A stretch of 63,753 nucleotides of DNA, the filler included, from Klebsormidium nitens (taxonomy: Eukaryota; Plantae; Klebsormidiophyceae): assembly GCA_000708835.1 (NCBI GenBank). It is 4 parts of 4 records of this genome, joined end to end, with 100 filler letters (N's around TTAATTAATTAA, not from the genome) between each part and the next. Parts side by side here need not be neighbours in the genome. Positions count along the whole stretch, not along the records: positions 1 to 31,520 come from DF237758.1; 3 more parts are not named here. One strand, written 5' to 3'. The translations under genes were made by a program, and so were the position numbers. Positions 1 through 63,753 of this stretch are shown piece after piece; within the stretch, counting starts at the first letter, position 1; every line of letters begins with the position of its first letter. Below the pieces are notes generated by a model. It saw only the letters and a list, made by a program, of their open reading frames with translations, was not told the origin of the DNA and ran no database searches.

Positions 1-104
1 CAGTATACGATATCGAGCAAAGCAGATAGCAGATACGCCATACGCGCGCGGACAATATACTGGGACGAGTTCGATATGAAGATTCATAGACTCGAATCGT
101 CACA
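1..104. repeat. Possible LTR terminus (ends ...GAATCGTCACA)
   Basis: Ends in TCACA and shares ACGATAT(A)CGAGC..AGATAGC with the TG-starting segment at 31426-31520. No partner LTR or PBS is visible. Confidence 0.25.
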
Positions 105-113
105 CCGGGGCAA

Positions 114-392
114 GTGGGCAGTCGAGCCCCCCGCCAACCGAGCTGCTGCGACGCTCTAACCGGGGAGGTTATCCTAACCCTGCCTCCTAACGCCACCGCA
201 ACTCCAACCCCTTCTCGAGAAGTGACGTCAGCACCGATACCTGGAACGGTTTCACCAAGCGGCTCGCCTGCACCGACGGATACACCGACCGCAACTTCGG
301 TGCCCATTGGAAGCCCCGGGTCTACGTCAGCGCCCGGAGGATCTCTGATTACGGGACTGGTGTGCAACGCGGTGTCAGCGTATTCAAACCAG
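114..392 (+). pseudogene. Pro/Thr/Ser-rich exon-like fragment (extracellular glycoprotein-like)
   Basis: Open frame TLPPNATATPTPSREVTSAPIPGTVSPSGSPAPTDTPTATS flanked by Cys and ending at a good donor (CAG/GTAAGG). No other exons identified. Confidence 0.3.
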
Positions 393-2444
393 GTAAGGTG
401 GAGCCAGCGAAGGGGGCGTGCCATTCTGCTGGTAATCACAATGGCTACAATCGATTTCAGTACGATCAGAAAAAGTTTTGAACCCGCTGCCCACGCGCAA
501 AGCCGATGCGCGGATCCATTGCCAGTGTGTTTGACAATCTCCTCCAATTTCCATGCGACGCCCTAGCTCCGCCACGTGACTTCCTCGTAGGCCTGCATTC
601 AACGTCAAACCTCTCTAAGCTGTTTCTACGGATTAAGAAGCGGTTCTGTGCTTCCAAAGCCAAGCCCCGTCCTCAACAAAACGCCTCGTAGGCCTGCGGT
701 TAAACCAACCCGCTCTTTAATCTGCTTGGACGGTTTGGAATCCGGATTTGCTGCCTTGCGTGCTCCAAGCGCCAAGCCGATCCTCCATCCTCCTCAGCCT
801 GCAATAAGCAAGCTTGAGCCGTTCCTGATCTAGTTCCACTTCTTTTCCTTCTTCGCATGCAGTGTTTCAACGCGGCCGGCAGCCAGTCGACGTGTTGCAC
901 TAACGTGGGCTGCCCAGCTCAGCCGGGGCCTCTGCCGCTCTGTGCCGACGGCACTACCGGGCAGCCGCCTGTTGATCCTTAAGAAACCAGAGGTGCGAAT
1001 TTCGACTCGTTTCCGTTTCCTTTCTTCAAGCCTTGTCGTATATTTTAGATTTTGCTTTGCGAATCGTCTTTTGCGGTCCGAAAGGCTTGCAACGTGTCAT
1101 ACCCTCATGGAACACGGCAAGACTAGCTTGCCTTCTTTGAGTCTACTAGAGCACCGTCTTAGCACTACTTCTGCTCTTTTAGTGAGAGACACCGCATAGG
1201 TTGTAGCTGTTTCTATTCTGGTAATGATGTGAGGCGTGCTGTGCTGAACTTAATTTCCTTCAATTGCCCCTTGAAAAGGTGCGAGGATCAGACGCTGAAA
1301 TTGCATTGAAAAGAAAGGCTCTTCCTTCGTGTAAAATCTGGAGCTCCTAAATCCCTTCAGGTGCTAGCCGTCGCTCACCATGCTCTACCAGCCCCTTCCT
1401 TTTTTGACCGCTGGAGTTCCCTGAAAAGCTCAACCTTTTCTTCCAACTTGAAGGTCCTGGAAAGCACCGTTTTGGACAAGCGCAACTCTTCTGTCGAAAC
1501 TCCTCGAACCTCGATCAGCTCGTATGAGTCGGCTCACACTTTCAGCGCTTGTCGTGCAGCAACCCCTCCTACTAGTAATTTCATGAGGTGGCTCCGGGGA
1601 CGGGACCAGCAATCAAGGAAAGTTGGAAATACGGACCTTTTGTGTTGTTTCTTGGAGGAAACCACTTGTATAGCTATGTGTTTGCGGTGCATATAAGGCC
1701 TTGTAGTTAGTCTCAGGTGCGAGTCAAGTGCTGGCAGGACGATAAGGGCGACTGAGCAACTCGATCAACGATCACACATACCCTATACTGCTAGTCGGTT
1801 ACGGACGCCAGCTTTTCTAGTTGTGAACCCAGCTAGTTATTACGTGGCCTTAATTTAATCAGACCCAAGGCGCAGTTCCAAAGCTGATTTGGTTTCAAAC
1901 ACGAGGAGATTTGCAATGAAGATGCTTCCTCGACGCTTCCTTTTGGTAATGCATGAATCAGAGTCGCATCCAGGTTAGAAAAGGCCCGTTCTTTGCAAAC
2001 GGTGAGCATCATGCTGTGCCCGAGCTGTTTGGAGCATCACTCGGACTGTGACGATAACGGCTGGTGCTTACAATCACGGTCTGCTTCTGGTGGGTGCCTT
2101 CTCTGCTTTTTTCGCATTCGGTGCCTTCTTCGGTGCCTTCTTTGCTGAACTGTGCTTACTAATCGTGACGCGCTATGCTTACACCGATACCTTATCCATG
2201 CAGCGTACGAACAGCTGCTTGTAATACTTCTAGTATTTGGCGGCTGATTCTGTTGTGTGTTGGACGCACAGCCTGTGGCGTGTCAATCTCCTCGGATACG
2301 CCGCCGCTTTTTCCTTGTTTCTTGATGATTGAGGTTGGATCGGAGGGGCTGGCGCCTCAACTGCCTGGAAACAGCTGGTGCCACAATTGGTTTCAAATAT
2401 GCTTGCTTTTCGCAAGTCGTCACACAAGGAGGAAATCGAAGAAG

Positions 2445-2514
2445 TTGGCAATGACGCTGCATGCCTTTTGCCACATTATCAATCTAGCCATTCTGAGGGC
2501 AGTACTTGAGCCAC
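2445..2514 (-). promoter_or_regulatory. Repeat-head module copy A
   Basis: TTGGCAATGACG 2445-2456, TTGCCAC, TAGCCA, GAGCCAC 2508-2514. The repeat is seen directly; a regulatory role is inferred. Confidence 0.45.
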
Positions 2515-4061
2515 TCATGATGAAGACTGTCTTCCTCATCGTGACCGCAAAAGATCTTTAAAGACTCGGAGCATTCCCGGGCAATGACATTCGAGCTTGT
2601 CTTTCAAGTCTGCTCGTACAGGTCCGCTAACTTCCGTAAATCGAATCACAATTTTGGTTGATCGACTTGCTGTTGTCAAGATCTACCTGTCAGGCGTTTT
2701 GCGCCTGTCGTGTGGTCATCTATCTTGCAGCATGCCGAGTACTTCGTGCTTGGCGGGATCCATCGTAGTATCTCGGCAGTGACTTCACGTGCCTTCTAAC
2801 TCGTCCTCCGTTGCCTTGGCCCGCTTTCTGTTCCGGCTTCAATGAGCGTACGTGCTAGAAACGCGACGCTGCAAAAGACGTAATTCTCACCTTGCATAAC
2901 GAAGCCGTTCTTTGGTACCAATAAGGAAAGTTGACGCCTGCAAATGTCTTCAAATCAAGAAACTCGTTGCTCAAGCTGAGGCACCTGCAGCCATTTGATT
3001 CTTCAACGGCCAGTCGACCTCGCGATGGGGAGGGCGCTGGGATACTTTTTGCTTTATCCTTTTCCGCGCTTCTCTTTCTGCCTAATTTACGCTTCTTCAC
3101 AACGCAAAAGTTGTCACTGAAGAGCCACGTCTGATTGTGTCAGCGGTCGTCTGGTGCAGCATGCCTGAAGAAGGCCGGCAGTTGTACACCAAGGATGGAA
3201 ATCGGTGATTTAATCCGATTTTCCGATTATCCGATTAATATGTGGGGCCTCTTTGTACCCATCTGCGGAAGTGACCCTTCGTTCCCGTTCTACTATTCTG
3301 GACGGTAGGTCTGACAAATGTTCCGCTGGTCTTGATCAAGCTCGACAAGTTGGCGCCAAATTTTCTGCCTTCAAGTCGATTGTTTGTACCAATCGCAAGT
3401 TTTCAGTCAATGGAACTTAGGGTACTTAACGGCTTGCAATCCTACATTTGAACTTTTTTTGGTTGCCGAGGAGTGTTTAAGGGGTTGGGACCATCTACAC
3501 AGATAGGTGGCTCCAATGACTAGCTTCCTTTCATAACGAGGCGATTTGCCCATACGATCAAGCTGTTTACGAAACCCGCAGCATCTTCTATGTACGCGGT
3601 AGTATTGTGGAGCAGCAGGAATTCCTCTAAATTGCACGTATGAGTCGTGCTTTATTGTCGCACTGCAGGATTATCTCCTGCTAACGAAGCTCTTCTGTAA
3701 CGTTTTGTGCTGACATTACTTCGTTCTTTCGGCGAGGATTGCCGAGAACCCGAGCCCTGAGTGGGCAACAAGGTTCATGACTTGGTCAATACTGACGCCA
3801 CATCCTGGCTCTTTAAGGGTGGCTCTAGTTTATCTGCTACATCATTTTCTTTTCATTGGGTCAAACGACTACACAACAGTCCGCAAAGTCCCCGGATGCG
3901 GAAGTCCCTGGATGGCATCCGTTCCTGTCCAGATTCGGCGAGTTCAATCTTCTTCCGGCTTTTATCCCTTTGGACAAGTCTGGAAGTGGCGTCTCAAACT
4001 CCAGAAGGTTTTCACGTGCAGCGCTTTTCCCTTTCAGCACTAGGAACCGGAGAAACGCTAG

Positions 4062-4130
4062 TTGGCAATGACGCTTCGTGATGTCTGGCCTCGTGACGCT
4101 AGCCAAGCACTGTTTTTACTTTTGTCAGAT
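4062..4130 (-). promoter_or_regulatory. Repeat-head module copy B
   Basis: TTGGCAATGACG 4062-4073 followed by CTGGCC and TAGCCA at spacing similar to the other copies. Confidence 0.45.
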
Positions 4131-5539
4131 TGAGCTCTTTGTACGAATCCGTTGCCCACATGCAAATTAATTCAAGATTGGTTTCCCACTTTTGAAAGGA
4201 AAGGTTTAACGGAAGTGCCTGCTTTGATTGTGCGCATAGATTGAGGTGGCCACCCTCGGCGCTTGAGAAATTACGTTTTACGTTTTTAAGTGCTGTCGAA
4301 TCCTTGATCTGCATGTCAGCTTTGACGCCTCATGGCGGCTTCAATATTCCACCCGATGATCGTTTGGTGAATCTATTAGCCCGACGTTACTTGTTTGGAT
4401 TTCCGAATTAGAGCACGCCATGTTCTCAACAAAGATTCTGAACTCTCTAAGTGTCCCGTTCATTGGGTCTGCATTTCATACATAAAGCCCAGTATGCCCA
4501 ACCTGCTAGGTTTGCAAAGCACGCAGCGAGGCGTGTGAGCTTCTCTTTCCTTCGCATCACGAGCTCGCTGAATTTTCCGAGCAAGTTAGATCGATGACGT
4601 AAGCAAGTCAATATCCTTTCAAGCTTCTCTGCTCAGTGAGCCTGATTCTTTTGACGCCTACCTTCAAAGAACAGCCGACAAACAAGAAGGCGTGCGAGTC
4701 CTCTGAGTATCTTTCTCCGTAGCAAGTCCCTCTGGTTTCGCTGGAAAGGATGACATGCAAAGAAGTCACATATGAGTGCGCCCGCGCTCATCGTTGGCCA
4801 CATATCCGAAACCGGCCGGCGTGATAGAAAGACGGAGATCCGTTATACATTCTTTTGTTGGCAAGGTACGCTTTCTTTCAGGGGCGACACTGCCCAGTGG
4901 CAGCGACGCGGCTTTCAGAGACGTGTAGGTCGTTGCGATTCTGAGTCCCATGTCTCCTGCCATCAAAGCGACTGCAAGAGTGTTGCCTAACGGCTACTGG
5001 TTGCGGATCCATCGTGCCGGTGAAAATGCTCGAAAGACGGTATGCGGAATTTGTGGCTCCTCACAACCAGGTTGCCGATGGCCAATGGGGTGCGAGGCCA
5101 GATCGAGGCAGCCAGCATCATCGCCTCTTTTCTAATGAGTTGGCCAGGAAACGGCGCTAAACGGCGACCCCATATGTACGAAACGCAAATGGCGTTCTTT
5201 CTTATCTGTCTGCCACACCCTCCGGAAGAATTGAGGAGAAGCTGAAAGTACGTAACTTGATGACGAGCGCAGGCACACACGATGATAGAAGACTGACACG
5301 CCTTGCCCATAAGATTAAACCCAGCAAGAACTCGCCTCTCAAATGGACGGATGCAGCAGCTAGTTCGTCTCGAGGCCACACTCTTGAAACACGGCAGTTT
5401 CGTAAGTACCAATCAATGATCTCCACCACGGCGCTATGGAACTAGCAAGGTCATACGACAACTACGGTAGATCACCCAGCGAACCTGCGCGCTTATTTCT
5501 TGGTCGACCGTGACTGTGACTTAATGAAGAGAGTCGTGC

Positions 5540-5627
5540 CTGTACGTACGTGGCTCGCAAGGTAGAGATCGTCTCCTACGATGGCCATTAGAAGTGTGTG
5601 GCCAGAGGTACTCAACGTCATTGCCGA
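5540..5627 (+). promoter_or_regulatory. Repeat-head module copy G (inverted)
   Basis: TACGTGGCTCGC 5547-5558 (contains ABRE core ACGTGGC), TGGCCATT, GTGGCCAGAGG, CGTCATTGCCGA 5616-5627. Closely matches the reverse complement of 12718-12810. Confidence 0.5.
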
Positions 5628-8600
5628 AAGTGACCGTTGTCAGATTCTGAGAGCTTCATTAGCGTGTGAGCGAAACGGAAAAACGGCAATCTTACATAAC
5701 ATCTCAGTGTCAGCCCTTTGTCTCCCCAAACAGGATCCGCAGGCGGAGCAAGAAATTCTAATCTGGTTAGAGACGGACGTAGTACTACACAATGCAACAC
5801 CGCTGACAAGCGCGCAAGTTGCCTGTAAAATCGAGCGAGATGGCTTCGCTTGTCAGAGTAGGGATAGTTATGTCCTATCCAGGAAAGGAACAGAACAAAA
5901 AAGAAAACAGCGATCGATATCGAACAAGGCAGCCATTCAGTGCCAAAAGCAACTTACGAGGCTGCCTCGTGGACCGCATGGTGTTCACGCTGCAAAATTG
6001 TGCATGACTCGCACGGTGCGCAGAGCGAATGTTTGAAGACGGGCGCTTCCAAATCACATCCCCCCTCGTTTCGTGACAGCGTGCTTCGTCGGATCCTTCT
6101 GGCACCTTGGTTTCAGTCAAGAGAAGCAAAGTGCCCGCTTCGAACTGGAAAAGCGCTGGCATCAGTGCCTGGGATTCCGAAGCGGATAATGAGCGCGGTG
6201 GATTGCTCGTTTTGCGGCATCATCCTTGACATGTTTTGGATGTTTCTATGCATTCGGTACATTCTGCTAACCGTGAGATATAACCAACTTCACAGGGACG
6301 GTTGTTTCGTTGACGATCTGGAGGCAAACTTGGGCAGTCAGCGTGCCTCTCACCTCAGATGACTGGGATCATCTAGCATGGACAAATGGACTGCCAGATG
6401 TTAGATGGAAAGCCCAGCACGGAGGTATGTAGAGAGTCCTTATGGCCTGATGGTTTCTTAGATTTCAAGACTGGTGTCAACGATAGATAAGGAGAGCCAA
6501 CAAAGGTTGCATGGCTTCAGGACCTTGTCGACAGAAGTCGAGAATAAAATGCGCCAAGCAGACAGGCCGATGCGCGCGGCCGAATATCAAATCGATGGGC
6601 ACCGCACAATGAAGCTAGGCAGCACACTGGCCCAGAACACCAAAAACATTCAATCCGTTTAGGTCCTTGGAATCGCAAATGATGTTGATTCGATGGGCAG
6701 AACCACTTCATGCGATCTCAAAAGCGGCGTACTCTGGCTTCGTTTATTTACGGAGTCGACATTGATCTTGCCAGACTGTGGGCAATTGTATCGAGTCCTG
6801 CCAACCTAGTACGTAGTACGTCAAAACCTTCCAAAGGAGCAAGTCGAAAGAACGTGAATGAGATTGCCTAACTCTGCCTGAATGGAGGGCTCCAGTTCAG
6901 TCAACAAATGCTTTGATCTGGCAGGCTTCACGTATGAGCAGACAGCCGCCATAAATGGCTTCCATTTATCTTTTTGTTTCCGGTTCCCTGCCTTCTTTAC
7001 CTTTTACGGCAGTAGTTGCTCCTCAATAAAGACAAGCTCATATGACGGAAGTTTGAGCCAGTGTCGAGAACTTCAATGACCTGGCAACCGTACTGAAGAA
7101 AGTCGCATTTGAACCTCGAGCCCTCAATTCCTCAATTAACGGAGAAACCTTTATCCACAAAGAAACGGAGTCAAACTCCGCGCAGAAGTGTAGGTGAAGG
7201 GGGCGTGACTTTGGCGCAGAAATGTTCGTCCTCAACCGTAGAACCAAAAGCTAACCAGCCGACGAACTGCAGGACTAGCCGACAAATCCGGTCACGAACT
7301 CTTGAGTTGCCCATGTCAAGAAACATAATTGTCTGGAAAGGAGAGCCATCCCTCGGAAGGAGTTCACACTAGCTTCAGCTGTCAACAAATAGAAGTATAT
7401 GTCTCCGCTGTCATGCATCGGTACATCCCATCAAAGGTTTTGTCATTTTGCCACTTCAGTATCGATAGAGTCAAACGAAGTGTTCGTGATAGTGCTGCTT
7501 TGCGGGTTAACATACTCTTGAACTTGTATTCCCGTGCTATAGACTCGTTCAGTGTTCGATATTGTGATCTCTGATATCAATTTTTCAAATAACGGCGTCA
7601 ACTAGATGGGGTGGTGGGAATGCTCGCTGCTCGCGGCCTGTCCTATAAGGCTCTTGCATCAGCTTACACTAGCTCGGGCTTTTCGCTGTCCCCTTACTTA
7701 TGGATCCTCTCGGAGCGTCATTCCCGAATCTCTCTGTAAGTTTTTCGGCGCTCGGGATCAGTAGTTGACCCTGCAATTGATTGCCATTGCCATATCTTGT
7801 TGTGTTTTAAAAGTAAAAGCTTATTGCACTTGTTCTGCTCTGTGATGGCCCTACGTTGGCACTATTGTTGCCGTTTTACTTTGACACCAGCATGGATTCT
7901 GTGGCTGGCCTCGCTTACGATGCTCTTATGGCCGGTTGCAGACGAAGATTCCACGTTTGAGAGTAGCTCTAGGTCAATTACAACTTTCCTGCTCCCAGTC
8001 GGACCGGCAACCTTGAACCTGCTTTACTGGACCCGTTGCTCTTATGACAAGCTTGGTGCACTCGATCCTATTATCAGCTAGCGCTCATGCACTTCGAACG
8101 AAGGTGTTTTGCAATTCTTAATCTCCTTGTATTCTTCTCTACTGCTAACCGCAATCAATCTTATTGGCAGCAACTCTTGGTTGCTAGACGTTTTCCCTGA
8201 AGTTTGATCGCTCCTGAGCACTCACGGTTTGGTCCCAGATCCGATCGCAACTTCATGTCGGCAAGGACGAACCGCCAGCATGGGCTCATTGAGTGGGCGT
8301 TATCGAACCCACAAGCAATCGAACGAAGGCACCTATCCATCATCTGAACGTTAAGAATGTCGTTTGAATATGTACTTGGCCCGTCATTGTTGCTCGATCG
8401 TAATGATAAGGCGACTCCTGGGAATGATTTCTGTTCACAAGCTCGCCCTAGAAATTTGAAGAACGGTTCCAGATCACCCAGGTGTTAATGCTGCCCCAGT
8501 CTAGCTGTGAAGCTTGCTACCTTGAGGGTACGGCCAGCCAGACCCGGAGCTTCTTCGTTATCTTCATGCCCATTACATTGGTGACTCGTTTCGTCTGTGA

Positions 8601-10512
8601 AGGGCTAAGTGCTGCTTGTCTGATAGACGCTCTAAACGTGACATTGGAGCTTCTCCGACTTCTTCTGCAGCAACTTGAAGGACGATCTAAGAATTGATCG
8701 GCTGAGCTGGGTAATGCTCGCGCCGTTTTCAACCTTTTTCAGATGCTGCTCGACCTTATAGACAATGGCCACGTCGGTCACCGGTGGCCTTGAGATTTCA
8801 ATCGCTACTTTCACCATGCTTTCCTTTTCGAGCTTGCCAAACCCTTACAAAAGCAAGGTACCGCTTGCCTCAGTTGGTTTCCAAGTTGTGCGGCTGAATG
8901 AGTCGCATCTTCAGGCTTCAATCGTCTTCGAGACTTGTGCCTTCCATGACCACATGACACACCGTAAGTTGGATTGAGACGATTTTGTGGCTGTCCAAAC
9001 GAAAACACCCGCCAGCTCATGACCCAACGCGCCTCGCTTTTTTTGCTCGTATATGTTAAGAGCTAATAACACTCTATCAAATCTTGCTTTAAGTTGATTG
9101 TATGCAGGTTAAGCCTTGCAGTTCGTGTGCTGTCAGCCTCTTTGCCGGGTCCGCAGACCAAAGATACTTCTGTGACAAAGGGTTACCTCCTCGTCTGCCA
9201 AGAAAAGCTCCCTGTTTTCGTCAGTGGTTGTGATGAGTCTACGAAAGCAGATCTGCTTCAAGGTACCAGAATAAAATAGAAGTCAGGGCCTTGACACTTT
9301 TAAAGCTGCTTATGGCTCAAGGCTTTTATTTTGAAAGGCTTTGACGAAAACTGGCGAAGAAAAAAAACAAGCTTCCAACCGTTGGGCAATCGGGGTTGTT
9401 CTGAATTAGCCAGAGTACGTCTTCCGCGAGCGTCTGGACCAGTCTCAAGCTCTCTTGCGATTGGATTTAGAAGTTTTGTGCTTGCAGGAGAAGAAAACGC
9501 TTGATTCAGGTTTCTGCCTCTTTGTCGATGTGTTGCGTATCTTTGATGCGCGCTGCTCATCGTCCTATCGCTCGGTCTCGTCCTTTGGCAGGTGCTTTAC
9601 CGGTGCATTTGAATATCTTTCTTTCTCTCGGACAAGCTTTGTATTCAGCCTTGCATGTGGGAGCATTTCGTCACATTCCTCCGGCGTCAATTGCGCACAG
9701 TCGGGACTACCCAAGCCCTCACCAGAACTTGTTGGAACTTGGCTTCAATCCTCCTCTTTGACTATCCGACTTTAGTTCGGCACGCCTCGACCTTTCTCGA
9801 CTCTGTAGTTGACTTGAATCACGGGAACGCTGATGGCCCACGTTCACCATTTGGGCAGCTTGGTGCAGGCATACAAGTGTCTCTTTCGCAGTAAAGCCCA
9901 GGTTTGTTGACCATTTAAGGAGCGTCTGGATTATGGCAAGGATGACATCGCGCACGAGCGGTTCAGCGCTCACGGATGTAAGTTTCTAAGTGTGCTTGAT
10001 GCCAGCCCTGGCCAGCTGATTTTTGAGGCGGCGGCTGTTTTACTTTCCCAAACGGAAGCAAGGCCCAGAATAGATCCCCAGCGAAGTAATCACCAAAATC
10101 AGGAGTTTGTAGCTGATAGGCGCTCAAAATAAAAGCATCAACTCGGCGAGTGCGTTTAACCCTGTTCTTCCTGAAAAAGTGCGCAGCGATGACGAGATGG
10201 TGTCGGCGAGCTCATTACGTCTCAACGAATCGAACAGGTCAGCGGGTCGGATCGCAGCTGCTGCTTTTTGAGGTGTTCTTCTCAATTCTTCTCTTCGGAT
10301 TCCTGATCGACCCAACGGGCAATTTGACGGTGTGCGGCGCCATTCCCCGTGCACGTGCATACGTGTGTACTTACGGTAGGGCTTTCCCACTTCGTCCAGG
10401 TTCTTCTTTCAAGAAAAAGGGTCGGCAAAACAAAGATCAGAAACACCGTCGTTTCTGTGGCGCAATCTGAGACGCGATGCTAAGGCCATTCCCTGGCTTA
10501 GAGGGATGGACG

Positions 10513-10594
10513 TTGGCAATGACAATATACTATGGCCGCGCACTTCATTGGCCAGAACAAGGAGGTTTCTTGGGCGAGCCACGTATCGGCACGA
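10513..10594 (-). promoter_or_regulatory. Repeat-head module copy C
   Basis: TTGGCAATGAC 10513-10523, TGGCCG, TTGGCCA, GCGAGCCACGTA 10574-10585, GGCACGA. Confidence 0.5.
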
Positions 10595-12717
10595 GTGATG
10601 GCCTGCCCCTCAAATCATAATAAAAGACCAAGCAAAAACCTAATTAACAAATTTTGCATGCGAGTGTTTGCTTCTCTTCTGTTCAATCGAGTCCGCCACC
10701 CTTGGCGCTTTCTTCATGCTTCTGAAGATGGGTTTTTTCCACCCATCTTGATCCGCCTGTCAGCTTCGGATTTGACCTTGACGACCTTGATGTCGCCAGA
10801 TGACGCACTTCGGCCGGGTGCTTGTTGTCCAAGTACGGAACTAGGCCCGAGACATAATGCTTCGATGTAATCCATCTCGATCGATCCAATTCAAAGTTTC
10901 CCGGTCGTCCTGGCACTGTCTGCGTATTTCTTTTTGGAGCCCATGAGTGTGCAAGCTTCGCAGCGCAGCGAAGCACTGAAAAATGAACGTCCTTTTTGTA
11001 CACTGTGAGGGATCCTGACATGACAATTGTACTCCCGGTTCATTTCCCTTCTTTGCCGGAGAGGATTGTCTGCAAATCTGGGCCCGCCATCTAGCTGAGC
11101 AGATTTCTCTGCGGCAACATCTCGCTCGATGCTTATTCTTTTGTCTCATTAAAGTACAGCCTGTTCGAAGTTATATTGACGAAATGCAGTGGTGTCGGTC
11201 ATGATCAAGGGCTTGTTTAGACGAGCTAGCCAGTCCGCGTCCAAGTCGTCGTGAGGTCTGGAGCCTTGGAAGCTTTCGGAGCTGGCCCCAAATCCGCTAA
11301 GCTCTTGCTTGAGGTTAAGGAGAGTAGCATGAAAGCAAAAGCTCTCAAGCATAACCCGCTTGTAACATCTACGAAGCAGGCCCGCAAAAACCTTTGATCG
11401 TTCTCATTTTCGCCAATTCACTTTCGACTTACAAATCACTAACACTGCATGCTAGCTTTTCAAGCAAATTGTCGTGATTCTTTTGGCAAGGATCGTAGCT
11501 ATGAAATTGCCCATTGCCTGGGCAGAGATGAGTGCAAAAAGTTCTCGATGATGCCGAACGAGTCGCCTTCCTCGAATGGCTGGCCGGACTGGTTTCAAGC
11601 TCTTTACTCTATTTACATGCAACAGGATTTGTTTCTCGAGAAGTACTTACCGTCCAAAATCTTTCTGTCCCTCTGGCCACCGTGCTGCACATCAATAATG
11701 TGCGGAGCCCGTCGATCTCGGCCTCGTCCTTCCTGGGCGGTGCAAAGATTCACTTTTTGCTTATCTGAAAACCTTCCCAACGCTCCTGTGAAAGCACCCG
11801 TCTCTCTCTTTTGTTGCATCCGGCATTCAATGTGCAACGTCGGGCCCCCACGGCTAGACTGCCTTCACTGTGGCTACTTGCATCATGAACCTTCGACCAA
11901 CCCACGCTAGTCCAACTTTCTTCCAAAAATCCTTGATATTCTCTAAGATGATTATAATCAGCATAGGCCCCATGCATGTGATCGCCCACTTTCAACCCCC
12001 AGGGCAGCTCGCAAGGATCTCAATAGCTTAAAGTTCAGTGTCTAGGCTGAAAAAGTCAGGCTATGCTATGCCAGATGAATTTGAGCGTCCGCTTCATGGC
12101 AGGAGTGACAAGGGACATGAGAAGTTCAACCCCGATCACGTTTCTCTTGGCATGGGCATGCCAGACAATATTGATGCCAGCTTTTTGCAGATTGACAAAG
12201 CGGCTTTGCCCTCTTTCTGACCGAAGATAAGGCGCAGATTGGATTCAGCCGAGTTACGCTGTCGCAAGGCAAGGGAAGACGTGTTTCGACTGCTCCCTTC
12301 AACGTCTTCGAGGAAGTTCTCGCTGCGAGAGCTTTGGCAATTGCGCCGGTTTGTCAGCACAATTCCGCAGCAATGACGACCGTGCTGTCCATGAGGGGGA
12401 GCCTCACAGCGAGTTTGTTGGCCATTGCTGAGGCTGCCTGTTTCGCGTTTTTCATTCTATTTCCTGAAACTTGAATGTTTTACTACCCTTACAAATAAGC
12501 AATTTCAGGCTTGCTCAACTTAATAGTCGAGCATGCAAGTACTTTTATTCATCGTGCTTGCGCGCTTGTTGCGTCCATGATACGACCTTTCTTGTTTCTC
12601 CTCAATACCTTCGGGTCGCCCTTTCAAGGGGAGAGCTGGCACTCCAAGTTCAAAAGCTAGGCCGCCGTTAAGTTATACATGAGTGGGTTGCGCTTAAGTT
12701 CTGACGAGAGGAGAAGT

Positions 12718-12810
12718 TTGGCAATGACGTTCAGTCCCTCTGGCCACGCGCCTCAATGGCCAAGGAAAGACCCGGATGGTTCTTTTGCGAGCCACGTACG
12801 TGAAGGCACG
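12718..12810 (-). promoter_or_regulatory. Repeat-head module copy D
   Basis: TTGGCAATGACG 12718-12729, TGGCCACGCG, TGGCCA, GCGAGCCACGTA 12787-12798, GGCACGA. Confidence 0.5.
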
Positions 12811-14494
12811 AATTTCAAGTCGACCAGAAAAAGAGCGGGTTCGCTGATTAACATCCCTTGCTGGATTCATCTTAATGCTAGTGATCACTTCAAGACTTGC
12901 CCTGACATATGAATGGTGACTGGACTGGCATGCAGGCTCTTCAAAATTGATCAGGAGACGCAGTCTTTCAAGAACCTGCTGCGCTTCGGTTTGCGCGCCA
13001 CCGTAAATGAGAGATTTTAAGCACGCTTTTCAGTATGGGCAGGGGGGAGTGAGCCCAGCACCAATCTCGAACAGGAGACCTCTGAGACGAAACTGATCTT
13101 ATAATCCGGAGTGACGTTTCAGCGCACGTACGTAACATATGCTCCGTAGAGAAAAGGGGATTTTCCCGTTGGAAGCGACCTTAAAGTTATTCTATGACCG
13201 TCCATAATCCTGGTCCTGACTTATGCGTGCTTGTCGGTGGAAAGTCTGTGACAGGCGCCGTGCCGGCGCCGCATCAATCTTGCTGCCCTGGCCTTTATTT
13301 TGTACTCGTCCCCCATATCGTGCGGATATGACTGCTGTCCTTGAGCAACCGTTGCACGCTCAACTGGTGAAGAGAGATGAGCCCATGTTCGCCGCAGTGG
13401 CTTAAGCAATTCCGAAGCTGGTTTAAGAGGTATTCTCGCACTTCGCTTCTGGAGGGATGACTCTGAATGCACTATAGAGTGATTTTGTTGACTGTGAGGT
13501 TTGCTGAGAAAGGGCCATTTCTGGACATGCCTGGTACGTACCGCATCGCCCTTGCCAGTGATTAGTCATGTTCGTATGTGACAACCTGCTCGGCAAGGAT
13601 GAATCTTCTCGGCTTCCCGGTTTGGGAGCCCACTTGTATCCCATACGATTGTGAATGATGCCGGCAAGAAAAGCGCCAACCCCGTTATGGACTGAACGTG
13701 AGCAGGGGACTCGAACAAATTCTTTTGGCTCCAGATGTTTGCCTTTTGAGCTTCGTTCCTTTGTTCGCAAGTCTCCATGGATGGAATTCTGGTGGCTCAT
13801 GATACAGAATGATGTTCAAGCGGACGTTATTCGGCTGCCAGGGAAGTTATTCGAGAAGTTTGACATGGCCACTGGCAATAGCTGGCCCAGATGATTGTCA
13901 AGCTCCTTTCTTCTGACGAGGCAGCTTCTCACATCACTAGTAGTAGGTCTTACATAATTAAGAGAAGGTCCTGAGGCATTTTCCAACTTTCACTGTTCTG
14001 TGGGACTGCCCAAGATAATTACTCCTGAGGTCTGCTAGCCTCTCGCACGGCCTGACTTTTTCAGCAGCTAGCAAGCGTCAGTAATTCTTTCCAGATACTG
14101 TAATTACGTTACAACTTTGTGTTCGTCAAGGAATGGAGTAACCCTGCGCGCACGGCCCCGTGTGGGCAATCAGTACTAGACACAATCCTTAAATGACGCC
14201 ACACCTGATTACTGGTTTGCGCTCTTTAGCTAGAGAGGGAGCTCAAATCCCCAAGTAGCCTTCGTTGGGCTGTGCCCTGAGCGACTTCGCAACACCCTGT
14301 AAAGCCTCGGTCGTGCAGTGTTACGCATCTCAGGTTTCTTTGTGGTGCATGCTTTTTAAGAGGAGGTTTCGTTTTCCAGCGCTTCTTCCCCTGTAAAAGT
14401 TCTGGCGTGTCAGGCCTCTGAAGCTTCTCAGACGATTTCCGTTTGAATCGACATAGGGTACGCTTTGCTACTTTAGTATGTAAACGGAAGACGC

Positions 14495-14570
14495 TTGGCA
14501 ATGACGCTACGTAGGTGCTTGGCCACGTCCGCTTTGGCCATAGGCTTGACACTTGAAAATGTCCCCGAGC
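14495..14570 (-). promoter_or_regulatory. Repeat-head module copy E
   Basis: TTGGCAATGACG 14495-14506, GCCACGT 14522-14528 (ABRE core on -), TTGGCCA, CGAGCC. Confidence 0.45.
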
Positions 14571-15173
14571 CGCTCAACCAGGGCATAAATGCAATTACCT
14601 CGGCTGGGCCCCCCAAAATGGAGAACGACGTCCCGCACTCTCGTCGTCAGATTTTGCATACCGATCTAGTGCCCATGTGCATTTCTAGAAGTCGGATCGC
14701 CAAAAGAATAGGCGTGTATGTAAAATAGTGCTTTGATTCTTATTATTTGTAGGTCTGCTGCCTTCGGCGCGTTTACTGATTACGTCTTGCGTGCCGTTGA
14801 TTACTGGACTACCTAAATGTTTTTGGCGCCTGACAATTAGTTCGAGTTCCCCTAATGGGTCACTCCTGTAGATTTCTCGATGGCAGGCCTCCCGGATGAC
14901 GGTGCTCCATCACACTTGCGTAAGTTCTTTTGTTTACTAGTCCAAAGTATCACATTTGTTAACCTACTTTTCATTCTGAGACCACGAGCTGCGTAGGGGC
15001 CCGCTAATCTTGACCGCAGGGGAGATTTTAAGTCGGAACCGGTTGCCCTTGTCGGCGGCGGAACAACGGAACTCCAATTGATTCCATAATTATATTGGCA
15101 TGTATTTAATTACATGGTCGAGGCAATCATGGAGTACGCTCGGCGGACTGACCGACCACCGGACTGTGACTTT

Positions 15174-15270
15174 GGTGGGGTTAGCAGGGGGGTTAGGGTG
15201 GGTAGGGGTAAGCACATGGCGGAACGACTTAGGGTTAGGGTGGTCGTCATCTTTCCTTAGGGTTTTTAGC
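15174..15270. repeat. Degenerate telomere-like G-rich repeats including a telo-box
   Basis: TTAGGG at 15193, TTAGGGTTAGGG at 15229-15240, TTAGGGTTT at 15257-15265 (AAACCCTAA on -), plus GGGGTTAG and GGTAGGGG variants. Confidence 0.5.
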
Positions 15271-17547
15271 ACGAGGTCGTTCGATCTAGATCTCTAAAGC
15301 TTGCAAAGTTCATGACGTCAATGAATCTCTGTATCGGTGAAGTCTCTGAACTGCTGAGGCTGCTGGTTCTCCCGCCGCTTGGCGTCGCAAAGGTGAGCCG
15401 GCAGTGCAGTGAAATAGCTTCTTATAAACTTCTCCTACTCTTCTATTTTACTCTCCGCTTCTCGTTTTACCTCTTGTCCCCCTGAAAACGTTGTCACGCG
15501 AATTCTATCAAGTGCTCTAGCGCCCATCGTGTGCAGCATGAATGAGCCTGCCTTCCGGCCGTGGAAAATCACGAACCCAATTACGAGAATTCTTGGCAAC
15601 GCTTTCTTCAAGTGGGCGTCTGCCATTCGTGGTTTCCTCGGCGACGTTTGGTCGCAGACAACCACTTTGTGTCGCTGCGGTTCTGGATGTCATGACCTTC
15701 CGAGCGACTGAAAGAGTGTAGCCAATAGCGTGTGGTCGCCGAATAGGACATGTCCTTCGACGCCCTGCTTACGGAGGAAGAATCAAGGGACGAAGGCTTT
15801 GGCTAGGATACAAAGCTTTGGCTTGCCAAGAGTATTCCTTTCTGTTTCTTAACGTACATGTATACAATCGAGGTGCTCGTCCGCGTCTTCCCGGGCTCCA
15901 CCATTTAGACTCTCTGCTGTTGGCAGCCTCATCATTACTCCCGCCACTTAAGAGCTCGAGTCGTCTACTTCAATCTGTGTCCGCTGTCGAGAGCAGAACC
16001 CTCTCAAACCTTTCTCCGCCCTTTCGGCGCATTAAACTACGTCTCCTGCTCGAACCTTAACGTAACGGTGTCGGTTGAGTTGGGCTCGTTTTGACGAACC
16101 GATCGGCCTCACTCGGTCAAGTCATCGCGTGAGATCTGAAGCGCCCAATTGGAAGCTTTGATATCCGTATGACCCAAACTTCGCCAAGCTTTTGCTGAAG
16201 TTCAAGAAGCAACTAGTGTACAAAGCGGTACAGCTCTCAACCATAACCTGCTTGCAGGGTGACCTGCTTGTGGGGTCAACGAAGCAGGCTCGACCAAAGC
16301 TTTTGTATTCTTCTTTCTCAGAACTCTCATTTCGTGCAGCTGCAGAATATCATTTCATGTTCGTTTGAGCGGTTTGACATACTTTCTGTTGGCAGGGAAT
16401 GTAACTGTGGATTGCCCACCGTCGGGCAATAGCAGTACCGGGAAGGTTGCAATGATGCCAACACACGCACTCCTCAAAGGCCAAGCTTTTTGTCAGGCCC
16501 GAGTTCTCTTCTATGTAACGATATGTACAACATTGCTTTCCAAGGAAAACTTTGAGCGTTCACAAAAGTATACCAGTGCCTCTGGTCATGTGCTGCCTAC
16601 CAATGCTTCGTGGTGGCCGTCGTCTTGAACTTCGACAGCTTCGTCCTTCTCTGGGCGCTTCGAGAAATGTCTCCTTACCTTCCGAGAAAGAGCCGAGGCC
16701 CCCGTGAGAGCACGTGTGGTTTTTTGCATCCGGCGATAGTAGTGCACAATCTGGGGGGCCCTGTCGCATTGTTTCACGGTGGGTGCACCCCTCGACCGAC
16801 TTGGGGAGTCCAACTCTCGTTCGGAAGGCCTTTATGTCCTTGAGGATTGCAACCACCACTGGCCACAGGCAGTTGATAGCCCGCTTTTGTTCTCAGGGCA
16901 CCCGCGAACGAAACCCGCCGTTGGGCTTTCAAAGTGTCTGCGTTTACAAGGCCAGGCTCCACAATACCAGACCTTCGGGGGTCCGATTCATGGCAAGTTC
17001 AACAAAGCGCTTTGCTTCTCGACCGCAGGCAGGCGCAGATTGGGTTCACCCGAATTACGCTGCCACAAAGCAAGGGACTAAAACCTGAAAACACTAAGAC
17101 CCTATGTGGTTTGACGCTCCCGTCATCAAAGGAGCACGGCATATTGCGCCAGTTGGTATGCAAATGTTTTCAGCGATGACGATCATGCTGTCCGAAAGGT
17201 ACGCCTCAAAAGGGTTTTCTAACCAGCGACCGAGGCTGCCTGTATTATCGGACATTGTTTCGCGAGTCAGTGCTTCTCTTTCCCTTTCGGGTTGCGCGGT
17301 TTTGTTCCGACTATCCTCAGTCCGACAGGCGAGTATCTTGCTCGACCCGACGGGCAAGCGTGTCAGCACGTTGCAACGTGCATTCGCTTCTGTAATGTTC
17401 TTTTTCTTCTCCGCGTTTCCTGCTTCGGAAGGAGGAAGGGCTGACACTTTTTATAATTAGAAAGTCGCAGTTCTTGGTTTCATTGAGAGCGCCCAGCTAA
17501 CTCTGACGCCATTTCAGCGGCGCTGATCGTCTCACAAAAGGACACGC

Positions 17548-17615
17548 TCGGCAATGACGTTCGCACAAGTCTGGCTGCATTGGCCATTGCGGGGTCTTCT
17601 TCAATCGGAGCCATC
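17548..17615 (-). promoter_or_regulatory. Repeat-head module copy F
   Basis: TCGGCAATGACG 17548-17559, CTGGCT, TTGGCCA, GGAGCCA. Confidence 0.45.
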
Positions 17616-19034
17616 ATGCACTAAACCACAGGATTGTCATTTCTTGATACGGGGTCACAGTCCACGGGCCAAGAAAAGTGCGGGCTTGCTGTAAGAGAGG
17701 AAGAATCTCAGCCCAGTGCTGAATTTCAACGGGATGGACCTTCTAGTGACGACTCTCAACCCTGCTAAACTTCGGAATGGACCTTCTAGTGACAGATTGA
17801 ACCACATGCCGTAATTTGAACTTGGGCCTTTGAAAGAACGTTTGTGATTTAAGCTAGGTGGACTGAGTCTGCTCGTGCGTCGCGGCCCGTTTTGGATAAA
17901 CTGGTCTTAGGGGATCATCATTGGCTGGCTACGTCCGTGCACAGAGAGTGGGCCGAGTGCTCATGAGGGTAGTACTCAATAATGAATGCTTTGACGGGAG
18001 GTCTGTTGATGGGCAGTTTCAAACCAGGAAAACAATGAGTGAGATACATGAGGCGGCATGATGTTGATCGGCCTCATGCGACCGCCTACTATAGCTGCAG
18101 CGCCGTAAACCGAGCGCGCGGCCGCAAGTGCGCTGCGCCCGGCGCCGTCCGCGCTTGACCGTACGGTGTCGGACTCGATTGTGACCGTACATCCCGGTAC
18201 GGTCGACAACTACGAACTTCGGAATTGAATTTTCCGGCCTAGCGCGCCACGCGCCCATACGCGCGCAGAAGGCGATGGTTCGGCTCCAGACTCCGGCCCG
18301 ACTGGTGCATGCACCCGGCTTTCCATGTTCAGTGGACCGGTTGGTGCAACCGAGGGTTCACGGCACTTGGCCAGACAGGGGTGCTGCAGCTAAGTAGGTG
18401 CTTGCACTCTCGAGGCCCAGATCTCGTCAAGAAACCGAGCACAAGGCTCTTCGTATTTCTCATGAACTTAGTACAATGAAATGGAGACGGCCAGGTTGAG
18501 ATAGCCAGGGCGTGCCAGAGGAAGCGAGTTTTTCAGCCTGACAGGGTGGTTCATTTGGTTGAATTGATCAGTCTCTGTGACGCCCATTTCAGACCCCTTG
18601 GACTAGAGTGGATTTAATAGCACCTAGGTGCCTAGGGATCTCCTTGATTTCTGTATGTAGACGCGACCTGGCAATAGGTAGATTGACCAGATTCAGACCG
18701 GTACGCTCACTAGCACTGGCTTGCTAGTGAGCGTCGAATAATCATCATTCTGCTCCCGTCTCAAATCAGCAGATTTCACGAACTAAGATCCACTTGACTA
18801 GGTACACCTGATCACCCCCGGCAGGCGACATGAATCTGACTGGCTCGCTTCACTTTCTTCTGCCCCTTGTCCAGAATTTTCAGCGGTACATAATGCAGTC
18901 TTTCCACCAAACTCCTCTTCATTCCATAACCTACTCTCCGCAGCTTATCTGCACGAGCATCGTAAGCGAGCAGTCTTACCTCGCCTTCCCGTTCTCAAAT
19001 CTTGAGATTGTCCACTAGGAAAACAGCTGACGTC

Positions 19035-23358
<4,324 letters not shown>

Positions 23359-26300
23359 AAGCGCCCGAATCGTGCGCGCCTCGGCAAGCCTAATACCACT
23401 TGCGCGCTGTGGCGCAATTTTGACAGTCTTGTGAAGCCTCTGTTTGATGCCCTTGAAAGCGAGCTAGGCGTGTTTCGGGAGATTCTGACCGAAGCATGCT
23501 GACTCTCGATCGTGTTTGAAGCGTTGAGCCAGGATCTTGTGTATGTGTGGAACGTGTTGTGGATAAACATTGTACAGACCGGATTACGTTGATACGTTGT
23601 CTCTCCAATTTTTAAACTTGAAAGTGGGCCTAAGTGCAGATTCCGTGTCACTACGTTGCGTCCCGACTATTTCACCAATCGAATCCAATGCTTCGATAAT
23701 GCCATGTAATCTTTCACTGTCTATATTTAAGGTTTAACGGGAAATATCCTTTATAAAAGGTATGTGGACAGATTGAAACTTGAAATACTTCATAACGTTA
23801 CTGCGCTGCAAAGTACGGTCACATGATATGCCATATTGTGCAATGATTACTTAGATAAACAATAAACGACTTGAAGCATATATGATTTTTCTCTTTAAAT
23901 CGATACTATAGATTTGTCTTCTCAGTATCTTTACATCAATCCTAAACGAGGTACAATTCATATTGACATGCCGGGTAGTTAGGACTGATAAAGACATGCA
24001 TTCATTGCATCAGTAATCAAATCATCAGGCCGGTATATACAATCATACATCAGAATCAATCATTGCCAATATCGAATTGTGCAACAGGGAGCTCGGCATG
24101 ATGCAATGACGCCGGTAGCGGGACCACTTCACCTTTCGCTGAAATCGTATGATGCCATGCGCCGCATGCATGCCATACTACGTATGCGGCATTTGATGAA
24201 GTGCTTGTGTGTTGATCACTGGCTTGCCGCGGCCTGACTTCGTCAGATTAATGCGTCTTCAGGAAGTTCGAGTCGTGACTCAGTCCAAGCTCTACGTGTT
24301 GCTCAGCATGTACTAAAGCTGCAGCCCTGCCGGCCCGGTCATATAGAACTTAGCAGTGTCCGAAGATCCGACCGTCGCTGCCTCTGTAGACGAACCAAAG
24401 CTAGGAAGATTGATTAGAGTTCCAGCTCGCTTTCTTCGCCACTTGTTACCTCTTCTCCATGTCCGACGCCATAGACCTGAGGTAGTCATCTAAGTGCGAC
24501 AACAGTCCCTACAGGGACAATTAAGAGGAAGGACTTTAGCATTGCGTGCGCAGTAATTGCGTGCAGGCTCACTTTGGCAAGCTCTAAGGGAGCTAGGGTG
24601 CCGCTTGGTGGAAGATCCTAAGTAGACCACCCTGTCAGTTGTCCGTGCTTCTGCCCACACAGTCTACCTGTTATACCTCTACATAAGCATCAGATCTTAA
24701 TAGAAACGTAGACAACCCCGATCAAGAACGCAAAAGAGCCCCCCTTCTCAATTCTATCAAAACGTTTCAGCAGATTGAACCCTGTCAGACTCCCGTCCTC
24801 CACCCTTCTTGGTCCTACTCCGTAGATTGCGACAGAGCTGAACTCATATGCCACCTTTATCCCAATCGTCATAGCCGCGCAACCTGCGCAGTTCCTTATG
24901 CGCGTCGATCGGGCTGCCAGGAAAAAGCGGCCGCTCTTTCCACCGTTTCAGGTTCCTTTTCATTCTGGCCCTGCTAGCCGGGTCCTCCACCATCTTCAGT
25001 GACGCCTCAGGTCGTCTGTGGAGTCCAGAAAAAAAATCAACGGGTGCCAGCGAGCGTGGCTTAGATTCGGGGATGTGAGGAATAAAGCCTTTTAAGTAGT
25101 CCGTCTCTGGTGGTGTTTGAAGTGCCCGCACGACTTCAGGAGGTGTTCTTTCTTTTCCAAATCCAATGCTAGAATTATCAAAAAAAATCTAGAGTACTAA
25201 AAGTGTGCAAGAGAATGCCTCAAAGCACATCGTTTAGTCTGCTCTTCGGAATGAAAGCCACAGAAATCCCTGAAAGGATGATCCGAATAACAATTGACTC
25301 GGAAGTGATTGTGGACAAGACCAGACCAGAAAGCTAGTGTGGAAGCGAGTCTCTCATTCCGCTGCCGCTAACTCTTACCAAGCCAAAATGCAAATACTTG
25401 ATGTAGCTGAAGAGAGAATAAATACAGACGCCCCGTTTTGGAGCAGCTTGGACAAAATAGTACCCATCGGATGAGTCCGGATCAACAAACTCCCACAGAA
25501 CAGCCGCGGCGCTCTCCGCTTCTCGAAAGCCCTGATTTCGATTCACTCGGAGTAACATAGCCTGCGCAAGGAAGAACGAAACAGTTGCTGAAGCAATTGC
25601 AGCTCGAAGCTTCCATGATTTCAAAAGCACTTGATCCTGTTGGAAAGCCTTTGTAAGGGGCGCAGATTACAATGAAGAAACAGCCAATTATATTTTGCCC
25701 AGATTAGAAGACAACTACGAGACGGTTCATCCTATTTGCGCGCCGGTGAAATATCCATGCCACCCCTTATTACGCTTCTTCTATCAACTTCCTTAAAATC
25801 TGTTGATAGGGGGACGGAAGATATGAAGCACTCGAGATCCATACGACAAAGATCAAGAAGCTGCAGCTAGAACAAGACGGACGTCATTATGCAGAGCGAT
25901 TTCGCGCAATCTGAATAAAGTATCATTCCACACATAAGTCGTTCACGACTGTCCGCAAGCTCTATGAATTGGACAGTTGCAAACCCAAAGTAAGAGATTC
26001 TATCTACAAGAGATCTACAGTTGGCAACGCACAAACCTCAATTGAGTCGAGCGAAGCTAAGGCAAGACAATTGTTTGCCTTGAGCATCAGGTTAGCATCC
26101 ACTCGCACCTGGAAAAGACCGATAAAACCTGCGCTATTGAGGCGAGAATGTTTCAGGGACTCAGAGTGGGCTTTCACACCAAGTTCGCTTTCAATTGGGT
26201 CACCGCCTTACCATAGCCCTCTCCCCCATGCCTCCGTGCTTCTCTCTCAGAAACGCGCCGACAGCGTATCTGGGGCCGGCGATTGTGGCAGCCGAACTGC

Positions 26301-28708
26301 GATTGGTTGCGTTTCAGCAGATTGTTCTCCGCTTTCCTGAGATGAGAGTGTGGGTGAGAACATGCTGGACGCATGCGAGGATAGAAGAGGCTGGGGACGA
26401 GGACGTGCACTCTGTGCGGAGAACGCCAAAAGAGCTGGGATAGGGGCGAGTTTGGATGAAGATGTTGGTAGAATATGCAACTTGGACTGAAGCAGCAGCC
26501 TTTAAGAACAGCGTGCAGAAGTGGCCTCCATGCATCTTTCTTTCGGCTTTCCTGACATGATCAGAACGCTGAAGTATTGGAGTTGATTGGCCGCAGCGCT
26601 GTTCATGAGTAGCCAGGCATTGCAGGGCCAAGGTAAGGCATTGTTCCTCTAGCAACTCAGGCTTTGCTCCCCTATTTGTGGACACAAACGTGAAGAATCT
26701 GGGAATCTGGATCCCTGAAGTCATCTGATGCCTGCATAAAGGGCTTTGAATGGAGATCCCGTCAGGATATGCACTATTTTCCAAGTTCTTTCAAATATTC
26801 CTGGACGCACCATGAGATCTGGAGGCGTGTTTCCAGCTGCGTCGTGGACATTAGGGCCAGTCTCTGCGGAAACACACCAAGCACCGGCCTTCACTATGTT
26901 TCATCTGGTTAGAGAGAGTGACAATGAGGCTGCTTGGAAAACCTTCAAGAGAGTCCTCTCATGCCAGCACAAGATTTGGCACAAACTGAGCTTGAGACAA
27001 CCAGCGCTCATAGACAGGAATGAAAGCTGCAGAAACATACTTGGTACTGAGAACACTTGCCAAGTGTCTTGAACCACTTTCCCAAATGGTGGAGAGTCCC
27101 TAGCGCAGGCAGACCAATCTAATGGCGTCCATGATGCACATTGCCTATCAATAGAGGAGCCCCAATCCCAAACCCCTCGGTGACACCGCCGGAAGCAAAG
27201 CATTTAATCTCACCTGTACAGATAGTGGTAGTGCTACCAAAAAGACGCACCGTCTGCAAGAGCAGAGAAAGTTTTTAGCACATCTAACATGGTCTATTAT
27301 TTACAACTGCAAGTGCATTATTCTCAAATACACCCGCAACTTTTAACAGATTCAGATCTTATCCTCACAGTGCTGTACTCTGGAACTGAACCCACATTGC
27401 CCGTAGTTGCTAACTGCCTCTGCGAAAGACCGAATGGTCTGCGCATGCTGCCAGCTGGAATCTGGGACAAATTCAAATTGCAGCCCACTTACCTGGCTGC
27501 TCGCAGCGCACCGGGCCTGATTCAGAAAAACGGACAAAAGAGCAATTCCAATAGATCCCGCCATCGGACTCGCCATATTTTAAAGGCTGGGAAAGTTTGA
27601 CAATCCCCGCTAAAGGAGCTCAACGCAGCGGCATATGTTGTGCTTATCTAAGCATGCTGCCAACAGACGACCTGTCAAAGCTGCCGGGAACCTCGCAGCG
27701 CCCTTGAAGAGAGGGCCCTGCAGGATTTCCCAGCTATTGGACCTCGCTTTGATCACATTGTTGGCCGCCTCGCCATGCAATGCAGTAAGCAGTTCCCAGT
27801 TTTTGTAAAGAATTGCAGAATCAGAAGCTTCCTGGACTTCTCAGGAGTGGTGCTATGCAAGTACCTAGCCAGCTGAGCTCACCAGCGCCAACCCTAAACC
27901 TTACGATATTACGAACACAGGACTCGAACCCCACCCAAACCCTGCAGGCTGTGTTGCTCGTTGCATTATCGCGGCCGCGTCGCGCCCGGCTCTTAGCAAT
28001 TATAGCAGAAATGATCATTAATTGCGGGCCGGGCCGGGCCATTTTTGCAAGAGGAATTCGGTCACTCTCAGTGGTTCGTAGAGTAGCAATTGAGGTATGT
28101 GTTTCGATGCGACTAGACGTATTGATGTGGCCCCGGACGTGCACTGTCGTTATTCACCACATGAGCTGATCGAGTTGCTGCCGCATGCTATTTACGCAAA
28201 CGATGGCGTCCCAATTGCGCGCGCAAGCAGTGGCAGAGATGGCTCGCCGACCGTCATGACCGCCAGTTTCTGACTTCCAGTCATTGCTCCCATCAGCACA
28301 CAACATCAATCATGTTACCTTGTCTCCACGCAACTAATAGCAAAAGTTCCTAGCTAGCTGACTAGCTTTATAGAAGTTTATATAGAAGCTTTGTTGCGCT
28401 TATGGCGCATCACTTAGGGGTCAATAGAAACCGCACAGTCAACGCTTGAAAACGGGCCCATGATCGATGCTGCAAAGACCAAATGTTGAGGGCCACGGCC
28501 AGATAGTATTGCGGAGCGCGCGCCGGCCGACCCTCGGCGATGATAGTAGGTGCAGCACGCAGGGCTCAAAAGGCAGATCAACTACGGTCGGTCACTCGAC
28601 GAGCTTCTGATAGGTTCAACCAGTGCGAGACTTTCATGACCAGAAAGAACGACACATGACTGATCGATCTAGTAGACCCGGTCTCATGTGGCGCTTTGAC
28701 TCGAGCGG

Positions 28709-28870
28709 TCAGAAAAAGGAAACCGTGCCACCTACGAAGTGCGGACCTCTCAGGATAACTCCGATGTCATTGGCCTTGAACAGGGGTCTTGTGCCCTCCC
28801 AAATGATATCCACTTCGTAGCTCTCTCCGTTCACGACGAAGGCCTTGAGGATGTCCAACTCGTGGCCCAT
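28709..28870 (-). pseudogene. bro: Bro-N domain N-terminal fragment (large DNA virus bro family)
   Basis: Hand translation (too short for the ORF track): MGHELDILKAFVVNGESYEVDIIWEGTRPLFKANDIGVIL then RGPHFVGGTVSFF*. The DIxKAF...PLFKAxDIGxIL pattern matches my recollection of the start of NCLDV Bro-N proteins. Similarity stops at about 28750. Confidence 0.65.
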
Positions 28871-29154
28871 GGTTGCCTCGCGCTGTGGATGGTTCTTTCT
28901 ATGATACTCGAGTTCCTAAGCTTGAGGGCGTGGCGCTCATCCCTGGGTCTCGTCCTCATTGCACAATTCAAGTCCTTAAGCTTGAAAGCGTGGCGCTCAT
29001 CCCTGTCCCATCCACAAGGAACCCACGTTCCTAGGTCTGTCAGACCAGACCTTCCTTAGGTCCTTCACCAGCCCGCGCTCTGTCGGAATGTCACATCGTT
29101 GATCCCAAAAGCTGTCTGCACGGAATGCATGCCAACCAGAATTGATACTCTGCT

Positions 29155-30122
29155 TTATCTGAAATTTGTTTCAGCCGAGTGGTAAGCCGAGATTGAGCGT
29201 GGTGACTTATTCAGGACGAGTGAATGGAAGAAGTGGGCCGCCTTGGCGTCTGGGTTGTACCACGCAAACCCCCGACCGCCCTGGACAGCATTTACATAGC
29301 GTCGTAGCCCGATTTTGTCGCTCTTCCAAACGGTTTTCAAGCCTGCACCCTTGTTGAGGGCGGACTTAACCTGTTTGGCCTTCGTTTTAGGCAGGATCAG
29401 AGCGTAACCAAAGTCGATGATTGTTACCTTTCCGGTCTTCTCGTTAAAAACATGTTTCCAGCGTGCATATCCGCATGAATAGCTCCCAGCAGCCAGAGCG
29501 TGAGGATTGCTCGTTCAATGACGGTAAACTGCACGCTGGTCAGGTGTTTTTCGTGGCTCACGAACTTGTCGATTGGCTGCCCTGGAGCCTCTCCCATCAC
29601 CGTAATGAATGCCATCCCCATCCTGTCATGGCCCTCCAGAAGGCCTGCGTAGAAGATGGGCGGCACCACGTCACTGCCACAAACCTTGGAGCCTCGGAAC
29701 GTCGTTTCCTGGTTATGCAACCATGATTGCAACTTGCACTCCCTCTGGCATTCATCAATGTCGTCATAGTCATCTAGCAGATGGACCTTGATGACCACGG
29801 AGGAGGGCGCCATTTTAGGGTTCCCAATCACGTAGGCGCTGAGGCACCGAAACAGCTGATTGTGGAAGGCTGCGGGCGCCTGCTTGGCCCGGTAGGCACG
29901 GCCGTGGCTTCCGGCCGAGAGGAATCCAAGCTTGCCCCCGAGCTTCAGCTCCTCCAGGAACCTCTTGCCTCCACCCTCTGTCGGCCGGAAGTCGGAGGGA
30001 GCAAGGTGGCCTTTGGAAGGAATCGTGGCGTTCAGAAAGGGAAGAGTGACCCTGTTGCGCTGGCGTCTGCCCTTCACCCAGTGGCTGTAGGGGCCTCCGT
30101 CTGCAGGTGGGCTCAGATCCAT
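29155..30122 (-). pseudogene. Viral-type protein kinase (~322 aa) with one 1-nt frameshift
   Basis: LSAGSHGRAY (Gly loop), VVIKV, ECQRE, HADMHAGN. One base missing from the A5 run at 29446-29450 shifts the frame; restoring it gives GNMFFNEKTGKVTIIDFG (DFG at 29407-29415), which joins ORF 29155-29340. Confidence 0.85.
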
Positions 30123-30200
30123 TGGTTATAGCAGAGATAATGATCCACGTTCGTGCCAGTCACTTTCGTTTTTTTTTTTCACCTTAGTGTATTGGTGAGT

Positions 30201-31428
30201 ATGTCAGGAGGTCTTCTGTCTTTGGTGGCTCAGGGCGCCCAGGATGCTTACCTCACGGGAAGCCCTCAAATCACGTTCTTCAGGATCGTCTATTGCAGGT
30301 ACACCAACTTTGCTTTGGAAGCCATCGAGCAGACATTCAATGGCGCGGCTGATTTCGGCCGCCGCGTCACGGCCACGATTTCTAGGAACGGGGACCTGGT
30401 GACCACGATGTATCTGCAGGTCACCCTGCCGGCGCTGACTTCGACCACGACGCATACGGAGCTGCGTTACATCAACTCGGTGGGCCACGCCCTCATGCGA
30501 AACGTAGAGGTGGAGATTGGAGGTCAGAAGATCGACAAGATCCCATCCGAGTACATGGAGATCTTCCACCAGCTGTCGATGCCCGAGGAGAAGAGGAAGG
30601 GTTACGAGGAGATGGTCGGCCAGCCGAGCAACAGCGACACGGTCCCGTCTTCCAACAGGACCACCGCTGACACGGCCCTCTTGAACCTCAATCACTCCAC
30701 CACGCTTTACATCCCGCTCTTCTTCTGGTTCAACCGAGTGCTAGGGAACGCTCTGCCGCTCATCGCCCTTCAATATCACGAAATCAAGGTCAATATTGAA
30801 TTCCGTTCCCTTAATGAGCTCTACAGGTCCAATGTGGCTGTTTCTTTCAACCCGGTCCCGTCAATCGTGAGTGCCTCGTTGTACGTCGATTATGTTTATT
30901 TAAATACGGACGAAAGGAGAAAATACGCATCTTCTTCGCACGAATTTCTAATAGAGCAGCTCCAATTTACGGGTTCAGACACTTGGAGCGGCGGAACGGG
31001 CACCAGCAAGATCCGAATGTCCTTCAATCACCCCGTCAAGGAGCTGATCTGGACATGCACACCAAGCGCCAGCGCATCTGCCGACCCCGTTGCCGGCAAC
31101 ATGTGGTTCGACGGCGGAGAGCAGAATTCGGGAACCGACCTGATGACGACCGGAAAGATCCTGCTCAACGGCCACGACCGCTTCCAGGAGCGGGCCGCCC
31201 CCTACTTCCGCCTGGTGCAACCGTACCAGCATCACACCAGGATCCCCAGTTGACCGCTTCATCTACGTCTACAGCTTCGCCTTGAAACCGGAAGAGCATC
31301 AACCATCGGGAACTTGCAACTTTAGCAGAATCGATAATGCGGCGCTCAACCTCGGCCTCGACAGCGACGACCCTGTCAAGATCTCCGTTTATGCCGTCAA
31401 CTACAACGTTCTACGTGTGACCTCGTGA
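30201..31428 (+). pseudogene. MCP: NCLDV major capsid protein (double jelly-roll), ~408 aa after correcting one frameshift; C-terminus truncated
   Basis: MSGGLLSLVAQGAQDAYLTGSPQITFF, RYTNFALE, FGRRVTATISRNGDL, LPLIALQYHE, EFLIEQLQFTG, FNHPVKELIW, LLNGHDRF, YFRLVQPYQHH. An extra T at 31250-31251 creates TGA; removing it continues SDRFIYVYSFALKPEEHQPSGTCNFSRIDNA...YAVNYNVLRVTS*. Confidence 0.96.
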
Positions 31429-31520
31429 AGCGGCGTTGAACAGAATCGACTCGGGGTGAGAGAGATACGGCTGGAGAGACGATATACGAGCTGAAGATAG
31501 CTGTTGAGTGATAACTCTCT
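31426..31520 (+). mobile_element. Probable start of an LTR-type insertion truncating the MCP
   Basis: Begins with TG exactly where capsid similarity ends, shares a motif with 1-30, and runs into the assembly spacer. Confidence 0.3.
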
Positions 31521-31620
31521 NNNNNNNNNNNNNNNNNNNNNNNNNNNNNNNNNNNNNNNNNNNNTTAATTAATTAANNNNNNNNNNNNNNNNNNNNNNNN
31601 NNNNNNNNNNNNNNNNNNNN
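31521..31620. other. Artificial assembly spacer (44 N + TTAATTAATTAA + 44 N)
   Basis: Six-frame stop linker at 31565-31576, with identical architecture at the two other sites. Confidence 0.95.
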
Positions 31621-32017
31621 AGAAGGTAATTCCAACGGAAAGACGTCCGCGTACTCTTCCAGAAGGGCCTTCAGTTGCACATATGCAGGTAAATCCATAT
31701 CCAACTTAAGTTCAGCCAATTGGATTGAAATGCTAAATGCTTGAGCTGGCTAAGGAAGTTGGGTTTATGGCTCTTGGCTTCCCTTGTTCGGGGGCAGTCA
31801 TTGAATCCAGCTTTTGTTGACTTCAGCAACTTCTGGTTTATGGCCTCCCACGTCGGGGGACAATCAGAATTCACCTGAAGATGTTTCTGTTATGAGGCAC
31901 TTGATATGTTGAGCTGGTTTTGAGTTAATGTTAAGCTGAGTGTTCCGATTGCCAACGGTACTGTATTATGTTGCTAATTTGGAGCATGTAATCTGATCTG
32001 CAGTAATACAAATCAAC

Positions 32018-33969
32018 ATGGGTACAGAAGAGAGGAGTCCAGTTGAGCCTGAGACTGATCCGGAATTTGCTCAGAGAGAGAGGGTTGCATATCGAAGGAT
32101 TGAGGAATTGAATCACAAAGAGAGAGAAGTAGAGCTGCGGGAGCGTCAGCTCCAAGAAGTTTTGCAGGAGAAGGCTGTACTGGAGCAACGTTTGCGGGAG
32201 CTCCAAGTTAAGAGTCAAGTTTCAGCTGAACCGTTGTCGCCTCGTCATGTTGAGAGTTTTGCCTTGCCAAAGGAGGAGAAAGACCTCCTGATGGCTAACC
32301 TACAACAAGAAATGTCAGAGCACCTCAAGGTTTTCAGTGAAAGTTTGCGCGCCGAGCTACTCCAGCAACATTCAAAAGTGCCTGTACTTCGTCCCGCGCG
32401 CCCAGTCGTGGTTGACAGCCCAGCTGCTGTTGCTTCCGTCATGCAAAGTTCTACTCTCACTTCGTCACCAATTGATTCTGTGTTTACATTTGGGGGTCAA
32501 GCTGGAGTTCCTGCTACACAAGCATTTGGTAGCTTTCCCCACTGTCATCCTGGTTCAACTGCGCCGGTGACACAACCTGATTCAAATGCTCGTTCGTCGT
32601 TAAATGCACTTTTTGGTGGGTGTTCGTCACAGTTCGCGTCGCTTACACCGCCAGGCAGTATATCAGAAGGTGTGCCTATATTGCAATCTGTTAATGCTGC
32701 TACCGGGACTTCTCCAGCTGCTGCAGTGGGCTTTGGTTCCAAAATCTTTTCAGACGTGCCGCCAGCAGTGACGTCAGCAAGGGACCACCCTTGGCAGCCT
32801 AGTGCTTCGTCTTTTGTGTTTGGGGCTCAAAACCCCGCATCGTCTACAGCCCATTTTGTTCCTCATGTTACTGGTCTCAATGCTACTTATCCGTCTTGCT
32901 TTGCTGGTCACGGGGCCGCTGCTCCGTCGCCACAAGGTTTTGCTCAAAACATGATGTCACCAGGGTTTTTCATGCCTGCATATGCTAACTCTGGGTTCGT
33001 TTCTCCCAATCACCTGGTTCGTCTCAGGGTACTGGTTCACCCAACCTGCAAATTCTTCCTACTTTTGATGGTACTCGGAAAGGTCTGACTGCAAGGTCCT
33101 GGCTGACAGACCTTGAGCAGGTCCGCGTACTATACAATTTGTCGGACCAGAAAATGACCCCTTTGGCTCGTCTCCGTTGTATTGGCAAGGCCCGTGACTG
33201 GGCAGAGAAACAGCCGGAACATCAGACCTGGGAGGAGTTTAAGCTGGCTTTTCTGCTCGAGTATGGTGAACACAATCAAGACAAACTGTTCTTGGAAATG
33301 CTTAATCACATCCAGGATGACTCGTCTGTTGGTGAGTATACAACTGCAATGCAGCGTTACTTTCGTCAGTTAACAAACGTGACCCCGGAGAAGCAGAAGG
33401 AATACTTTGTCAGAAACTTGAAAATGGGTCTTCGTGAGAGTGTCTTTGATGCCAGTCCGTCGTCTTTGATTCAAGGTATTGAGATTGCCCGCCGCGCTGA
33501 GGACATGTATGCAGCTTTGCCCGGTAAATAGGAGGAACCTGGGACCGAGATTCGGAAACTTCGTAAGCAGGTTGAGCTCCTTTCGATTCAAAAGAAGCCT
33601 GCTGACCTTCGTATGTTAGCGCGTCCTGCGCCTGGTCCTGCACAGCCTGCCGTTCAGAATTCCGGTCCTCAGAGTGATAACGGAGATGCAGGGGATTATG
33701 CTCGGAGATGTCTGGCTTGCAATGATCCTAATCACGTCGTCCGGAATTGTCCGAATCCTCCGAAATATCCGTACTTCTCTTGCTGTGATTTTTGGCGCAG
33801 GCACAGGGACGGGTGTCCCGAGCTGGGCAAGATGCAGGCGACGCACGCTCAAAACTATCTCGGCGCTAACATCAATGTCCTCGAGCCTAGTTCTCCGGAT
33901 TCTGCAAGTCGTCCCCCGGAGGAGATCTTCGCGTTCATTGACGATGAATCTGACGCCTCGTCCGACTGA
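32018..33969 (+). pseudogene. gag: gag with retrotransposon capsid domain and CCHC zinc knuckle
   Basis: WEEFKLAFLLEYG..QDDSSVGEYTTAMQRYF; CLACNDPNHVVRNC (CX2CX4HX4C) at 33709-33750. Frameshift near 33010-33060 and in-frame TAG at 33529-33531. Confidence 0.88.
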
Positions 33970-34426
33970 AAGCTCTGATACGGAATCTCAAAACTCTGAT
34001 CAAGAGATCTATGCAGGCAAACGAAGGCGAGAACCTGAGCCAAGGCGTGAAGCGGAGGCGCCGGGTGGCGCGAAAGCATAGAAACGTGACGTCAACCAGC
34101 TTCCTCGCAAGCGTGAAGCCGTAAAACACGTCTCAAATCATCTTTCTGCAGAAGAGAAGCAAAAACGGAAGGAGACGCGTGAGCGCAACCGGGAAATCAA
34201 TCGCGAGACCAACCTCGGAATCATCCGTTCACTGCTTAAGGGTGTTCAACAGGATATTGCCGCTCATCGTAACCTGAAACATATCCGCACAGATCTGCAT
34301 CACCACATCGACAAAATTCTCTTCCACAACCGGGAGGAGAAGAAGGCCGTCCGTCCGCCAAAAGCGGACAAGTCGTCAAGTTCGTCTAAGCCGCCTGAGT
34401 CTCTCTTCGCAGTTATACAATCCGAG

Positions 34427-34900
34427 GTGATCCCGAACTCGTCACAGGACAAAACACAATCGTCTTCCGAATCTCGTTACATGCACATCGAGCTTGAGCG
34501 TGGTCCGTCTGGTCGGAAAGAACGGTATGAAGTGCCTTCGTTTCCTCTTCGGATAGAAATCTTTGCTGAGGTTGAAGGTTTGAGAATGAGAGTCCAGCTT
34601 GACTCTGGTGCCACGTTTTCCGGAATCTCCCGGGAGGCTGTGCACAAGTGTGGCTTGGCCGGCAAAATCAAGCCGACCCATATGACTTATAAAACTTCGT
34701 CTGGTGAAATCCGTCCTGCCGAGGGCAAAGTGCGTGTCCACATTCAGATCGAACGCCTTCGAGTCACTTCCACAATGCTCGTCATGCCTTACGGCTGTTC
34801 TTACAATCTTCTTCTGGCCAATGACATCGTCGGTCCCCTCACAGGAGATGTCTGTCGGAGCACAAAACAGGTGAAGTTCTTCTGGGGCAAACCATCCTGA
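34427..34900 (+). pseudogene. pol: pol: aspartic protease domain
   Basis: VQLDSGATFSGIS (DSG at 34601-34609) and YNLLLANDIV; frameshifted at its 3' end. Confidence 0.88.
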
Positions 34901-35450
34901 CTCCTCTATTGCATGAGATGTCTGATGATGACGTCAAAGTCCGTGAGTCGTACTTTTTCACCGTCAACCAGTTGTCTTCGGAGTGCCATGATTCTGACGG
35001 TCCTAAGCCCGTGGCTTACATTGATGAACCGCCTGACTTCTTCTTGTTGGATGAGTCAAAAAACGAGTAGCTGACCCTCCTCTTAGCTCCGAGTCTTACA
35101 ATGTTGAATCTAAACGGGGGCCTGTTTTGAGAGGAGTTAAAATTCGTTCCGAGAGTGACCTAGAAGTCTGCCGTTCCTGGATGCGTGCCAACAAGTTGAA
35201 GAACGGAAGAGTCGAGCACATCCTGAAGCATGCCAGGAAAGCCGTCAACGATTCTGGCGTCCCTGATTTCGTCTGGTTGTATTCTGAGGATGTTTCCGAC
35301 CCTCCGGTTAGTCTGTTGCGTATTCAAATCGAGCTTGTGACTGACAGCGTGCAGGAGATCTACTCGTCTGATCCCGCTTCGTCCAGTTCTTCATAATATA
35401 CAGACGAAGAAGTTGAAAAGATCATAAATACTATCTCGTTTGGCAAGAAT

Positions 35451-36887
35451 TTGTCGGAATCGGAAACAGAGTTGCTGCAAAATGTCGTCAAGAAAAACAT
35501 CAGAGCTTTTAGTCGGTACAAAGGTGATCTCGGGTTTACAACTCTCATTGAACATGAGATCGATCTCGTCAATCATACTCCGGTCAAACTTCGTCCTTAT
35601 AAGCTGTCCTTTGAAGAGCAGAAAGCAGCGGCATAATACGTTGCGCAATTAATTCGTGAAGGGCAGGTTGTTCCGAGTAAGTCCCCGTGGTCAAGTCCTG
35701 CTTTCCTCGTCCCAAAACCTGATGGGTCGTATCGTTTCGTCGTTGATTACCGCAAGCTCAATGAAGTTACGCGCTCCTGGTCTATGCCTTTGCCTTTCAT
35801 GTCCGACCTGCAGCAACAGCTAGGCCAGGCCCGCTACTTTGCAACAATGGATATTGCTAGCGGTTTTTACAATGTTCCTATGAAAGCCGAACATCGTCAG
35901 TATACAGCATTTTGTCTTCGGAATCTTGATCTCTTTGAGTGGCTCGTCATGCCTATGGGGTTGAGAAACGCCCCTGCCACGTTCACTCGTCTGCTAGAAT
36001 TCGTCTTTCCTCCGCTCGATTGGTCTTCGTTTCTGAAAGTTTTTATTGATGACATGTGCGTCTTTGCTGACTCTATTCCTGAGCTTGCTTGGTATCTCGA
36101 CCGTGTTCTTTCTCGTGTAATTTGGGCCGGCCTTAAACTTGCACCCCAGAAATGCTTCTTTGGCGCCGACTCCGTCAAGTTTCTGGGGCACATTATCTCT
36201 AATGGCCAAATCACGATGGAGAAGATTGAGGCAATCCGTAACCTGCTTCCCCCTGAGGATAGGCATCAATTGCAACAAGTTCTTGGCCTCTTTCAGTATT
36301 ACCGAGTTTTCATACCCAAGTTCGCACACATTGCTCGTCCTATCATGTCCAAGCTGCTTTCGAAAGATGAGCCGTTCGTCTGGTCCACTGCTTGTCAAGA
36401 AGCTTTCGACTTTCTGAAAGATGCACTCTGTTCGTCCCCAATTCTGGCTTGTTACAATCCCGAGTTTGAGTTCGTCCTTGATACCGACTATCAGCAAAAC
36501 GCTATTTCGGCGATTTTTGGAATGCGGAATCCTACGTATAGGCGAGAACAAGTCATCGAGTATGCTTCCCGCACACTTACAAAACAAGAACAGAGCCTGT
36601 CTGCAACCGAGGGGAAACTTCTCGCGGTCATTTTTGGCCTTCGTCGCTTTTCCGTTTACCTTCGAGGGCGTCCGGAATTGGTCTTGCGCACTGATCATCG
36701 GGCTCTTACCTGGTTAAAAACTCTTAACCCAACAACCGGGAAGCTTGCTCGTTGGTCATACCTTTTGCAGGCAGAATTTAACTTTCGAGTCGAGCACCGT
36801 GAAGGGAAAAGTCACCTCAATGCTGATGCATTGTCCCGAGCTGTAGCAAAGCACTTGAAACAGCGGCCGTATTTGGAGAAGGATTGA
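35451..36887 (+). pseudogene. pol: pol: reverse transcriptase and RNase H
   Basis: IEHEIDL..PVKLRPYK, SPWSSPAFLVPKPDGSYRFVVDYRKLN, MPMGLRNAPATF, FIDD (36042-36053), KCFFG..VKFLGH, LDTD..YASRTL..TDHRAL..NADALSR. In-frame TAA at 35634-35636. Confidence 0.96.
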
Positions 36888-37384
36888 CCAGGCCTATCTC
36901 GTCTGCTATCCGTTTTCAGTCGACTAACCTGTTGGAGTTTCTCTTACAGCATATAAAGCATGGCTTCGTCTGGCTCGGATCAGCATATGAGATCGTCATC
37001 GTCAAGTCCGTCGTCGTCTCGTCACCGTCACCCGCTTCGGGAAAGCGGAAATCGTCCTCTCAAGATCTTAGCGACATGGAAGGTAATCCTTCATCAAAGA
37101 AGAAGCGGAAATCGTCCATTCCATCTCCTTCGTCTCCCGGTAAGAAAAAGAAGTATGTGTACACTGAAGATCAAAAACGCCAGCTTCGTCAAGACCATTA
37201 CAAGTTGCTTCACGAGATTGATCACTTTAAACGAACTTCGTCATTTCCGGATTGGGTCAAATCAAAGTCTGATCGGCAGAATTTTAAACGGAATGATCGT
37301 TTTGTATCGTCGCGGACCAGCTTCACAAAAACTCGTCAACTCCAAATCGGCCTTGCCGTGTGTTGTGAGAAAATGAGATTTATC

Positions 37385-38742
37385 CAATGCTGAAAGAACT
37401 TCATGAAAAGGGCGCTCACTATCCAAAAGATCAAGGTAAGTTTCGAACACTCGTCGAGCAACGTTCCTTCTTTCCTCAGCTAGATTTCTGAAATCACTCG
37501 ACATTTTATTCTGACATGTGACACGTGTCAAAAGGAGAAAGCGTCTAAGGCTAGTCGGACCGATAGAGAATATAATCCACCCCCACCGACTGATCCCTAC
37601 TTCCGTGTACACGTTGATCTGTGTGGGCCTTTCCGAAACGGTCTGAACAAAAAACGCTTCGTCTTTGTCTGTCTTGATTCCGTCACCAAGTACGCATCAG
37701 TCAAAGTCATCCCAAACAAAAAGGCTGCTACCGTGGCACGAATATTTGACGATGAGATTCTTGACCGTCACGGGTGTCCGTTCGAAGTCGTCACTGACCA
37801 AGGCACGGAGTTCAGTGCAGAATTTTCTGATCTATTAAAGGGTGCCGGTCTTCGTCATGTCCGAGTCCGTCCGAAAAACCCACAGGCAAACGGTCAGGTG
37901 GAAAGATTTATGCAGATTCTGAAGTCCACCTTGCGTGCCACGTGTCACGAGCATCCGTCAGACTGGGAACGCTTCGTTCAGAAAACAGCCTTCAAATACA
38001 ACGTCTCTTTCCAGCAGTCAATCAGGACAACTTGAAGCCCCTTCGTTTGTCTCTTTGGTCGCCAGCCAATCCTTCCGGCTGATCATGTCTTTCCGTCAGC
38101 ACTTTCTGAGGCCGTTGATCAGCCCACAACGGACTCTCTAGAAAGTCAGGCTTCTCGTCTGGAGGCAATTCGGAACGTGCAAAGACAATCGAAACTTTTA
38201 ATCGAACAAGCTCAGATCAAAGCAAAAGAGAACTTTGCACGGTGGAACATTCCTCGTCGTCCTCGCTCCAATTCTCTTTCCCCGGGAGATTACGTCATCG
38301 TCTAGGTAACATTTGCGGGTTTAAACTTCACTGGGAAGGTCCGCATCACTTCGACGGATGGGTCGGAGAGGAACCGAATCGTCGTGCTGTTCTTCGAGAT
38401 CAGAAGGGTCATATCTGGCAGCGCCCTAGTGTTGAAGTCCTAAGTTACCTACCTAGGGAGACATTCCTGGACAAAGTCGTCCGTCCTTTGCAAACGGAAA
38501 TGGAAAATGCAGTTCAAACTCCTTTGCCCGAAGCCATTGCAGGTAGTCCGTTGCAAGAAGGAGAAACAATTCCGTCTGAGGCGCCATTGTCTCCAGAGAT
38601 CGTCCTTATGTTTGATTCAGAAAAGCCTGCCGAGTTTCCTCGATTTGATCCTACCACTTTTGTCCGTCCTCTCGAATCCGTGCAGGAACCCGAAGTCCGC
38701 CAGTCAACAAGAACGAAGAAAAAGAGCTCACGTTTAGCCTAA
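37385..38742 (+). pseudogene. pol: pol: integrase (HHCC, DDE core, GPY/F module)
   Basis: LHEKGAH..TCDTCQK, VHVDLCGPF, VVTDQGTEF, PQANGQVERF, KLHWEGPHH, and a terminal RQSTRTKKKSSRL. Interrupted by stops and frameshifts. Confidence 0.92.
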
Positions 38743-38748
38743 GTTGAC

Positions 38749-40786
38749 ATGAACAGTACTAACACTTCTCAGATCCCCTTGTACAGAAGTGGTACCAGAT
38801 GCACGAGTTCCGGTTCCGCCAGTACCAGTGTTCGTCCCTGTTCCGCCTCAGCAGCAAAACCTGCCCGTCTACCAGCGAGATCCTGACAACTGGGGCCGCT
38901 TTCCGGCTGTGCGGGACATGTTCAACGCCCTCTCCGCATATCGTCCTCATTCCTGGGGTCTACCCCCTCCTGGCCGCCATCCATATCTGGGATGACCTCA
39001 GTCGTCCCGATCAAGTAACACTGGAGCAGCACTTCGTTAAGAGTCTTCGGGAAAATGAGAGGTATCAGCAGTGTCGTCAGAGGGACCCTCAGCTTGCGGT
39101 TTACCTCGATTGCCTAGAGGGAATGATAGAGGGTGAGCTCGCCTACGAAGTCGACGATCTCATTCCCAGTGTAGAGTTTCACTGTCCCTCTCCCCCAAAC
39201 CAGGAGTTTGGTGCCTGGCTAAACCGTCTCAAGCCAGAGTCCACAGAAAAGAAAATTAGAGACGACCTCGTCTACTTCTGGTTACGGTTAGAAAAGCTAC
39301 CCCGTTCTCCTATCCTCCTTCCTACCCACATCTTCCCTCCAGATCAAGTGCTCAATCTCGGAGCACCTCCGCCTCCTCCAAATCCTCCAGCTGGTAGAGC
39401 GTTAAGAGAGGAACGGGTAGCAGCCGGAGTTTCGTCTCAAGCGCAAGCCGCGCTGCAGAGGATCGACTCGTCGAATCCTCGTCCTCGTCCTCGTCAACCG
39501 GCAGTGCCCTCGTCTGTTGCTCCTTCGTCTGTTGTGCTTCCCGCACAACATCCTTCGTCTGTTGTGCCTCAGGCACACAACCCATCGTCTTCGTCTTATG
39601 TGCCTTTGGCACAAAGCTCGTCGCTTTCGTCTCATTCGTCCCCGGCTGCACAACCACCGTCTTTGAGCCGCGCGCCGGCTCTCTCCTCGTCTTTTCCCCC
39701 GTCAACTTCGTCTCTGTCCCCCTCGTCTGTTCTCCCCTCGTCATTTCGTCTTCCTCCGGACACAAACCAGCCCCCTCCTCTGCTTTATCCACTTCCGCCT
39801 TCCACAACCATTTCCCCCGCCCATCCCTCATTCCGCCATTCCGTTTCCGTTCCCACCCCCATTCCGTCCGACCGGGAGCTGATNNNNNNNNNNNNNNNNN
39901 NNNNNNNNNNNNNNNNNNNNNNNNNNNNNNNNNNNNNNNNNNNNNNNNNNNNNNNNNNNNNNNNNNNNNNNNNNNNNNNNNNNNNNNNNNNNNNNNNNNN
40001 NNNNNNNNNNNNNNNNNNNNNNNNNNNNNNNNNNNNNNNNNNNNNNNNNNNNNNNNNNNNNNNNNNNNNNNNNNNNNNNNNNNNNNNNNNNNNNNNNNNN
40101 NNNNNNNNNNNNNNNNNNNNNNNNNNNNNNNNNNNNNNNNNNNNNNNNNNNNNNNNNNNNNNNNNNNNNNNNNNNNNNNNNNNNNNNNNNNNNNNNNNNN
40201 NNNNNNNNNNNNNNNNNNNNNNNNNNNNNNNNNNNNNNNNNNNNNNNNNNNNNNNNNNNNNNNNNNNNNNNNNNNNNNNNNNNNNNNNNNNNNNNNNNNN
40301 NNNNNNNNNNNNNNNNNNNNNNNTTTGAGCCGCGCGCCGGCTCTCTCCTCGTCTTTTCCCCCGTCAACTTCGTCTCTGTCCCCCTCGTCTGTTCTCCCCT
40401 CGTCATTTCGTCTTCCTCCGGACACAAACCAGCCCCCTCCTCTGCTTTATCCACTTCCGCCTTCCACAACCATTTCCCCCGCCCATCCCTCATTCCGCCA
40501 TTCCGTTTCCGTTCCCACCCCCATTCCGTCCGACCGGGAGCTGATTGTGGAGCCGACTTCACGCCAGCCGCTGCGCCGATCCATGTGGGAAGAGGAGATT
40601 CACATCCTGGATGCCGTGCACGAGAGGTTCATCATTCTCATCATCAACAACCGGCCGCCTGATGGCAACCTCGGGGTTAGTTTTACCTTCGTCAACTGGG
40701 TGACGTACATGGGCCAGTGTTTGGGCGCACGTCCTCATCAGAGCATAACGGCCACGACGCACTTTCCGTCTAGCTTTCCGAGGTAG
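38749..40786 (+). pseudogene. Extra ORF of unknown function between pol and the PPT
   Basis: Starts 7 nt after the pol stop. A globular-looking segment (WDDLSRPDQVTLEQHFVKSLRENERYQQCRQRD..LVYFWLRLEKL), a Pro/Ser linker and a C-terminal MWEEEIHILDAVHERFIILIINN segment. Two frameshifts near the 5' end; spans an N-gap. Confidence 0.55.
39884..40323. other. Scaffold gap with duplicated flanks
   Basis: About 220 bp before the gap (from ~39662) reappears verbatim from 40324, indicating an unmerged contig overlap. Confidence 0.9.
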
Positions 40787-40810
40787 TCACGCGAGGACGC
40801 GTGTAGTTTT

Positions 40811-40820
40811 AAGGTGGGGG
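40811..40820 (+). other. Polypurine tract
   Basis: AAGGTGGGGG immediately followed by TG, 25 nt after the last ORF stop. Confidence 0.7.
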
Positions 40821-41230
40821 TGAGATAACAACTGTTAGCTCAAAAAGTTGCTACCGTAAAAATCGACTACCGGAGTTAAGACTTAACCGAGTGGTTAGTG
40901 ATTGTAACCTCGGCGGATCCTCGGCACTAACTTTTGAAGCCAATGTCAGAAGAAGTTGTACAGCGTGTCAGAGACCTGATTGGCTCGTCAGTAAGTTTCA
41001 CGTGAAACTCTGCTAGCTAAACTCTTTCACGCGTGCCAAGTGAGTTCCGGAACTAGAATCAGGTCAAAGAGAAGATGACAATCAGACTGTATATAGTGTT
41101 CGACTAGAGTCCGATTCTACTGTTTGCTAGGTAAAAATCAGACTTTAAGAGAAGCAAAGAAGAAGGACCCGGGCCTACTTTGAGGGAGAAGCTTTCAAGC
41201 AAATAAGCGCTTACAACCATCTTGTCTTCA
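40821..41230 (+). repeat. Putative 3' LTR (TG...CA)
   Basis: TGAGATAACA follows the PPT, TATATA at 41090-41095, candidate end TCTTGTCTTCA at 41230. The right end cannot be confirmed without a second copy. Confidence 0.55.
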
Positions 41231-41489
41231 TGCTCACAGCTATCCATGCCCACAGTGTTCTATGATACTAACTTGCCTACGCTAGCTTCCGCCGTGTATG
41301 AAAGTGAGCATTGATAGCGCCGCCGCATAGATTGTGTGTACATAGCGTTATGGGGTAGATTAGTGTGTTAGTTGTGTAAAGTGCATACCCTGAACACTTT
41401 ATGTGTTCAGTCATCACTACTTCCTGCGCCGACCGCGAGTGCATAATCTGTACATCATGCCGTAGATTGTGAGTAGTAAGTTTTTGAGG

Positions 41490-42500
41490 GGAGTGATTTA
41501 TGAGATAACACAAAGTCACATCCGAATCGACTATCTGGAGCGCTATGTTAGACACTTGGTCAACCGTCCACAAGTTCGGATCCAAATGCAGGTGATTCAA
41601 GTGACTTTCGACTTTGCTGGCCATGTGTTTGGCCTTGAGACAGTCTAGCAGCTTGAACACGCTTTTCTGCTCGGGTTGGTTGAGAGTGACCATGAGGAAC
41701 TTCATTCTCCGAAACGTGTTCGCCAGCGACTCTCCCTTGTTCTGCGTAAACAGGTTGTACTCGCTTATCTTGGCGCTCGAACGTTCAAGATACAAGTCCT
41801 CAAGCATCGCCCAGAGCCTTTCCATCGGCTGAAAGTACAGCTTCTCAAAAGCAGGTGCCACTGCCCGTACAGACTGTGCCACTGCCCGTACAGACGGTTC
41901 CCCGCTAGGCGTAGTTCCCCTATTGTTCACAGCTACCGTGAGCATAGTAGGAGTCCCTGAGAAGGGATCACAGAGCGTACCTGCCTTCCTTCCGAGATCG
42001 ATTTGTCCCGGGTTCAGTGGAAGACAGAACGACCAGAGTGTCGAGTGGATCCTTGCTGAAAGGATCCGCGACGTTGTTGTTCCCGGCCCTAAATACTCAG
42101 TTAATCGGGCCGAAGCGCTGAAGGAACTCAGACCACCTTGCTTGACGTCTTGACAGAGTCGGCTGAGTCTGAAAGAATGTATTGGAGACATGGTCAGTGA
42201 CTACCGTGAACGTAGCACCCTCCAAATAACATTGCCACGTCTTCAGAGCGTGAACCACAGCAAGCATCTCGCTTTCAGTTGTGTGGTAATTCTTTTCTAC
42301 GTCGTTGAATTTTCTGGACTCGAAAGCCGCACATGTTGACCTTCTTGCAGCAGAACTGCACCCAGACCAACAGCAGACGCATCAGTGACTACTTCATATG
42401 GGAGCTTCTCATTGGGCGTTCGGAGGAGTGGCGCTTTGGTCAGACAGTGTTTCAGTGCAAGAAAAGACCGTCGACAACGGTCCAAGCCCACGGGGTTGAA
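41490..42500 (-). mobile_element. Second Ty3/gypsy remnant: RNase H fragment followed by a gag-like fragment
   Basis: 42500-42050: LTKAPLLRTPNEKLPYEVVTDASAVGLGAVLLQ / AFESRKFNDVEKNYHTTESEMLAVVHALKTWQCYLEG..VVTDH..RQARWSEFLQ (hand frameshift). 41850-41500: WAMLEDLYL..FTQNKGESLANTFRRMK, gag-like. Confidence 0.8.
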
Positions 42501-43230
42501 TCAGCGTGGTCAGTGGTTTAGCTAGCGAAGCGAGACTCCCAAACGCGGCCCGGGATGAACTCCAGGCCGGCCCGAATCGTAGAGTGCCGGTGGGGAATCA
42601 AAACCGGCTTCCATGCACGACCCCGGCCCATACCGTATGAAACTGAAAGCTGCACAAATCCGGCCTCCATGGCCCCCGGCCTCGAAAAGCCAAAGAACCG
42701 GAGTTTGGTACACCAAATTCGCAAATGTCTTTATAGCAGCAATAATATCAGTAAAAACTACAATAACAATGTCGTTGTCAAAAATAGTACGTACGTGCGC
42801 GGTTGGCCAAGCCAACTCACTGTCAAGCAGACATTGCGACATCACCCAGTTTTAATGAGGTGACCGGAAATAGCGTCCGTAAAGTTATCTCCACGGCCTA
42901 CGAAACCTGACGACACTGGCAGAGTGCATGATGGCACCAGAAGTGCTCCTCGTACGTGCCGCCCTATGATGAATAGCTCTGGTTTGAATGCGCTGCAAAC
43001 TGACTGAGATGCGCCGCACTTGTAATATTGCGGTAATCGAGATGCCTCCTCGGCACTCTAGCTCTCATCAATATTGATCTCTCAAAGCTGTGATTCCAGC
43101 ACACTGCACAAACATACCAGAAAAGCCATCGAACTGGCCATCATGGGACCAGAATAACGACTTCCGAGTCATGCCCATGATGTATCGAATATACTACACC
43201 CGGGTCAATAAGTTTTGTAACGAGCATTAA

Positions 43231-43330
43231 NNNNNNNNNNNNNNNNNNNNNNNNNNNNNNNNNNNNNNNNNNNNTTAATTAATTAANNNNNNNNNNNNNN
43301 NNNNNNNNNNNNNNNNNNNNNNNNNNNNNN
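43231..43330. other. Artificial assembly spacer
   Basis: 44 N + TTAATTAATTAA (43275-43286) + 44 N. Confidence 0.95.
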
Positions 43331-43876
43331 GGTGGGACGGCGCGAAGCGGAGCGTCGGGAGCTCCGGACGGTCACGATTCAAAGTTAGAACGTTAGAACG
43401 CGTTCTTTCCGATCATCGCAACGGTTTGTACGCAAGTCTGTACAAGGTGGAAACGTTCTATTGACCAACCAAAAGACTAGGATATCTTAGAACGAAAATT
43501 CCTCTAACCGTCGACAAATTAGCAGATCGACGGTGGAGCTTTGAGGTTCGAACGCAACTCGTCCGACACTCGTGCCACCACAGAATTCAAAATTTGGGAT
43601 TTTGGAGAAGTTGCAGCAGGAGCCTGGTACTACTACGGTACCTAAACCAGTGCCACTGTACCATGAGTGGTTCTGATTGACCTCAGGCTGCCTTTGCCAT
43701 TGGCGATTCTCAGCTTGGGAAGGAAGAGGCTTTGAACAGCTCCCGAACAGCTTCATTGAAGCTGCATGGGTTGCATGTATTCCCGCATGTGGCAGATTAC
43801 CTGTTGAGGGGGAAACGGTGCTTCGGGGGTGCTTCGAACAGAGCAGTGAAAGGAAGAGCTAAGGTATTTGGCAAGG

Positions 43877-46800
43877 ATGGCATGTTCGAAGCTCAAGCCG
43901 CCTGCTGATTGGGACGCTCCAGGCACAACGGTGCCCGAAGAAGGTTTCGAGATTGTAAAGAATCATCCGCTGCTGCCCTGGCTCAAAGGCTATTTGCTCA
44001 AGCATAAGTTTCCTAGCGTAGAGAATGGCCAGCTCAAAGGGGTCTTGGACCTTGACTTCTTCCCTGACATCATCCTTTCCCCTCCCAATCCAGTGCTCCT
44101 CGCAAACCCAACAGTCCAGGATTTCTATTGGAAGGACACAAAGGTGGTAATCTGTGCCCCTGATGTCTTCCACAACAAGTTCTGTCCAGGGGGGAAAATC
44201 CCCTGCCCGCGATGCAGAAACCCAATTGGCGTTGGCCCGGATGGTTGGGAAAGAGATTTTCGGGTAGCTCATGGGATTGCTTGCACCTTCCTCATCCTCG
44301 CCAAGCGCTACCGCTGCAAAGATTGCATCCAGGCTAGGAGAGAGGGCAGCGGAAAAGCCACCTCATTCAATGCGCTCAATCCAGTCAGCTTAAGCCTCCT
44401 GCACCCTTTGATTGACCAGCAGCTGCCCTTCAGGAGAACGCACAGGGGTGCTCTTCATCGGCCTCTGGTTGATCTCATAGACAGGGACGTGCTCAACAAG
44501 AAGTCATTCCTTGACGAGCACGACATGCTGAAAGAGCTAGCGTACTCGAACTACTACAGAGCTCATCTCCTGAGCCTGTCTTACGAAGATGCAATGCAGG
44601 CCTTGAGGAAGCAGGGGATGCTGTGTTTTGCCACACCCAAACCGCTCGAGCCGTTCAGCTCCTTCTCTGACCCTGCCGGGTATCGGGGCGGCTCTCCGTC
44701 CGCTAGCTACCTCACACAGGTCTACAAAGATGACTGCGAGGAAAGGTGAGCACAACTCTTGCGTACCTGTTTCATTCTCTGCTTGATTGGGTAGAGCACA
44801 CTGTCTGCTTTACACTGGACATTTCTTTTTAGGAGAAGGTCTTAAAACACAAGTTCATTGCTCACTTTCAATGTCTAGATTGCCAGCTCGCGTATGGAAG
44901 AGGATTAAAGTTGCGTGTCCTCTGTGGTGCCTCTTTGTAAGCTGCTCACAACTGCTAAGGACCGAACCAAGGAGCTCAAGATTGCTAAGTACTGCTAACC
45001 AGCTCAAGACTTCTGAGGACTGCTAAGGAGATCAGGACTGCTCAGGATTGCTAAGGACGATATGCATCCAGTACATTGAGTGCAAACATTTTAACATTCT
45101 GTTGCAGCCGAGAGTACGTCACAAAGCGGCTGTGCACTTACAGCGGCCGAACGGTGTGCGCGGATCACACCTTCCAGACAATGAAGGCTATCCGGCAGGG
45201 TCAAGAGCAGAGGTTTGAGGCATTGCACAGCTTCATGAACGAGCATGCGCAGATCTGCTCGTCAATCTTCGTGGAGAGCACAAGTATGGAGGAGTGCCTT
45301 ATGCAGGCGCGACTCTTTTACGAGCGCTGTATTGCGTTGGGCCTGGAGGTAGGATACCCCACTTCAAAATGAAACATGAGATTCCAATCTCAAACACTTG
45401 TGGAATGAAGTTGCTTTCAATCTGATGGTCTTTGCTGGAGAATATTAACAATATGCACGCTCTTGCAATCACATGAGTGCCGATTCAAAAGACGTTGTCA
45501 AAAGCCAGTCTGCCAAAGACGCAGTAGCATTTCGTGGGTCAATCTTGGTATTTGTAGTTGGTTCATGCTTGTGGCTCGGTCTTTTAAAAGCTTATCTGCT
45601 GGCAGGTACCCGAGATCCTCTACCTCGACAATCCAGACCTAGTAGGCGCAGCATACCTGGGGGCCTTGCACTCATATGGCTTGAAGCACGTCAAGCTGGA
45701 CTTCTTCCACTTTCTGAGCCGCCTGAAGAAGCTCTTGTACGAGACGCATTCTCTAACAGGTGAGTAAATTCTGAACCCTTGAGAGCAGTCTTGGTCAAAT
45801 TTTTTTGCTTTGACAGGATCACAAGGAGAAAGTCATAGCCTTTCGCAGTCCAGACTATCGTGCGAAACCTCAGCTTTTAAGAGATTGCAAAAATCCAATC
45901 AGGCTATTTTCAAGGGATTGACCAACACACCAAGCTGGTTAGCACTCAACGTCAGGTGCACATGTACTTTGTGATAATCTATGGTGCTTGTAGGCCTGAT
46001 TTGAAATATCTTAGATGCTGGCCATTGAATGGTCCCTCAGATTGGTGTGCAAGAACTTTCCACCAGCAGACTGCCAAACTGATGATGTTCTCTTGTCTCA
46101 AAGCTGGAGATTGGTCAACACTTGGAGCGAGCTGATTTGCAACGTTGACAACTTTGCTTTTCCTTACTAATGCCTGCACTCTGCACTTCTCTTAATTCAG
46201 GGCCCTTGCTTCGGATGGTGGTGTGCGCGCTGTTTACTATCAACCGTGCTGACGAGCTGGCCCTGCGCAAGTACCTGCGATCGGAGCGGAACATGTCGGA
46301 AAAGGAAATTATCGGGCTCGGATCTGCCTACTTCTGGAAGCGCTGCAGAAGGCACTCTCGACCAAAGGAGGAGCAAGCAGCTATGTTCGAGCGAACCGTA
46401 CGGGTAAGAGTGGGCAATCCATCGCTAAAATCAAGCTCTGATCCGAGCACCTGTCTTGTTTACACCATACGACTAGTCTGTCTTGCTGAGCAAGTTGGTC
46501 ATGCATCCAGACCCTAGTACATCAAACTCAAGTTCGCTCCTTCATGACAAACATCAAGCTGTAAATCCGGACTTTGGAGCGACACAGGACTGCCCACACG
46601 TACGAGCTTTGTGGCCTTCTGACAATCATGTCGATTGTATGCAGCACTTCCAAGCCACAGCCGACATTGAGAACGGGCTTCCTCTCTTCATGGGGACCAC
46701 GGAAGACCAAGAGCGCGCCATCAACCGGCTGATGGGACTCATCAATGACGACTTTCTGACAGGTGGGATATCTATAGAAATGCAAAATGCAGATCCGAGG

Positions 46801-49800
46801 GGATCCGAATGCTCTTGATGGCACTTCAATGCTGTAATCCTTGAGCCTTTGCATATGTATGAAGCACCGGAGGTGATCACTTTGACAACGAGACACCTCT
46901 TTCGTGCTAGCCCATGTTTCTCGAGTTATATGTTTGCTTGGACAACTTTATATTGGTTGCGTACTCAGACCTGGCTCGTGTCCAAAATCAAGCAGACTTC
47001 TCCACTTGCAGATCCTCCTGGTCCGATGTACACGGTTAGAAGCAAGCCGGGAGCCAAGCTGCCGACATATGTGAGCAAGAGAGGGTCCAGCAAGCAGGAG
47101 GGGTGGCACTCCCACGTGAACGGCGTCTGCTCCGGAAACAACAACAGCCCACAGCTTGCTGGGGACCAGATATGCCGGTTCATCCTCCGGTACGTGAAGG
47201 GATTCGGACGGTTTAGAATCTGGCTCAAAGAGTTGTTTGTGAAAGATCTTGATCTGGTTCAAACTTTTGTTTGTGAAATTCGTCCATGATTACACCCAAT
47301 GCCGAACTCCGTTTCTGGTTCCATCCAAAGCTTCTTCTGTTTATTCGAAAAGACTTTTGTGATCTGGTTCTTTTTCAGGTTCCGATGCATACCTTGCTTT
47401 AGCCTCCCTACTTTTCAGATTATCGTCTTTGGTCAATTCGTTCGACTTCACTTTGGAGGCTATCACCATGCTTATGTCATAGGCGGTGTGATTTTTGTAC
47501 TCTCTCGCCGATTCAAGCACGACGCTTTGGGTGAACAGACTTTCGAACCCAATGATATTCCTCTTTGCAGGTGGAACATCGATGCAGGCATCCGCAACAA
47601 GGGCGAAGAGGACCTGCACACATACAATGGCCGCCTGATAGAGTCGATCCAGAAGGCCGCCGCAGCTGTGCAGAAACCGAATCCCTATCCAAGCTGGAAA
47701 CCAGTTCCGGCAGACTTCGTCCCAAGGGAGGTTTTTGGGGCTGAGAGGTTGCCGGAAGCGCCTGCAGTTGAGATCCCCGTCGAGCAGGCCCAGGAGATGG
47801 ACCATCTTCCGGAGCTCGAAGAGGTAAGTGCTCAATTACATGGGCAACTTGGTATATTACTCATTTAACTTAAGTGTGACCAACAGTTAACCTCCGACGG
47901 TCTTTTGAGACGAACGAGATTGGAGGTTTTCAATCGTCTTGGTGCACGTTGGAAGATAGAGACGGACTTCAGGTTTGCTGGCGAACAACTTTGATCTTGT
48001 CCAAGTTTTGAATTTAACCGGAACCTCGCCTCGTTTTCGGCAAGTGGACCCGTCGATTCTTTCCCAAAGGGCAGTTGGTAAGTAGATTAAATAGCACCTG
48101 GTAACCGAATCCTTTTAAAAACGTCCTGTTTTGGAACCTTCTTGGATTTGTTTTTGGCTAGTGAGCGTTTCAGGTTTGGCATGCATTATCAAACGATCAT
48201 TTCAGATCGGAAACTTTCTTTGCAGGGTTCGTTTGACGACCCCGCTATGCTGCCCGCTCGGCCTCCGACTCCGTCCAAGAGAAGCGACAACCTTGGAAGC
48301 GGAAGCCTTTTCGGCGCGCCACCTGCAACAGTGGGCCTGACTGCGGGGTCTTGCCCGGCCGCAAATCTGGGGGAGGGCTGCGAGAGCGGTCCCTGGATGC
48401 CGCCGACCGCGGGCCCGTCCGGGGGGGTCCGTTCGCCCGCGGTCCTGGGTAGGAGCCGCCCCCAAGCTCCGCCGACCGTGGGCCTGTCCGGGGGGGCTCG
48501 TTCGCCCACGGTGCTGGGGAGGGGCGGCGAAAGCGGCCTCCAAACGCCGCCCACTGTGGACCTGTCCGGAAGGGTCCGTTCGCCCGGGGTTTTGGACGAG
48601 GACGGCCCCCACATGTCGCGGACCATGAGCCTGACTGGGGGGTTCCGTTCGCCCGGAGTTCAGGAGGGCGGCGGCGAAAACGGCCCCCAAACGCCGCCGA
48701 CTGTGGGCCTGTCCGGGGGGTGCCGCTCGCCCACAGTTTTGAGGGTGGGCAGCGCGAGCGGCCTCCACGTTGCGCCAACTCCCGGCCTGTCCGGGGTTTC
48801 CNNNNNNNNNNNNNNNNNNNNNNNNNNNNNNNNNNNNNNNNNNNNNNNNNNNNNNNNNNNNNNNNNNNNNNNNNNNNNNNNNNNNNNNNNNNNNNNNNNN
48901 NNNNNNNNNNNNNNNNNNNNNNNNNNNNNNNNNNNNNNNNNNNNNNNNNNNNNNNNNNNNNNNNNNNNNNNNNNNNNNNNNNNNNNNNNNNNNNNNNNNN
49001 NNNNNNNNNNNNNNNNNNNNNNNNNNNNNNNNNNNNNNNNNNNNNNNNNNNNNNNNNNNNNNNNNNNNNNNNNNNNNNNNNNNNNNNNNNNNNNNNNNNN
49101 NNNNNNNNNNNNNNNNNNNNNNNNNNNNNNNNNNNNNNNNNNNNNNNNNNNNNNNNNNNNNNNNNNNNNNNNNNNNNNNNNNNNNNNNNNNNNNNNNNNN
49201 NNNNNNNNNNNNNNNNNNNNNNNNNNNNNNNNNNNNNNNNNNNNNNNNNNNNNNNNNNNNNNNNNNNNNNNNNNNNNNNNNNNNNNNNNNNNNNNNNNNN
49301 NNNNNNNNNNNGGGCCTGTCCGGGGGGTTCTGTTCGCCCGCTGTCCTGGGGAGGACCCGCCCCCAAGCTCCGCCGACTGTGGGCCTGTCCGGGGGGCCCA
49401 GTTCGCCCGCTGTTCTTGGGGGGGGCGGAGAGGGCGGCCCCCACATGTTGCGGACCGCGGGCCTGACCGGGGGGTTCCGTTCGGCCGGAGTTCTTGGGGG
49501 GGGCGGCGAGGGCAGCCCCCATATGTCGCGGACCGCGGGCCTGACTGGGGGGTTCCGGTCGGCCGGAGTTCTTTGGGGGGGCGGCGGCGAGGGCGGTTCC
49601 TGCATGCCACCGATCGCGGGCCTGTCTCGAGGGGTCCGTTCGTCCGGAGTACTTGGAGGAAGCGACAAAACCGTCCCCCAAACGTCACCAATGGTGAGTC
49701 TGACCTTGGGCTCCTTCGATGAAGAGAGCGCTTGTTCAAATGAGCAAGACTTGAGTCCTTCTCACTTTTCGGAGGGTGTGTCAGCTTAGGGCTTCCGTAA

Positions 49801-51158
49801 TACAGGGGCAAAGAACGCCCGTCCAACGACTTCAATGTTGTGAACATTGCTTTAAGGCCGCTTGCAATCTAAGTGCTTTGTAAGTGTCATCGAACTTTGA
49901 GTTCGGCCAGCGATAATCACTCAATTTCCCCCTCCATTCAGGGTCCCGTTTATGAGGGCAACGGGAAACCGGACCTGCACGGGACTGGTTCGCCGTCTCT
50001 TTATGCGGACTTGGATCATGAGCAGGTACCTAACGTTCCTGATCAATGAACAGGATTTGAGTAGGATTGAAAGCTGTGCTTGAATCAAGGGCGTTGCCTA
50101 GAATTCTATGTACTCGCGGCAATTGATAAGTTTATCGGAAGCACCTGCTTGCACGCGGTTCAATTTGTGTACTTTATATTACAAACAAGCTCTTTAATAA
50201 CTCTATGATTGCCTTCGATTTCTTCAGATTCTCGCTCAAGAGAAGCCGGTTGGTAGACAGAGTCTTAAGCGGCCCAGGGTTGAAAACGTAAGAAACATTT
50301 TCTTCCTTCTCTACCGAGCATCGAAACATGCGGAGAGCTGCTTTTTGACTGAACAATGCTTTCAACCGCGCATATTGACTAGAGGCACGGCCTTGTCTAT
50401 TCGACTGACATCCCAAATTGTTGTATGCTGTCCAGACCACTCGAAACACAAGCAAGCAACGGAAGCTCTCCGCTGCCGCTGTGAAGAAACAGCCCGTGTC
50501 GGCGGCAAGATTCAGCCTTCCAAGAGTGACGCGACGTATTCATTCTGAGGCGGAACGGCGGCTATTTTTTGAGTTGTGTCCGGTAGAAGGAGGCATAAAG
50601 TGGGACGATTTCACCCGGCAATACAATTTCCGGGTCAACGAGGCGCTCCGGGCAAGTCGGAATTCTTCACGCGTTGAGATCACCGACCTCGCCCTCAAGC
50701 AAAAGAAACATCTGATTGAGTTTGCTCGGGGCTTAGTGGACCAGCAAATTGTTGACGCCTCACTCGGATGGTCCACTGACGCGGTTACACGCTTCCAGGT
50801 ACTTCAACACGACCTCCACGAGAAGAGGTCAACGCCCATACCATCATCCATGCCCACAAATCTCGCCATGCCAGGTTCACCTGGCCCATTCACAACATCC
50901 ATGCCACCATCCGCCACTAGACCGTCACCAGAACAGGTGTCAATTGGTGGTAGTATGATTTTGGGGCAAGATCTAGGTAGGCCGCCCGTGAGTCAGCGGC
51001 CTTTTTCTTTTATGCGGCAACCTCCTGCGGCGAACGCTCCACCAAAGAAGTTGCCACGTGGCAAAGCGAGCGCCGGGAAACCAAGGCATTGTAGTAAGTG
51101 TCATAGGCTCATCAAGGGCACCGGTCATTATTTAGGGAAAAAGTGCCCTTATACTTAG
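43877..51158 (+). CDS. Putative DDE transposase-like protein (DUF6729-like Cys-cluster N-terminus), 11 exons, roughly 1400-1450 aa
   Basis: Exons 43877-44745, 45108-45348, 45606-45759, 46201-46403, 46645-46762, 47012-47189, 47571-47823, 48226-49693 (contains gap), 49942-50025, 50228-50287, 50436-51158: GT-AG, phase-compatible, no stops in sequenced parts. Motifs CPRC..RYRCKDC, ADHTF, LYLDN, KLDFFH, DPPGPMY..LPTYVSKRGSSKQEGWH, terminal CSKC..GH..C. The family name is from memory of the motif pattern. Confidence 0.72.
48371..49660 (+). repeat. Coding GC-rich minisatellite, ~69-81 bp units (PPTVGLSGGxRSPxVLGxGGExGP)
   Basis: At least 6 units before and 5 after the N-gap at 48802-49311. Confidence 0.9.
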
Positions 51159-51852
51159 AGTCGTTTTGTACAATTGACGGTTATGAAGTAGAGTGAAGTA
51201 CGTCGCTGTAATGTCATTGGATATGTGATTGCGACGAGTTCATGTTGAGTGCTGAAAATAGAGTTATCAATGTTTTCAGATGTGGACCGTTGTTGTACGA
51301 TGAAGTGTTGACCGCAGCTGTGCAAGGAATAGTTTCTTTGATTGTAGTCTCTTAATTGTTGCAAATCAAAGAACGTCATGGCGCCTAAGTTCAAACATGA
51401 GACTATCTACAACGGCCGTGCTAAACTAATTCTGCAGTGCAAATCTGGCTTGCTCAACGACAATCATTTACTACGACAAGTTGTATATGCACGTTAATAC
51501 TGGTATACATGATGATTTGCATACTCAAAGCCATGCGAAAACACCAACTACGCGAAGCGCACATCCGTTTGGGCCGCATTCTGACGGTCACCGTACAGGC
51601 GGCCGCGCTGTCTGGCTGTCGCGCACGTACGGTACTACTAGTGACCGGAGTCAACAGAATTGGCGCGCGGATGACCGTTCTGCCGCCGGCGCGGCCGGGG
51701 CCGGGGAGTACGGCCGGCCGCGTGTGTTCTTACAATTTTAATTTAATTGCATGATCCGATCCGACCGGACGATACGTCGATGGAGGCGTTCATAGCTTAT
51801 CGATCCTGGCCGGCTTCGCCGGCCGTTGATCGCCTTCGGCGACCGACGGTCA

Positions 51853-51892
51853 TTAGAACGTTTTGGGAGGGGGCCCTCCCGGGCCCCCTCCC
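51853..51892 (-). other. GC-rich 12-bp hairpin followed by CTAA-T (Helitron 3'-end-like)
   Basis: GGGAGGGGGCCC-tccc-GGGCCCCCTCCC at 51865-51892. On the minus strand, 8 nt then CTAA (51856-51853) then T. Confidence 0.3.
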
Positions 51893-53129
51893 GACCTTGT
51901 TTTTGCCCGGTTTTCCCTCCCGACCCTTAGAACGCGGCCCGTGGGATGAGCTCTCGCGGTGAGTCGGATGGATGGATCTGGAGTCTACGGTAGTACGCTC
52001 TTGGTGATTGCTTATAGCCTTGTGGGTTCTCATCATCAGGATCGTCGCCTTGGCTTTGCAATCTTCCCGCTGAGTAATCGCCCTGGCCAAGGTTCAGAAC
52101 CGCGCAAACTAAAACGGTTGAACGGTCCAAAACGGCCGGCCGCTCGACAGTCGCTGCTTACGTCGATCACGTTTGCATATAAGCTAGGGTTCTTTCTTTA
52201 CTGCGGCATAATTGAAAGGCTTTAATTAATATCTCCGAATCGAGCATGCTGGATTGCGGATGCCAAGGACAAATGCGATCATGCAATGATCGATCAGACC
52301 AATCTGTGAATGCGTTCCGCCAGGGACTCCATCTTCGGCGGCATCTCCATGCAAGTTAACCAAGTATTTGAAACCTAGCACGAAGGTTTCTGCGGTGAAT
52401 TAGACCTAACACAGCTTCGTGTTCAACAGCAAAGCACAGATGCGGCTTCAACTGGTTTCGCAGTAGGTATATTGGTTCAACACGTCAACCCGTTCAAGCT
52501 TAGTGGGACTCCGCCTCTCGGTGCCTTTCATGGACCGCATGGACAACCGGCCTGTCTTCCGTCGGCCCCACCCTTTCATTTCACTTCCGAAGTAGGCCTT
52601 GTCAGATACGCCACCCCGATGCCATGTTCAACACACCTGAACTCTCGAGCTTTCTACAATTATTCCAGGTTTTCCCCGCTTCATTCGCGCCCTTGGCGCC
52701 CCACACTTTCATTTTCCCCTCAACCACGCCATATTTTACCTTCCGCCGTCTCTATGCGCCTGGTTTCCGTTCACGGCTCCCTCCTCGCATATCCTGCTGT
52801 CCGCTCCCTTCGGCGCCACGTCATCCAGGCTGACGTCATCGTCCTCGTCGTTGCAGGCGGCATCGCCCCAGATCTCATTCTCCTTGTCCACTAAACCAAC
52901 AATTTTTGCACGCCCCCCTCTCTCCCCTAGTTCCCACTCTTATCGTATCCTCTCTCGCCTCTTATTCCCCTCCCTTCTAACCATACCTCCGTCTCCTCTC
53001 ACACCCCTCTTTTCTCACGCTTCCTCCATCTCTTGCACGCTTCTCTCCTTATATGCCCCATCCCTTATTGTCTCTCTCAGCATAAGCCCCTGCTTCCTAT
53101 TATAACCTCTTACACCTCCTTCTCTATAC

Positions 53130-56100
53130 TTACGCCCCGTCCTTCCCTCGCCGCTGCTTCAACGCCTCCAGCACCGCCGAGAAGTCCTGATCCCCCAGGC
53201 CCGCCTCCCGGGCTTTCTCATAGAGCGCGTTGGCGGCCGCGGCGACTGGGAGCGGCTGCCCGACCGCCTCCGCGAGCTCGAGTGCCAGCCGGAGGTCCTG
53301 TACAAGCAGCATTTCAGAAATTTCAGCGTGGCCTGACGAAATCCTGAGAAAACTTTCAGTCCAAAGGTGGAAGATACTGTATATCGACGGGCTGACTTTC
53401 GAAGCTCTTACAAGTCTGGGAATTTTCCACGTTCGAAATCGCTGGACTTCTGAAGAGAGGAGGGATCGCAATGCGGTCTGAAACTAATCTCGTATGCGAA
53501 CAGGCTTGAAAGATCTGTGAGCATCGTGAGTCGGAAGCTCGTTAGCGTCAGCTTTCTTCCCACGCACGTCTTCTTTTGTGGTGAAGCCAAAGTCCGAATA
53601 CTTTGAGAGCAGACTCACGGAGACCCAAAGCGCACAAAACTTCCACGAGGGGAGTCACCAAGTTCGAAACAGGCCCGTTGAGGGCCGCAGAAGCCGTGCT
53701 GAAGATTGTTTTTGATACAAGAAGCATCCGCAAAGCAGCAGGGGTTACCTTTTGTTGGTGCTTGAGCGGAAAGGCGGGGCTGTAGGAGCCCTTGAGCATG
53801 GTGGGGCCCTTCATGCTGTACAGCGGAGCGTTGATGGCGCCCAGCAAAACAACCTGCGCCGAGTAACACATAAACTCAAGCGCCCCCAAAATGTTTCTCA
53901 GTGGGGAAGTCTGCTCACGCAGCAACAGCCCAGCTGACGCCACTTTGCGACATGGCAATGGGTGTACACGCGGAGCAAGCTCGTCTTACCTAAGGAGGAC
54001 CTTGGTTCTTAAAGAGGGCGTCAGATTTTCCAAGGGCACTAGTGGCATCTGAGTCATGAGGGAAAATGTCATCGGACGGACTATAATGCATCTTGAAATA
54101 TTGGCTCAGCGACCAATTTGCCCATATTCGTGGTTTATGGTCGCCGAGGCGTGACGGGTCCCAGGACGCCCTCTTTAAGGGGATATTGAATGGAGCGCGG
54201 TTAGAGGCTGGTCTTCTCCTGCGCACCGAATATGAGCCCTTCCTCGGAACTACCACGAAGCAGATCACGAGACATGAGCAAAGTGGTAAAAGAGAAGGCT
54301 GAGGTGCAAATGGCCGGGAGGCGGAGTGAAATTGACCTCCAGAATGGTTTCTGGGCTGAGGCCCGCAGCCTGGCCCAGTAGAAGCCCCTCCGAGAACGAG
54401 GCCAGCATGCTGCAGGAGGAAAATGAGCAGAGATTGTCGGTTGTGGCCGGATTGAGGTGCGGGATGTGGTAGACTCGGAACGTTCGAATAGGACTCCGTA
54501 GCGCAGGTGGTGTTCGACCTCCTCTTTGTAGTTTAAGGGGAAGGGAGAGGTAGACTACGCGCAGGGGGATCTGGAAGGATGCTGTGTCCAGGTAGGGCTC
54601 TTTTGGAACGACCTTTGCTCTGCTTCCTGATCCTATCGTTATCTGCTCGTTTGAAAAAGAAGCTAGCAGTGTCCTACTCTTTTACCTGGCTCAGGGTATT
54701 GCCTATGTTTAAAAGATTCAATTTGCATTTCCCTTTCGATACTTAGCAGATCTGGTGGAAGGACATTTTCCATCAGAAAACGGCACCAATCAGTACGCAA
54801 GGAAGACAACCTCGGTGAAAGGCTGGCACAATATGGAGTCGAAGGACAAGGCGTTCGTCAGCACAGCCAAGACACGCACCTGCCCATGACCATGTTGACC
54901 ACTAGCTTCATGTTGGCCCCTTGCCCAACGTCTCCCAAGAAAAACTTAGCCTGGATCAGGACACCACAAGTTTCTGGTCAGCTGCTTTGTTTCTGCTCAA
55001 TTTGCACAACTTCCGGGGGAAGTCCACTGTGATCAATTGACGGACGAAGCTCGAGAAAGAGCGTCAGAGAGCGTCAAAGAGCGTCAAGAGCGTTATTGGA
55101 TCCAGTCTGGCCTGCCAAAGCGCCACCTGTTCCCTAACGAGCTTTCCTGAGGTAGGTGACAAGGGCTCCAATGATTACTTACTCAAAAAAGTAAAAGGGC
55201 AAGGGGTAACGTCAGCATGGAGCAAAGGCAGGCACCCAACGACGTAAGGGCTTGACCTTTGGGCGACTTTGCAGCAGAGAGGGCGCGAACTCGTCGCGAC
55301 TTTGCAGCAAAGAGAGCGGAGATACATTCTTCGCTTTTCGCTCCTGGAGACGTGCGAAGTTCAGAGGAGGCGCCTTCCTGAAACCCAACCTTTCGGAGAA
55401 TGGCTGCATTTCACGCTGACGTGTCTCCATTGCTGCGTCGCGCGCATATTTGTCGCATCGCCTCACCTTACCCATGACGTCGAACGCTGCGCTGGCACGG
55501 TCGAAGAGCGCCTTGTCCCCTGCACTTGCAAGGAAGGGCGGTCAAAATCGACGTACGAATGCACGAAATCCTCAGTAACAATAGCCCGTCTTTCCATTTT
55601 GAGAGCCGGAGGCCTTACATCTCCAATCCTTCCACTCTGGTTTCAACGGATGGCTTCGAGGTTGCCGTATAATCCGTGGCTTCTAACTGTAGGGTCTGGC
55701 TTTGGGCACTTGACTATTTCTATCTGCTTTTCGTTATGAAGGATATTTCTAGACCAACTGTTGCAGGATGTTAACTCCAACCATTAGCCGATGCTTCAAT
55801 GATCTGTTGCACTGTCAGTTCGATTCTACCGGAGCATATTTGCGCAACAACTTGCCGGCCTATAATCACTTTGCCATTTCCACAGCAAAGGTGGAGCGCT
55901 CACCTGCCGTCAGAAAGATGAGAGTCCCGTCTTCGGCAGGCTTCTTCGAGCCGGATACGGGGGCCTGAAGCAGGAAAACACGTTCAAGGCAAAGATTTCA
56001 GGGTGTTGTTCTGATGTTCCACAGTTCCAAGAGGTTTCTCTTCCCAGTGCTCCACCTGCCCTCGCCTTTTTCGTCAGGGACCGTGTTCGTCTCGACCTTT

Positions 56101-59100
56101 CAACTTCTGAATCGTCTCTTGATAACTGCTGAATGTTCAAAAAGGTTCGCAGCTTCGTTCTTACCTTTTATATTCTTCCCTCGGTCGGCGCAAGCCTCGG
56201 AGCGCAATGCGCTCATAACAACGTCGAACAATAAAACCCGAAAGAGTATGTATTGAAGGCGACCCGGCCATCCAGGTCGCCACGAGTACGTGGAATTGAT
56301 ACAAAGTGATGCCATCAACGTCGTGCTTAGAGTATTGTAGTGGCTTCGTTTTCAAAACACAGGCCGCTCTGTGGCGGACCCCTTTGCTGCCAGTGTCTAA
56401 GTTTATGTTGAAGTGATAGCAATGCATAGTCCCTTTTCTGGAAGCTCTGAAGGCCTACACTTACGACAAAGTGCGCCAAAGAACGAATATAAGCGGAGGT
56501 CGAATCTGAAGACGCATGATGTTGCAGGCTTACAGAATAGAAGTAGGCCAAAGGCGCTTTCGCACACGCTAAGTGTGAGGCGACCCGCAAAGCCTCCTCA
56601 CCTCCAAAAACTGACCCCCAGCTTTCCTGACAGCTTCCGCAATCTGCCGCGCTGTGTCGCCGTCCACTGTTGAAACGTCGACGTACCTGCATGCGAGATG
56701 AGGTTGGGGGTAAAATACTGGGTTAATTATGAGTTAATGATTTAGAATTACAGTCCTCGCTCAGACGAAAGAGATAATATCGGATGTAATCCTTCATAAA
56801 TGGCTGTCGCATTGTCGGCTGCTGACGTCGACAACAGCTGGAACGGCACGATCTGAACGCAGGTGGCTCATTCACGACTCCTCGCACGTTTAGTTGGAAT
56901 TTAGAATCTTCAAAACGAGGAGAGTTGACCTAAGACGTCGCCTTCATCAGACCAGTCCAATGCATTGATGGAGTCATCGAAGGGTTTAACGAGCTGACAG
57001 GGCGTCAGTGCACTTCGGGCAAGCAAACACTATTCAGCTGACCAGCTTACCGAGACCCCAAATGATGGTCCAGGAATGCATGCAAGCAGATAAGCTCGCT
57101 CAAGAGGAGCTTTTGCAGCACTGCTTTCAGTCTAGCACAAAAAGAAAGGCAAAAGGAACACGGTTGAATGATAAAGAAGAAGAGAACCGGGAGCAACCTG
57201 GGATCGTGTTGCGATAACTCACCCTTTTCCAGCACTGACTCCGGCGACGGCTCCGTCCTCTCCGAGAGCAGCGCTAAGCTGCAAAAACGTGCACACAGCT
57301 GCTGAAATTCTACGACCTTCTTTGAGGCATCTGATCACTAGGCCATAGTCCTAGCGTTGACTTTGCCTAAATCGAGTCTGCCGATTGCAGGACGATTTGG
57401 GAGGTTCAAATGAAAAGCATGGCCCTTGAAGCCGTTGTTAGGCTTGAGAAACCTTTGCTCGCATCTATCTGAGACACGCGTACTTCTGGAGAACTCTTCT
57501 CGTTCTTAGAGAGAACTACAGAATACTGATGTTCATATGCCTCAAGAAGGAGGGTCAGGAGGAGCAATTAAGTGACATCATAATCAGAGCTTTTCGAAGT
57601 GCGAAGGCAGGGACAGAATCTGACAGACAAGCGAATGTGTGCATGAACGTCTTACCGCAGCTGCAGGGTCCGCCAGCATGGCAAACGTGATGTCGCAGTC
57701 GCGCACGACTTGCGCGGGGGTCTTGCCAAGCCTGTGGGCAAGTAAAAGTTCTTATGTCGGCTTATGACGCGTCAATCATCACACTCTTAGAGAAAACAAT
57801 ACCTGTTTTGTGCATACTGTGCAACTTCAATGTGGCTTTAGACAATAAAGCAGTTTGAAGAAAGTTTGCGCGAAGTTTCAATATAGTACTCAGAAGCCAG
57901 TCTGGCCTGACTAAGACTCCGCGCCTACCTTGCCCCTTCCTGCACCATGCCCTCTGCTTTGCTGAGTGTCCGGTTCCAGACGGTGACGTCGTACCTGAAG
58001 ATGAACAAGATATGTAGTGTGAATGACAGGATGAACGTTGTAAGGGGATTTCTATTGCGCCATACTTTTTGACCTTCCTATAGCAACATGTCTATGCCTT
58101 ATCGACTGGAAGTTCCTGCTCTGATGTCCTGTGATGGGAGAAGTCCTGTGGCAGATACAGAACGACAACCGACAAACTTCAGTACCCATGCTGTTATCGT
58201 TTGACTTAAAATGCTGGCACCATTGCTAAAGAACATCTGGTAGATGATTGGACCAAATCAAGGAAGGGGTATTAAGTAAGAAGGGGATTGAGTTGTTCAT
58301 GAAGATCTGGAGTGGTGCAGAGAGTGCTTTCAAATCTATTATATATGACAAGCAAAGCGCACCTGCAGATTCAACATGCATTAAGTCTTGCTCAAGACAA
58401 GGAACAAGAGTTGAGAGCAGTTGAGAATCACACGAGCCTGTCGTTTAAGATGCCAGAATGAAGAGTCACAGAAGATGACACAATGCAGATCCTCACCCTC
58501 AAGTCCAGGTGAGAGCAACAACAACAGGCTCACCCTGCTTTCAGAAGGTTGCGAGTCATGGCGGTACCCATGATCCCCAGGCCCAGCCATCCTATTGACG
58601 GCTTCTTCTCAGCACCTTCTGCAGCACCTGCAGTCAAGCACAATTCCTGGCTCTCCTAGCCGCTGCAATTACCTGAGGCCCCTGATTGTCGACTGAATGT
58701 CGCATGCTGCCAAGCCTTAAAGCAGGTGCACCATTTGGGGCGGCGTTGCTTATCACTCTGATCAGTTCAAAGTGGCACTGATCCAGGGCAGATGCTGTCA
58801 ACACTTTCTATCGAGACGCGCAAGTGAGCAATGGCAGCTTGACATCCGCTGAGAGGGAACTGCGCGGTGCCTACAAAGCTTCTCACCTGCACCACCACCA
58901 CCTGATCACAGTGTTGCTGACATTGTCAATCTTTATATCTATCAGGCTGACCGACTGCATATGCATCTAAATTGCCTGCTTTCTGCCTCTGGGTCAGCTG
59001 CACGACCACCACCTGATCATAGTGTTGATTGCAGTTGTAGTTTCCAAATGCAGATCAGAATGGAGCAGCTGAGTATGGCCGTTATGCCTTGAACCCAGCA

Positions 59101-59525
59101 AGCTTTTTGAAAAGGCCTGCTGAAGATCGACCATCGAGGGAGTCAAAAAGTGAGAGTCAGATCTTAATGTGCTACAGCAACAGTACATCAGGCAGAAACC
59201 AACCTTTCGCATCTGTGGACATTGCCCTGCACCCTTCAACAACTTTGCGGCCGGGCCTTGCAACCCCATAGGAAGCACCGCTCTTCTTGTGAGCTTCAGT
59301 CAGCTTGTGATTGGTCACAAAGCTGCCCGCCTCACAGACTCTGACTGATCTATCGTCTGTGTGCGTTGCAATTGCCTCGTGCACCTTCAGCGAACTGCAA
59401 TGCCGAAACGCGTTGGCCCAGGGGAGGGAACCTGCGCTTCTGCAAGTGCTTTTGACAACCACATTATGGCTCAAGGCTGTTGAAAGCCGCAGGCTGGCGA
59501 CGGCGCTGCTCAAGCAGGGCGCCAT
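53130..59525 (-). CDS. GLYR2: Glyoxylate/succinic semialdehyde reductase, organellar, 12 exons, 409 aa
   Basis: Exons (-) 59525-59204, 58627-58534, 57994-57929, 57731-57656, 57278-57223, 56686-56602, 55964-55904, 55519-55467, 54950-54880, 54409-54337, 53853-53749, 53297-53130 total 1230 nt. Ser/Ala/Arg-rich transit peptide, GWLGLGIMG, VWNRT, FAMLADP, YVDVSTVD, EAPVSGSKKPAEDG, MKLVVNMVMG, AFPLKHQQKDLRLAL, DFSAV. Confidence 0.96.
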
Positions 59526-59559
59526 TGTTATCCTCCTCCTGAACTCAAGTTGAGCTGCC

Positions 59560-59659
59560 NNNNNNNNNNNNNNNNNNNNNNNNNNNNNNNNNNNNNNNNN
59601 NNNTTAATTAATTAANNNNNNNNNNNNNNNNNNNNNNNNNNNNNNNNNNNNNNNNNNNN
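59560..59659. other. Artificial assembly spacer
   Basis: 44 N + TTAATTAATTAA (59604-59615) + 44 N. Confidence 0.95.
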
Positions 59660-60014
59660 TCCATATACATTGTGTGAACTTGATTGATTGAATATCACTT
59701 CCAACAACGCTGTGTTTCAACAAGAAGGGCTCTTTGAAGCGCTTTGTAGTTTCTAAAAAGCTCACTTCAAGCTTCGTACATAAGCATTTCTATTAACAAA
59801 AAACTATTTTTAGGCATTTCTTTCAAGCAAACAACCATGGCTTCACTCAATTTTCAACGCACCACAATTATTTTCCCAAAATCTCAAGGCTCACAAACGA
59901 CTTCTCCAGTCTCTTTCCAACCTCACTACCTCTATCAAACTCTTGAACGTCAAGATCGCGCCCTTCTCCCTCCAACTTTTACAACAAAACAGTGGAGGAC
60001 TCCTATAACGAGAT

Positions 60015-60500
60015 GCATGGTGGACATCCACACGCCGGCACCCTTGAAGCCAAAGTACCCGCCGCCGGGTGCGCCTGCCGCAAGAACGACTCTCCCCTAC
60101 ACCAACAATGCCAAGTTCAACGTCAAGATCCTCCTCTACCACCTGGGAAAGCCGACAACAATCCGGATGGAGCCCCCCAACATCTGCCATTTACACCGTC
60201 AAGTGGTTCCTCAACAACATGTGCGACTACTACATGACGTATTTCCGATTTTGCTGACGTTGTCATTGACAGGGACTACTCGCTTCTCACAAACTTCCTC
60301 GTGTGCATCCTTCAACTGGCCATCCACGCCAACATGCAACAAAAAGCAGCACAACCCCTACAAACAAACTCGCCAAGGCTGCTGGCTACATCGAAAGGCA
60401 GCTCGTGCTCGATAACTTGGTGGCTGCCGTGCGAGCAAGACACCTTAATTCCAAGGACAAGTACACGGGATTTGAGAAGCCTAAATTCCCTCAAAGATAA
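60015..60500 (+). pseudogene. Multiply frameshifted intronless gene of unknown function
   Basis: Successive segments with strong C-ending codon bias in alternating frames: YTNNAKFNVKILLYHLGK / SAIYTVKWFLNNMCDYYMTYFRF / ADVVIDRDYSLLTNFLVCILQLAIHAN / NKLAKAAGYIERQLVLDNLVAAVRARHLNSKDKYTGFEKPKFPQR*. Confidence 0.5.
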
Positions 60501-63500
60501 AAAATAATGTTGACTTTTCAAGCCAACTGATCTAAACAAAAACTTGATTTTTCTAATACCACCAGATGTGAACACGTATCACTCTGCAAACCTCGACGTG
60601 CCGTTCAAATATGCATTTTAGAAAAGAAAAGGATCCGATCTTTGCCGCAAGAAAGATTTCATTGCATTCTGCTATACGATGTTCACAGAAGTCAAAATAT
60701 TTGCTCACCTGAACTTTGGAAATTCTTAGTCGCACGCGCAAAAATACGAATACTTGTCAGATCTCCCAACATCCAGCCCCTCGCTGCCATGCGCGTAGAG
60801 ATCATCAAGCAAAAGTAAGCAATGTGCTGACCCCGAAAGTCGCCCAATAGACCTTTCTCATTTGCTTTGACCAGTATGGGATTTGAATCATGATTTACGC
60901 TCCAGCTTTGGTCTTACTTGTTGGTTAAGATTGTTAATTTACCTTCCAAAGATCAAATTCTCTACCCTGGTTTTCCATTTATCTGAAAGATATTCTTGTT
61001 GGAATCCCTTGACCTGATTGCTGTCCCGCTCGCCACTCTCTGCCTTTTCTCCATTACTAGCGTGTCCCTTTCCTTATTCCACTCCGACGCTGAAGCTCCA
61101 CCCCTTGCTACGTGACTTCTGCTGTAATGCACCTGTTTGGCAGCAAACTTGTTGGTGACACTATTGAGAATCTCGATCAAAAGGATTTTTCCGGCCTGCA
61201 CATAAAACTTTATCAGTTTTGCTTGATGAATAATTCTTCACCAACTAGGTTTTAATGGCCTTGTGCGTCTCACTCTTAGGCTGATGATACGCCTTTTTCT
61301 TCCCCCACGCTACCACAACCCCATATGATATCTTCAGCAGACTTATCCAAGTACTTCTAGACTCTTCGAACTAACTCTTCTTTCTTTCCCCTCAGATTTG
61401 CTTTTTTGCCCTTAAATTCTCTGTGAGCTAAGCCATGTTAATGATCTTAAGTCACGAGCAGTTCGTGCGTCTTCGACACTGCCGAGCACATCCTTTTTAG
61501 CCCAAGATCCTCCCTGAACTTGGACACTGAAAACTTGGTTTTTTAATGGTACATGTCCTTTTGGCTGCTAATGCCAACCTCTTTCAAAACCGGGTCAACA
61601 GCCGATTCATCCTTATGCACAATTTCCATCAGATTTAAATTTCTACCCAGACAATCTTCCAAAGCCATCTTACACACGCATTCTCTATTTTTCAAGTGCT
61701 ATCTGTCCGGACTTTGGTCAGGGTGACCACATGCAAGATCTTTTCACATCTTTAATCTATGACAAGCACTGTGTGTCACCGAAGCCGTCACGACCAGAGT
61801 CAAACCCTGCATCCATGTAGACTATTTTCTTGCTCCCCATCTAACCTCAATGACCACAGCACGCGCTTCAGCTCGATCAATGTGAGCCACTTTCTACAAC
61901 GGCTTCAATCCATCCTTTTGGTGTGTCATTGCCCATTTGGAGGTCGTAGAAGGACCCGTGAGAAGAGGCAACTTCAACCCATTTCCTTGCAGAACTTGCC
62001 ATCCTCCAGTGAAACCCCTTTCCGTATAAAGCATAGAATAGTAAGCTTGCAGAACTGTTCCAACGACATTTGATGTAAAGCTTCTCTGCTGACTTCCAAA
62101 CTGCTAAATGATCATTGTCACACCTTAGATACATCATGATGATCTGAGCATTGAGGCAACTCTTTCACAGAGCATCCGTGTGCCACAGTTCCGGGCTTGA
62201 CCAAGGCCTGACAGAGGGGGGATAAAGTACGATGAACTCCTCGACCTTTTCTACTTAACCAAGAAAACACTTTGGCTTGATCTTTAGCTTTGGCTCAGGT
62301 TGGACCATCTCTTTTGGCACCTCCTCTGTTAAGCAATGTTGACCATCCGGATCATTCTCAGAAAGCCAAGCTCCTCATCAAATATAGTCTGCTCCTTCTT
62401 CCTCAAAGTTAACAGTATTCGAAAATTACCCTATTTCACTCGGCATTGCCAAAAAGCCAGGGACATTGTTCTCGGCCAAAACCCCCTTCGTAGACACATT
62501 TTTCCGTACTAGCAAGAACTCAGTCAGACTATTGAGCAAGCTCTCAACCTTTCCTTGCAACCAGCCAGCAAGCATTGAACAGGAAATGAGCCACATATCT
62601 GCTTTTTTTGGTACGTCGCTTCCATTATTAGAAGGCAATATGGGCCTGCCAAATTGTTCTTCTTGCCAAGAGCTGCTACCAATTGGAGGATGAGCAGCTA
62701 TGGCATGTTGTGCACCCTTGATTAAGCAAGTTCTTCTTTGTACACCCTTACAATGCAGTGCAGGAGCAGCATGTGGAAGAGCACCTTGCTGGCTTGTGGA
62801 GGAAGAGAGGCTTTGCATCGGATCTGATCGCTTTTCGCACAATCAGAAACAGCTGGGGCATGTACGAAGGTCCTCCCCTGTAATGAGGGCCCTACTTTGA
62901 CTGATGGCACCATGAACAAAGGCCTTGAGAACGCTAAAGCTGCCAGAGGGACACGTTGAGAAGAGAGGGTGTTGCTCTATGTGGAGCTTGTGCAATGCCT
63001 TCTTTGTGCACAGAGGCTTGTTTCTGCGGCAATAACGTGGTTTAATCAGCCAATGAGATGGGGCATGGCTGAATTGAGCCAGATGCGGTATGCAACGCAT
63101 GAAATACCCTTCCAGAGACCCCTTCCCACCCTTCATAGAAGCAAAAAGCAGCACACAGGCTTGCGTCAGGCGGCCGCCACGCCTACCTTTCGCGAACCTG
63201 CGAAAGATTGTTGTGGCATTCCTGATTACCAGATATATTTGTACTACGAGTGGTGGTTCAATGTGGTCCAAATTGAGCCAATCTGGACCACCTTGGGATA
63301 TGCATCCTGCCTTCAATAACGATTGATAGAACTCCATGTTAACTCGCGAATGGTACTGTCGATAATCGGATTTCAAGCTAAATCGAACGGCTACAATTAA
63401 CATAGGATAGTAGAGCTTACTTAGCCAGGCTAGTAATCCCTTAACCCAACATGTTATCAACAAGATTCTCTTAAAATTGTATATCGCAATATAATGTTTT

Positions 63501-63753
63501 TGATCACTATTGTCTTATGGGTTTCTCCCCACGAGACATCTACGGTGCTTTCTTTGATCCTCGTGAATTGCGGCAATTTAGGAGGGTCGGTACGGGGTCC
63601 GTCCTGGGACCGCCCACGCAAGATCCAAATCAATACAATTTTCGCAAGAGGATTGTTGAGATTCATCTTGTAGGGGACTAGAATTGTGGGGTTTCACTCG
63701 TCATCGGGTCTTATCGTAGTTGCCCGGTGCTCATGCTCATCACACGTTGATGG

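Follow-up and report, generated by a model that had tools for sequence, protein, structure and literature searches.

Diverged non-coding units sharing a conserved core form an array in the streptophyte alga Klebsormidium nitens

Several described systems offer points of comparison for a diverged non-coding array. Macrosatellites and relic tandem segmental duplications are built from kilobase-sized non-coding units arranged head to tail, and in typical macrosatellites concerted evolution keeps the copies similar. Clusters of non-autonomous mobile elements, such as Helitron-type tandem arrays and 5'-truncated retroelement copies, associate diverged bodies with a conserved subterminal block. Non-coding repeat families also occur in some algal giant viruses, as in the repeat regions of coccolithoviruses and phaeoviruses. 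On a smaller scale, plant ACGT-core (G-box/ABRE-like ACGTGGC) and as-1-like TGACG elements are bound by bZIP factors.

The array described here occupies the first 17.6 kb of a scaffold of Klebsormidium nitens, a streptophyte alga; the DNA analyzed is this whole 31,520-bp scaffold. Like macrosatellites and relic segmental duplications, the array has kilobase-sized non-coding units, apparently in head-to-tail order, one local inversion and partial units; in contrast to typical macrosatellites, only a short core has been kept. It also resembles non-autonomous mobile-element clusters in its diverged bodies and conserved subterminal block, and in having a single truncated copy and no capacity to code, but not in the structural hallmarks of such elements. 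In common with the repeats of algal viruses, it has a non-coding element that recurs with a short conserved word, and its scaffold also carries a giant-virus capsid gene. The array differs from those repeats by its ORF-free DNA, its host-like composition and the host-type, intron-containing gene that stands between it and the viral genes.

Conserved cores and diverged bodies

The motif TTGGCAATGAC had been located, in a sequence-only reading of this DNA, at five exact sites on the plus strand (2445, 4062, 10513, 12718 and 14495) and at two near matches, and both the sites and their excess over chance were borne out. The exact matches are accompanied by three one-mismatch matches at 17548 (+), 5617 (-) and 24059 (-), the last of which shows no homology around the site. 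In total, 8 matches compare with 0.76 expected, and none of 100 shuffled sequences reached this number. The motif marks a core of ~60-160 nt, far better conserved than the unit bodies, which is present in exactly eight copies. All eight are recovered by a leave-one-out profile (E 5.5e-5 to 3.4e-23) and the profile search returned no ninth core within the 31,520-bp scaffold. The cores are spaced by 1.6-3.1 kb; six of them lie on the plus strand, and the two on the minus strand are adjacent.

Four full-length units were delineated. Units C (8851..10798, +, core 10480-10639), D (11039..12987, +, core 12679-12830) and F (15919..17800, +, core 17529-17612) and the inverted unit G (5353..7300, -, core 5676-5497) are homologous along ~1.75-1.95 kb at 45-55% identity, with an all-pairs mean of 0.37 as compared with ~0.25 for shuffles. 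That the homology extends beyond the ~12-bp motif into the bodies, as had been suggested by eye, is supported by blastn between D and F (11138-12101 against 16021-16995, 60% across 1027 nt, E 1e-37; 12195-12441 against 17002-17243, 67%) and between G and D (5958-6183 against 12405-12150, 63%). Unit F is also found by nhmmer, and a profile of D, F and G recovers unit C with an E of 3.1e-43 over 9326-10613. The four-way alignment also shows the short strings said to be common to C and F. As unit G helped to build the unit profile, its nhmmer match to that profile is by construction; its independent support comes from blastn against D and F and from its core. The leave-one-out E values of the four cores are 1.8e-9 (C), 3.4e-23 (D), 4e-7 (F) and 2.7e-17 (G). 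AT skew in unit orientation is equal in all four units, inverted G included (-0.08 to -0.09), and is read as inherited composition.

The four other copies are partial. Unit A (1732..2553, +) consists of a weak body trace at 1732-2099 (nhmmer with the D/F/G profile, E 0.0029) and a core block at 2392-2553 (leave-one-out E 1.2e-8). Of B and E, the core alone is recognizable, at 4045..4109 (+, leave-one-out E 1.2e-7) and 14484..14543 (+, four-unit profile E 5.6e-4, leave-one-out E 6.5e-8), respectively; the body expected for B at ~3300-4045 gave no alignment. Finally, G' (5078..5346, -) is a truncated copy of the 3' part of the unit, with a degenerate core (GGCGATGAT...; leave-one-out E 5.5e-5), which matches positions 1459-1732 of the four-unit profile (E 1.9e-12) and directly adjoins full-length unit G.

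Further blocks had been perceived in B and E, and these correspond to a second repeat family of ~450 nt, fam2, found downstream of cores A, B and E. Its three copies, all on the plus strand, are located at 2864..3276 (~420 nt downstream of core A), 4521..5007 (~460 nt downstream of core B) and 15250..15742 (~755 nt after core E and ~200 nt before the F body). By nhmmer, the first copy matches 4524-4908 (E 1.4e-6) and 15295-15588 (E 1.6e-5), and the second matches 15250-15742 (E 6e-12). A degenerate TTAGGG-like cluster (15180-15262) was noted with the third copy. The order core-fam2-body-core is seen from E to F and, after undoing the inversion, from B to G; its recurrence indicates that homology extends to some of the spacers at least. 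The array contains two structural types, with and without fam2.

The proposal that at least seven diverged ~2-kb units fill the first 17.6 kb has accordingly to be adjusted. The array is real and has eight cores, but an alignable body exists only in C, D, F and G and, weakly, in A, and the ~1.5 kb at 7300-8850 and other spacers are unique sequence. Adjacent units C and D have a period of ~2.2 kb. Unit ends are fuzzy, and the array is not detected by Tandem Repeats Finder.

Non-coding nature of the units

The unit does not code for protein. No Pfam match was obtained for 250 ORF pieces of at least 45 aa (100 + 150), and the longest ORF of the array has 164 aa. GC3 periodicity is absent from 1-18 kb and present in the capsid gene and neighboring ORFs. 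Substitutions between units have no 3-periodicity (p 0.35-0.96), and tblastn between units gives similar scores on both strands and in all frames, with no preference. Between D and F, identity is uniform (50-70%), with neither exon-like blocks nor an exon-intron pattern. A protein word search with ORF 5868-6359 returned no matches; relatives of ORF 90-563, in the left flank of the array, were sought and none was found. In a full-database HMMER scan of ORF 5581-6033, the only match (P0121, E 5.6e-12) proved to be an artefact, because its target, a predicted protein, is built from near-perfect tandem repeats of 76 aa, so that six identical weak matches, each of 26% identity and ~30 bits, were summed. 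An alternative genetic code was likewise dismissed, as readthrough of any single stop codon restores no long ORFs. A coding exon within the core was rejected once both strands of every copy had been translated, since no frame is maintained and the spacings differ by amounts other than multiples of three.

These data disfavor a gene family in birth-and-death decay, one of the candidates initially put forward. In one version of this explanation, a lineage-specific protein-coding gene, encoded on the reverse strand of the unit, would have been duplicated in tandem and would survive as pseudogenes; the core would contain its promoter and start codon. ATGGCC or ATGGCT does occur at the equivalent place in five of the eight cores, the ATG being in frame with V/I-I-A codons 12-13 codons on in four of these five copies, and in each of the four clear units the longest ORF (94-164 aa) is on that strand and in the equivalent part of the unit. 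However, the third positions of GTC-ATT-GCC are all invariant, which argues for constraint on DNA rather than on protein, and the remaining four copies are frameshifted or devoid of ATG. Translations are random-looking and, along with the missing Pfam matches and homologues, the D-F substitutions carry neither codon periodicity nor an exon-intron pattern. Such an origin is considered quite improbable.

Nor does the unit make a structured RNA. Rfam returned nothing at gathering score, its sole snoR35 match (E 0.92) corresponding to chance, and a tRNA search found none. Fold z-scores range from -0.4 to +2.1. The only predicted helix, a TGGCCA...TGGCCA hairpin of 6 bp, was discarded, as it lacks compensatory change, covariation and a stable fold.

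Origin of the array

Collectively, the regular spacing, the shared orientation and the repeated fam2-body-core order favor local tandem duplication over independent insertions. The reading preferred here, tentatively and at a little short of an even chance, is that the array is the relic of a local tandem duplication with one inversion and that selection has preserved its core as a protein-binding DNA element. The ancestral unit, non-coding and ~2-3 kb long, would have consisted of a fam2 segment, a ~1.6 kb body and the core, in this order, and would have undergone at least eight head-to-tail duplications in the nuclear genome. A segment of ~5.05-7.3 kb containing G and G' would later have been inverted; one inversion suffices to account for six plus-strand cores and two adjacent minus-strand ones. 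The copies would then have drifted, with deletions, to 45-55% identity (~0.7-1.0 substitutions per site), which would explain why three copies are reduced to their core. Two features fit this history less well. Fuzzy unit ends count against it, and alignable bodies next to mostly unalignable inter-unit spacers are not what is expected of a tandem array in simple neutral decay; this contrast would agree with independent insertions or with bodies under weak constraint.

An undescribed mobile element is also possible. The array could be a cluster of decayed copies of a non-autonomous element. Its core would then be required in cis for mobilization, as a subterminal sequence kept by active master copies, and the bodies would differ through insertion of different subfamilies. 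The contrast between bodies and spacers, the two structural types, the much better conservation of the core and the direct junction between G', which retains the 3' part alone, and a full copy are all consistent with this scenario. The truncation of G' is, in fact, the only retroelement-like trait of the array. The absence of any known protein or mobile-element hallmark, already apparent from inspection, held in every search: terminal inverted repeats are not consistently present at unit ends, no LTR-like long direct repeats flank the units, sharp ends, poly(A) or A-rich 3' ends and target-site duplications are missing at unit ends in the analyzed DNA, and the 250 ORF pieces contain no transposase, reverse transcriptase or integrase remnant. 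Even spacing and shared orientation are also unlikely to result from independent insertions. Methylation-driven decay was rejected, CpG being not depleted (observed/expected 0.93), unlike what long-silenced methylated elements might show. DNA-motif relatives were sought in IMG/VR (4 loci) and metagenomes (91 loci); these loci match the pattern alone, the unit and fam2 profiles fail to extend in them, and their number about equals a chance number estimated by hand, so they were judged to be chance matches. On balance, a mobile-element origin appears unlikely.

The third explanation, which assigns the array to an endogenous giant virus as non-coding repeats, derives from the gene content of the scaffold. 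A phycodnavirus-like giant-virus major capsid gene lies at 30.2-31.4 kb, and a kinase-like ORF, likely viral, is present on the same scaffold; repeat families of algal giant viruses offer a precedent. Viral gene content is nevertheless restricted to ~29.4-31.5 kb of the scaffold, and an LHC gene with GT introns, at ~21-22 kb, stands between the array and the capsid gene. Unlike giant-virus DNA, the array extends over 17 kb without any ORF >165 aa, and the single frameshift of the capsid gene indicates that the viral part is young relative to the array. Furthermore, 80 viral loci surrounding capsid homologues (~1 Mb) contain no match to the unit, fam2 or core. A viral origin is hence regarded as highly improbable. 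The scaffold also records a young giant-virus capsid insertion beside ordinary host DNA.

The core as a putative cis-element

Returning to tandem duplication with a selected core, the survival of a ~60-nt core in all eight copies, the rest being near saturation, is a signature of function. The core, ~60-110 bp in this reading, is made of short DNA words with slightly variable spacing, in the order GGCAATGAC(G), TGGCCNC, TGGCCA and GAGCCACGTA. Gaps between these words are 12/9, 12/10, 9/9 and 14/8 nt in four copies; as they are not multiples of three, they fit modular binding sites and not an exon. TGACG is found in seven of the eight core copies, and C, D and G have TACGTGGC on the reverse strand of their core. 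From this conservation and from a resemblance to plant ACGT/TGACG elements that concerns words of 5-8 nt only, we infer that the core has been kept by selection as a putative protein-binding cis-element. Its TGACG and ACGT words, of the bZIP-bound kind, would make it a cluster resembling a promoter or enhancer, which may drive transcription of each unit into non-coding RNA.

A lncRNA or regulatory cluster is possible as well. In a stronger version, the eight cores would constitute a lineage-specific DNA element under purifying selection, acting as a composite binding platform in which an invariant GGCAATGAC is combined with two palindromes, both TGGCCA, and with an ACGT-core word; each core would head a non-coding transcription unit. 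Although rather doubtful, this proposal would mean that the locus is not dead DNA but a tandem lncRNA/regulatory gene cluster of an early-diverging streptophyte. Were the array only a decayed relic of duplication, its importance would hardly go beyond the annotation of repeats in Klebsormidium nitens. Should the core turn out to act as a promoter or to bind protein, it would provide a handle on cis-regulation or non-coding transcription in an alga of the charophytes, a lineage which serves for reconstructing the origin of land plants.

An extra GGCAATGAC was also observed at 2580, past the core block of unit A.

Anatomy of the array

The first ~17.6 kb of the 31,520-bp Klebsormidium nitens scaffold most likely carry the relic of a repeat array that retains a single short conserved element. 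The array proposed by the sequence-only reading has proved to be a real feature, correctly described. Its 11-mer, TTGGCAATGAC, was recovered in five exact copies on the + strand (2445, 4062, 10513, 12718 and 14495), along with one-mismatch copies at 17548 (+) and 5617 (-); a third one-mismatch copy at 24059 (-) is unrelated. These eight matches compare with 0.76 expected, and none of 100 shuffles reached eight.

Homology between units D, F and G had been claimed to extend beyond this motif, and low-stringency blastn and profile matches uphold it. D (11138-12101) and F (16021-16995) share 60% identity over 1 kb (E 1e-37), and G, which is inverted, aligns with both; unit C was recovered by the D/F/G profile (E 3e-43). 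The resulting four-unit profile delimits C at 8851-10798 (+), D at 11039-12987 (+), F at 15919-17800 (+) and G at 7300-5353 (-), and it also matches the 3' part of a unit alone, G', at 5346-5078 (-; E 1.9e-12), with short matches at A and E. Pairwise unit identity is 45-55% (Jukes-Cantor-corrected, 0.67-1.0 substitutions per site), and the transition/transversion ratio lies between 0.8 and 0.9. Averaged over all pairs, column identity reaches 0.37, versus ~0.25 in shuffled controls, and ~13 short islands exceed 0.45 across the units.

A second family of ~450 nt, fam2, occupies 2864-3276, 4521-5007 and 15250-15742, in each case 420-755 nt downstream of a core (A, B and E, respectively). From E to F the order is core-fam2-body-core, and the same order is found from B to G once the ~5.05-7.3 kb segment is turned back. 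For the remaining spacers, including 7300-8850, no relatives were detected within the scaffold. A degenerate telomere-like TTAGGG cluster (15180-15262, +) marks the start of the third fam2 copy and is missing from the other two.

Coding potential and the conserved core

The array is non-coding, ancient and orphan. Its longest ORF has 164 aa, and stop-codon reassignment did not rescue its ORFs. Searching Pfam at E 0.01 with stop-free pieces from 1-18.5 kb (100 of at least 70 aa and 150 of 45-69 aa) gave no match, including none to remnants of mobile-element enzymes; the same procedure applied to 18.5-31.5 kb does recover capsid and LHC domains. That the units are decayed pseudogenes is an improbable reading, against which these and the following data speak: tblastn scores between units are weak and alike for both strands and all frames, 3-periodicity of substitutions is absent in every unit pair (p 0.35-0.96), and the D-F identity profile is even at 50-70%, without exon-like blocks. 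Nor does GC vary with codon phase over 1-18 kb, whereas a periodic signal is seen for the capsid gene, the ORF at 29.4-30.1 kb and the stretch at 22-23 kb. Word searches found no relatives of ORF 5868-6359 or of the left-flank ORF 90-563. A full HMMER scan of ORF 5581-6033 returned solely P0121, which was rejected as a relative since its E-value sums six identical matches at 26% identity. This predicted 544-aa database protein is built of seven 76-aa tandem repeats that are nearly perfect; evidently a translated satellite, it inflates multi-domain E-values in HMMER searches.

The core contains the top over-represented 9-mer of the scaffold, GGCAATGAC, and reads GGCAATGAC(G), a gap of 8-14 nt, TGGCCNC, a gap of 7-10 nt, TGGCCA, a gap of ~20-30 nt and GAGCCACGTA. 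A profile search of the scaffold found exactly eight copies. When each was omitted from the profile and then searched for, the E-values were 3.4e-23 (D), 2.7e-17 (G), 1.8e-9 (C), 1.2e-8 (A), 6.5e-8 (E), 1.2e-7 (B), 4e-7 (F) and 5.5e-5 (G'), the best non-core match in the scaffold having an E-value of at least 0.16.

In four copies the ATGGCC of the core shares its frame with V/I-I-A codons; in the remaining four, the ATG is missing or the frame is shifted. Since, in addition, every third position of GTC-ATT-GCC is invariant and the gaps between core words differ by non-multiples of three, the constraint on the core appears to act at the DNA level. As to structured RNA, there was no Rfam match at gathering score (a snoR35 match at E 0.92 in E-value mode was taken as chance), and a tRNA search found none. 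The sole consensus helix of the core joins the two TGGCCA words and lacks compensatory change, and core fold energies, computed for both strands, do not improve on those of shuffles (z -0.4 to +2.1).

TGACG occurs in seven of the eight core copies and TACGTGGC on the reverse strand of C, D and G; both, as short words, resemble plant bZIP-type sites and would be candidates for them. A second conserved island lies ~350 nt upstream of the core, at 12370 and at homologous sites in C, F and G, where CAGC(A/G)ATGACGA is followed by CATGCTGTCC; with this related word, each of the four clear units carries GCRATGACG two times. The core is conspicuous beside the nearly saturated rest of the units, and it survives in copies without bodies; this argues for a candidate DNA element under selection. 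The significance of the array is modest, except if this core turns out to be functional.

Origin of the array

Local tandem duplication, then one inversion, then long decay would be the most economical history, given the core orientation (six of eight alike, both inverted cores being adjacent), the fairly even core spacing of 1.6-3.1 kb, the recurring fam2-body-core order and an AT skew that, read along the unit, has the same value in each of the four clear units, inverted G included. We hold the tandem relic and the cis-element core, taken jointly, tentatively, at slightly under an even chance. The main difficulty for this reading lies in the spacers, most of which fail to align although the bodies do. 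Weak constraint on the bodies, for instance as non-coding transcripts, would also fit this pattern, and so would a cluster of non-autonomous mobile elements, which we nonetheless regard as unlikely because the cores share orientation and even spacing and the order recurs. Moreover, unit ends bear no consistent terminal inverted repeats, LTR-like direct repeats were not found, A-tails are absent, the 5' and 3' limits are fuzzy, and CpG is not depleted (observed/expected 0.93).

A weak test with a 21-base core pattern returned 4 IMG/VR and 91 metagenome loci. They were rejected as relatives, their count being close to chance by our own rough estimate, and the unit and fam2 profiles extend in none of them.

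Scaffold surroundings

The longest ORF of the scaffold (30144-31250, +) encodes a major capsid protein of NCLDV type (Pfam Capsid_N at 5.9e-52, plus Capsid_NCLDV), whose top matches among solved structures are chlorovirus capsid proteins, PBCV-1 among them. It is 100% identical to K. nitens KFL_008090050, and a paralogue on a different K. nitens contig matches it at 91% identity. Relative to that paralogue, the phycodnavirus-like gene (30201-31425, +) is full length with a single frameshift at ~31251; the viral insertion is fairly young. The annotated KFL_008090050 model (266 aa) omits 30789-31028 as if an intron. Klebsormidium has already been reported to carry NCLDV-like genes (PMC5294986). 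That the array itself consists of viral repeats is very improbable: 80 viral loci (~1 Mb) around capsid homologues contain no unit, fam2 or core, and 12.5 kb with a host-type gene separate the array from the insertion. Exons of a chlorophyll a/b-binding (LHC) gene at ~21.1-22.2 kb, which have donors of the GTGAGT type, together with the capsid identity to K. nitens, place the array in streptophyte-alga nuclear DNA.

The capsid gene has a head-to-head neighbour, a 233-aa ORF (29427-30125, -) with strong codon periodicity, a weak Pfam ABC1 match (E 0.04) and ESM Atlas neighbours that are small atypical protein kinases, including one Nucleocytoviricota cluster. This ORF probably represents a viral kinase-like gene that belongs to the capsid insertion. 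The LHC gene contains three pairs of short internal duplications between 20833 and 22346 (+): 20833-20888/20921-20976 (91%), 21317-21388/21412-21483 (81%) and 22148-22192/22302-22346 (80%), the last duplicating an exon end and its splice donor. Finally, a palindromic, CRE-like 9-mer, CTGACGTCA, is found five times over both strands (positions 223, 19027, 20421 and 22899), never within the array and always close to where the scaffold contains genes, and may be a common promoter word of the K. nitens genome.

What the first reader, a model, noticed from the sequence alone, without database searches (positions are those of the whole stretch)
28745..31428. Giant-virus genome fragment (bro + kinase + major capsid) about 5 kb from a photosynthesis gene
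An intronless, compact three-gene block with a clear NCLDV capsid gene (MxGGLxxLVAxGAQD start, typical of Algavirales and Imitervirales capsids) lies on the same gap-free contig as the host LHCB gene, so it is linked to host DNA and not only joined through a spacer. If the host is a streptophyte alga, this records a virus lineage for which I know of no isolate (inference). Endogenised NCLDV DNA is established in green algae and some plants; the lineage and gene order here may be new.
Basis: partly seen in the sequence, partly recalled or inferred. Interest (0 to 1): 0.82.

Follow-up and report, generated by a model that had tools for sequence, protein, structure and literature searches.

The report
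Broken giant-virus remnant in algal genome
Three broken giant-virus genes, one of them the shell-protein gene, sit beside working genes of the alga Klebsormidium nitens and are likely the decaying remains of a past infection, a kind of leftover already reported for this genome.

Summary
The block is real but already known in kind. The window's first 31,520 bases are a Klebsormidium nitens scaffold. It carries a giant-virus (NCLDV) capsid gene, a viral kinase and a 36-codon bro stub, and all three are broken. Capsid and kinase are frameshifted, and a high-copy repeat cuts off the capsid's end. Public run contigs repeat these breaks and link the block to a spliced host gene 0.9 kb away and on to LHCB (one sample, possibly the source). 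A live co-cultured virus is therefore unlikely. Six capsid genes in this genome were reported in 2017 (PMC5294986), and methylated viral regions in 2025 (PMC12344493). Two things may be new: a host-virus junction, since 2017 saw only one, and an unexplained halving of depth at it. The capsid forms a tight clade with a second K. nitens copy and three intact JGI/ENA proteins whose context I could not read. The viral order is unresolved. The scan noted other viral pieces in this genome, none here.

The parts
20643..23358 (+). Host light-harvesting chlorophyll a/b-binding gene (LHCII type by recalled likeness), spliced; further 5' exons lie upstream and were not mapped
   Evidence: PF00504 on one exon, E 1e-10 (another exon gave no hit). 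GT..AG joints in RNA-type contigs. Stop at 23358.
24219..27810 (-). Nearest host gene: spliced, five GT-AG introns, function unknown
   Evidence: Joints in contigs of X5 and X18, two studies. Splice ends checked. No Pfam hit on the last exon. No match to giant-virus ORFs.
27983..28031 (.). Depth step and likely left edge of the insert; short contig hole in three runs, spanned in a fourth
   Evidence: Depth 21.1 to 11.5 (X1), 21.1 to 11.2 (X2), 27.8 to 12.2 (X3); an X4 contig spans 27701-28300 with no mismatch. Inverted repeat here, not better than shuffles, z -0.99.
28031..28750 (.). Unassigned non-coding stretch at the lower depth; origin not shown
   Evidence: No hit to 2,123 ORFs from 169 fetched loci. 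One contig joins it to bro, kinase and capsid.
28751..28858 (-). bro stub: first 36 codons of a Bro-N-type gene
   Evidence: No direct Pfam hit.
29158..30122 (-). Viral-type protein kinase pseudogene, frameshifted near 29450 between the catalytic loop and the DFG motif
   Evidence: Two frames match intact P0122/P0123 at 68-69% and 58-61%. An X1 contig over 28031-30595 has no mismatch or gap. Relatives in giant-virus contigs.
30201..31425 (+). NCLDV major capsid protein pseudogene: frameshift near 31250, last codons missing
   Evidence: Pfam. PDB match to PBCV-1 capsid E 8e-65. An X1 contig over 31169-31454 has no gap, while paralogue contigs lack four bases at 31249. Alignment.
31426..31520 (.). 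Start of a high-copy dispersed repeat (begins TG; likely an LTR end) that truncates the capsid gene and ends the contig
   Evidence: Depth in the tens of thousands; six X1 contigs and four X3 contigs carry unlike flanks before 31426. No second copy in the window. LTR identity is inferred.

Best explanation
A stretch of about 3.4 kb with three broken giant-virus genes sits next to spliced host genes in Klebsormidium nitens and is likely a dead, silenced remnant of viral DNA that entered the alga's chromosome. Steps: (1) An NCLDV of a lineage tied to Klebsormidiophyceae likely left DNA in the nucleus, which was joined to the chromosome (inferred; no integrase or target duplication seen). (2) The piece was cut down and mutated: bro is a stub, kinase and capsid are frameshifted (shown). 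(3) A high-copy host repeat, likely an LTR element, sits at the capsid's end (repeat shown, class inferred). (4) The block is likely kept silent by CHG methylation, as published genome-wide for K. nitens viral genes (not tested at this locus). It cannot encode a full capsid protein or a complete kinase domain.
For: Capsid identity. Host identity: P0003 is 100% identical on a 31,520-base K. nitens contig. Breaks are reproduced in run contigs with no mismatch or gap. Linkage chain: an X4 contig spans the step with no mismatch, and X1 joins 28031-30595. An X2 contig ending at 27990 is long enough to reach LHCB exons if colinear (only 27701-28300 was laid), and X1 joins LHCB to 26291. The capsid has 7 private changes in 237 conserved columns against 1 of 231 and 2 of 232 for its two closest relatives; 3 of the 7 fit C>T or G>A (small numbers). 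RNA-type contigs of two studies stop near 27810 where DNA goes on, a weak hint of silence. Literature: PMC5294986 section 8, PMC12344493 section 9.
Against: Depth over the block is 0.44-0.55 of the flank in three runs, with no second branch seen; the tool warns that contig depth is no copy number. All four DNA runs are one sample and may be the assembly's source, so they are not independent. No single record spans LHCB to capsid. In X1-X3 there is a hole at the step, and the bridging X4 contig has depth 4. The capsid-to-repeat contig has 29 letters on the repeat side, just under the tool's 31 for a bridge. No read-level or long-read data were available.
Confidence: 0.88

Rival explanations
1. 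The block is not a primary integration site but a piece copied or moved from another viral insert in the same genome by host rearrangement or transposon activity.
For: A paralogue 91% identical lies on another K. nitens contig. Paralogue contigs cover the capsid and its upstream stretch. An intact kinase paralogue lies on a third contig of 47,014 bases. The block is small and cut at both ends. PMC5294986 names duplication as one option.
Against: Kinase and bro show no paralogue depth at 85% likeness, so no close second copy of the whole block was seen. Independent insertions are equally allowed by PMC5294986. This rival concerns the route only, not the viral origin.
Confidence: 0.35
2. The insert is real but carried by only about half of the nuclei or chromosome copies in the culture, so an empty or different allele exists at about 28,000.
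For: Depth halves at one place in three runs. A motif otherwise found only upstream of the viral kinase recurs at that place (pattern chosen after seeing both copies).
Against: No loose end or joint shows a second allele. Contig ends differ between runs (27983-27994), as in a coverage dropout rather than a fork. Library bias against this DNA or a duplicated flank would give the same step. Accumulated decay fits an old insert.
Confidence: 0.25
3. The join is an assembly chimera between host DNA and a co-cultured free virus.
For: Depth step and contig hole at the junction. The block lies at a contig end.
Against: The capsid is frameshifted and ends in a host high-copy repeat, and the kinase is frameshifted, in run contigs too, which a replicating virus could not carry. 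One contig spans the step. The genome holds several diverged viral genotypes.
Confidence: 0.04
4. The host keeps the block for a use, for example as a template for antiviral small RNAs.
For: Raised as a general idea in PMC5294986. No evidence from this locus.
Against: All frames are broken and the capsid shows extra private changes.
Confidence: 0.05

Closest known systems
NCLDV inserts of Klebsormidium flaccidum (= K. nitens), Gallot-Lavallee and Blanc 2017, PMC5294986 (passages, sections 7 and 8, supplement legends read; figures not held)
   Same: Same species; six MCP genes, five DNAP, six ATPase and five VLTF3 reported and placed in Phycodnaviridae; read as genuine insertions. This capsid is likely one of the six.
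   Different: They saw a host-virus juncture on only one contig (DF237168). Whether this scaffold is that one or is in their Fig. S5 could not be read. By recalled accession order it would be another contig. They did not describe the breaks or the depth step in the text I read.
K. nitens GEVEs marked by repressive methylation, PMC12344493 (one passage and section 9 read; supplement table searched)
   Same: Clusters of Nucleocytoviricota genes in K. nitens, enriched for silencing methylation.
   Different: No locus-level data for this scaffold in the one supplement file held. This piece is about 3.4 kb with one core gene.
Chlorovirus Vp54 capsid (PDB 3kk5, 5tip, 1m4x) and chlorovirus kinases with PBCV basic adaptor domains (names A278L/A282L recalled)
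   Same: Same capsid families. The kinase family includes tandem chlorovirus kinases at 26-33% identity.
   Different: The clade's capsid is only about 48% identical to the chlorovirus one. Direct sisterhood is borderline rejected (AU p 0.041). P0124-P0126 show no basic adaptor domain.

Membership tests
NCLDV (Nucleocytoviricota) major capsid protein | Capsid_N plus Capsid_NCLDV domains above curated cut-offs | tested here: met
   176.8 bits against cut-off 24; 85.7 and 59.7 bits against 34.8.
NCLDV (Nucleocytoviricota) major capsid protein | Nearest relatives are giant-virus capsids, not cellular proteins | tested here: met
   All 120 listed hits carry both capsid families. PDB hits are viral capsids.
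NCLDV (Nucleocytoviricota) major capsid protein | Intact frame able to give a full capsid protein | tested here: not met
   Frameshift near 31250 and missing last codons; it is a pseudogene of the family.
Endogenous giant-virus element | Physical link to intron-bearing host genes | tested here: met
   Gap-free contig and overlapping run contigs; one sample, short-read contigs only.
Endogenous giant-virus element | Depth equal to host single-copy DNA | tested here: not met
   0.44-0.55 of the flank in three runs; contig depth is a crude measure.
Endogenous giant-virus element | Several NCLDV core genes in the host genome | not testable with these tools
   No whole genome held. Reported in PMC5294986. 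Only the capsid is a core gene in this block.
Endogenous giant-virus element | Silenced and methylated | tested here: inconclusive
   RNA-type contigs of two studies stop at the host gene's 5' end (weak hint). Methylation is published genome-wide only.
Algavirales / Phycodnaviridae in the broad sense | Groups with Algavirales references in marker-gene trees | tested here: inconclusive
   Capsid trees leave the clade unplaced. Only one Algavirales-type genome (a chlorovirus) and three labelled Imitervirales rows were available. The 2017 trees of four genes said Phycodnaviridae.
Bro-N family | Pfam PF02498 match | tested here: not met
   No hit at E up to 1 for the stub. It matches only the first 36 residues of Bro-N-bearing proteins, so it is a remnant and not a full member.
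LTR retrotransposon end (31426-31520) | TG...CA termini, paired LTRs, target-site duplication | tested here: inconclusive
   TG start, high copy number and varied flanks; the contig ends after 95 bases.

The most novel reading that the evidence does not exclude
The five-member capsid clade marks a still-circulating, uncultured giant-virus genus that infects Klebsormidium-type algae. The intact JGI/ENA members on 9-78 kb contigs would be its free or freshly integrated genomes, and this insert would still be segregating, present in only about half of the nuclei of the culture. That would give genomes and a culturable bait host for a first giant virus of streptophyte algae, the sister lineages of land plants.
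Probability: 0.2. Interest if true: 0.65.

Novelty: already known. Interest (0 to 1): 0.27.

Why it matters
At the level of the genome it repeats a published result. Its local value is a clean host-virus junction with expressed, spliced host genes on one side, which the 2017 survey saw on only one contig, and a record of how such inserts decay (truncation, frameshifts, a host repeat in the capsid gene). The larger open question is the donor virus: I found no paper describing an isolate that infects streptophyte algae (searches gave 0 papers; the library lacks most subscription journals). The three intact close capsids and four intact close kinases in environmental or run-derived data are concrete leads to it.

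Tried and rejected
Whole-genome search for other core genes: no genome is held. Source records and DNA of P0001, P0002, P0004 and P0005 could not be obtained. The cluster look-up could not be made. A 26-residue motif shared by all four had 0 exact matches in IMG/VR (a stricter pattern also 0). So free virus against endogenous is open for the three JGI/ENA capsids. Kinase-capsid synteny elsewhere was not shown: no capsid match in the 11 kinase loci, and none of 5 kinase hits lay on a contig of the capsid contigs' lengths (weak test). The P0122 single-protein scan of IMG/VR found nothing. The bro stub found no match in 3 virus records (2 of 5 not held). No RNA holder is on record; no cover of 27861-31163 in X5 and X18 is not evidence by itself, and the other unlaid runs were not used. 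The AU test on 56 rows did not finish and was redone on 22 rows that I chose after seeing the larger tree. The hairpin at the step is not better than shuffles. A shared intron at the capsid's last codons was considered because P0001 departs from relatives at the same codon; the reading phases differ and P0001's DNA was out of reach, so it is untested. Fig. S1 and S5 of PMC5294986 are pictures and could not be read. Four other long ORFs in later scaffolds gave no Pfam hit. No structure or complex prediction was run, as it would not change the verdict.

Full report
What the window is. It is a string of scaffolds joined by 100-base artificial spacers at 31521, 43231 and 59560; bases 1-31520 have no N. 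A database protein 100% identical to the capsid lies on a contig of exactly 31,520 bases and is named KFL_008090050 of Klebsormidium nitens; the kinase model is KFL_008090040. No whole genome was held.

The three genes. The capsid gene starts at 30201. Its first 350 codons match Pfam Capsid_N and Capsid_NCLDV, and a second frame (31252-31425) matches the rest of Capsid_NCLDV; solved PBCV-1 capsids match at E 8e-65. The kinase runs head-to-head from 30122 on the minus strand in two frames that match intact proteins P0122 and P0123 at 68-69% and 58-61%; the shift falls between the catalytic loop and the DFG motif. By language-model features its three nearest clusters are mostly Nucleocytoviricota, with bacterial and fungal kinase clusters scoring almost as high. 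A profile scan of IMG/VR gave 11 relatives among 73 pattern matches, including tandem kinases with PBCV basic adaptor domains; the record behind one of these loci has a capsid nearly identical to PBCV-1 Vp54. The bro gene is a 36-codon stub: no Pfam hit, but 47% identity to the start of a Bro-N protein and E 2e-6 against a small profile, the next of 1,070 segments scoring E 1.3. In that comparison with 2,123 ORFs from 169 loci, 12 segments hit at E up to 0.01: 10 within 28712-31425 (five of them antisense shadows of the capsid) and two weak single hits elsewhere; none lay between 23302 and 28712.

The breaks are in the DNA. Contigs of run X1 cover 28031-30595 and 31169-31454 with no mismatch or gap, so both frameshifts are reproduced, and paralogue contigs lack four bases at 31249. 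At 31426 a repeat with depth in the tens of thousands begins, and six X1 contigs carry unlike flanks before that base. It starts with TG and is likely an LTR end (inferred); it removes the capsid's last codons and explains the contig end. The window capsid has 7 private changes in 237 conserved columns against 1 of 231 (P0001) and 2 of 232 (P0002); the more distant P0004 and P0005 have 15 of 245 and 13 of 243. This fits relaxed selection, on small numbers.

Link to host DNA. RNA-type contigs X5 and X18 show the LHC gene's introns and a second spliced gene on the minus strand at 24219-27810 with five GT-AG introns. That gene, 0.9 kb from bro, is the nearest host gene. X1 joins LHCB to 26291 in one contig and covers 26298-27994 in another. 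An X2 contig ending at 27990 is 6,578 bases long and would reach the LHC exons if colinear; only its last 290 bases were laid. An X4 contig spans 27701-28300 without mismatch, overlapping both the host exon and the contigs that run into the capsid. All four DNA runs are one sample and may be the assembly's source, and no single record spans LHCB to capsid, so the link is supported but not independently proven.

Against the simple reading. Depth falls at about 28,000 from 21.1 to 11.5, 21.1 to 11.2 and 27.8 to 12.2 in X1-X3, with a short hole whose edges differ between runs and no second branch. The tool warns that contig depth is no copy number. An insert in half the nuclei, a library bias, or a duplicated flank would each give this; I could not separate them. 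A free virus is unlikely because the capsid is broken and ends in a host repeat. A motif seen upstream of the kinase recurs at the step (pattern chosen after the fact), a hint that the insert starts there.

Relatives. Of the 120 best capsid hits among 7,993 scored, five are 74-100% identical (the window's own model, a K. nitens paralogue at 91%, and three intact JGI/ENA proteins at 85, 75 and 74%); the other 115 are 45-56%. The window capsid and the four others form one branch with support 99 in trees of 32, 59 and 22 rows (dereplicated subsets of up to 398 fetched capsids, first capsid piece only). The branch is not placed at order level: the labelled rows were three Imitervirales (IM_01, IM_13, IM_08; 3 of 12 ids found in the PMC8575486 supplement) and one chlorovirus. 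Holding the clade with chlorovirus Vp54 gave AU p 0.041 (rows chosen after seeing the larger tree). The clade's shared 26-residue motif had no exact match in IMG/VR, and the contigs of the three intact members could not be fetched.

What is known. PMC5294986 (passages, sections 7 and 8 in full, supplement legends only) reports six MCP, five DNAP, six ATPase and five VLTF3 genes in this species, places them in Phycodnaviridae, argues for insertion over contamination, finds related genes in K. subtile, Interfilum and Entransia, and sees a host-virus juncture on one contig only. Its Fig. S5, which I could not see, bears on whether this junction is new. PMC12344493 (one passage, section 9, one supplement file searched) reports K. 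nitens GEVEs and strong methylation of viral genes. PMC11244446 (one passage) mentions endogenisation in Klebsormidium; PMC5890265 (passages) shows CHG and CHH methylation on silent transposons; PMC4052687 (passages) did not state ploidy in the terms searched. Two searches for a virus or GEVE of streptophyte algae gave 0 papers. The scan's own notes list six other pieces of this genome, several with giant-virus genes, none at this locus; they gave the intron lead and are not support.

Verdict. A real, decayed endogenous giant-virus fragment with a supported host junction, in a genome where such inserts are published: already known, interest 0.27. The open leads are the depth step and the three intact environmental capsids.

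Noticed in passing
window 28000-28016 and 30126-30145: One 16-base motif with a short variable gap occurs only at the depth step and directly upstream of the viral kinase start (0 in 100 shuffles, but the pattern was chosen after seeing both). It may be a viral promoter-like element marking the insert's left edge, or a host TATA-like element.
   Followed up: partly
window 31425 and protein P0001: Both K. nitens capsid copies lose the conserved C-terminal residues at the same codon. Here a repeat starts at that point; in P0001 the cause is unknown.
   Followed up: partly
window 30726-31040: Third-position GC in the capsid gene dips to 0.49-0.66 against 0.83-0.89 just before and 0.74-0.89 after; possible local decay or a converted patch.
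   Followed up: no
window 24219-27810 (-): Spliced host gene of unknown function, with RNA-type contigs in two studies, one under another organism label with a few differences. The public gene model of the neighbouring kinase splices its first part onto the bro stub (P0121), likely an annotation error.
   Followed up: partly
window 32018-38742: Ty3/gypsy-type retrotransposon remains (gag, protease, RT, RNase H) on the next scaffold, joined to the viral block only by the artificial spacer.
   Followed up: partly
window 48369-49709: Array of about 78-base GC-rich repeats across an N gap, in long open frames.
   Followed up: no
window 5529-5638, 12230-12816, 17031-17562: Short dispersed direct and inverted repeats, possibly small transposon ends.
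   Followed up: no
window 39662-39883 and 40324-40545: Identical 222-base copies on both sides of an N gap, likely an assembly overlap.
   Followed up: no
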